From: a virus
Taxonomy: Duplodnaviria > Heunggongvirae > Uroviricota > Caudoviricetes
IMG/VR virus record: IMGVR_UViG_3300004481_001615
Length of the DNA: 30,771 bases
Strand: one strand, 5' to 3'
In this document: positions 1-30,771 of the stretch, piece by piece
How positions within the stretch are numbered: position 1 is the first letter of the stretch
Layout of the letters: the number at the start of each line of letters is the position of its first letter
Program-made: the position numbers and the translations under genes
Notes under the pieces: model-generated
What the model saw: only the letters and a program-made list of their open reading frames with translations
Told to the model about the DNA's origin: nothing
Database searches by the model: none

Positions 1-37
1 CCACATACTCCCTCATATCAGCATTAATGTTCGTCGA

Positions 38-52
38 TATATAAATGTTATA
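38..52 (-). promoter_or_regulatory. Conserved promoter module copy (drives a gene leaving the left edge; ATG at 17)
   Basis: Sense TATAACA-TTTATATA; ataaatgtta (41-50) forms an inverted repeat with taacatttat (59-68). Confidence 0.6.
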
Positions 53-56
53 GATT

Positions 57-71
57 AATAACATTTATAAA
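57..71 (+). promoter_or_regulatory. Conserved promoter module copy
   Basis: AATAACA-TTTATAAA; ATG at 95 lies 24 nt after the TATA box (leaderless spacing). Confidence 0.8.
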
Positions 72-94
72 TAACCAAAGTGATGATTTGATTA

Positions 95-448
95 ATGTCT
101 AGTATGAAAGATGTATATGACTTTCTTACCCAGTCAAAGGTCACAACCCAAGTCGGGGACAAACTCACATACTCTCAGGAGTTTCACTCGACCGCTAAAG
201 ACATGATACAGAAACCACCAAAAGGATTCGATACAATAAGACTGGCAAGACGTGTTGACCAGTATGTTGCACCCGCATTAATGCAGTATGCTTTTAATAT
301 AAAGAGTAGAGAGGATATCAAAACATTAGTTGTGGCATATAGTATGCTCGAGAGGCACTTCAAAATACATAGCATTAAAGACAAAATCACACCGGAAATG
401 ATTTTTGTTGTGTTCCAGTTAAATAGCGGAGACATTGCAATCGAGTGA
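95..448 (+). CDS. Hypothetical protein (117 aa)
   Basis: ORF with the promoter module at leaderless distance; no family recognised. Confidence 0.8.
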   Translation: MSSMKDVYDFLTQSKVTTQVGDKLTYSQEFHSTAKDMIQKPPKGFDTIRLARRVDQYVAPALMQYAFNIKSREDIKTLVVAYSMLERHFKIHSIKDKITPEMIFVVFQLNSGDIAIE

Positions 449-478
449 GAGAGAATTTCTTTATTATCCTCATTCCTC

Positions 479-492
479 AAAACATTTATAAA
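479..492 (+). promoter_or_regulatory. Conserved promoter module copy
   Basis: AAAACA-TTTATAAA, 33 nt before the TTG at 525. Confidence 0.7.
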
Positions 493-524
493 CGCTTGAC
501 AACATAATTGTTATTAGATTCGTT

Positions 525-935
525 TTGAGTGACTGGCAGGAAGAAACCGAAGAGGAAGAAGAATCTATCATTACGAGGATAGGTAAGCGTTTTTTCAGTC
601 CAAAAAAGCCAAAAAAGAAACAGCAAAAAACGGAATGGGAAGAGCCAGAAGAAAAAGTTGAAACTACAGAGAAAGAAGATGTGTGGGAAGCGGAAGAAAA
701 ACCATTAAGAAGAGCAAAGGTAAAAAAGTTTAAGCCAGACTTAAATAGGTCAACGATAGGACCGATGTGGTTAAAAAGAGTTGTGGCTCTTTTGCTGTTG
801 TTATTATTTGTATATTTGGCTTTTATGGTTATGAGAGTCCAACCAATATCTGCTGGTGTTTACTTGGTATTAGTGTTTATATTGATGGACTACTTGTCAA
901 TCACGAGAGGCGGGCAATCTGATTGGGATGAATAA
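525..935 (+). CDS. Membrane protein with a charged Glu/Lys-rich N-terminus and two C-terminal TM helices
   Basis: Hydrophobic segments VVALLLLLLFVYLAFMVM and AGVYLVLVFILMDYL; first gene of the ATPase operon. Confidence 0.8.
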   Translation: MSDWQEETEEEEESIITRIGKRFFSPKKPKKKQQKTEWEEPEEKVETTEKEDVWEAEEKPLRRAKVKKFKPDLNRSTIGPMWLKRVVALLLLLLFVYLAFMVMRVQPISAGVYLVLVFILMDYLSITRGGQSDWDE

Positions 936-938
936 AAA

Positions 939-1652
939 ATGTTAGAGTTCTTGTTTGGAAACCAAATGATTATTTTCGCAACAGTTGTTGTTGCACTTGT
1001 TCTAGGAGGGGCTTATTATATGCTAGTTATGAAGAAACCCAAAATATCGGGCAGAAGAAAAATACTTTTATTGATAAGACCCGGAGACCGTCGAGGTATG
1101 GAAATACCGATAGTGAAGGAGACAGCTTCTTGGCTCTACTGTAAAACCGTAGAGGATGTACCTCGGAGGTTCATGAAAGTAGGACCAGGATATGTTTTTC
1201 CTGACAACATTATCAGGTTCTTGGCGATTGAGGGCGTTGGTTACACTGCTGATGCTAAAATAAATGAGGGAGATAATGTACAGACAACAACAATTGATAA
1301 GGCCCTGCGTGCACTCTGGGAGGACAAGCGGTACGAGGGAATGCCCAAAGATTTACGTAAAATGGTAGAGGATTCTAAGTGGGGTTTTAGTGTAGAAGTC
1401 GAAGCAATTGAAAGCACGGAGTTACAGAAAATAAAATCAGAAGAAGCTAATAGAGAAAAAGACGATGAGAATGTTCTGAGAGTACTAGCGGATGCGGCGG
1501 ACGAGGCCAATAAAAAGAAGAGTTGGGACATGAACTCAATGCTTATTGGTGGAAGTGTAGGTGCTTTAGTCACATACTTAGCAGTAAATCAGGGATGGAT
1601 TAGAGTTGCACATGTTGTTGCTGTTGCAATGTTGAAAGGAGGATTAGTGTAG
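939..1652 (+). CDS. Membrane protein (N-terminal TM, C-terminal hydrophobic segment)
   Basis: MIIFATVVVALVLGGAYYMLV and MLIGGSVGALVTYLAV; tightly packed in the operon. Confidence 0.8.
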   Translation: MLEFLFGNQMIIFATVVVALVLGGAYYMLVMKKPKISGRRKILLLIRPGDRRGMEIPIVKETASWLYCKTVEDVPRRFMKVGPGYVFPDNIIRFLAIEGVGYTADAKINEGDNVQTTTIDKALRALWEDKRYEGMPKDLRKMVEDSKWGFSVEVEAIESTELQKIKSEEANREKDDENVLRVLADAADEANKKKSWDMNSMLIGGSVGALVTYLAVNQGWIRVAHVVAVAMLKGGLV

Positions 1653-1653
1653 A

Positions 1654-2028
1654 ATGTCAGAAGATAGAGAAAGTCTAGCTCCACAATTAGGAACAGACCC
1701 CGTAGATATCAGTGAAGGAAGGGTCGATATGAGAAGACTCGCTATCATTGATAGAAGGAAGGTTTCTGCTGTAATGTACGCCGCTATCCGTGCACGAACA
1801 AGCCCGACATGGAAGGCTGTCTTAGACTGGTATCTGAACACAACACCTGCAATAGGTGGAAGAGGAAGGAGAGATATCATCAGGATGGAACAGGTCAGTC
1901 GTGGTGGGTCTGTTGACTTGAAGGATGAAATCGATTCTGCAAAACCCGATAGTTGGTTAGAAAGGAATCTCACCAGGCGAAACTGGAAAGAAGAAGAAAT
2001 GGCACGGATTATGAGTAAGGAGGAGTAG
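1654..2028 (+). CDS. Hypothetical protein (124 aa)
   Basis: ATG 1 nt after the upstream stop; no family recognised. Confidence 0.8.
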   Translation: MSEDRESLAPQLGTDPVDISEGRVDMRRLAIIDRRKVSAVMYAAIRARTSPTWKAVLDWYLNTTPAIGGRGRRDIIRMEQVSRGGSVDLKDEIDSAKPDSWLERNLTRRNWKEEEMARIMSKEE

Positions 2029-2033
2029 GAACC

Positions 2034-2768
2034 CTGTCAGAATCAGATGTTCCAGTAGATGCCCAGTTTACACAGAAAATTAATATCGAGTATTTGATAT
2101 TGAAACAGATTGATAGATGCAATACAGCATCTCTCGAAGGTGATGAGGCTAGATTTAGTTATGCAGTAGAATCTCTGTTATCAATGTTACCTAAAGAACA
2201 CAGAGTAAAACTAGAGGCAGAACAGGCGAAAGAAGTATACACATCAAAAAGTGAGGATTATATCTATGCTTACTCGTGCGGAAAGCCTATGGGTTCACCA
2301 GAAAACCCGATATATCGAAATAAACCAACTGACTGGAATTATGATGGAGGAGAACCAATATTAGTTTCTCCTAGGTTGGAAGAGTCAGAAAATATAGATT
2401 ATCAGATACTTTATAGGATGATATTAGCAGAGTTGCAAGATGTTGGTGCAACATGGAAAGTAGAACCCAGAGATAATATAGGAAGAAGAATCAAGCCTGT
2501 CCCAACTCCATTAATAAAACTAAAAGATGGTAAAATGGTGAGAATTCTCATACAGAAAGGCATGGATGCACTCGAGGAAGTAGGAGGAGTGATTGAGGAT
2601 TCACAACCAGTAATAACTCCCTCTGAACCGGATGATGGAGGACCAACAGAAGAGGACTTCGAAGACGATGAAGATGACCAGGACCTAGATAAAGATGATT
2701 TAGAAGCTATGTTCCCAGAAGATAAAGAGGACGAGAAAGAAAATGACGGTACTGGAACCGATAAGTGA
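2034..2768 (+). CDS. Hypothetical protein with acidic C-terminal tail; probable CTG start (track start 2094)
   Basis: Frame is open back to 2019; AAGGAGGAG SD precedes the CTG at 2034, giving MSESDVPVDAQFTQKINIEYLILKQ...; D/E-rich tail. Confidence 0.75.
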   Translation: MSESDVPVDAQFTQKINIEYLILKQIDRCNTASLEGDEARFSYAVESLLSMLPKEHRVKLEAEQAKEVYTSKSEDYIYAYSCGKPMGSPENPIYRNKPTDWNYDGGEPILVSPRLEESENIDYQILYRMILAELQDVGATWKVEPRDNIGRRIKPVPTPLIKLKDGKMVRILIQKGMDALEEVGGVIEDSQPVITPSEPDDGGPTEEDFEDDEDDQDLDKDDLEAMFPEDKEDEKENDGTGTDK

Positions 2769-3783
2769 GTATCAGTTTATACCACCACCACCAGGATATA
2801 AGGGTACAAATAGATGGATAAATTGGCATGGTTTTGGCGTGGAGGTAGGTAGTGGTTACGGTCCTCATTTACTCAATGAGATACAGAGTAAGAAAGAGAA
2901 TATTGAAGCATGTATCATTGTTGTAACTGGTACAGGTGGTAAGGGTAAGACATATTTCTGTCTGAGACTAGCGGAGATATTTGATAGACGATTTGATGTA
3001 AGTATTCAGGTACCATTCGGTCCAGATGATTTTATGAAGTTAATCGGACCCGATTCATCACTGGGAATGGGTAGGGTTATTATTGTTGATGAGTCACAGT
3101 TCTCAATATCGAATCGTGATTGGTATGCTGACATACAAAAAGATTTGATGAAGCAGATTGAAGCTATTAGGTCGAAGGGATATATAATTTTCGTTGTTGC
3201 TCTCTCAGAATCGGTGCTTGATATCATTGCTAGAAACTACGTTACAACCCATAAAATACACTTGACAAAACGAGCACATGGTAGGGCTTATCAATATATC
3301 ATGGGCCCGTTCAGTAAAGCTCCGTTCCCCAAAACAATTACAAAAGATGCACAGATGGAACTACCGGGAGCAGAATATTGCGATTATCCTACCTGCCTGA
3401 AATGTAACTACTCTGGATTAAAGAAACGGTTCTGGGTTAGACGCAAGAATTGGGAGAAGCTTGGATATGTTATATGCCAAACAATCAGAGCAAAATATGA
3501 ACGGCACAAGAAGGAGTTCTTAGAACGGGTCGCAAAGGAATCAACCGAGAAGAGAGAAGGAAAAGTTGGAGCGAAAGCACTCAAGTTAACGGACCTGATT
3601 GAACTAGGAAGCAAGAATCCAAAGAAGTTACGGAAGTCTGCAAAGAATCGCATACAGCCTTTCAGTATGGTTGCGCTAGTAAGAGAAATTCTAGACTTGG
3701 AGGTATCTGAGAACTTGGCTGTCCGTGCATGTAGAGAGCTAGATTTAAGACCCGAGCTAGTTGAAAAGGTGCCTATAATATAG
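2743..3783 (+). CDS. P-loop ATPase, Zot/pI- or A32-like (FtsK-HerA superfamily); putative virion assembly or genome-extrusion ATPase
   Basis: Walker A GTGGKGKT (2929-2952), Walker B VIIVDES, and IRSKGYIIFVVAL...LDIIAR matching the R-x-x-G-hhhhh...D-x-x-x-R pattern; CxxxxCxxC cluster in the C-terminal half. Confidence 0.8.
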   Translation: MTVLEPISEYQFIPPPPGYKGTNRWINWHGFGVEVGSGYGPHLLNEIQSKKENIEACIIVVTGTGGKGKTYFCLRLAEIFDRRFDVSIQVPFGPDDFMKLIGPDSSLGMGRVIIVDESQFSISNRDWYADIQKDLMKQIEAIRSKGYIIFVVALSESVLDIIARNYVTTHKIHLTKRAHGRAYQYIMGPFSKAPFPKTITKDAQMELPGAEYCDYPTCLKCNYSGLKKRFWVRRKNWEKLGYVICQTIRAKYERHKKEFLERVAKESTEKREGKVGAKALKLTDLIELGSKNPKKLRKSAKNRIQPFSMVALVREILDLEVSENLAVRACRELDLRPELVEKVPII

Positions 3784-3943
3784 TATTTACCGGTTAGCTC
3801 CCACATTTCTTACATTCTATCTCTCATAACTCGGGATTTAGCACCGGAGGCCCGTTTTTCGCCACTCGGTGAGAGAGATAGGTACCTATTCTAATATAGA
3901 TATAGGGCCCATATTGTTCACGTTTTCTTCGGCCTCATGGTCG

Positions 3944-3958
3944 CATAACATATATATA
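3944..3958 (+). promoter_or_regulatory. Conserved promoter module copy (recombinase promoter)
   Basis: CATAACA-TATATATA; ATG at 3983 lies 25 nt downstream. Confidence 0.65.
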
Positions 3959-3982
3959 TAATCGTACATGATACTATTATAT

Positions 3983-4636
3983 ATGACAGGTAAAAATCAT
4001 AGGTCAATAGAGTTTAACGCGCCCCGAAGGTTCTTAGGTAATGAGGCTATCTTAAATTATTGGAGAATGGCTAAGACTCTAGACGAAGAATCTGGGGAGA
4101 ACCAGTGCGAGTTATACTTCGTGATATTGTGGGAAACGGGTGCTAGGATTGGGGAGGTCTTGAACCTAGAACCTAACCAAATTACGTGGAACAATGAGGC
4201 TATCCTAATTGATAGAATGATGGTGTTAAAAAGAAGGAAGCGTTTTGTACGTGATGTGCTCATAAAACGAGACGATAAAGACCCGCTCGCCGAGGTGTTT
4301 GTCAATTATGTTAAGGAGTGCAATACCTCATACCTGCTCCCAGCACATAAAAAGTTCACGAAAGACATCATACCGAACAAGCACGTCAGCATGTACCCAA
4401 TATACACGAGGATTGTGAGAGTAGCCGACCCAACATTGAGCAAGAAGAGCATTTGGCCTCACCTGATTAGAGACCAGCGGGCTTTCTTCTTAAAAGAGAT
4501 TAGGGGATTGGATGTGTATGAACTACAGAAATGGTTCGCTTGGGCGAGGATGGAACAGGTTATGCACTATGTAGGTAATCCAGACACAGCAATGCTAGCG
4601 AGTAAGATGGGTATCAAAGAGGTACCCAAACAGTGA
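3983..4636 (+). CDS. Tyrosine recombinase/integrase, catalytic domain only (track start 3968)
   Basis: ETGARIGE (R), VLKRR (K), PHLIR (HxxR), FAWAR (W in place of the second His), MHYV (Y); no room for an N-terminal core-binding domain. Confidence 0.85.
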   Translation: MTGKNHRSIEFNAPRRFLGNEAILNYWRMAKTLDEESGENQCELYFVILWETGARIGEVLNLEPNQITWNNEAILIDRMMVLKRRKRFVRDVLIKRDDKDPLAEVFVNYVKECNTSYLLPAHKKFTKDIIPNKHVSMYPIYTRIVRVADPTLSKKSIWPHLIRDQRAFFLKEIRGLDVYELQKWFAWARMEQVMHYVGNPDTAMLASKMGIKEVPKQ

Positions 4637-4757
4637 CTACCTCAACAACAAAACCAACACCAAATAACCACTGTATGATAAGCATTAAGAAAACAGCTAT
4701 GATAGTGAAGAGGAGTAGCCCCTTGTCTGATTCCTCCACTTCTCTAACTTCACTCAT
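4614..4757 (-). CDS. Small membrane protein, 47 aa (not in track): MSEVREVEESDKGLLLFTIIAVFLMLIIQWLFGVGFVVEVVTVWVPL
   Basis: Translated by hand; TAATG overlap with the upstream ORF; long hydrophobic stretch; overlaps the recombinase 3' end convergently. Confidence 0.6.
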   Translation of the reverse strand: MSEVREVEESDKGLLLFTIIAVFLMLIIQWLFGVGFVVEVVTVWVPL

Positions 4758-4915
4758 TATTCTTTCTCCTGTCTCAGTTTAGGTTGTAATGAACGTTTCA
4801 AACCAATTCGCCTAAGCCCTTCTCTAAATTCTTCTAACTCTTTTAATCGCTTTTCTAGGTCCGCAATCTTAACTTCTAGTGCTTTAATCTTTAAATCTCT
4901 CGAAGAATTACTCAT
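4757..4915 (-). CDS. Small coiled-coil protein (52 aa, MSNSSRDLKIK...; track start 4963 is probably too long)
   Basis: Heptad pattern LKIKALEVKIADLEKRLKELEE; ATGA overlap with the 4912-5052 ORF. Confidence 0.7.
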   Translation of the reverse strand: MSNSSRDLKIKALEVKIADLEKRLKELEEFREGLRRIGLKRSLQPKLRQEKE

Positions 4916-5052
4916 TTTTCGTTCTGCATCTCCTTTAGGACATCTAGTGGTAAACCAATACATCTAGCGACCCACTCATCGGTCATCAAGTGAGCACCTC
5001 TGGGCAGGTTTTTTACTTTGTACTTTTTTCCTTTCCATTCTATTATTGGCAT
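4912..5052 (-). CDS. Small hypothetical protein, 46 aa (not in track): MPIIEWKGKKYKVKNLPRGAHLMTDEWVARCIGLPLDVLKEMQNEK
   Basis: Translated by hand; AAGGAG SD; fills the gap exactly with an ATGA overlap. Confidence 0.7.
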   Translation of the reverse strand: MPIIEWKGKKYKVKNLPRGAHLMTDEWVARCIGLPLDVLKEMQNEK

Positions 5053-5053
5053 T

Positions 5054-5254
5054 TTATCTAACACTCCTTTCATTTAAAATTGTGAGAATTCTCGCTTTTT
5101 CTCTTTTCAGTTTTCTATTGAACATTGTATCTGTGCTCTGTTTTTTAGTCTCTGATTTTTGGTTATATCTTATGGAATCTAATGTGATTTCTCTTAACCT
5201 AGATTGTAGTTGGTCATTACTCATATTTCGTAAATCAACCATATTTTTATTCAC
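5054..5254 (-). CDS. rpl29: Ribosomal protein uL29 (L29/L35) homolog
   Basis: DLRNMSNDQLQSRLREI...RKLKREKARILTILNER matches the uL29 pattern (ELRxxSxxELxxxLxEL...IRxxRxxIARIxTxLxER) over its full length; GTG start overlapping the upstream TGA (alternative ATG at 5242). Confidence 0.75.
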   Translation of the reverse strand: MNKNMVDLRNMSNDQLQSRLREITLDSIRYNQKSETKKQSTDTMFNRKLKREKARILTILNERSVR

Positions 5255-5850
5255 GTATTACCACCTCCTCTTACAACCTCTGAGATATAATGAACTGGGC
5301 ATTGGTGTTCCCCAGCATGGTTTTCTGTCCCTCCACACTGCGCTCCACACTCGGGGCATTTCCATGCACACTGTATCGGAAGAAACTTTTCCAAACTAAT
5401 AGTATAGGAAAAGTGCTTGTAATCATATTTCTGTCTTGCTTTCTCGTATTCATCTTTGTTATCGGGATACATTTTCTCAAAATCCATGTCTGTCGTGACT
5501 ATAGCTATTGGTGTTCTGTCTCCTCTGACCGCAGTATATCTGCTGTATAAGTACGGTATCCGGTGTCCTTTCCTAGGGGTATCAACACTTATTTTGTTGT
5601 TTCTTCTTAGCTCTTCCTCCTCTGACGGCGTCAGAACCAAAAACCTGCCGATAAACAAGACATCATCAATCTTACGACCGTGTTGGACTAGCGATGGGTC
5701 ATGTGACATAAGGTGCCGTGATGCGGCCCCCTTTGATTGTAGTCGTTGCCACTTTTCTGTGTGGTAACCATATAACTTACCACATATCGGGCATTCCCAC
5801 GACCATCCATTCTCACCAACTTTTATTAATTTTAGTTTTGGTTTCAACAT
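5251..5850 (-). CDS. Zinc-finger protein (N-terminal C2H2, C-terminal Cys/His cluster)
   Basis: CPIC...RHLMSH and CPECGAQC...H...HQCPVH. Confidence 0.8.
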   Translation of the reverse strand: MLKPKLKLIKVGENGWSWECPICGKLYGYHTEKWQRLQSKGAASRHLMSHDPSLVQHGRKIDDVLFIGRFLVLTPSEEEELRRNNKISVDTPRKGHRIPYLYSRYTAVRGDRTPIAIVTTDMDFEKMYPDNKDEYEKARQKYDYKHFSYTISLEKFLPIQCAWKCPECGAQCGGTENHAGEHQCPVHYISEVVRGGGNT

Positions 5851-5857
5851 TTTTTCA

Positions 5858-6079
5858 TCACCAAGTACATTTGACTTCTCCTTTAATCATTTTGGCCATT
5901 ACTTCTTGAGGAATTTTTTGTTCTCTTGTATTGAAAGCAATCTCAAGTGCTTCTTGATACTTATCCCAAGCGGTTGTAATACTTTCTCTATATTCTTTGT
6001 AGGCAGGGTGGTTTTCTTCAATAAACACTCTCCTAGCAATAACAGACTCATCATGTTTCTGATATAATTCATACTTCAT
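5858..6079 (-). CDS. Hypothetical protein (73 aa)
   Basis: ATGA-coupled member of the operon. Confidence 0.75.
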   Translation of the reverse strand: MKYELYQKHDESVIARRVFIEENHPAYKEYRESITTAWDKYQEALEIAFNTREQKIPQEVMAKMIKGEVKCTW

Positions 6080-6089
6080 TTTTCATTCA
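6076..6089 (-). repeat. Gene-junction motif TGAATGAAAAATGA (exact copy)
   Basis: Plus strand tcatttttcattca; contains the stop of 6076-6297 and the ATG of 5858-6079. Confidence 0.85.
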
Positions 6090-6297
6090 ATCCTATTTGT
6101 CTCTTTCTAATGTTGTACTGATTAAACAAAATATTCCTAATTTCCTCAGATAGTGCAACAATACGCAAGTCTTTACCCTCAAATAATCTGAGTTTATCAA
6201 AGTATGTTGGATTTTTTATCAGCATATCTAATATTGCTTTAGCACATTTTTCTGACGCTTCGTTTACTGTCTTAACTTGATATTCTAAAGTCTTCAT
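6076..6297 (-). CDS. Hypothetical protein (73 aa)
   Basis: ATGA-coupled on both sides; ends NEK. Confidence 0.75.
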   Translation of the reverse strand: MKTLEYQVKTVNEASEKCAKAILDMLIKNPTYFDKLRLFEGKDLRIVALSEEIRNILFNQYNIRKRQIGLNEK

Positions 6298-6307
6298 TTT
6301 TCATTCA
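6294..6307 (-). repeat. Gene-junction motif TGAATGAAAAATGA (exact copy)
   Basis: Plus strand tcatttttcattca at the 6294-6797/6076-6297 junction. Confidence 0.85.
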
Positions 6308-6797
6308 CTACCCTAATAGTACTATATCCCCCATTACATTGTGGGCTAACTTTCGTATGATTGTCTGTAATCTTACGTACCACCGACATGACATCTTCGT
6401 GCTCCTCATACTCTACTTTACCAGACATTTTACAAGTTTCGCAGAACCACTTTTGTTCACCTGTTCTTTTAATAGACCCCACAAGTTGGAATGAATTATC
6501 AATCTCTTCCTGTGTTGGTTTGTATCCATATGTGAGTCTTCTAAGACCTTCTGTCTGTCTTTGCTTAGACCACTCTACAAGTTTCTTAAAATCTTTCTTA
6601 CTGGTAACATTGGGTGGTATTCCTGTATTCCACCCACAATCAGAGCAAACCCACCAAGTATAAGAGATAAAAGAGGCTAGGCCTTCTTTTGGTAACCACG
6701 GAGCTATTGGAATGTTTTGAATGAAGTGATTGAATTTTACTCCCTTACATTTTGGGCAACATAACTGTTGTGGTTCTGAACTTACTTCTTTAATCAT
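6294..6797 (-). CDS. Zn-ribbon protein (two metal-binding clusters)
   Basis: CPKC...CSDC and CETC...H...C; ends NEK. Confidence 0.8.
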   Translation of the reverse strand: MIKEVSSEPQQLCCPKCKGVKFNHFIQNIPIAPWLPKEGLASFISYTWWVCSDCGWNTGIPPNVTSKKDFKKLVEWSKQRQTEGLRRLTYGYKPTQEEIDNSFQLVGSIKRTGEQKWFCETCKMSGKVEYEEHEDVMSVVRKITDNHTKVSPQCNGGYSTIRVVNEK

Positions 6798-6799
6798 CT

Positions 6800-7045
6800 T
6801 TATTCGACTCCTTCAAATTTAACATCCCATTGAACACCAACAATAAACGCTATATGTAGTGCCTCGTAGATTGTTAATTCCTTATTCTTGACTGCAAATT
6901 CTAGTACTGTAATGGTATATCTCTGATTTTTATTTTCTAGCTTTTCATGATACCATTTACTGATTTTTTCTGTCTCCATGACTTTAACTGACTCGAATAA
7001 TAGTTCATTCTTCTTATACACTTCTTTAGCCCGTTTTACGTCCAT
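6800..7045 (-). CDS. Hypothetical protein (81 aa)
   Basis: Tightly packed operon member. Confidence 0.75.
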   Translation of the reverse strand: MDVKRAKEVYKKNELLFESVKVMETEKISKWYHEKLENKNQRYTITVLEFAVKNKELTIYEALHIAFIVGVQWDVKFEGVE

Positions 7046-7048
7046 GTT

Positions 7049-7255
7049 CTACACATCCTCCTTTACAACCAAAGAAGATTGTAACTCCCCTATATTTTTT
7101 TCTATTCTTTCTAGTCTATGCATCAAGTGTGAGGTTTTGGTAAACTCCCTATCATACCCATCCAATCCCCTTTTCAGCTTATCAATTTTGCTGTCTAGGT
7201 ATATGAACAGATTTAGTATAGTGAAACCAATTACCACCCATTCCATTAATTCCAT
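7049..7255 (-). CDS. Small protein with N-terminal TM helix and coiled coil
   Basis: WVVIGFTILNLFIYL followed by LDSKIDKLKRGL...LERIEKNIGELQ. Confidence 0.75.
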   Translation of the reverse strand: MELMEWVVIGFTILNLFIYLDSKIDKLKRGLDGYDREFTKTSHLMHRLERIEKNIGELQSSLVVKEDV

Positions 7256-7623
7256 CTTTCCACCACCAACATAAACATAGTATAACCCCTAGTTATTTCT
7301 GTAACCGTCCATTCACCACCCTGCATATAGACACGTGTTCCAATACTCAATGGTACTTTTGACATTGGAGAGAGTATTTTATTGATTCCACCCCACATCT
7401 CTAAATATGCTGTATTATTACTGTAATTTAATACGTATCTTGTATTACCACTATCCCATATCAGGTAACTCCCCGTTATGAACTTTAGGGTTATTGGTCT
7501 CTCTATGCTTGGTTCTTGATTAGCGAAACCAGCACCCAAGAAATCAGTGATGAAGTTCATGGATAAAGTAAAAATAGTACAAATAGCTATAACCACCACA
7601 ATTTTTATTGTCTTTTCATTCAT
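7246..7623 (-). CDS. Membrane-anchored or secreted hypothetical protein
   Basis: N-terminal hydrophobic IVVVIAICTIFTLSM; ATGA coupling. Confidence 0.75.
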   Translation of the reverse strand: MNEKTIKIVVVIAICTIFTLSMNFITDFLGAGFANQEPSIERPITLKFITGSYLIWDSGNTRYVLNYSNNTAYLEMWGGINKILSPMSKVPLSIGTRVYMQGGEWTVTEITRGYTMFMLVVERWN

Positions 7624-7892
7624 TTTTCATCAAGCACCTTCTCGAGTTCATCTCTCCATTGATTTATTTTGTCATAATCGTATTTATATTCGGGTATTAA
7701 TCCTAATCCTTCTGCTGTTCTTGGTATTGGTATCTTCTCGGGGCGTGGAAAATTATTTATGTGGTTTCTCACTTTAGTAAGTTTAGATTCAAGAACCTCA
7801 ACTTCATTAATTACAGCTTCGTCTTTATCATTTAGCCCGAAATCAGGGTCATTAAGCCTCAGAGCTATTCTCTCGCTTAGTTTTTCACTCAT
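7620..7892 (-). CDS. Hypothetical protein (90 aa)
   Basis: GGTGA SD; ends DEK with an ATGA overlap. Confidence 0.75.
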   Translation of the reverse strand: MSEKLSERIALRLNDPDFGLNDKDEAVINEVEVLESKLTKVRNHINNFPRPEKIPIPRTAEGLGLIPEYKYDYDKINQWRDELEKVLDEK

Positions 7893-7902
7893 TTTTCATT
7901 CA
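7889..7902 (-). repeat. Gene-junction motif TGAATGAAAAATGA (exact copy)
   Basis: Plus strand tcatttttcattca; here the TGA stop of 7900-8088 opens the motif and the ATG of 7620-7892 closes it. Confidence 0.85.
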
Positions 7903-8088
7903 CCTTTCTTTAAGTCTTATACCATGTTTCCAAATAACAACGTCTTCTAATGACATTGCGTTCTTTGAAGAAGTGTAAACATATTCTATTTCGAAACTAT
8001 GTCCCTTCTTGCTTACAGTGAAAGCTGACCATGACTCTCCTTTATCAAGTGCTTTTTTAATTTCCTTAATAAGTTGTTCTTTATTCAT
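7900..8088 (-). CDS. Hypothetical protein (62 aa)
   Basis: GGTGAATGAAGAATG SD/junction variant upstream. Confidence 0.75.
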   Translation of the reverse strand: MNKEQLIKEIKKALDKGESWSAFTVSKKGHSFEIEYVYTSSKNAMSLEDVVIWKHGIRLKER

Positions 8089-8108
8089 TCTTCATTCACC
8101 ATCTGAAA

Positions 8109-8555
8109 CTACCATGGTTCTATTCTATTAAGCCTATTTTCAAATTCGAGATTTGTTTTTTTAAGAAGAGTAATCTCTTTATTGAGGTCCTCGATATAAC
8201 TAATAACAAGTCGTAACGCTTCATCGGTATGGTTCGCCGGATATAGTAACTTTTTCGCTTCCTCTAGACTAAAAAAGACATGACGAATGCTCGGTTTCTT
8301 TATTGTAAGTTCTTTGGGACCAATATGGTTGATTTTGATGTCTTCTGCGGGTGATATCTTAACCTTCAGTGCTAACCATTTTTCGAACGCAGTAGAGTAG
8401 TGACCATTAATAAAACCATCGTAAGACCGTTTACCTATTATAGCGTTTGCTAACTCATTGCCGATAAGAATCGAGGCTTTTTCGTTCGCTACTTCTTCAA
8501 GATACTCCACGCGTAAGTAAACAACTTTCTTTCTGCTCATGACAATTACTCCCAT
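8109..8555 (-). CDS. Hypothetical protein with C-terminal coiled coil (alternative start 8540)
   Basis: Operon member; YIEDLNKEITLLKKTNLEFENRL. Confidence 0.75.
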   Translation of the reverse strand: MGVIVMSRKKVVYLRVEYLEEVANEKASILIGNELANAIIGKRSYDGFINGHYSTAFEKWLALKVKISPAEDIKINHIGPKELTIKKPSIRHVFFSLEEAKKLLYPANHTDEALRLVISYIEDLNKEITLLKKTNLEFENRLNRIEPW

Positions 8556-8806
8556 TTATCCTTCGTTGATTGTTTTAGAACATATCCCTTATGCTCTTTG
8601 ACCCACCCCACGGTCGAGATGCCACGATTCCATACCCAATTTAGACTGCTATCGATTAAGCCACCCGCTCTCTTGGCTACCTCAATCAGTACGATTGTGA
8701 GCACAACACCCAATAAGAGCCACTTCACTAGGTTATAGAAACCGTCATCGTCTTCCATCTTCTCTAACGCCCACTCTGCGAGAGATTGAACGTCATATTT
8801 ACTCAA
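8546..8806 (-). CDS. Single-TM hypothetical protein (TTG start)
   Basis: LVKWLLLGVVLTIVLIEVA. Confidence 0.7.
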   Translation of the reverse strand: MSKYDVQSLAEWALEKMEDDDGFYNLVKWLLLGVVLTIVLIEVAKRAGGLIDSSLNWVWNRGISTVGWVKEHKGYVLKQSTKDKWE

Positions 8807-8835
8807 ATTTCCAACATCCCTTTATCCATTACCAT
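8803..8835 (-). CDS. Possible 10-aa leader ORF MVMDKGMLEI
   Basis: ATG 31 nt after the promoter TATA; its TGA overlaps the TTG start at 8806 (TTGA). Confidence 0.35.
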   Translation of the reverse strand: MVMDKGMLEI

Positions 8836-8865
8836 TCTTCTCTGATAAAGCATATATCCAAGACA

Positions 8866-8881
8866 TTTATAAATGTTATGA
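8866..8881 (-). promoter_or_regulatory. Conserved promoter module copy (TCATAACA-TTTATAAA) heading the small-gene operon
   Basis: Exact tttataaatgttatga; contains the TAA stop of 8876-10864; 14-bp palindrome acatttataaatgt at 8863-8876. Confidence 0.85.
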
Positions 8882-10864
8882 TAAATGACGTCTATGCCCC
8901 ATCACCTCTAGTATGGTGTCTATCTCGGAGAGAACGAGGAGAACAACCACAACAACAACAAATGAGGTAGCATAGTTTGTTAGTACTGTTGTGTTACTCA
9001 GCCATAGAGAGTCAAAGAACTCTGGGAGAATCCACCTATTCAAACCGAACCTACTCAGTGCCTCAATAAACCGATTCATACCTACACCATTGACCGACGT
9101 CATAGTGTAACCGAGTAATCGATTAGTTGAAATGAGCATATTGGAGATTAACCCGAGTAGAAACAGTGCAGTATAGGAGAGTATATAAGGTCTAGTCTTA
9201 AAAAACCTCACGGCACCCAGAATGAAGGGCACTGAGATTAGGGGAAGTATAGGTAAAAGATATCTCCCAGGAGGTGCTAACCACCCATTCCAGTATGTTG
9301 AGGCCGAAATTGCACCGACCCAGAAGATAATAAACGCTATGGTGAGATAAGTGCCGGTCTCTCTCAAAGAGATTAATCTAGTGACCCCTAGTAGAGCAAG
9401 AATTAAGATTGGACCGTAAAATAAGATGCCACAATTATAATCTAAGAACAGACCAACAGCACTCAAGATAAACTCTTTATTTACGTTATAGCCAAATAAG
9501 GGTATTGTTTTAACACCTACATCACCAATATAGGCACCAAGCATCACAATACTATTAAAACCAACATAGAGATAAGTGTGGATGTAAAATAGTGTGAAGG
9601 GAAATATAAGGGCAATAACCGAGTATAACTGTTTCTTGTTCTTTATCGAGGTTATGAGTAGGATGATTATCGAGAGTACGGTGAGATACATTGCTTGATA
9701 TTTGAAGAAGGGTAGCACCCCAAAGGAGAATCCAGCTATCAGATAATCCGACCTAGATTCAGCAGTGTAAATCTTGTACATACCGAGGATGATGAAGAAG
9801 GCTAAGACAGGTTCAGAAAAGACTTGACCTGACCAGACAAACAAAAGGGTTGAAAGTGCGAAAGCACCAGCGGTGAGCAGTGAAGCAAGCATATTACCCT
9901 TACTTAGATATAGGGATAACTTGTAGATTATTGACACTGTACCTGCCATCAACAGGCACATAAAGATTAAGACCCCAGCAGTACTCGAGTAGAGGAGGTG
10001 CTCACCTAGGAAGTAAGGGATAGCTAAAAGCACTGGTAAGCCTATGGGGTGCTTGAAAATCTCTGTCCCGTTGTTGAGCAGACCACCACTGATTTTTGTG
10101 TGCCGGTACTGGTTGGGTTCGTATATTGAGTCTGGACTCATATCACCTCGGAGGAATGCTGAGGTCGCCACGATGTAGTGGGGTTCATCACCAGTCAGGT
10201 AGAACCCACGGTACGGGTCAGCTTTCAGCCAAGGAGCATAGTTCATAAATAGAGCAGAAGTGTAGATAACAGCTATAACGAAAAAGAGGATATGTGAGAG
10301 TTGCTTTTGATTAGACGTCAATTTTTGTAATACAAACTCTCTATAGTACCACATCAATGGCAAGAGTGCTAGGAACGTGATACAGATTATGGTGATACTA
10401 TCTATGGAGATAAACTGTGGTAGATAAACACTCTTCCCCGCGTTTATCCTGGTTTTTAGTGGTCGGGTAATACCTGACGATATTTTGGTTCCGTTGGGTG
10501 TAGTGTAGTCGAAGACACAAGCAAAATCCCCTGACTCTCCGACCTGAGCATTATCTGGAACAGCAATCTCTATCTGTTGATTGTATGTCTCACTTGGATT
10601 GATGGTGATATTACATCTCAATATACTAAAGATATTTGGACCCATCCAGCTGTGATGTATCAGGATGTTATTGATGTGGATGTTCTCCACCATGTTGTTT
10701 GTTATTTTTATCGTCGCGTATGAGGAGTATCCCTGATAAAGACCTTCATCCCATACCCACTCAACTGCTAGGTTCGGCTCAGAGAGAACGGGCATAATGG
10801 AAAAAAGAATCAGAGTGAAGAGAAGCATGAAGGGTAGTTTGGTGGTCTTCACTTTATCCACCAA
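8876..10864 (-). CDS. GT-C fold (GT39/ArnT-like) membrane glycosyltransferase fused to an N-terminal Ig-like domain (alternative GTG start 10852)
   Basis: Signal/TM, beta-rich domain (ATIKITNN...INPSETYNQQIEIAVP), then about 12 TM segments with the GDEPHY acidic loop, KHPIGLP, FSEP and FFKYQ. Confidence 0.75.
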   Translation of the reverse strand: MVDKVKTTKLPFMLLFTLILFSIMPVLSEPNLAVEWVWDEGLYQGYSSYATIKITNNMVENIHINNILIHHSWMGPNIFSILRCNITINPSETYNQQIEIAVPDNAQVGESGDFACVFDYTTPNGTKISSGITRPLKTRINAGKSVYLPQFISIDSITIICITFLALLPLMWYYREFVLQKLTSNQKQLSHILFFVIAVIYTSALFMNYAPWLKADPYRGFYLTGDEPHYIVATSAFLRGDMSPDSIYEPNQYRHTKISGGLLNNGTEIFKHPIGLPVLLAIPYFLGEHLLYSSTAGVLIFMCLLMAGTVSIIYKLSLYLSKGNMLASLLTAGAFALSTLLFVWSGQVFSEPVLAFFIILGMYKIYTAESRSDYLIAGFSFGVLPFFKYQAMYLTVLSIIILLITSIKNKKQLYSVIALIFPFTLFYIHTYLYVGFNSIVMLGAYIGDVGVKTIPLFGYNVNKEFILSAVGLFLDYNCGILFYGPILILALLGVTRLISLRETGTYLTIAFIIFWVGAISASTYWNGWLAPPGRYLLPILPLISVPFILGAVRFFKTRPYILSYTALFLLGLISNMLISTNRLLGYTMTSVNGVGMNRFIEALSRFGLNRWILPEFFDSLWLSNTTVLTNYATSFVVVVVVLLVLSEIDTILEVMGHRRHLS

Positions 10865-10950
10865 CAGATTTTACAGTACAGTGGGTCAAAACCCCTCGAG
10901 CATAAACAGTAGCTGTTGTAGAGCCTAAAGATTATACAGGGACCACACAT
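10849..10950 (-). CDS. Cys-rich micro-protein, 33 aa (not in track): MCGPCIIFRLYNSYCLCSRGFDPLYCKICWWIK
   Basis: ATG exactly 24 nt after the promoter TATA; six Cys (CxxC, CxC, CxxC); TGA overlaps the GTG at 10852. Confidence 0.55.
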   Translation of the reverse strand: MCGPCIIFRLYNSYCLCSRGFDPLYCKICWWIK

Positions 10951-10973
10951 TGATAGATTAAAAAGAAGAATGA

Positions 10974-10989
10974 TTTATAAATGTTATGA
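10974..10989 (-). promoter_or_regulatory. Conserved promoter module copy
   Basis: Exact tttataaatgttatga, directly abutting the TAA of 10990-11400. Confidence 0.85.
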
Positions 10990-11400
10990 TTAGAGCACTG
11001 GCTGGAGACAACACGTGACTTTTTCCATAATCTCTAACCATGTTATAGACTCTGGGGTTGTTATCTCAACTGCATGAGCTAAAAAGTATGGTATAGGTAG
11101 AGATGTGTTCCTACCGTATTTGAAGGGTGACCACCTATCTATCTTCCATTCAGGGAATTTAGTTTTGAGTCTTTTATGGACATTATAGTAACCCAAGTCA
11201 TCTTTGGTATGGAAGATAAAGTATTTCGACCTAGCCTCTGCAGAGGAGATACCGGAGAGAGACCAAATCCAGAAAAAGATTTTATCATCTATGAGTAGTT
11301 TCCACTCTTCTTCTGACCCCTCTGGATGAACTGGATAGAGTTGTTGATTTTGTCTAGCTCTCATTGCCTTTCTCTGCGATGCTGTTGGTACATAGTTCAT
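10990..11400 (-). CDS. Hypothetical protein (136 aa)
   Basis: Starts 1 nt after the upstream stop; no family recognised. Confidence 0.7.
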   Translation of the reverse strand: MNYVPTASQRKAMRARQNQQLYPVHPEGSEEEWKLLIDDKIFFWIWSLSGISSAEARSKYFIFHTKDDLGYYNVHKRLKTKFPEWKIDRWSPFKYGRNTSLPIPYFLAHAVEITTPESITWLEIMEKVTCCLQPVL

Positions 11401-11401
11401 T

Positions 11402-11815
11402 TTAACGTCCCTTCCTTAACATAGCGGCACATGCCCCACCCAAGAAGACAAAGAATACAACAACATAAACCATAGCATCTTGTAGAGTTGATGGGAAGAA
11501 TGTAGCATCTGAGAGGATACCAGCACCGTGGAGACTGTAAACAGTGTAGGCAACAACGATTCCTATTCCCATCACCGCCCCACCGATAAATAGGGGACTA
11601 CGTGCCTCTCGAGCAATCCACGCACATACAATAAAGCCAAACATTGATGGTGACAGAGATATAAGTGTGTTGGTCATATCAGATGTGAAGCCGAAGGTTG
11701 TGCCGGCATACATCAAAAACATTATACCAGCAAACATCACAACTAGTAAAATAACTAGAGATTGAACGCCAACTATATTGCCCATAAACGAGCCCCGATA
11801 TCTTCTTTTAACCAT
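11402..11815 (-). CDS. Four-TM hydrophobic protein; possible virion/envelope structural protein
   Basis: Basic N-terminus (MVKRRYRG) followed by two hydrophobic hairpins; ATG directly after the giant ORF stop. Confidence 0.75.
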   Translation of the reverse strand: MVKRRYRGSFMGNIVGVQSLVILLVVMFAGIMFLMYAGTTFGFTSDMTNTLISLSPSMFGFIVCAWIAREARSPLFIGGAVMGIGIVVAYTVYSLHGAGILSDATFFPSTLQDAMVYVVVFFVFLGGACAAMLRKGR

Positions 11816-14800
11816 TTATCTTCTCCTCTTACTAAATATCATTCCTATTACGAAGATTACCACTGGGACACATATCAGCCACCATGGTAACCCACCGTTC
11901 GGGATTACACCAACCACACTTGTTGAGATTAAACTTGTTGATGTTGACACAATACTCGTTGCGATTGTGGTACTCGTCACGCCTGCTACCACCGTCGTGG
12001 ATGTGCTACATGTAGTGGTGCACGTATCGGTCGTTGTGCACGTGGTTGTGGTCGTTTTGTATGTGCTTGTATTCGTCGAACAAGTTGTTTGGCACGATGT
12101 GGTCGTCACGATACTCGTTTCGCAACTTGTGGTGCACGATTGAGTAGTGGTGCACGTTGTTACACAACTTGATGTACATGTCGTAGTCGAGGTCTTGAAA
12201 GTTGAGCAGGTAGTGGTACATGTAACTGATGTTTCGACAGAGGTGGTACACGTCGTTGTACTGGTTTCTGATGTCTCATAGCTTGTTGTACATGTAGTAG
12301 TACAACTCTCAGATGTTTCTGTCGATGTCTCGCATAATGTGGTTGAGACCATTGAGGTATCTGTTGAGCAGGTGGTCGTGCTTGTCTTTGAGGTCTCAAT
12401 AGATGATGTACATGTGGTTGTGCTCGAAATACTAATGTACGTAGCTGTTGTTGTTGTACATGTGTCCACTGTTTCAGTAGAAGTTTCGCATGTGGTTTGA
12501 CACTCTGTCGTGTGAGTTACTGTCTCTGTTTCACATGTTGTTTCTGTTTCTGTTTCTGTAATTGTCTTGCAGGTGGTCGTAGATGTATCAGATGTTTCTA
12601 TTGAGGTTGAGCACGTCGATGTGCACGTGACGGAGGTCTCTGTTGATGTTGTACAAGTAGTAGTACAGGTCTCATTTGTTTCTGTCTCTGTTGTGCATGT
12701 GGTCGTACATGACTCTGATATTACGGTTTCTGTCAAACAGGTTGTGGTGCATAAATCAGATACAATTGTTTCTGTTTCACAGGACGTAGTACAAGAATCA
12801 CTCACTTCTGTTTCTGTAGAGCACAATGAGGTACAGGTCGTTGTGGATACTCTCGACGTGGTACAGGTGCTTGTGCACGTTGCTTCTGTTTCTGTATCTG
12901 TTGTGCAAGTTGAGGTGCAGGTATTAATTGTCACTGATTCTGTGCCACAGGTTGTCGTGCTACTCTCGGAGGTTTTAGTAGATGTTGTACAGGTTGTTGT
13001 AGAAACTTCTTCCTCTTTTGTTGTTGTAGAACATGTTGTGGTACTACTTTTCGACGTGCTTGTGGAGGTCGTGCAGGTAGATGTACACGTGCTGATAATT
13101 TCAGTTGATGAGGTACATGTCGTTGTGCAGAATGAGGACGATACTATTGTTGTATCACATGTTGTGGTGCTTGTCTCTGAGGTTTCTCTGAGCGTCGTGC
13201 ACGTAGTGGTACTCGTTTCTGAGGTTTCTACAGTGGTTGAACAGGTTGTAGTACATGATGTTTCGGTTTCTGTCTCAGTCACTGTTGAGCATGTAGATGT
13301 GCATGTAGTAGAGGATTTTACTGATGTTGTGCAGGTTGTGGTGCACATCTCATCTGTTTCAACAGAGGTTTCACAAGTAGTTGAGAGTAGTGTTGTAGAC
13401 GTAATAGATGTATCTGTCTCACATGTTGTGGTCGTGGTTTGTGATGTCTCGATAGAGGTCGTGCAAGTTGAGGTACAGGTTTGTGATGTCTCTCTTGATG
13501 TTGTGCACGTGGTAGTGCTGGTCTTTATCGTTGTTTTCGAGGTGGTACAGGTTGTTTCACATTCTGTAGAGGACACAATAGATGTGTCGCAAGTGGTGGT
13601 GCTTGTCTCAGAGGTCTCTGTTGAGGTAGTACATGTTGATGTACAGGTATTGAGTGTTTCGGTTTCGGTAGCACATGTTGTGGTACAAGAGTTCGATGTA
13701 CTAACGGTCGTAGAACAAGTGGTGGTACATGTATTGATAGATTTTACAGTTGTAGAACATGTGGTGGTACATGTATCACTACTCACAATGGTCGTTGAGC
13801 ATAGGGTTGTGCACATAGCGTCTGTCTTTATCGATGTTGAGCAGGTAGTGGTACTTGTGGCGTCTGTCTCTCTCTGGGTTGTGCATGTGGTGGTGCTTGT
13901 CTGAGATGTTTTTCTAGATGTGGTGCACGTAGTAGTACTTGTTTGGGATGTTTCACTATCTGTCTCACATTCGGTAGTAGATGAAATTGATGTAGCACAG
14001 ATAGTTGTGGATTCTGTGGACGATTTAATTGTAGTATCACATGTTGTGGTCGAGGCTGTTGAAGATTTAATTGTTGTGTCGCAGGTGGTAGTTGAAACAG
14101 TTGAGGATTTGATAGTTGTGTCGCAGGTGGTAGTCGAGGCTGTAGAAGACTCTATGGTTGTGTCGCAGATTGTTGTGGATTCGGTTGATGACTCAATAGT
14201 GGTATCACAAGTCGTTGTGGAAGCGGTTGAGGATTTGACAGTAGTATCACATGTGGTCGTAGATGAGGTGGAGGATATCACGGTCGTTTCGCTCGTGGTA
14301 GTAGAAATTGTGATGGAACTCTCCGTAGTGCTACATGTTGTACTTGATGAAATCGAGGTAACAAACGAGGACGTGCACGTTGTGGTCGATGTCTTAGCCG
14401 TTGTGCACGTGGTTGTGCTCGTCGATGAGGTAACCGACTGAGTAATAGATGTCTGTGTCACTGTTGCTAACGGGTCAACGATAATTAAGATAACGGTCCA
14501 GATTGTGATTGAATTGGTTGCAGAACTCTCGGTTGAGAGAATTGTTGTCGTTATTGTTGAGTGAGAAACTCCTGGTTTAAAGTAACCCATGACAAAATGA
14601 ACGTCTGTTGAACCAAATTCTGCCCAAACCTCAACAATACCATTAGCAGGATTACTGTTCACCGATACAGAGTATCCGTTAAACTCAGCATTATTTGCTA
14701 GGTCTGCTCCTTCTGACTCGTGGACATCAATGTATCTGACAAGAGCACTACCATCTGGCCGTACACCCTGTGTTCCTTCTGCACTCAACCCACCAAATAA

Positions 14801-16537
14801 TATAGCGCATGCAAGTATTCTGCCGTCCTCATCCATTAGTGCCGAGGCATCATAATTATACCATGTTCCGTATGCTTCTTGAGGAAGACTACTCCACAAC
14901 TCGACAAAATCTACTTCACTACTAAAGTAGCCGAAATCAATAATACGTTTAGTTGTTGTATCACTTAAGTAGTACTCAACAACATCATCGGCACTAGACT
15001 TGACATAAAATGTGAATATAGATGCTGAACCCGCCGCTCCTTCTGGTTCATGTAGAACAAAACTTCTTGTGATACTTGAACCATCTGTTCTTATACCAAC
15101 AGTAGATTTTGTGTCCTGTTCTACATTCTCTATCGCAACAGCATGGACTTTACCTCCATCTGTTCCTAAATCAAAGTTTGTCCACTCACCAATTGTTGAA
15201 ATTGTTGTTTTGGTAGCCTCCTCTGTAAAAGAGCAGTTCTCCCAATAACCCATTATGTAGAATACATGCACACTATCAGCATAATACTCTATATATCCTG
15301 TTGATGCATCGACCTGAACTGGCATTGTTACACAGACATAACCACCGCCCTCTGCTTCGTGTTGGTCAACATACCTAGTTAGAGATGACCCATCAGCACG
15401 CACACCTCCCTCATTTATTGAGTTTGTAGACCCGCCAGCGACCACAATCTCAGCAACGGCACCCTTTGGAACTCCTTTATTAGTATAGATGTCATAGTTA
15501 GGCCATGCTGTCTCGCCAGAGTCTGTCCAACTATTAATCATTTCTGTGTAGGTCATGTCTGGGTCGATACTAGCTATATTGGTTGGGAATATTGTGGTTA
15601 TTCCTTTACCGTTCCAAAAGTCTTCCTTTCCAGCATACCACTCAACATTACCAAATTGAGTTGTATCTAGACATAACCACTGACCATTCTCATTCCAACT
15701 CTGGGATTTTGCTACATAAAATTTATTACGAGAACCCTTACTAACTTGTTTATCTAATGTTGTGATATCTTGTAATGATTCATGCACTGGATTACCAGTC
15801 TCATCATAACTCGCTATTACTGGTGCTACTTCTGTGTGGTATTTATGTATGTTTGATGGAGTGACGACCCACATCCACCGGAAGTCTCCGATAATCCAAT
15901 CTGCTGTTTTTACTATAGAGACAGATATTTTTGGTGGTGCTGAGATACCGTTAAGCTCAAAATCTATAGTAGCATAGGCAATAATGTTTTTCTTTGGATT
16001 CACGGGAGAATAGATACTATATGTTAAACGATAAAGACTCGCATTTGCCACGGACACCGATATTGTTTTACCAAAATCTAAGAGAGGTAACCAAGTCGTA
16101 CCTGATAGATATTGGAGAACATAAACAGATTTAGTAACAACAACTTCACCATAGTGATTAGTGAAACTCAGCAAGTTTCCTGGTTGCATCCAGGTATAAT
16201 TCCCAAAGGGCGTAACATAAATGTAGTTTGACCCATCAAAAACAAGGGTAATAGAAGACATAGCATGGTTATATGAATATCCACGCTCGTGAGTAAATGG
16301 AACATACCCAAACTCACCACTACCATCACTTGTTATACCACGGGGGAAGTACTGGATATCATTTATCGTTACACCCGATGGCTGATAAGAGTAAAGTGGG
16401 TAATCGTAATCAACTGGTGGTGTTGGTGTTGGCGGGAGAACAGAAAAGTCTTCCCCAGAATAAACCATGGGGATTAAAAAGAATAACAGGAGTAGCCACG
16501 CCAAGAATTTCCTCTTTAAAAGACTACTCGACAGCAA
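11816..16537 (-). CDS. Giant (1573 aa) membrane-anchored surface protein: signal peptide, N-terminal beta-rich domain, three repeated domains, about 800-aa Thr/Ser/Cys stalk, C-terminal TM plus KRRR
   Basis: KRKFLAWLLLLFFLIPMVYS signal; repeats visible in the translation; C-terminus IPNGGLPWWLICVPVVIFVIGMIFSKRRR; TTG start with GGTGGTG SD. Confidence 0.9.
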   Translation of the reverse strand: MLSSSLLKRKFLAWLLLLFFLIPMVYSGEDFSVLPPTPTPPVDYDYPLYSYQPSGVTINDIQYFPRGITSDGSGEFGYVPFTHERGYSYNHAMSSITLVFDGSNYIYVTPFGNYTWMQPGNLLSFTNHYGEVVVTKSVYVLQYLSGTTWLPLLDFGKTISVSVANASLYRLTYSIYSPVNPKKNIIAYATIDFELNGISAPPKISVSIVKTADWIIGDFRWMWVVTPSNIHKYHTEVAPVIASYDETGNPVHESLQDITTLDKQVSKGSRNKFYVAKSQSWNENGQWLCLDTTQFGNVEWYAGKEDFWNGKGITTIFPTNIASIDPDMTYTEMINSWTDSGETAWPNYDIYTNKGVPKGAVAEIVVAGGSTNSINEGGVRADGSSLTRYVDQHEAEGGGYVCVTMPVQVDASTGYIEYYADSVHVFYIMGYWENCSFTEEATKTTISTIGEWTNFDLGTDGGKVHAVAIENVEQDTKSTVGIRTDGSSITRSFVLHEPEGAAGSASIFTFYVKSSADDVVEYYLSDTTTKRIIDFGYFSSEVDFVELWSSLPQEAYGTWYNYDASALMDEDGRILACAILFGGLSAEGTQGVRPDGSALVRYIDVHESEGADLANNAEFNGYSVSVNSNPANGIVEVWAEFGSTDVHFVMGYFKPGVSHSTITTTILSTESSATNSITIWTVILIIVDPLATVTQTSITQSVTSSTSTTTCTTAKTSTTTCTSSFVTSISSSTTCSTTESSITISTTTSETTVISSTSSTTTCDTTVKSSTASTTTCDTTIESSTESTTICDTTIESSTASTTTCDTTIKSSTVSTTTCDTTIKSSTASTTTCDTTIKSSTESTTICATSISSTTECETDSETSQTSTTTCTTSRKTSQTSTTTCTTQRETDATSTTTCSTSIKTDAMCTTLCSTTIVSSDTCTTTCSTTVKSINTCTTTCSTTVSTSNSCTTTCATETETLNTCTSTCTTSTETSETSTTTCDTSIVSSTECETTCTTSKTTIKTSTTTCTTSRETSQTCTSTCTTSIETSQTTTTTCETDTSITSTTLLSTTCETSVETDEMCTTTCTTSVKSSTTCTSTCSTVTETETETSCTTTCSTTVETSETSTTTCTTLRETSETSTTTCDTTIVSSSFCTTTCTSSTEIISTCTSTCTTSTSTSKSSTTTCSTTTKEEEVSTTTCTTSTKTSESSTTTCGTESVTINTCTSTCTTDTETEATCTSTCTTSRVSTTTCTSLCSTETEVSDSCTTSCETETIVSDLCTTTCLTETVISESCTTTCTTETETNETCTTTCTTSTETSVTCTSTCSTSIETSDTSTTTCKTITETETETTCETETVTHTTECQTTCETSTETVDTCTTTTATYISISSTTTCTSSIETSKTSTTTCSTDTSMVSTTLCETSTETSESCTTTCTTSYETSETSTTTCTTSVETSVTCTTTCSTFKTSTTTCTSSCVTTCTTTQSCTTSCETSIVTTTSCQTTCSTNTSTYKTTTTTCTTTDTCTTTCSTSTTVVAGVTSTTIATSIVSTSTSLISTSVVGVIPNGGLPWWLICVPVVIFVIGMIFSKRRR
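11990..14440 (-). repeat. Degenerate 42-bp/14-aa coding tandem repeat, consensus near [S/C]TTTC[T/S/D]T[S/T]x[E/K][T/S]Sx[T/S]
   Basis: Units such as STTTCDTTIKSSTA and CTTTCSTTVKSINT; 42-bp period clear at 14022-14147; roughly 55-60 units (estimated from length, not counted). Confidence 0.9.
14576..15556 (-). repeat. Three tandem domains of about 105-115 aa inside the giant protein
   Basis: Shared W-x-N-[YF]-D ... G-[VI]-R-x-D-G-S-x-x-x-R-x(4)-H-E-x-E-G ... G-Y-[WF]. Confidence 0.85.
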
Positions 16538-16557
16538 GCACCACCAGTGATTTAATA

Positions 16558-16592
16558 TATTTAAATGTAATAACAGATATATAATTGTTATT
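16558..16592 (-). promoter_or_regulatory. Two tandem variant promoter modules upstream of the giant protein
   Basis: Sense ATTACA-TTTAAATA (16558-16571) and AATAACA-ATTATATA (16578-16592). Confidence 0.55.
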
Positions 16593-16627
16593 ACCCTATT
16601 ATAGGGATGCCATCGATTTGATGTCGT

Positions 16628-17956
16628 TTAAAAGGTTCTCACGAGTCCTATCGGGAAGAAATAGATGAACATTGCAATTGTTAGTAGTAACTGGACCATC
16701 ATAATTTGGTTCTGGTATTTCGGGAGAGTCTTTGACCAGAACCACGGGATACCGAGACAGAGGAAGGGTATGGCAAACATCATATAGTGGTTGAAGGGGA
16801 TGTATCTTCTGGGTAGTTCCCATGCGACCCATGAGATATATGTTCCTGCGAGGGTACCTAAAAAGAACTTTGACTCTGTCTCTTTTCGTTTTAGGAGAGC
16901 TAACCCGAGTATGGGTAAGGTCATCCACCATATTGGATAGGTAGATTGTGCACGGTAATTGATGATATAGTCTTTTTTATCACCGAACGATACAACAGTC
17001 GTAAGGTATGTTGGTGGATTACTCCAGTTCGGACCGAACGGACCAACCCAACTCCATGGCGGACGCCATGTTGTTTCTATCTGGGGAATACCAGTGCTGA
17101 TTCCAGTGAAGTAGGTGAACATATGCCAAACGTGGGAAAAGGGGTCATAGATATATTTCAGAGAGGTAGATGTTGTTGTTGCAGTAGATGTTGTAAATGG
17201 ACCGGTCTGGTTCTGATATACTGTTTCAATAACTTGCACACTGAGATTTGCTTGACTAGAAGGCCTCCATATCAGGTCTGAGATGAAGAGACCACCACCA
17301 CCAAATAAGACACACAGAGAGAGGAACACGGCTACTGGTTTTGCATCAATAATGAGGTTCTTTAGCTTGAAGTTCTCGAGGATGTGGTAGATAGCTACAC
17401 CCAGAAGGACCCAGAGTGCCTTTTCATTACAGAGGAAACCTAAACTTATTGCGAGTGAGGCTTTTGCTGGTTTCTTTTCAAGGTACCAGAGGACGAATAA
17501 AAGAGAGAAAACCATCGCAGGAATTTCGAGCATGTAGATGTTTCCGTGGATAAAGAGGATTATATCGAACATACTAAAAAGGGCAGAAAAGATTGCCTTA
17601 CGTTTGTCATTGAAAAGTCTTAGAGATAGTTTGTAAACGAGTAGAGGGAGCCAAACTGAGAACATCACAATCGGAAACCGCCAAGCAAACCAGTGGTCAC
17701 CAAACAGCTTTATGGCTACAACGCCGATGATTTTAACTAGGGGCGGATGCTCGGAGTTGGCTCCGAGGCCCTCGAGCATAGCACGTGTAGCTTTGATATA
17801 GTGAACTTCGTCAAATATCATACCACCGTCGTTTGGGAAGGGCATCACAAAAAACCTTATAATGGCACCAAATAGAACAAGGTGCCAGATGTCAATTCTA
17901 TCAATGAATCCAATAGCTGATTCAAGTATGTTTGGTATCTTAAATTTTACTTCCAT
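16628..17956 (-). CDS. pmt: Dolichyl-phosphate-mannose:protein mannosyltransferase-like (PMT, GT39) membrane glycosyltransferase (track start 17992)
   Basis: IFDEVHY acidic DE motif, EHPPL, WFAWRF, multiple TM segments and the C-terminal WRPPWSW typical of the PMT family. Confidence 0.8.
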   Translation of the reverse strand: MEVKFKIPNILESAIGFIDRIDIWHLVLFGAIIRFFVMPFPNDGGMIFDEVHYIKATRAMLEGLGANSEHPPLVKIIGVVAIKLFGDHWFAWRFPIVMFSVWLPLLVYKLSLRLFNDKRKAIFSALFSMFDIILFIHGNIYMLEIPAMVFSLLFVLWYLEKKPAKASLAISLGFLCNEKALWVLLGVAIYHILENFKLKNLIIDAKPVAVFLSLCVLFGGGGLFISDLIWRPSSQANLSVQVIETVYQNQTGPFTTSTATTTSTSLKYIYDPFSHVWHMFTYFTGISTGIPQIETTWRPPWSWVGPFGPNWSNPPTYLTTVVSFGDKKDYIINYRAQSTYPIWWMTLPILGLALLKRKETESKFFLGTLAGTYISWVAWELPRRYIPFNHYMMFAIPFLCLGIPWFWSKTLPKYQNQIMMVQLLLTIAMFIYFFPIGLVRTF

Positions 17957-18064
17957 TTTATCCCAGCTTACCGCTACCACTACCACTATCAAAGAAAACC
18001 GACTGTTTATATATGATAAGGAAGAGTACTACCACAAGTACTATGATTTGTATCAAAGTTCGAA

Positions 18065-18220
18065 TCATTTCTTTTTCTCTTCTCTATCAAATATTCTATC
18101 GATGGATGCTTCTATACTACCATAGACACGTCTGAAAAGATAGTAAACAAGTCCTATTCCTAGGACAAACCCGATACCCATCCCTATGAGCAGGATTTGG
18201 TAATCATCTAATCCAAACAT
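18065..18220 (-). CDS. Single-TM micro-protein, 51 aa (not in track): MFGLDDYQILLIGMGIGFVLGIGLVYYLFRRVYGSIEASIDRIFDREEKKK
   Basis: Translated by hand; AGGTGA SD; overlaps the upstream ORF end. Confidence 0.7.
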   Translation of the reverse strand: MFGLDDYQILLIGMGIGFVLGIGLVYYLFRRVYGSIEASIDRIFDREEKKK

Positions 18221-18642
18221 TCTTTTTCACCTTCCTTACTTGCTTCTAATAACTTCTTTATCTCTAACGATTCTTTACTCAAGCCATTAGCTACACATAA
18301 TTTTTCCACTGCCTCGTAGAGTGGAATGTCTTTTGGCATAAGCCTAAAAGAGTATGGGTTTGCAGATGTCATAATCTCGTAGTTTGCACGGTAGTAACGG
18401 GACTTAACATAAACTAATCCTAGGACTATACATGAAATTGGGCCCAACAATATACCAAAAATTAAAAAGTGGATAAATGATGGAAATATTAGAAGTAGTG
18501 GGACGAAGTTCACAACGACCAAGTAATAGGCAATTGATGCGAAGTTGAATAGGGAGATTGGTAACGCCACGAGAGCGTAGCCCTGTTGGAACAAGAACAA
18601 CCAATTATGTTGCGTTTGTTTTAGCTTTTTGATATCTGACAT
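18208..18642 (-). CDS. Membrane protein (2-3 TM)
   Basis: Long hydrophobic N-terminal half; TAATG overlap with the methyltransferase. Confidence 0.75.
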   Translation of the reverse strand: MSDIKKLKQTQHNWLFLFQQGYALVALPISLFNFASIAYYLVVVNFVPLLLIFPSFIHFLIFGILLGPISCIVLGLVYVKSRYYRANYEIMTSANPYSFRLMPKDIPLYEAVEKLCVANGLSKESLEIKKLLEASKEGEKECLD

Positions 18643-19166
18643 TAACTCACCTTTTTGAACTTATAAACTGTGCAGAAAAACAGCTCTTTTTTATCTATGA
18701 ACTCAAACCCAGCGAGTTCACTGGCAGTGAATATATCACCACGACTGAACTCGTGTTTATGGTCTGGGTTGCCTCTGAGAGCATCACGGAATCTTAGTAC
18801 AAGGACTCGGAGAACAAACAACATCATATCATTCGGGTCGGATATAATGAGTGTTCCACCATCTGTAAGTACACGATGTGCTTGCTTGAGTGCTTTGTAG
18901 TACTCGTCAATATGTTCTAATGTATCGAGGAATAGAATGTTTACAAATGTTTTGTCTGGGAAAGTTAGCTCGGTAGCTGACATGATATAGTCAGGGGCAT
19001 TGATGTTACCTTCGAACTCAGGATTTGGGTCTATACCGATACTGTTCGGTATCCTATTTGTGTACCTCATATCGCCACAACCACAGTCGAGGGTAGGACC
19101 GTAATCGAGGTAGGATAGGACAGCATTGAGTTTTCTAATGTAAACAAACTTGTCAATCACACTCAA
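18642..19166 (-). CDS. Class I SAM-dependent methyltransferase (Methyltransf_11-like)
   Basis: LDCGCG motif I, FPDKTF, LEHI, RVLTDGGTLII. Confidence 0.9.
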   Translation of the reverse strand: MSVIDKFVYIRKLNAVLSYLDYGPTLDCGCGDMRYTNRIPNSIGIDPNPEFEGNINAPDYIMSATELTFPDKTFVNILFLDTLEHIDEYYKALKQAHRVLTDGGTLIISDPNDMMLFVLRVLVLRFRDALRGNPDHKHEFSRGDIFTASELAGFEFIDKKELFFCTVYKFKKVS

Positions 19167-20116
19167 GCTGAGACCTCCGTAAAAAAGTCCTCGAGGCGAT
19201 TGATTATCCTGACCTTGTCAAACTTGAGTGCTTCTTGACGGCACTTTTCTAGATATTTGAGATAGTCTTCTGACATACATGATTCTTTGATGATTAGGAG
19301 GTTATCAACATATTCTGATACATTCGAGGCGTAAATAAGGGGTAGATGGAGCGCTTTGTGGGTAATTAGATTAGAGGCTATCACAGGAGTCTTACATAAC
19401 AAACTCTCTACGATATTTAAACCGAAGGTATTCACACGTGCTGGTACTATGAGAGCATGGGGTTGTGATAACCACATTGGCATGAGTTTTTCAGGTATGT
19501 TATTTGTTTCGATGAATACTGCTTCGTTCTTCATCTCTCTCCGAACGGTCTCATAGATGTCGTATCCCTTTTGCCACACCTTACGAGAAGCATACCCAAC
19601 CGTAAACTCCTTGTATTTGGGTGGTAGGTAGTCATATTGTTTTGAGTCTACAAAGTTTGGAATAATCTTAACATTCGGATGGTTAATCTCATAGACATCC
19701 GTCACTGCGTGGACAGCATCAAATCGATTGAGTTCGCTACCACCAATTACTTTATTGACGAGATTAGCGAGGTTTGGTAATAGACCATAGTGATGGTCGA
19801 GCTTCTGCCAGTACGCATGAGAGTGAATGCCAGCAATTTTTGGGTGAGATGTATCAAAAAAGACCCAGCTAAGCGGGTTATAGGTGATGTAGTTGACGTC
19901 TCCCCTTAACTTGTGGTGATACCCCTCACTATATTTTATGTTTGGGTTTAAGTGGTCTCTGGGATTGACTTTCGGCTCGCCGTCTAGGAGAATTGGGAGA
20001 GCATGAATGTCTACCTCATGACCTCGACTAGCAAGTTCGTTTGCGACTTGGATAATCCACTTTTCACCACCACCAAAATATGAGAGACTCAGGTGATGAC
20101 CGAAAGATATCTTCAC
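19163..20116 (-). CDS. GT4 (GT-B) glycosyltransferase
   Basis: GGGEKWIIQVANELASRGHEV N-terminus; PARVNTFGLNIVES...PVIAS nucleotide-sugar motif. Confidence 0.9.
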   Translation of the reverse strand: MKISFGHHLSLSYFGGGEKWIIQVANELASRGHEVDIHALPILLDGEPKVNPRDHLNPNIKYSEGYHHKLRGDVNYITYNPLSWVFFDTSHPKIAGIHSHAYWQKLDHHYGLLPNLANLVNKVIGGSELNRFDAVHAVTDVYEINHPNVKIIPNFVDSKQYDYLPPKYKEFTVGYASRKVWQKGYDIYETVRREMKNEAVFIETNNIPEKLMPMWLSQPHALIVPARVNTFGLNIVESLLCKTPVIASNLITHKALHLPLIYASNVSEYVDNLLIIKESCMSEDYLKYLEKCRQEALKFDKVRIINRLEDFFTEVSA

Positions 20117-20970
20117 TGTTCAGCCCTCCTCACCATTGCTAGTGAGAGGAAAGCAGAGGCAGTAAAGATTTTTGTAATAACATTCAACAAATGGACTAGG
20201 GTATTTGGGGCGTAGAAAGGCGTTCCAATAGCATAGTTATCAAGTGGGTTGATATCAATAGCATAGAATGTTTGGGGGAACATCTGAGAGTTAGACCATA
20301 CACCTGCTTCGGTTGTGATATGGAGTGTTGTTGTCTCATAGGGATAATAGACCCAAACGGTCCATAGAATAATTGAGATTACGAAGAGGGAGATTGTTGT
20401 TTTTGATAAGTTGAGCTGATACTTGTCAATTACGAGGTATAGGAGAACCACGAGGCTGATTACCGCCCATGAGATAAATTGAATTGTGTTCACTCCCTGT
20501 TTCCAGATAAATGAGGAGGCCCACCATTGATTGTGGACTCTCGAGTATATTTGGTTCCATGCTATCTCAAAGAAACCAATATTTCCGAGGCTGAGTAAAG
20601 TTGTCGCTAGGAAATTATAAGACCTGCGGATACCAATCAACTCAAAATGCTCAGAGAGGAAGTAAAAGCACAATCCATAGATTACGGGTGCTGAGAGGTG
20701 ATTACCCACACCATAGTAGGCGTTTGATTGAGTAATCACGGTCTCGAGTGACACCTGACCGAGGACGAGGGGGATTGCGTTGTTGATAAAGGGAACGAGT
20801 TGGTCCATTGTGGAGTCGAACCCCATAACAATCCAGAGTCCAGCCGAGAGGAAAGCTAGGAACAAGAAATATTTACGCCATGCTGGGGCGTTCCTTAAAA
20901 CTTTAAATGGGTTTATTGGTCCTAGATTGATATTATTAGAATCTATCCAATCAAATATGGGTGGGACCAA
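20113..20970 (-). CDS. Multi-pass membrane protein of unknown function heading the GT4 operon
   Basis: About 6 hydrophobic segments; GTGA coupling to GT4; promoter module 33 nt upstream. Confidence 0.8.
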   Translation of the reverse strand: MVPPIFDWIDSNNINLGPINPFKVLRNAPAWRKYFLFLAFLSAGLWIVMGFDSTMDQLVPFINNAIPLVLGQVSLETVITQSNAYYGVGNHLSAPVIYGLCFYFLSEHFELIGIRRSYNFLATTLLSLGNIGFFEIAWNQIYSRVHNQWWASSFIWKQGVNTIQFISWAVISLVVLLYLVIDKYQLNLSKTTISLFVISIILWTVWVYYPYETTTLHITTEAGVWSNSQMFPQTFYAIDINPLDNYAIGTPFYAPNTLVHLLNVITKIFTASAFLSLAMVRRAEQ

Positions 20971-21002
20971 CTACGAATCTTAGAGAAATAAAGGTCTGAG
21001 TA

Positions 21003-21017
21003 TTTATAAATGTTATG
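21003..21017 (-). promoter_or_regulatory. Conserved promoter module copy
   Basis: tttataaatgttatg, 3 nt from the TAG of 21021-21146. Confidence 0.8.
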
Positions 21018-21020
21018 TTA

Positions 21021-21146
21021 CTATTTCTTCTTGCCCGCTTTCTTGGGTTTTATCACATTATAATAGTACCAGGAGAAATACTCTTTTGATTTGTAGCTGT
21101 GGGGATTTGAACGTTTCTTATATGGTCTGACTTCGTCTGACGACAT
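21021..21146 (-). CDS. Small basic protein, 41 aa (not in track): MSSDEVRPYKKRSNPHSYKSKEYFSWYYYNVIKPKKAGKKK
   Basis: Translated by hand; ATG 3 nt after the upstream stop; fills the gap to the next promoter. Confidence 0.65.
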   Translation of the reverse strand: MSSDEVRPYKKRSNPHSYKSKEYFSWYYYNVIKPKKAGKKK

Positions 21147-21149
21147 TAC

Positions 21150-21296
21150 TTAACCACCGTATTCTTTCGCGTAACTTTCTGCCTCACTCAGTGAGGGAAA
21201 TGTCCGTACTATCTTCCAAGAACCAAAGCCCCTCCCAGATACTCTAAAAACAACCCACTTCCGTGCTTTGATATTCTGTTTTATTACTAGACTCAT
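21150..21296 (-). CDS. Small basic protein, 48 aa (not in track): MSLVIKQNIKARKWVVFRVSGRGFGSWKIVRTFPSLSEAESYAKEYGG
   Basis: Translated by hand; ATGA overlap with 21293. Confidence 0.7.
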   Translation of the reverse strand: MSLVIKQNIKARKWVVFRVSGRGFGSWKIVRTFPSLSEAESYAKEYGG

Positions 21297-21448
21297 TTTG
21301 TTTTCCTCTTTTTCTTCCCACGGGCTTTGATTTCTTTCTTGTGTTCTTCGTAGTAACGTGCGGATGCTTCACGCCATAGTTTCCGGCGATGTTCGGTCCG
21401 TTTTGATGTTGACACTTTCCTGTGCCCGCTTTTCTTTTTCTGTGCCAT
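21293..21448 (-). CDS. Highly basic 51-aa protein, probable nucleic-acid binding or genome condensing (track start 21481)
   Basis: MAQKKKSGHRKVSTSKRTEHRRKLW...KKKRKTK; ATG 33 nt after the promoter TATA. Confidence 0.75.
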   Translation of the reverse strand: MAQKKKSGHRKVSTSKRTEHRRKLWREASARYYEEHKKEIKARGKKKRKTK

Positions 21449-21480
21449 TTGTTTAATCAATATCATAAATATTAAAACCA

Positions 21481-21499
21481 TATTTAAATGTTATGAGAA
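21481..21499 (-). promoter_or_regulatory. Conserved promoter module copy (TTCTCATAACA-TTTAAATA)
   Basis: Exact 19-mer tatttaaatgttatgagaa (one of five identical copies). Confidence 0.85.
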
Positions 21500-21596
21500 T
21501 GGGGATGTGTTTTGAGAAAAAATAGATAAAACTACCAACAAACCAAAAAAGGGATACCCGAGTACGGAACTCGGGAGCCTGAGGAAAACGTTGTGA

Positions 21597-21800
21597 CTAA
21601 ACGTTTTCTGCGGCTTTCGAAGCCTGTGCGATGCCTACTAACAGAGCTACAATGACTAAAATCTGGGCCATTGTAGTTGCGGCACTTGTTACGTTTGCAC
21701 TAACAGAAGCCATGAATCCTAATGTTGCCAATAGGAGTACAACGGCGATTGCAATGACGTAACCTAAAATTGGCTTCACTGTGTCCAAGAGTCCACCCAT
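21597..21800 (-). CDS. Hydrophobic alpha-hairpin protein (67 aa), candidate major capsid/envelope protein
   Basis: Two hydrophobic helices joined by SVSANVTSAATT (N-V-T sequon); own promoter and GGAGG SD. Confidence 0.6.
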   Translation of the reverse strand: MGGLLDTVKPILGYVIAIAVVLLLATLGFMASVSANVTSAATTMAQILVIVALLVGIAQASKAAENV

Positions 21801-21850
21801 TCTTTTCTCTATCCTCCTAATGGTTCTGATATAAATGATGTTGTATAGGG

Positions 21851-21869
21851 TTTATAAAGGTTATGAGAA
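21851..21869 (-). promoter_or_regulatory. Conserved promoter module copy
   Basis: tttataaaggttatgagaa preceded on the sense strand by a T-tract. Confidence 0.8.
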
Positions 21870-21877
21870 AAACCTCA

Positions 21878-22096
21878 TTACTTATATGGCGACAGCCCTT
21901 CTTTTGCCACTCTCGCCATGGTTGTCGCACTTACTAGATACTCACCTGGATTATTTGGGTCAAGTCTTATTTTCTTGACAATACAACGAAAACTAAGGAC
22001 CGTGCCATTTGATAGTTTATACCGAACCCACGGTTCACCATCCAACGGGGTAAAATCCATATTGATGTCCTTATCTACCATCATATCACCATTCAA
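21878..22096 (-). CDS. Small hypothetical protein of an archaeal-looking beta-rich type
   Basis: DFTPLDGEPWVRYKLSNGTVLSFRCIVKKI. Confidence 0.7.
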   Translation of the reverse strand: MNGDMMVDKDINMDFTPLDGEPWVRYKLSNGTVLSFRCIVKKIRLDPNNPGEYLVSATTMARVAKEGLSPYK

Positions 22097-22151
22097 TATA
22101 GGGTATATTATATTATAATTTGTCTATGACGCTTCTATCTATCTATTCGAT

Positions 22152-22415
22152 TTAACTAAATGAGATACCAGAATTTATCAGTTCTCTGCCTTTCTCAGAG
22201 AGAATGTACCCACCGCGAAGGGGTCGCTTTAAGTACCCTCGCTTAAGTAGGGAATATACTGTCGTACGAATTGAGGCCTCGGGTTTTGACATCTCTGTTG
22301 CGACCTCACCAACGAAAGCGTATGGACGTGCATCTTGTTTTGAAATCTTCTGGACTACCTTTAAGATATCGAACTGATGTGGCGTTACGGCGTACTCTTG
22401 CTCCATCGTTATCAA
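22152..22415 (-). CDS. Winged helix-turn-helix DNA-binding protein (alternative start 22406)
   Basis: QFDILKVV...VGEVATEMSKPEASIRTTVYSLLKRGYLKR...GYILSEKGREL. Confidence 0.85.
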   Translation of the reverse strand: MITMEQEYAVTPHQFDILKVVQKISKQDARPYAFVGEVATEMSKPEASIRTTVYSLLKRGYLKRPLRGGYILSEKGRELINSGISFS

Positions 22416-22435
22416 TATAGACGAGAATGTGGTTA

Positions 22436-22450
22436 TTTATAAATGTTATT
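22436..22450 (-). promoter_or_regulatory. Conserved promoter module copy
   Basis: tttataaatgttatt; 22431-22450 is the exact reverse complement of 57-76. Confidence 0.8.
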
Positions 22451-22465
22451 GTCTGATAATAAACA

Positions 22466-22834
22466 TTAAGGTATGAGGCCCACTTCTTTTAGTGAGTTCT
22501 CGAACCATTCCATTGTAAGCCAAAGTCGTTTGTTATGATGATAACTGATTTTTTTCTGGTCATTATAGATATGTGCTAGTTCATGGATAAGCACACCCAT
22601 TGACGGCACCTCGGGTATACAAATCTTTGCTTTTCCAATGTATGCTAGACCACCTGTATCCTCTCTGTACTTAATCTCTTTGATTTCGAACCTGAACTTG
22701 TTGCAAAGGAAGGCAACTACTTTATCAACTGTTTCCCTACTGAGATTAGACTGATAAAGATGTTTGAATGCTTGTCGTTCATCATAGTAGAACTTTAACT
22801 CATAACCCCTATAGCTACGACCCATCTTACACAT
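22466..22834 (-). CDS. SprT-like zinc metallopeptidase (HExxH)
   Basis: GGLAY...VLIHELAHIY...YHHNKRLW. Confidence 0.65.
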   Translation of the reverse strand: MCKMGRSYRGYELKFYYDERQAFKHLYQSNLSRETVDKVVAFLCNKFRFEIKEIKYREDTGGLAYIGKAKICIPEVPSMGVLIHELAHIYNDQKKISYHHNKRLWLTMEWFENSLKEVGLIP

Positions 22835-22860
22835 TCCCTCCCAAAAATAGAAATAAAAGA

Positions 22861-23460
22861 TTACTCTACTTTATACTCTCTGAGACCCCTAAAGCGCTTA
22901 CCATCAAAGGGAATAGGCTCATCAAAGACAACGATATTACCTGACTCGACATTACCGGACTCAACCATGTCTTTGACCTTTTCCATATCCTCTTCTGATA
23001 AGAGATATGTCCCACCAATTGCGAGAGAACCACAACCCCTTTCATCGAGAGAACCGAACCCACCTTCTTCATAGGTGTACGACTCTACACCTCTTTTGGC
23101 CAGCTCCTCAGGAACACTCATCCCTTTCTTGACAACATAGATGATACTCTTGACGATAAAGTAACCGAACACTATGGGATTGCCACGGTCATAAGACCCA
23201 AACCCAGACCGAGTTTGCTTCTCGCCTGTCGCCTTTGCTGTTTCTCTAGCAACCGTGTCCCTACGTTTGACCTCTTTGAAATAGGCTACACGTTCTGCTT
23301 CACTCATATCGGAGATGAGATAAACTTTCGACTCTCCGATTGTTATATCTTTTGGTACGAAGGGAATCTTTTTAGAGACGCCCATTTTTTTGGCTTCTGT
23401 TATGAAGCTCTCACGGGAATAAAATTTCCCGCCTACCCACATCATATAGTCCTTAACCAT
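22861..23460 (-). CDS. Hypothetical protein (199 aa), possibly PUA/ASCH-like
   Basis: GESKVYL...IVFGYFIVKSI resembles PUA-like strands; fold call is weak. Confidence 0.7.
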   Translation of the reverse strand: MVKDYMMWVGGKFYSRESFITEAKKMGVSKKIPFVPKDITIGESKVYLISDMSEAERVAYFKEVKRRDTVARETAKATGEKQTRSGFGSYDRGNPIVFGYFIVKSIIYVVKKGMSVPEELAKRGVESYTYEEGGFGSLDERGCGSLAIGGTYLLSEEDMEKVKDMVESGNVESGNIVVFDEPIPFDGKRFRGLREYKVE

Positions 23461-23492
23461 ATACCATCTAATAGACTATATGGTCCTTGACA

Positions 23493-23507
23493 TTTATAAA
23501 CGTTATG
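23493..23507 (-). promoter_or_regulatory. Conserved promoter module copy
   Basis: tttataaacgttatg, 33 nt before the ATG at 23460. Confidence 0.8.
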
Positions 23508-23530
23508 GTATAGATATCTTACTTATAAAA

Positions 23531-23776
23531 CTACCAACCCTGTCTCTTCCTAATTTTCAATGCCTTCTCTGCGATTGAAAACTGACCCAAATTTGGATAC
23601 TCCTTCTCTAGTTTAATCATAAGACTCTTCCACTTATCCATTTTCCATTGGCATAACATATTCTCTTGCCGGACTGTAAGCTCCTCTCCGTTCTTGAATT
23701 TTTTCTTAACAAATGCTAATTGTTTTCTGTATGATAAGTGCTCCCAATCTGTCGGTCTAATCACCTTCTTACGCAA
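23531..23776 (-). CDS. Basic hypothetical protein (81 aa, TTG start)
   Basis: GAGGT SD; second gene of a two-gene unit. Confidence 0.7.
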   Translation of the reverse strand: MRKKVIRPTDWEHLSYRKQLAFVKKKFKNGEELTVRQENMLCQWKMDKWKSLMIKLEKEYPNLGQFSIAEKALKIRKRQGW

Positions 23777-23798
23777 GAGAATACCTCAGCCTTTAAAG

Positions 23799-23987
23799 TT
23801 ACTTTATACCTAATAACCCTTTGTTACCACGAGCTCTTGCTTTGCTCCACTCTGTTGCTGTAAATGAAAAGTTTACACCACTGGCTGTTACCATGATTAT
23901 AACTTTCTTACCGTTCGTCCAACGAGCAAGTTTCGCATTCATAGAACCTCCCTGTTTCCAATTTCCCGATATGTTCTTTGCTGGCAT
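23799..23987 (-). CDS. Basic hypothetical protein (62 aa)
   Basis: ATG 24 nt after the promoter TATA. Confidence 0.75.
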   Translation of the reverse strand: MPAKNISGNWKQGGSMNAKLARWTNGKKVIIMVTASGVNFSFTATEWSKARARGNKGLLGIK

Positions 23988-24010
23988 GATAAAATAATGC
24001 TTATAATAGA

Positions 24011-24029
24011 TATTTAAATGTTATGAGAA
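24011..24029 (-). promoter_or_regulatory. Conserved promoter module copy
   Basis: Exact 19-mer tatttaaatgttatgagaa. Confidence 0.85.
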
Positions 24030-24035
24030 AAAAAA
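24028..24035 (-). terminator. Oligo-T (T8) archaeal-type terminator fused to the next promoter module
   Basis: A8 on the plus strand, 12 nt after the stop at 24048 and running into TTCTCATAACA. Confidence 0.5.
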
Positions 24036-24047
24036 GGATTGATGTGA

Positions 24048-24467
24048 TTACTCTTCGATTGTGTACACGCCGATATCTGCTTTCTTTTTTAGGATAGAGA
24101 CTTTCTTGCCCTCAGCTGTTAGCTGAGTTGTGAGGGAATCTGCTTCTGCATCTGTTGCTACGATAGCATGTAGTTTCTGGGTCTTACCGCCCCTTTTGGT
24201 CAGTTCGAGAAATTTCACACCTGATGGCCCAACTGTTTTGGGACCAGCCCGATGAGTCTTTGTTTGTGCACTCATATCTATACTAACTTGTTGGTCATTT
24301 ATAAATGTTTTTGTATGGTCGGGGCAACCCTTACCATACATGATATAAGAAACATGCATACCCGAGTTGGGTATTTTTGTACATGGGTTGTTACCACATG
24401 ATGAGCACTTCGCTAGCTCTCTGAGTTCTGTTGTATCGACTCGAGTTGTCTTATTAGAACCAGCCAT
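24048..24467 (-). CDS. Hypothetical protein with Cys/His N-terminal part; a shorter 75-aa form from ATG 24275 is likely
   Basis: CSSC...C...H...CPDH; an internal promoter module lies 23 nt before the in-frame ATG at 24275. Confidence 0.7.
   Translation of the reverse strand: MAGSNKTTRVDTTELRELAKCSSCGNNPCTKIPNSGMHVSYIMYGKGCPDHTKTFINDQQVSIDMSAQTKTHRAGPKTVGPSGVKFLELTKRGGKTQKLHAIVATDAEADSLTTQLTAEGKKVSILKKKADIGVYTIEE
24298..24311 (-). promoter_or_regulatory. Promoter module copy inside an ORF
   Basis: tttataaatgtttt (encodes KTFIN); 23 nt before the ATG at 24275. Confidence 0.6.
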
Positions 24468-24693
24468 CGTACATGTGCACCTTCATGGGTTTTTGTGCGT
24501 ACTGAACTGCGACCTCAGCCTCTTGGAGAGAGAAACCATACTGCTTACGTAGGTGTTTTACCATTGTTATCGGGTCACCGACCCCACCACAATTACAACA
24601 CTTGATAAGCTCGTTGTTTTGTTTGGTCTTAAAAACAACCAATTCTACAGATACCACTTTACCAACCTCCTTCTTACTACTTGACGCGACCAT
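24454..24693 (-). CDS. Small protein with a CxxC...H motif (possible Zn finger)
   Basis: CCNCGG...MVKHLRKQYG; ATG 24 nt after the promoter. Confidence 0.7.
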   Translation of the reverse strand: MVASSSKKEVGKVVSVELVVFKTKQNNELIKCCNCGGVGDPITMVKHLRKQYGFSLQEAEVAVQYAQKPMKVHMYDGWF

Positions 24694-24708
24694 GATTGGT
24701 ATAATGGT

Positions 24709-24732
24709 TCATAACATTAATAAATGTTATGA
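24709..24732 (-). promoter_or_regulatory. Palindromic promoter module copy
   Basis: tcataacatt-aata-aatgttatga: perfect 10-bp inverted repeat, abutting the TAA at 24733. Confidence 0.85.
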
Positions 24733-24936
24733 TTATTTCCGTCTGCGATATATAGCGTAAACTGTACCTATCCTACCGGGAACATTCGTATACTTATGGA
24801 TACGAACCTTCCAGCCCTGCTTTCTCTGGGTATTAGCAGAGATTAAAGCATTTGCTTTTGTGTTGTAATTAAAGTAATGAGTGTAAGTTTCTTTATTGTA
24901 CCGTCGGGTACTTAACATCTTAACCTTTCTTGGCAT
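24733..24936 (-). CDS. Small basic protein (67 aa)
   Basis: YNTKANALISANTQRKQGWKVRI...VYAIYRR; ATG 24 nt after the TATA box. Confidence 0.75.
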   Translation of the reverse strand: MPRKVKMLSTRRYNKETYTHYFNYNTKANALISANTQRKQGWKVRIHKYTNVPGRIGTVYAIYRRRK

Positions 24937-24944
24937 GATATAGA

Positions 24945-24980
24945 TATTCTCATAACGTATATTTAAATGTTATGAGAATA
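24945..24980 (-). promoter_or_regulatory. Palindromic promoter module copy
   Basis: tattctcataac-N12-gttatgagaata: perfect 12-bp arms enclosing the TATA box; includes the exact 19-mer at 24960. Confidence 0.85.
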
Positions 24981-25000
24981 GAAACGGGGGCGATACTTTT

Positions 25001-25312
25001 TTATTGTTTGATGAGAACCTCTTTAATCGACTTAATATCTTCTAAGGGTAGTTTTGCCTCGGTGTAGTGGATAAGTTTTTTGTCATCCATATGATAAGTA
25101 ATCTTATCACTTATCTTTCCCAACGCGAGACTTGCTTTTTGCAAGAGAACACTCATACCTGCCCGCTCATCATAAGTGGGAAGAGGTGAGTAAATCTCTT
25201 TGTTATAGATTATAGAACTTTTACTGGTCTCATCATAGTTTTTGATAAGACCCTCGATAATCTTTAATTGAGCATTTCTCAGCACAATTTCATCTGTCGC
25301 CATGTTAATCAA
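25001..25312 (-). CDS. Hypothetical protein (alternative ATG start 25303)
   Basis: Promoter module upstream; no family recognised. Confidence 0.75.
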   Translation of the reverse strand: MINMATDEIVLRNAQLKIIEGLIKNYDETSKSSIIYNKEIYSPLPTYDERAGMSVLLQKASLALGKISDKITYHMDDKKLIHYTEAKLPLEDIKSIKEVLIKQ

Positions 25313-25332
25313 TAGATATTAGTAAGATGTCA

Positions 25333-25348
25333 TTTATAAATGTTATGA
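25333..25348 (-). promoter_or_regulatory. Conserved promoter module copy
   Basis: Exact tttataaatgttatga. Confidence 0.85.
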
Positions 25349-25349
25349 T

Positions 25350-25523
25350 TTATTTTTTGATGTAAACAAACCACAAATCTTTGGTTGATTGTGATGGGAT
25401 TCCCTCAAGTTTGAGTAATATCCTTACAACTTGTGCTCTAGAAAAACCATCATTCTTGAGTGTCCGCATCATAAGAACCACATCGTCCTCTCTTCGTCTA
25501 TTTACACCATATCTTACGGTTAT
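25350..25523 (-). CDS. Unannotated ORF: 57 aa from ATA at 25523, or 40 aa from ATG at 25472 (ITVRYGVNRRREDDVVLMMRTLKNDGFSRAQVVRILLKLEGIPSQSTKDLWFVYIKK)
   Basis: Open frame fills the gap exactly; its TAA sits 1 nt from the next promoter module. Confidence 0.5.
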   Translation of the reverse strand: MTVRYGVNRRREDDVVLMMRTLKNDGFSRAQVVRILLKLEGIPSQSTKDLWFVYIKK

Positions 25524-25748
25524 TTACTTCACACCCCTTAACTTCTTGACCCACTCTTTATCCTCTTTGATTTTTACTCGGGAGTAGGCCATAGATTCTT
25601 TGTATTGTTTTATCTTTCTCTTACTCTCTTTGATATCCTGCTTTGAATGACCAATATTCCTCTGTTCTATGGTGATGGCCTCTTTTGCAGTTTTTATCCA
25701 TTTCTTCTTTTGCTCGATTTCTCGCTTGAAAGCATCTTTAGCGGACAT
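25524..25748 (-). CDS. Basic coiled-coil protein (74 aa)
   Basis: Heptad-like I/K pattern (IKTAKEAITIEQRNI...IKESKRKIKQYKE). Confidence 0.75.
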   Translation of the reverse strand: MSAKDAFKREIEQKKKWIKTAKEAITIEQRNIGHSKQDIKESKRKIKQYKESMAYSRVKIKEDKEWVKKLRGVK

Positions 25749-25776
25749 ATCTGATAAAAATATCTATCACAATGAT

Positions 25777-25795
25777 TATTTAAATGTTATGAGAA
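25777..25795 (-). promoter_or_regulatory. Conserved promoter module copy
   Basis: Exact 19-mer tatttaaatgttatgagaa, 4 nt from the stop at 25800. Confidence 0.85.
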
Positions 25796-25799
25796 AATA

Positions 25800-28790
25800 T
25801 TAGAAGTATGCAATTATTGTCAGCATTAGAACAACAATAGCGAATGTCACAGCGAGGACGATAATGTTTTTGCCTGTGGGTACGTTTCCCTGAGCAACGG
25901 CTAAGCCCAAGTATATAACAGATATTGCAACAACCACCTCGAGGACTTCTCCAATCTCTTTGAGTTCATCATTGAACCTCGGAAGCTCTTCACCAGTCAA
26001 GTACACGACGTCTGTTGCACCGGAAACAGTAGTTGATATCGTTGTAATAAGGAAGGATGATGTGGATGTGACTGTACAGAATGTAGTTGATAGAGTAGAT
26101 GAAATAGTGGATGAAAGTGTAGTATAAAGAGTAATAAGTGTTGTTGAGCTTAAGGTCTCTGATGTCGTACAACTTGTGGTTGTGGATTCTACTGTTGTAA
26201 GTGTCGTGGAGCTTATTGTCTGGGTAGATGTCACCGTTGATGTACATGAGAAAATAAATGTAGATGTTGTTGTCCATGTATTGAGATACCCCACAACCTG
26301 TCTCGACGCGAGGATACCTGAAAAAGTGTTGGCATATTGAAGGAAATAATTGTAATTGAGATAAAGACCGTAAGACAGGTCAGTTAATGAGTTATAGTAG
26401 ATTTCGTCTCCGTACCAATCGATTTCTGGGTCTGCAAGTTTAGCTTGTTGTTCTAGGGTCTCTTGTGAGGCGGGGATGTCTGAGTGTATCCCAAATGTTG
26501 ACGCGCCCGTTCCAGCCGACTCTTTGATGATTGTGTTGTTCCTGACAATAACATTTAGGTTAGGTGCATCATTACTGAAATGGATACCAATACAACTAAT
26601 TAATCCTCCATTGGGCTTATATGTGGGTGTGATATCAATATAGTTATACTGCACATAAAGACCATCAAATGCTTTTAATTTTATACCACTATTGTAACAT
26701 CCCCTTATTGTGTTATACTCTATCCTACCATCCCTACCCCAACCACTCACACCACCACCAGAAGAACCAGAAATCCCATACTGTGCGTCTTCGATTGTAT
26801 TATTGGAGATAATAAAATTATAAGCGTTCGTGACAGTTAGACCATAACGGTGACAATCAGTTAATGTAATGTTTGTAAAAGTATTGCCCTCTCCAGAAAG
26901 TTCCATTGCTTTATTAGCACCCAAGTAAAAGTTGTCATTGATTATTGCATTCTCAAATGTCATTCCTGCACCGAATTCGTGAAGGTCACTGCTACCATAT
27001 ATGCGAAACATTGGGTAGTCACCAAGTAATGGACCATGTATGAAGTATGGTGTGCCGTAAATATTATCTAAGCCATCAAAATCAGCATAGAGATAAATCC
27101 CATATACCTGATTAACAACGTACGCAAAGTTCACGGTAACGGTCAAACCAGCTGTGACAACAACACTCAATGGATTCGTCTCTGAGAACGCACTGTTATA
27201 ATACCAATTATAGAAGGCATAGTCACCGACACTATTCGAACCAGGAACAACCTTATAGGGTGTCGCAGTGAGTATTACGGTCTCGCCATTTTCATACACA
27301 TCTTTATTTGGGTTCTTAGAAACCGTACCCTCACCAACAATATTGATACTTAGAGAACTATCTAACATACCTTCCTGATAGGAGAGTGTTGCTGTCTGTT
27401 GCCACAACTCCATATAATCAGCAAGTGCCGTTTCTAGTTGTTCATCAGTCAGTTCCTCAGAGATTGTTGATAGCATGGTCTCGTACGCACTAAAAGTAAC
27501 ATTCTCTGCTGTAAACGCTATTGTTTGAACTGCATTAGTCCTATTAAGGTCATAGTACCATATATACCTTACTGTTTCATAGGGATTATAGGGGTCTTCG
27601 ACATAATCACCAACATAATTCCGTACGGCTCCATCTAAGAAACTCCTCATCGTACTATACACGGTGCCGTCAAAGGTAACACTATCTGTCCACGTTCCCG
27701 ACCCATTTGTAGGGATTGCACCAGCGTATGGAATATGAGGTTCGTACACACCTAAGATTGCTGGGTTACCGTAGGTTCCCCAGAAACAATTTAATGCACC
27801 CTCGTACCTATCATCACCAGTGAGTGCAACAAAAGAGGAAGCAGTACCATCATTGACAATATCCCAATAATTCTGTATGTTAATATAGAAGTCATCGTCT
27901 CCGTCTTCCTCATGGCCCGTGAATCTTATCATTTTTTGGACAGCGTGGCGGTAATTTACTGCACCGTAATCGGTAACAAGCTCGTCTGTTATATTTTTAA
28001 GGTGAACAGTTCTGATACCTGACTCACTTTCTGGTTTGATAACTGTTGCTTGACTTTCGATACTACTCTCATCATTTAGCGTCCACATCCGGATGACATT
28101 ATCCTCGACCATATAACCATTTGTAATTGTCTTGTATACGGCCTTTAATATACTGACTTCTGCAATGGCACCCTGACCAAAACGGTCCACCATGAGAATA
28201 GCATCTTCATTTCGACGATTATTCGAGCCAATCTTACTCGTCGGGTCTGTTAAATCAATCAGCACTTCTGTAACGTTATCGTAAAAGGCTAAGATTAATG
28301 ACGCTAATTCCCTGCCTCTTGTTCCTATACCGAGTGTATTATAATCGACACCGACATTCATTATAGTGTGCGCAACATCTAACTGGGTATAAGCAACAGC
28401 CATCCCTTTTTCGTTCATACCCCAAACAACAGTGTCCAGAGTTCTATCAGCGAACGGTGCCTTTGCACCACTCATTGTGTAGCTATTACAACCTGTGTAC
28501 GCGTAGGATGTGACCGACTGGTTAGTTGTTGTCTCCGCACCAGTTGCCCAGACGAGATAGAAGGTCTTACTAGGACAGTGGATTGGATATTCGTTCACAT
28601 TATTTGATGTGTCAGAATTTTTGGCTAGAAGTGCCCACGGGTCTCCCTCTGTTGGTCCATCGACGTATGTACCAGTTATGACAATTCCCGTGCATCCATC
28701 GAGTTCACTCTCAGCATTTGCAGAAAGTGTTGTCATAGACATTAAAAGTAGGGCACAAAAAAAGAGGGAGAAGAACTTTTTATTCCACAT
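25800..28790 (-). CDS. Secreted membrane-anchored multidomain protein: Ntn-hydrolase (C45/C69-like), InlB B-repeat-like domain, parallel beta-helix, Thr/Ser linker, two C-terminal TM (track start 28856)
   Basis: Signal MWNKKFFSLFFCALLLM; G|CTGIVITG...LLAKNSD and WGMNEKGMAV; GEGTV...YENGETVILTATP...FYNW...NPLSVVV...VTVNF; ISNNTI/IEYNTIRG/VRNNTI beta-helix rungs. Confidence 0.8.
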   Translation of the reverse strand: MWNKKFFSLFFCALLLMSMTTLSANAESELDGCTGIVITGTYVDGPTEGDPWALLAKNSDTSNNVNEYPIHCPSKTFYLVWATGAETTTNQSVTSYAYTGCNSYTMSGAKAPFADRTLDTVVWGMNEKGMAVAYTQLDVAHTIMNVGVDYNTLGIGTRGRELASLILAFYDNVTEVLIDLTDPTSKIGSNNRRNEDAILMVDRFGQGAIAEVSILKAVYKTITNGYMVEDNVIRMWTLNDESSIESQATVIKPESESGIRTVHLKNITDELVTDYGAVNYRHAVQKMIRFTGHEEDGDDDFYINIQNYWDIVNDGTASSFVALTGDDRYEGALNCFWGTYGNPAILGVYEPHIPYAGAIPTNGSGTWTDSVTFDGTVYSTMRSFLDGAVRNYVGDYVEDPYNPYETVRYIWYYDLNRTNAVQTIAFTAENVTFSAYETMLSTISEELTDEQLETALADYMELWQQTATLSYQEGMLDSSLSINIVGEGTVSKNPNKDVYENGETVILTATPYKVVPGSNSVGDYAFYNWYYNSAFSETNPLSVVVTAGLTVTVNFAYVVNQVYGIYLYADFDGLDNIYGTPYFIHGPLLGDYPMFRIYGSSDLHEFGAGMTFENAIINDNFYLGANKAMELSGEGNTFTNITLTDCHRYGLTVTNAYNFIISNNTIEDAQYGISGSSGGGVSGWGRDGRIEYNTIRGCYNSGIKLKAFDGLYVQYNYIDITPTYKPNGGLISCIGIHFSNDAPNLNVIVRNNTIIKESAGTGASTFGIHSDIPASQETLEQQAKLADPEIDWYGDEIYYNSLTDLSYGLYLNYNYFLQYANTFSGILASRQVVGYLNTWTTTSTFIFSCTSTVTSTQTISSTTLTTVESTTTSCTTSETLSSTTLITLYTTLSSTISSTLSTTFCTVTSTSSFLITTISTTVSGATDVVYLTGEELPRFNDELKEIGEVLEVVVAISVIYLGLAVAQGNVPTGKNIIVLAVTFAIVVLMLTIIAYF

Positions 28791-28814
28791 ATGGTATCTA
28801 AGACTGATATATTG

Positions 28815-28835
28815 TATAACATTTATAAATGTTTT
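28815..28835 (-). promoter_or_regulatory. Palindromic promoter module copy
   Basis: 16-bp perfect palindrome aacatttataaatgtt (28818-28833); 32 nt before the ATG at 28790. Confidence 0.75.
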
Positions 28836-28878
28836 TTGGGTATAGCACGTAGCCATGATAAAAATATGATATAGGTAC

Positions 28879-28897
28879 TATTAAAATGTTATGAGAA
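28879..28897 (-). promoter_or_regulatory. Promoter module copy (tandem with the previous one)
   Basis: tattaaaatgttatgagaa; 23 nt before the ATG at 28856. Confidence 0.75.
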
Positions 28898-28924
28898 AAT
28901 CTTTTTAGATATCAAATATGGATG

Positions 28925-29197
28925 TTAAATTACCCCTTTCTTGACTTTAACATTTATCGAGGGATACTTACCAAACCAGCCCTCACCTTTTACACCATAG
29001 ATGTGCATAATACTTCCTTTACCACAACACTCTAGAACTATCCTTCTAACAGTAGAAATCATTTTTCGTGTCGGACTCATACCACGGAACCCAGTAATAT
29101 AGATAGTATCAAGAGACTTTGCTTGTCTATAAAAACGAACGTCACTAAAGTGTTTTTTTAGTTCAGTCTTAACTTTTTTCCCCACATCTGTAACCAT
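28925..29197 (-). CDS. Basic hypothetical protein (MVTDVGKK...; track start 29221)
   Basis: ATG at 29197 is 31 nt after the TATA box; 29221 is only 7 nt away. Confidence 0.7.
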   Translation of the reverse strand: MVTDVGKKVKTELKKHFSDVRFYRQAKSLDTIYITGFRGMSPTRKMISTVRRIVLECCGKGSIMHIYGVKGEGWFGKYPSINVKVKKGVI

Positions 29198-29227
29198 GCG
29201 CAATCGATAGATAATTCTCATTATGTA

Positions 29228-29246
29228 TATTTAAATGTTATGAGAA
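29228..29246 (-). promoter_or_regulatory. Conserved promoter module copy
   Basis: Exact 19-mer; contains the TAA stop of the XPF gene (TTC TCA TAA). Confidence 0.85.
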
Positions 29247-29948
29247 AATTTTCTTAAAATGATTGATAACTTTCTCTGCTGTACGCTTTCCAATATCTTC
29301 CATAATAAGGTCCTTCGGGTCAGAGAGTGCAATATTAAGCAGACTCCCCTTGGCTTTGAGTAGTGCACGGGCACGGTTCTCTCCCAAACCCCTTATTGCT
29401 AAGAGAGAACGAAGCACTGGTTTGCTATCCTCGGTCTGTCCATTCTCATCCTCGACCTGTGGTGGTGATAGAGGCTCAACTCGTATTAGGGGCTCAGAGA
29501 GTTTGTTGTTTGTCCGTTCTAGGATTTGAGCTAGGTCCCATATTGAATCAACCATCAGGAGGGAGACACTACCCTGCTCACCATCTTGTGAGTGCTTCAG
29601 GAATGTACCCACAATAGCGGAGAATACAGACTTTCTGTCAGCTCCCATTTCTTCGATTGCTGATGATATCGACCCCTCGATAATCACAGCAGAGTGCTTG
29701 AATGTTGTTGAGAGAGCATGGAGTTGGGTATGTAAGTGACCTGATAGGAGTGAACCAATAAAGTCTTTAGCAGACTTCCGTTCGTCGATAAAGAAGATGA
29801 CTTCACCATATTCTCCTGTCACTTTTATGGGATGACCACAAACCTGAGCATCGGCAATGTTGAGTCGGCACATCTCATAGGGTACGTTCATCGCGGAGAG
29901 GAGGACGGGAAGGTCTGAGGGAACCTCACGGTAGTCTAGATAAATCAT
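29238..29948 (-). CDS. xpf: ERCC4/XPF-Mus81 family structure-specific nuclease, short form (nuclease plus HhH2)
   Basis: LDYRE, IADA, ERKSAKD, HTQL, VIIEG, then IRGLGENRARALL and DIGKRTAEKV HhH motifs. Confidence 0.88.
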   Translation of the reverse strand: MIYLDYREVPSDLPVLLSAMNVPYEMCRLNIADAQVCGHPIKVTGEYGEVIFFIDERKSAKDFIGSLLSGHLHTQLHALSTTFKHSAVIIEGSISSAIEEMGADRKSVFSAIVGTFLKHSQDGEQGSVSLLMVDSIWDLAQILERTNNKLSEPLIRVEPLSPPQVEDENGQTEDSKPVLRSLLAIRGLGENRARALLKAKGSLLNIALSDPKDLIMEDIGKRTAEKVINHFKKIFS

Positions 29949-29972
29949 ATTAAAAAAATAGGGGATTGGTCG

Positions 29973-29988
29973 TTTATAAATGTTATGA
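29973..29988 (-). promoter_or_regulatory. Conserved promoter module copy
   Basis: Exact tttataaatgttatga; ATG at 29948 is 25 nt downstream; stop of 29991 is 2 nt away. Confidence 0.85.
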
Positions 29989-29990
29989 TT

Positions 29991-30218
29991 TTAGCGACTT
30001 CTCTTTAGGTCGAGGTCGAGTCCCTTACTGCCTTTGAGACTGATATTTATGTCGTTGTACCGGTCTTTTTCGATTTTAGAGATGTCTGAGATACTAAACC
30101 AGTCGTTACCTACCCGACCTTTTTTGCTGTCTTTAGAAAGTGAGAACTTACCATAAACCCAGTATTTGGGTGTGAGAAGAAATACTTTCGCCCCTTTACG
30201 TATTGATTTGATGTTCAT
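29991..30218 (-). CDS. Basic hypothetical protein (75 aa), beta-rich
   Basis: Operon member; no family recognised. Confidence 0.7.
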   Translation of the reverse strand: MNIKSIRKGAKVFLLTPKYWVYGKFSLSKDSKKGRVGNDWFSISDISKIEKDRYNDINISLKGSKGLDLDLKRSR

Positions 30219-30222
30219 TTAT

Positions 30223-30342
30223 TTACCTTCTACTCCATTCAAATGATTTACTGCCACACTCTGGGCACTTGAATCGTACGGCCTTGGGTGTCTTCGCCTT
30301 TGAGTAACGAACATAACCGCACTTGTGACATGTAATTTTCAT
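30223..30342 (-). CDS. Zn-ribbon micro-protein (39 aa, MKITCHKCG...CPECGS; track start 30417 is probably too long)
   Basis: Two CxxC pairs; AAGGGA SD before the ATG at 30342. Confidence 0.75.
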   Translation of the reverse strand: MKITCHKCGYVRYSKAKTPKAVRFKCPECGSKSFEWSRR

Positions 30343-30346
30343 TTTA

Positions 30347-30541
30347 TTATCCCTTTCTTCCTCTATTATATTTCCTCTTTTGGAGAGAGACTCTATAGTT
30401 GTTAATACCCCACTCACCGTGTTTTTTAGATATGAGTTTTATACTAATAATAGTATAATCACGGTCGTAAATAGTATGCTTTATGTCTCGCCGTACCTCT
30501 TTTATACTATCTGCTGACCATGTGATAATTTTGGTTGCTAT
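30347..30541 (-). CDS. Unannotated 64-aa ORF apparently starting at ATA: (M)ATKIITWSADSIKEVRRDIKHTIYDRDYTIISIKLISKKHGEWGINNYRVSLQKRKYNRGRKG
   Basis: Open frame fills the gap; TAATA overlap with the upstream stop; no in-frame ATG, GTG or TTG after the previous in-frame stop. Confidence 0.55.
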   Translation of the reverse strand: MATKIITWSADSIKEVRRDIKHTIYDRDYTIISIKLISKKHGEWGINNYRVSLQKRKYNRGRKG

Positions 30542-30753
30542 TAACTTTTTCTCTCCTTTTTGAACTTTTCATTGAGTTTTTCAAACTCTGCTTTCTCTTT
30601 GTTTTTCAGAGCGTAGATTTTCTCTTCTATTTTGTTAGTCCTGGTCCTGAGAGTATCAATCTTGTTCTGGTATCTTTTATGAAGAGCATTAGATTTTTCA
30701 ATATAATAATGGATTCGTTTTCGTGTACGTTCCTCTTTATTAGCCTTTGTCAT
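30541..30753 (-). CDS. Basic coiled-coil protein (70 aa)
   Basis: YQNKIDTLRTRTNKIEEKIYALKNKEK heptads. Confidence 0.7.
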   Translation of the reverse strand: MTKANKEERTRKRIHYYIEKSNALHKRYQNKIDTLRTRTNKIEEKIYALKNKEKAEFEKLNEKFKKERKS

Positions 30754-30771
30754 TTTCTTCTTCCTTCCCTC

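Follow-up and report, generated by a model that had tools for sequence, protein, structure and literature searches.

Phages are known to encode homologues of ribosomal proteins, among them bS21, bL12, bL9, bL31, bL33, bS6, uS9 and uS15; 14 viral ones have been reported, and loosely bound, exchangeable proteins are enriched among them (Mizuno et al. 2019, PMC6375957). The cyanophage PhiMa05 encodes uL1, uL11, bL21, bL27 and bL33 (PMC13157829). In viruses of archaea, homologues of eL21 (L21e) were described in the haloarchaeal tailed viruses of the Hafunaviridae and called the first ribosomal proteins of archaeal viruses (Liu et al. 2021, PMC8651126). The protein uL29 is mentioned neither by Mizuno et al. 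nor in the PhiMa05 paper, and literature searches on L29 in viral contexts returned no report of a viral uL29. A previous reading of the DNA studied here, made from the sequence only, had proposed that it encodes a viral uL29 and that this is not a commonly reported viral ribosomal protein, which agrees with its absence from these two papers.

One database entry was considered as a precedent and rejected at the sequence level. The BFVD entry A0A1Z1LZ61, named "50S ribosomal protein L29 [Serratia phage X20]" (70 aa), superposes on the model of our protein with a TM of 0.87 at 19% identity. The GenBank record of this phage (MF036692) has no L29 product, and none of the ORFs of its 172-kb genome matched uL29 profiles made from cellular sequences, from the clade described below or from both combined; the best profile hits (E ~0.015-0.3, at most 8 bits) lay inside unrelated long proteins. 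The name of the entry probably rests on the resemblance between helical hairpins. Short or unannotated records of Listeria, Staphylococcus, Enterococcus and Salmonella phages in the phage collection carry fragments of bacterial-type L29; these records are apparently host DNA submitted under phage names.

Our study concerns a stretch of 30.8 kb, hereafter the window, in which a small gene for a uL29-like protein lies among co-directional genes. The features of this locus are the following:

4912..5073, minus strand: downstream orphan gene, 53 aa, overlapping the uL29-like gene by 20 nt (ORF list)
5054..5254, minus strand: uL29-like gene, 66 aa, GTG start (Pfam and NCBIfam L29 matches, uL29 fold)
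5251..5850, minus strand: upstream orphan gene, 199 aa, two Cys clusters, zinc-ribbon-like (weak PHROG hit)
5262..5268, minus strand: Shine-Dalgarno-like GGAGGTG, 7 nt 5' of the GTG start and within the 3' end of the upstream gene (sequence reading)
4614..8806, minus strand: operon of 15 co-directional small genes, abutting or overlapping, including the uL29-like gene (ORF list)
8859..8880, no strand assigned: palindromic TATA-type promoter motif (ACATTTATAAATGTTATG) before the operon (motif count)

GTG was taken as the start of the uL29-like gene because the N-terminus of the protein (M-x-K-x-x-V-x-L-R) lines up with that of its relatives (M-K-x-x-V-x-L-R) only from this codon. This start overlaps the stop codon (TGA) of the preceding gene in the letters GTGA. 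The upstream protein has no Pfam family and was matched by PHROG weakly only. The uL29-like gene is the 12th of the 15 genes, counted from 8806 down to 4614, and Pfam and PHROG gave no function for the other 14. The promoter motif lies ~55 nt upstream of the start of the first gene at 8806, with no other copy between 495 and 8859, and from its sequence the operon is predicted to be transcribed from this single archaeal TATA-type promoter. The neighbours are coupled and virus-like, as had been proposed.

The rest of the window bears on the nature of the element, in particular through these features:

2743..3783, plus strand: P-loop ATPase of viral type (weak AAA_22; nearest protein-atlas clusters 75-100% viral, mostly Uroviricota)
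3968..4636, plus strand: tyrosine integrase, divergent, ~420 nt from the uL29-like gene (PF00589, E 1e-10; phrog_216 integrase)
29238..29948, minus strand: short XPF/ERCC4 nuclease with helix-hairpin-helix, viral type (PF02732 and HHH_5; nearest protein-atlas clusters 78-100% viral)
10971-10988, 21000-21017, 24710-24731 and 29970-29987: further ACATTTATAAATGTTATG-type sites (motif copies)

The motif ACATTTATAAATGTTATG has 19 copies in the window where 0.04 are expected by chance. Near-identical copies precede almost every transcription unit, the 19 sites spanning positions 57-29987. The window also encodes glycosyltransferases, a methyltransferase, a 1573-aa Thr/Cys-rich protein and a beta-helix protein, and ~35 of its 45 genes are orphans. 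Throughout the 30.8 kb we found no other ribosomal protein gene, no tRNA and no Rfam RNA, which bears out the earlier observation that no other ribosomal gene is nearby. The uL29-like gene, with flanks devoid of ribosomal genes, a place in a 15-gene orphan operon and an adjoining integrase, does not have the surroundings of the normal rpl29 of a host, the setting that the sequence-only reading had named as fatal to its proposal. Its claim that the gene is encoded by a virus holds in part. The ATPase and nuclease placed in mostly viral clusters, the integrase, the uniform promoter and the orphan genes speak for it, but no gene for a capsid, a portal or a terminase turned up in Pfam and PHROG searches of the window. 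The placement of the ATPase and the nuclease gives leads toward a viral origin rather than proof of it, and tblastn searches of the phage collection with the ATPase and the uL29-like protein gave no match. The window probably belongs to an archaeal virus.

The 66-residue protein is a true but divergent homologue of uL29. A search with the L29 profile had been suggested as the check on a full-length match, and the Pfam family Ribosomal_L29 (PF00831) matched the protein end to end (profile positions 2-57 of 57, E 5e-8, 33.2 bits), above the gathering cut-off of 24.5 bits. The C-terminus, in the ORF translation, is ...KARILTILNERSVR, as had been stated. The NCBIfam model TIGR00012 was passed at the border (22.7 bits for a cut-off of 22.6). 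When the uL29-like protein was used as a phmmer query against the PDB, it retrieved uL29 chains only, both bacterial and archaeal. An HMM made of cellular uL29 only gave it 71.9 bits (E 2e-22), and no other ORF of the window scored against this HMM. All 20 aligned members of the family matched PF00831. The AlphaFold2 model built from the family alignment (pLDDT 88) has helices at residues 5-9, 13-36 and 43-65, that is, a short N-terminal helix followed by a long antiparallel two-helix hairpin, which is the three-helix type of uL29. Each of the best 50 matches listed by Foldseek in the PDB was a ribosome structure, several with chains labelled L29 (TM 0.72-0.87, rmsd 1.3-2.8 A, ~60-69 aligned columns); their E-values are weak (at least 0.08) because the protein is short. 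The predicted fold is therefore that of uL29, not the different one that had been foreseen as a possible objection.

The protein has the length class, the three-helix fold and the basic character of cellular uL29 (archaeal L29P, bacterial RpmC/L29, eukaryotic L35; PF00831, TIGR00012). At the 20 best-conserved columns of the cellular alignment it has 14 identical residues, five conservative replacements and one change, although part of the agreement in the C-terminal helix follows from the way in which the cellular set was collected, through the ARILT motif. The signature LR..S..L ... ARI.T.L.E[RK] is retained, and the residues shared with cellular uL29 are L8, R9, S12, L16, L20, E22, L49, A54-R55-I56-L57-T58, L60, E62 and R63. 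The clade to which the protein belongs differs from cellular uL29 in other respects. Three strongly conserved columns are altered (E to Q, E to S, and F to R or a variable residue). SNDQL stands where cellular proteins have S-x-E-E-L, with Q in place of a conserved E, and a conserved Phe is lost. An invariant Arg (R29) takes the place of a hydrophobic residue of cellular proteins. A D-T-M-Y motif precedes helix 3. Most members of the clade have a Lys-rich C-terminal tail, which the window protein lacks, and the median net charge is +11.5 in the clade against +5 in cellular uL29. The sequence-only reading had also pointed to a divergent middle segment as a sign of altered function. The segment is real and corresponds to the loop at the tip of the hairpin (residues ~32-45). 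Yet this loop varies across the whole clade in sequence and in length (0 to ~20 extra residues), and is therefore a mark of the clade rather than a pointer to one new function.

A metagenome repeat protein of 1756 aa (P0005) showed four matches, within its residues 436-741, to residues 5-47 of the window protein (40-48% identity). The matching part is where the window protein departs from its own clade (LREITLDSIRYNQKSETKKQSTDT). We rejected P0005 as an L29-domain protein, the similarity being to this window-specific middle segment and amplified by repeats; the likeness probably arose by chance and was multiplied in this way.

Relatives of the protein are few. An exhaustive HMMER search of 1.84 billion representative proteins (E<1e-3) found 20 further proteins with 40-58% identity and none closer; a word-indexed homologue search recovered only the window protein itself, on a contig of 94,771 bp, a family scan of IMG/VR found no relative, and an exact DNA pattern had no hit there. 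More loci were added by scans of metagenomes and genomes. In the maximum-likelihood tree the window protein and 19 relatives share one branch (support 92/93), on which there is no cellular uL29 and of which the window protein is the first offshoot. The sister group of the clade was not resolved, so the tree failed to give the hint on the host that had been expected of it. A search of 43 genomes from the archaeal phylum whose cellular uL29 is closest recovered from each one copy in the operon and no second copy of the virus type. In one of these genomes the uL29 match (G005:C9:299642-299830) contains an in-frame TGA, which may reflect an error of sequencing, a pseudogene or recoding. The dN/dS ratio was 0.24 (L032/L033) and 0.13 (L032/L035) in the two pairs of genes that could be used, the remaining pairs being saturated at synonymous sites, and from these values the uL29-like genes look to be under purifying selection. 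Four remoter copies fall outside the core clade and have non-ribosomal contexts (L040, L041, L043 and L044). One of them (L043:1961-2191) lies directly 3' of a D5-type primase-helicase gene (L043:193-1734, DUF5906 and D5_N); its position beside this gene, outside the core clade, suggests that mobile elements may have captured uL29 more than once.

The uL29-like clade has so far been found only on virus-like elements. All 14 distinct members with visible context lie on virus-like metagenomic contigs with arrays of small orphan genes, and none of the 14 has uS3, uS17 or uL22 as a neighbour. Cellular hits, which include all those from binned genomes and a part of those from metagenomes, show instead the order uL22-uS3-uL29-Rpp29-uS17 or its bacterial equivalent; in contrast with these, the window gene stands outside the ribosomal cluster (uS3 to Rpp29/SUI1, uS17). 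No protein other than that of the uL29-like gene is common to the window and the contigs of its relatives (blastp, E<1e-3), and, duplicates aside, this is also the sole protein that these contigs share among themselves (blastp). No neighbour gene is conserved across the family. The GC content of the contigs ranges from 31 to 48%, and none of them has the promoter motif ACATTTATAAATGTTATG of the window.

The neighbours of these related genes include PCNA-like, AAA_24/Sak4-like and polymerase thumb domain proteins, DUF5131, RNase H, QueT and PAPS reductase, as well as glycosyltransferases, methyltransferases and intein-bearing radical SAM and aminotransferase genes. Such contigs also encode a dual-specificity phosphatase and a SIS domain. 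QueT and PAPS reductase were seen together in the region L081:7259-9193. The groundwater contig L031 encodes a B12-binding radical SAM enzyme with a LAGLIDADG homing-endonuclease domain (6764-9589) and a DegT-type aminotransferase with intein splicing and LAGLIDADG domains (13837-16449); both belong to a sugar-modification island with two MptE-like proteins. On another contig, the related uL29 gene is directly preceded by, and coupled to, a homologue of Arcadin-1 (L005:4963-5304). Arcadin-1 is a cytoskeleton-associated protein of Thermoproteales, and this neighbour may hint at a host of the Thermoproteota type for that contig. Several of the longer contigs, including that of the window, carry glycosylation genes and genes for large surface proteins.

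What could this protein do? With the uL29 fold and most of the conserved columns preserved, and with a more basic charge, it would most likely bind 23S rRNA where uL29 does, next to uL23 and at the edge of the peptide exit tunnel. Since the uL29-like gene is the sole gene shared between these elements, its partner should be something that the hosts conserve and the elements do not, and this, together with the ribosomal residues that it retains, is most simply explained by action at the uL29 site of the large subunit. We see an even chance that this is the gene for a functional uL29 paralogue specific to viruses, carried by an archaeal virus-like element of ~95 kb, and that its product binds the uL29 site of the host 50S subunit. 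The binding to the ribosome, the replacement of host uL29 and the effect on exit-site factors are what we infer from the features described above. In such a scenario, the gene would be transcribed within a long operon of small genes, possibly a module for host takeover, and the protein would replace host uL29 or join newly made subunits. Its surface, with the variable hairpin loop, the invariant Arg and, in most relatives, the Lys-rich tail, would then alter the docking of SRP, the Sec translocon, NAC and nascent-chain enzymes at the exit.

The platform at the tunnel exit on which SRP, the translocon, NAC and trigger factor dock is made up of uL23 and uL29. E. coli can do without uL29, and some reduced bacteria have lost it, hence its site may tolerate substitution. 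To our knowledge, uL29 is not one of the loosely bound, exchangeable ribosomal proteins that are enriched in viruses, and its swap into mature ribosomes may thus be hard. Elements carrying the gene may tamper with the exit site of the ribosome. A bolder version of this idea is possible, if doubtful: a uL29 lineage of archaeal viruses would have been kept across unrelated and fast-evolving genomes because it rebuilds the uL23/uL29 platform and redirects co-translational targeting or processing to viral membrane and secreted glycoproteins. The glycosylation and surface protein genes on the longer contigs fit what the sequence-only reading had proposed on the targeting of secretory proteins, as a correlation only.

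Small basic helical hairpins are able to bind many nucleic acids. The uL29 fold might have been recruited away from the ribosome, to serve the integration, replication or recombination of the element as a small and basic cofactor that binds nucleic acids or shapes their architecture, which we regard as unlikely. The model for such a role is E. coli, where uL29 is reported to assist TnsD of Tn7 by stabilising it and its binding to target DNA (PMC12372198). A role of this kind would agree with the very basic character of the clade, with the integrase at ~420 nt from the window gene, and with the PCNA-like, AAA_24/Sak4-like, polymerase thumb, D5-type primase-helicase and RNase H genes found near its relatives. 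However, the integrase adjoins the uL29-like gene in the window only, and since no neighbour is conserved throughout the family there is no candidate for a partner encoded by the elements. The residues that were retained are also those conserved in ribosomal uL29, which speaks against such a role.

A free look-alike of uL29 might also act as a decoy or competitor, titrating a host factor (for assembly, for the exit site, or a defence sensor) or blocking the assembly of the 50S subunit. The homology and the fold apply equally to this reading, the surface changes and the variable loop of the clade would suit selection for binding elsewhere than at the normal site, and an operon of orphan genes could be a module for host takeover. 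Yet no factor of this sort is known for archaeal uL29, and the basic character typical of rRNA binding has been raised in the clade, not lost. We thus hold a decoy to be distinctly improbable.

The absence of a capsid gene from the window leaves room for an ordinary archaeal rpl29 that was relocated from the ribosomal operon on a contig of cellular origin. We give this reading very little credit. The 30.8 kb hold ~35 orphans among 45 genes and neither ribosomal genes nor genes for tRNA or rRNA, a single rigid promoter motif recurs in 19 copies, an integrase is present, the ATPase and the nuclease group with viral clusters, the clade excludes cellular uL29, and its members come from unrelated contexts whose GC content goes from 31 to 48%. 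Finally, a chance helical hairpin without uL29 ancestry, for which one could invoke the commonness of such hairpins, the Foldseek E-values of at least 0.08 and the apparent look-alike in the X20 entry, is the least credible explanation of all, given that PF00831 is matched above its curated cut-off over the whole profile and by 20 of 20 relatives, that LR..S..L and ARI.T.L.ER are kept, and that ribosome structures make up the whole of the 50 best fold matches listed from the PDB.

If the protein is indeed a viral uL29 acting on the ribosome, several consequences follow. Most of the ribosomal proteins known to date from viruses are bacterial ones that bind loosely and act at initiation, at the stalk or in hibernation. 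A conserved viral protein of the exit rim in archaeal viruses would bring the phenomenon to a new host domain, and would extend it to the region to which SRP, the translocon and nascent-chain enzymes bind. On the bolder version given above, a virus would be seen for the first time to remodel the ribosomal exit site, and not initiation or the stalk. A protein of 66 aa whose counterpart is dispensable in E. coli makes incorporation and its effects directly testable. The clade could also mark poorly known large archaeal virus-like elements with genes for sugar modification and, in some cases, genes related to 7-deazaguanine.

Overall, the uL29-like gene resembles the ribosomal protein genes of phages (PMC6375957, PMC13157829), which also encode short homologues, stand alone in variable contexts and are under apparent purifying selection. 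The latter come from bacterial viruses and are mostly loosely bound proteins, whereas that of the window is probably archaeal and would sit at the rim of the exit tunnel. With the eL21 of the Hafunaviridae it shares the condition of a ribosomal protein homologue, there in archaeal viruses and here in probable ones. The two differ in that eL21 belongs to another site of the ribosome, in the region of 5S rRNA, and is found in cultivated haloviruses, whereas the uL29-like proteins come from uncultured elements.

Follow-up and report, generated by a model that had tools for sequence, protein, structure and literature searches.

An array of some 800 threonine- and cysteine-rich residues, encoded in a 30,771-nt stretch of viral DNA (the window), raises the question of what so long and so narrowly composed a repeat does in the protein that carries it, and whether it forms a folded rod, a disordered thread or a binding surface. 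The array lies on the minus strand at 11993..14437, corresponding to residues 701-1515 of a 1573-residue protein, and comprises 815 residues in about 57 units of 14 amino acids; the limits read earlier (11990-14440) agree with this Thr/Ser/Cys block. It is defined by its composition, period, a shuffle control, a two-faced residue pattern and fold prediction. Threonine contributes 361 residues (44.3%), serine 157 (19.3%), cysteine 86 (10.6%) and glutamate 7.9%, so that Ser and Thr together reach 63% and hydrophobic residues only about 10%. The initial annotation had remarked on the scarcity of Pro, Gly and aromatic residues, and the counts bear this out: no proline, one glycine and six aromatics (three Phe, three Tyr) in the 815 residues.

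The 14-residue Cys-periodic repeat described in that annotation is real: Cys pairs at lag 14 number 63, whereas 10,000 shufflings of the residues averaged 8.8 such pairs and never exceeded 21. Maxima of the Cys autocorrelation fall at lags 14, 28 and 42, with only three pairs at lag 12, and 39 of the 52 Cys-delimited units measure exactly 14 residues, four more measuring 28. Spacings between consecutive cysteines are mainly 4 (n=28), 10 (n=26) and 14 (n=22), a spacing of 6 occurring twice. In a profile of 47 in-phase units, Cys fills position 14 in 46 of them, position 10 is shared between Cys (24 units) and Ser (21 units), and Thr occupies each of positions 2, 11, 12 and 13 in 38-44; the first ten in-phase units carry a single Cys each. 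The cysteines thus stand at fixed positions, as had been claimed, but the CxxxC spacing given for the repeat holds in only about half of the units. Over the most regular part of the array, Tandem Repeats Finder (TRF) scores an 84-nt period, equivalent to two units, above the 42-nt period.

At the DNA level the units have diverged widely, with a mean nucleotide identity of 53% and an identity of 0.30 at four-fold degenerate third positions of identical residues, about the value that codon usage alone would give. These figures rule out recent slippage as the origin of the repeat. Since synonymous sites are saturated between units, the 14-residue period is held by protein-level selection, and both the period and the Cys positions are maintained in this way. 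Serine codons at position 10 are of the AGY type in 55% of cases, compared with 15% elsewhere, which points to interchange of Cys and Ser at this position through single base changes. The array shares the Ser+Thr richness of mucin-type PTS linkers but none of their other traits, being proline-free rather than Pro-rich, strictly periodic at 14 residues rather than aperiodic, and predicted as beta structure (pLDDT 61-75) rather than disordered. The earlier view that this is no ordinary Pro-rich mucin linker is sustained by the strict period, the cysteines, the selection on the protein and the lack of proline.

The complete gene (11816..16537, minus strand, as are its segments and the enzyme and membrane-protein genes below) is a single open frame encoding a type-I surface protein whose domain order is signal peptide, head, stalk and anchor. 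A signal peptide-like segment, read from the translation, occupies residues 1-28 (16454..16537) with a basic KRK, a hydrophobic run and YSG. The minus-strand frame is the true gene because the N-terminal 660 residues have homologues at E-values of 1e-138 to 1e-155, and the plus-strand ORFs at 12567-13904 and 13920-14441 were dismissed as shadow frames of the repeat. A weak TATA/BRE-like promoter copy with three mismatches was found by motif scan at 16577..16593 (scored on the plus strand), 40-56 nt upstream of the start codon; the motif, repeated in the element, matches 24 times in the window where chance would give 0.34, and this copy is the sole match between 10990 and 21000. At two related loci (L004 and L009), gene callers passed over the equivalent genes in favour of small ORFs on the reverse strand, as might be expected if the repeat were a shadow frame, a pseudogene tail or a low-complexity assembly artefact not translated as read. 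The frame is nevertheless unbroken over 4.7 kb and continuous with a head and a transmembrane anchor that are both conserved, the 53% DNA identity between units makes assembly collapse unlikely, and the architecture recurs across independent samples, leaving this explanation with a negligible probability.

The head spans approximately residues 29-676 (14510..16453) and is an orphan globular region composed of three internal domains, each bearing the motif G-x-R ... R ... H-E-x-E, which is invariant in all three repeats of a nine-protein alignment. It gave no match in Pfam, NCBIfam, PDB sequences (profile search) or the ESM Atlas (best score 0.81), and tblastn did not find it in the phage collection; searches of Pfam, NCBIfam and PHROGs with the whole protein, head, stalk and small neighbouring proteins returned no usable family. 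Between head and array lies a hydrophobic junction, W-x-[VI]-I-x-[IV]-[IF]-[VI]-D-P (residues 677-689, 14471..14509), whose W, I, D and P are unchanged among three proteins with unrelated heads: the window protein, P0011 (from locus L003) and the L006 protein. This junction was considered as a cap for a solenoid and rejected, as AlphaFold2 gave a pLDDT of about 30 there and predicted no cap. The C-terminus (residues 1548-1573, 11819..11896), as read from the translation, consists of G-G-L-P-W-W, a transmembrane helix and a K-R-R-R tail, an arrangement of motif, helix and basic tail shared with P0003 and the L091 protein; the other complete Thr-rich partners listed likewise end in a transmembrane helix and basic tail. 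Despite this shape, no NCBIfam sorting model (PGF-CTERM and its kin) matched the window protein, and the L091 C-terminus scored E 0.0095 against Loki-CTERM (16.2 bits, under the cut-off of 19.9).

Comparison with related loci shows that stalk and head are exchangeable modules. The homologue search proposed in the initial annotation did recover Cys-bearing 14-mer stalks, namely in the P0011, L004/L091 and L006 proteins, where they follow heads unrelated to that of the window protein. Conversely, in P0002-P0009, which have homologous heads (29-48% identity over the aligned heads), an unrelated Ala/Ser/Arg-rich repeat replaces the stalk, and at least P0003 retains the anchor motif. No head homologue has a GT39 homologue within its fetched flanks, and no homologue of the head was found at loci L003-L169. 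An exhaustive phmmer search with 224 stalk residues against 1.84 billion representatives gave P0011 as the only true match, the six remaining matches being unrelated eukaryote-like Cys-periodic repeats; this count from protein databases is an under-count, giant ORFs often being left uncalled, as the locus-by-locus work showed, and some ten Cys-bearing proteins are known in all. The stalk matched no Pfam family at E-values up to 1 apart from a chance match to a domain of unknown function (DUF), and judged by these sequence searches the Cys-bearing 14-mer corresponds to no described repeat family.

Directly upstream of the stalk gene lies the gene of a multi-pass GT39/PMT-type GT-C glycosyltransferase (16628..17992), the proposed O-glycosyltransferase of the stalk. 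Its product exceeds the Pfam gathering scores of PMT_2 (PF13231; 31.6 bits against 26.1) and PMT (PF02366; 24.4 against 22.7), and a relative that clusters with it is named GT family 39 by NCBI, while it reaches 25 bits against an NCBIfam equivalog model with a cut-off of 800. The first transmembrane helix is followed by F-D-E-V-H-Y, in which D61 and E62 are invariant across 12 homologues with identities down to 30%. An Asp-Glu pair in the first extracytoplasmic loop is catalytically important in PMTs. No match was found among PDB sequences by phmmer, and the GT39 alignment found no relatives in IMG/VR.

The two genes travel together. Of about 40 distinct metagenome loci with a GT39 identity of at least 30% and enough sequence, about 20 have a giant Thr-rich, membrane-anchored ORF just downstream of the enzyme, and at about 15 related GT39 loci the Thr-rich neighbour is missing; among some 50 loci below 30% identity, not one shows this arrangement. 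In one enzyme clade with 100% support, all six distinct members with enough downstream sequence possess Cys-bearing stalks; stalks of this kind are confined to this clade, found on virus-like contigs, and to L003, whose partial enzyme was left out of the tree. This tree was a quick version with a midpoint root. Besides that enzyme it omitted any row with less than 28.5% identity or fewer than 380 residues, and the duplicates L004, L005, L008, L012, L107, L108, L113, L117, L122, L128 and L137. A GT39 homologue also stands directly upstream of P0011 (E 7e-56). Taken across loci, this gene order indicates that the Thr-rich stalk proteins are genetically paired with a dedicated GT39/PMT-type enzyme, often accompanied by a GT4-type enzyme. 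It is from the gene pairing only that we infer transfer of sugar to the stalk; PMT_2 is a broad family.

In the same gene string, a GT4-type glycosyltransferase (19163..20116), recognized by weak Pfam matches to Glyco_transf_4 and Glycos_transf_1 below the gathering score, has homologues in 30 GT39 loci, mostly at 45-52% identity. A SAM-dependent methyltransferase of this string (18642..19166; Pfam Methyltransf_11, E 2.5e-11) has homologues of 47-52% identity at L004/L005/L091, L007/L008 and L165, and a methyltransferase occupies the equivalent position at the cellular locus L009. Directly downstream of the stalk gene, a 137-residue multi-pass membrane protein (11402..11815) is matched at L091/L004 by a homologue (33% identity, E 7e-12) that immediately follows the giant gene. 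Farther along, a second GT-C-like membrane glycosyltransferase of 662 residues (8876..10864; NCBIfam LA_3751/LA_3752 family, E 7.9e-9, far under the cut-off) has its own promoter copy at 10973-10989 and might possibly extend the glycan; since the related loci yielded no counterpart, it is only weakly linked to the stalk. Two further ideas about the region were set aside: a lanthipeptide-like thioether reading of the Ser/Thr and Cys residues, for which no dehydratase or cyclase family appeared among the neighbours tested, and a role as spindle-virus capsid for a 67-residue two-helix protein at 21597-21800, which had no family support.

The closest cellular homologues of the GT39 enzyme all come from Bathyarchaeia MAGs, and L004 is a deposited peat viral operational taxonomic unit (vOTU). 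Going by such sequence relationships, the host of this archaeal virus-like element of about 95 kb is probably a member of the Bathyarchaeia; its habitat is likely anoxic peat or sediment, a setting in which extracellular disulfides may not last.

To assess whether the stalk could fold, we considered two AlphaFold2 runs on two separate segments, both of which gave a flattened two-sheet parallel beta-solenoid. The best models reached pLDDT 75 and 61. The five models of the first run scored 75, 70, 61, 29 and 25 and those of the second 61, 55, 54, 49 and 40, so that several failed in each and confidence is no more than moderate. Both runs relied on shallow alignments partly composed of the repeat's own units, and AlphaFold2 over-predicts solenoids for repeats. 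Each 14-mer forms one strand of 11-12 residues in the models and two units (28 residues) make up a coil, which departs from the arrangement of two 7-residue strands per coil proposed in the initial annotation; the beta-solenoid rod that it proposed is itself returned by both segments, though at this moderate confidence. The predicted strand coincides in both segments with a two-faced stretch seen in 142 pooled units: positions 2, 4, 6, 10, 12 and 14, which hold the cysteines, carry only eight charged residues in total, with the main hydrophobic peaks at positions 4 and 6, while charges fall at positions 1, 3, 5, 7 and 8. This pattern suits a coil of two units, each supplying a single strand. 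Foldseek against the PDB returned no significant match (best E 4.8e-3, TM <0.25); the nearest solved folds included SufB/SufD, CsgA, RTX and Thr-array antifreeze proteins, the best rmsd being to the SufB/SufD beta-helices. A thin beta-sheet rod is thus modestly predicted for the stalk. Relatives with one Cys per unit, or with none, retain the 14-residue period, and paired cysteines are therefore not structure-defining.

Several observations would suit a disordered, proline-free thread, densely O-glycosylated in the manner of a bottle brush, in which the cysteines only cross-link chains or envelope proteins and the period records enzyme spacing or repeat history. The stalk is paired with a GT39 enzyme, it is 63% Ser+Thr with only some 10% hydrophobic residues, AlphaFold2 models it with marginal confidence, and its junction segment comes out unstructured. 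Cellular partners of the GT39 family, moreover, are irregular, Cys-free, mucin-like threads of Thr, Gly and Pro that look disordered. PMT-type enzymes mostly modify unfolded chains, and sugars on inward-facing Thr would prevent folding. A thread does not readily account, however, for units of exactly 14 residues in 39 of 52 cases despite synonymous saturation, nor for the persistence of the period in four or more proteins whose heads are unrelated. The nearly chargeless Cys-bearing face is hard to reconcile with a coil, and the beta-favouring residues Thr, Cys, Ile and Val dominate where Pro is absent and Gly occurs once. We regard the disordered thread as possible but doubtful.

Among the three functions offered initially, the O-glycosylated spacer gained support from the GT39/PMT pairing, whereas the ice-, clathrate- or mineral-binding surface and the metal-thiolate fibre found none. 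For the first of these two, exposed Thr arrays would act as in beetle and Rhagium antifreeze proteins; the initial annotation had compared the repeat with the 12-residue coils of beetle antifreeze proteins. The likeness is one of analogy only: the Tenebrio protein TmAFP repeats TCTxSxxCxxAx with a period of 12 and Cys spacings of 6/6, a disulfide bridging each coil, while the present array has a period of 14, spacings of 4/10 and a single Cys in half of its units, and no sequence match to beetle antifreeze proteins was found. It is also ten times longer than TmAFP or Rhagium mordax RmAFP (PDB 6xnr) and, unlike them, forms a spacer in a membrane protein encoded beside a glycosyltransferase. Positions 1 and 5 of its outward rows bear Asp, Glu and Lys, the partner enzyme would cover the Thr faces with sugar, relatives have Cys-free, irregular Thr-rich versions at the equivalent place, the stalk stands between anchor and head, and Pfam reveals no sequence relation to antifreeze families. 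An ice- or mineral-binding role is consequently very unlikely. The second proposal, that stacked cysteines bind Fe, Zn, Ni or iron-sulfur chains, can draw on 86 Cys residues in columns about 4.8 Å apart if the solenoid model holds, on an anoxic habitat in which thiols would stay reduced, and on the SufB/SufD rmsd matches, which are a coincidence of fold only. Set against it are the want of His/Asp partners and known metal motifs, the free alternation of Cys and Ser at position 10, the relatives in which the period persists although units have a single Cys or lack it altogether, and the lack of metal-handling genes among the neighbours tested; a metal-thiolate fibre is very unlikely as well.

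As judged from sequence and models together, the best reading of the array is an O-glycosylated, Cys-laddered spacer that is probably folded. In fuller form, we hold it somewhat probable that the array is the stalk of a type-I, C-terminally anchored surface glycoprotein of the archaeal virus-like element, a GT39-glycosylated and folded spacer stiffened by cysteines. The GT39 enzyme would transfer sugar from a lipid-phosphate carrier to Thr and Ser of the stalk during or after export. In the stalk, two 14-mers would make up each coil of a thin, two-sheet beta-solenoid, in which the even positions (Cys10, Thr12, Cys14, Thr2, Ile/Val4 and position 6) build the core and the odd positions (Thr11, Thr13, position 1, Ser3 and Glu/Lys5) present two exposed, glycosylated faces. 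Stacked Cys columns may stiffen the rod, by disulfides or otherwise. The stalk would keep head and membrane apart by a set distance, which standard geometry puts at about 14 nm for a folded rod and at well over 100 nm for an extended chain; the surface protein itself could be sited on the virion or on the infected cell.

The proposed system resembles several described ones without coinciding with any. GT39/PMT enzymes O-mannosylate the Ser/Thr-rich linkers of secreted proteins in actinobacteria (PMC11727336) and, in the case of the Caldicellulosiruptor bescii GT39, in that bacterium (PMC6151902), and also in fungi. The likeness lies in a multi-pass GT-C enzyme with Asp-Glu after the first transmembrane helix and in exported, Ser/Thr-rich presumed acceptors; here, however, the enzyme is archaeal or viral and genetically fixed beside one giant substrate, and the acceptor, in place of a short Pro/Thr linker, is a strictly periodic, Cys-bearing, Pro-free 14-mer array some 800 residues long. 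Streptococcal membrane proteins have Ser/Thr-rich disordered extracytoplasmic regions glycosylated by the GtrB/PgtC2 and Pgf systems (PMC12041528), but these are short, aperiodic tails on many proteins, in contrast to one dedicated periodic stalk, probably folded. The haloarchaeal S-layer glycoprotein, with a Thr-rich O-glycosylated stretch next to its C-terminal anchor (PMC6098224), is alike in that a Thr-rich segment of an archaeal surface protein lies close to the membrane, ahead of a hydrophobic anchor; that segment is a short cluster, lacks Cys and periodicity, and is followed by a PGF-CTERM signal, a type of signal not detectable in the window protein. Among two-sheet beta-solenoids, CsgA (8enq), SufB/SufD (5awf, 1vh4), RTX beta-rolls and the autotransporter beta-helix TibA (4q1q) have sequence motifs that are absent here, and the core of the stalk would consist of Cys, Thr, Ile and Val, not of Gln/Asn/Ser ladders or Ca2+ sites. 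TibA is itself glycosylated, in the cytoplasm and by a different type of enzyme. The likeness to CsgA concerns the predicted fold only, the Curlin repeat motif (Pfam Curlin_rpt) being absent from the stalk.

Knowledge that archaeal surface proteins are O-glycosylated dates from 1976. A 2018 review nevertheless stated that components of the archaeal pathway had not been identified (PMC6098224), and a structural paper of 2024 called the transferase "currently elusive" (PMC11607397). A GT39-type enzyme encoded beside its presumptive substrate at about 20 loci, in Bathyarchaeia-like genomes and viruses, constitutes a two-gene system open to expression and assay, and hence a testable handle on how archaea attach sugar to threonine. 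Giant low-complexity ORFs of this kind are frequently missed by gene callers and are under-counted in protein databases. We advance only tentatively, as a proposal that may well prove wrong, that the stalk represents a new fold family, a glycan-coated, Cys-core beta-solenoid nanorod serving Bathyarchaeia viruses as a rigid spacer of set length for exchangeable receptor-binding heads, and that its GT39 partner would be the first identifiable archaeal protein O-glycosyltransferase with a genetically linked substrate. If the predicted fold holds, the stalk would be a thin, glycan-coated, thiol-laddered rod whose length is set by copy number, which would make it relevant to the attachment of viruses in uncultured archaea and useful to consider as a building block for protein design.

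The longest open reading frame of the window (16537 to 11816, minus strand, 1573 aa) encodes a four-part protein, which begins with a signal-peptide-like segment, continues with a head of ~660 aa and a Thr/Ser/Cys stalk, and ends in a C-terminal anchor region made up of a G-G-L-P-W-W motif, a transmembrane helix and a K-R-R-R tail. The repeat that the initial annotation had placed at 11990-14440 is real and occupies residues 701-1515 of the translation (11993-14437, minus strand). The stalk consists of 44.3% Thr, 19.3% Ser, 10.6% Cys (86 residues) and 7.9% Glu; Pro is absent, Gly occurs once and aromatic residues six times, bearing out the scarcity claimed for these three classes. Its cysteines are spaced at 4, 10 and 14 residues and hardly otherwise; 39 of the 52 Cys-delimited units are exactly 14 aa long, and the proposed 14-aa Cys period is confirmed by 63 Cys pairs at lag 14, whereas 10,000 shuffles averaged 8.8 such pairs and never exceeded 21. 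The proposed CxxxC motif occurs in about half the units: position 14 is Cys in 46 of 47 in-phase units, and position 10 is Cys in 24 and Ser in 21; the first ten in-phase units carry a single Cys each, and Thr is typical of positions 2, 11, 12 and 13. Judged from its sequence, the array is old. DNA identity between units is 53%, and at identical four-fold residues the third positions agree in 30% of cases, equal to the codon-usage expectation. Of 20 Ser codons at position 10, 11 are AGY, versus 15% elsewhere, an excess indicating that Cys and Ser interchange there via single base changes. Together, the saturated third positions and the AGY excess indicate that protein-level selection, not recent slippage, holds the period and the cysteines. 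Identity with beetle antifreeze proteins or with mucin PTS linkers was rejected, as the repeat fails every sequence-defining feature of either, and readings of the stalk as an ice-, mineral- or metal-binding surface found no support beyond resemblance.

When 142 in-phase units from four proteins are pooled, positions 2, 4, 6, 10, 12 and 14 carry eight charged residues in total and are filled by Thr, Ile/Val/Leu/Phe and Cys, with charged residues located at positions 1, 3, 5, 7 and 8. Such a pattern is characteristic of a two-faced β-strand that begins at position 10 and extends to position 6 of the following unit, positions 7-9 forming a variable turn. Modeling of 5-10 units had been proposed as a check, and AlphaFold2 folds eight two-Cys units (6-row alignment) as a solenoid with a mean pLDDT of 75.2 and a pTM of 0.59, two of five models failing; each unit forms one strand of ~11 residues, exactly on the 10-to-6 stretch. 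A second run on the junction and single-Cys units (9 rows) again gives one strand per unit, with a pLDDT of 61-77 in the repeat, ~30 in the junction and 60.8 as the overall mean. The proposed β-solenoid rod is thereby retained with moderate confidence, as a predicted flattened parallel solenoid of two sheets in which each coil takes up two units, in place of the two 7-residue strands per coil first suggested. In agreement with a two-unit coil, TRF scores an 84-nt period above 42 nt where the array is most regular. A Foldseek search of the stalk model against the PDB returned no significant match, and the Cys-Cys distances and buried face are putative assignments from residue parity only. AlphaFold2 tends to over-predict solenoids for repeats, and for this reason the models provide only moderate evidence for the fold; the main rival, a disordered glycosylated thread whose cysteines cross-link chains, appears rather unlikely but deserves weight. 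If the stalk is instead a thin solenoid, columns of Cys would lie in its core, and ~29 coils at 0.48 nm per coil (standard geometry) would give a folded length of ~14 nm.

Nine homologues of the head, with E-values down to 5e-155, were identified on metagenome contigs of 5-40 kb. The three internal domains of the head have in common an invariant G-x-R ... R ... H-E-x-E signature, and no match was found in Pfam, NCBIfam, the PDB or the Atlas. In the head homologues, the stalk is replaced entirely by a ~20-aa Ala/Ser/Arg-rich repeat without periodic Cys, and the G-G-L-P-[WY]-W anchor also terminates at least one of them (P0003). Conversely, three further proteins combine the Thr/Cys 14-mer with unrelated heads: P0011 in locus L003, whose units have a single Cys, a 1644-aa ORF present in L004, L005 and L091, and an ORF of >1232 aa in L006. 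Head and stalk are therefore exchangeable modules. A W..I....DP junction immediately before the array is invariant in three of the four 14-mer proteins. The second stalk type, an Ala/Ser/Thr/Leu/Arg-rich repeat of ~20 aa in P0002-P0009 (L001 10001-14902, L002 2833-6222), extends over hundreds of residues. P0011 (aa 1020-1200, L003 ~4460-5000) and the L004 ORF (aa ~995-1150), which have unrelated heads, also contain a common domain of ~150 aa after or between Thr/Cys arrays, with the motif G-G-Q ... K-D-G-x-Y-[YI]-I-V-D-E-[ST]-G-G and without a family match. The C-terminus of the giant of L091, the closest relative (14294-14503), scores just below the Loki-CTERM cut-off (16.2 bits versus 19.9, E 0.0095), which hints that the motif-helix-basic-tail ending may be a processed sorting signal.

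The gene immediately upstream of the giant (16628-17992, minus strand) encodes a multi-pass protein of 454 aa that scores above the Pfam gathering thresholds of both PMT_2 and PMT; after its first helix, this GT39-like enzyme contains F-D-E-V-H-Y, and D61 and E62 do not vary among 12 homologues. A methyltransferase and a GT4-like enzyme are found further upstream, and a second GT-C-like protein with its own promoter copy is found downstream of the giant gene. The window belongs to a 94,771-bp contig, a putative archaeal virus-like element, whose repeated promoter motif occurs at 21002 and 10973; the only copy in between, at 16577, is a weak one shortly upstream of the giant gene. Immediately upstream of the glycosylation gene string, several tiny, very basic proteins (21021-21481, minus strand) adjoin a protein of 67 aa (21597-21800, minus strand) that has an N-V-T loop and two hydrophobic helices; the latter resembles spindle-virus capsid proteins, a reading for which no family model gave support. 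A 1018-aa protein (25800-28856, minus strand) contains a right-handed β-helix domain (Pfam Beta_helix, E 2e-8) and could represent another fibre or a depolymerase, and L002, the contig of a head homologue, encodes an 891-aa β-helix/NosD-like protein (12739-15414).

A protein search yielded ~70 close homologues of the GT39-like enzyme, and each locus fetched for one of them has a giant exported Thr-rich ORF after the enzyme gene. A homologue also lies directly upstream of P0011 (E 7e-56); none was present in the fetched flanks of two head homologues. On a 1.25-Mb cellular contig, the partner consists of a Thr/Gly/Pro thread that lacks Cys and terminates in a transmembrane anchor, preceded by GT4 and methyltransferase genes ordered as they are in the window. 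A further 160 loci came from scans of species genomes and metagenomes, and the closest cellular enzymes (30-35% identity) all derive from Bathyarchaeia MAGs. Of ~40 distinct loci that combine a full-length enzyme of at least 30% identity with 2 kb or more of sequence downstream, ~20 have a Thr-rich ORF (>30% Thr over 120 aa) directly or one gene downstream on the same strand, and three more have one upstream; below 30% identity, none of ~50 loci has such a neighbor. Nearly all complete partners listed end in a transmembrane helix and basic tail, GT4 is conserved in 30 of the GT39 loci, and the L091 giant is followed by a homologue of the small membrane protein encoded downstream of the window gene. 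Several giant ORFs were missed by gene callers, which reported small ones on the reverse strand instead; public calls skip those at L004 9569-14500, L009 9275-14128 and L006 3807-7502. Protein databases consequently under-represent the family, and an exhaustive protein search recovered one relative only. No GT39-like relatives were found in IMG/VR contigs, and 443 stretches encoding relatives were found in the metagenome collection; the virus-like enzyme clade seems to be absent from the IMG/VR viral catalogue.

Four kinds of partner emerge from periodicity analysis: Cys-bearing 14-mers (window, L003, L091, L006); Cys-bearing 25-mers (L092 9448-13431) or 31-mers (L007 9649-13161, L094 9380-11437); Cys-free 14-mers with Pro or Gln at position 14 (L103 2757-7322, L109 9386-15988, L129 9470-14347); and irregular Thr/Gly/Pro threads. 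The Thr repeats of L092, L007 and L094, sister loci in the same enzyme clade, contain 9-11% Cys, and L007 has a non-repeat, apparently globular segment between two arrays. In L103, L109 and L129, Leu-Pro or Leu-Gln replaces the Thr-Cys of the window repeat within a strict 14-aa period, in proteins of up to 2201 aa downstream of GT39 homologues at 31-36% identity. In a quick maximum-likelihood enzyme tree (midpoint root; partial L003 enzyme, duplicate loci and rows with <28.5% identity or <380 residues omitted), the Cys-bearing cases placed form one clade with 100% SH-aLRT and a long stem. All six distinct clade members with enough downstream sequence have a Cys-bearing stalk, and one is a 197-kb vOTU deposited from Minnesota peat. 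The 14-aa period is therefore older and more widespread than the cysteines, which are a fixed feature of the virus-like clade; by these sequence comparisons, paired Cys cannot define the structure.

We propose that the GT39-like enzyme O-glycosylates Thr/Ser of the stalk, with sugar from a lipid-linked donor transferred at the outer membrane face, and that the Thr/Ser/acidic faces of the solenoid would bear these sugars. The stalk would serve as a set-length spacer presenting a fast-changing head, in a habitat that is likely anoxic. The closest known systems include Ser/Thr-rich linkers glycosylated by PMT/GT39 enzymes (PMC11727336, PMC6151902), streptococcal Ser/Thr-rich regions whose glycosylation depends on GT-C enzymes (PMC12041528) and haloarchaeal S-layer glycoproteins with a Thr-rich O-glycosylated segment by the anchor (PMC6098224). 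A stalk with a dedicated glycosyltransferase is of a known kind; the strictly periodic, Cys-laddered repeat is new. The archaeal O-glycosylation machinery has been stated to be unidentified (PMC6098224, PMC11607397), and the enzyme-substrate pair proposed here makes this question testable.
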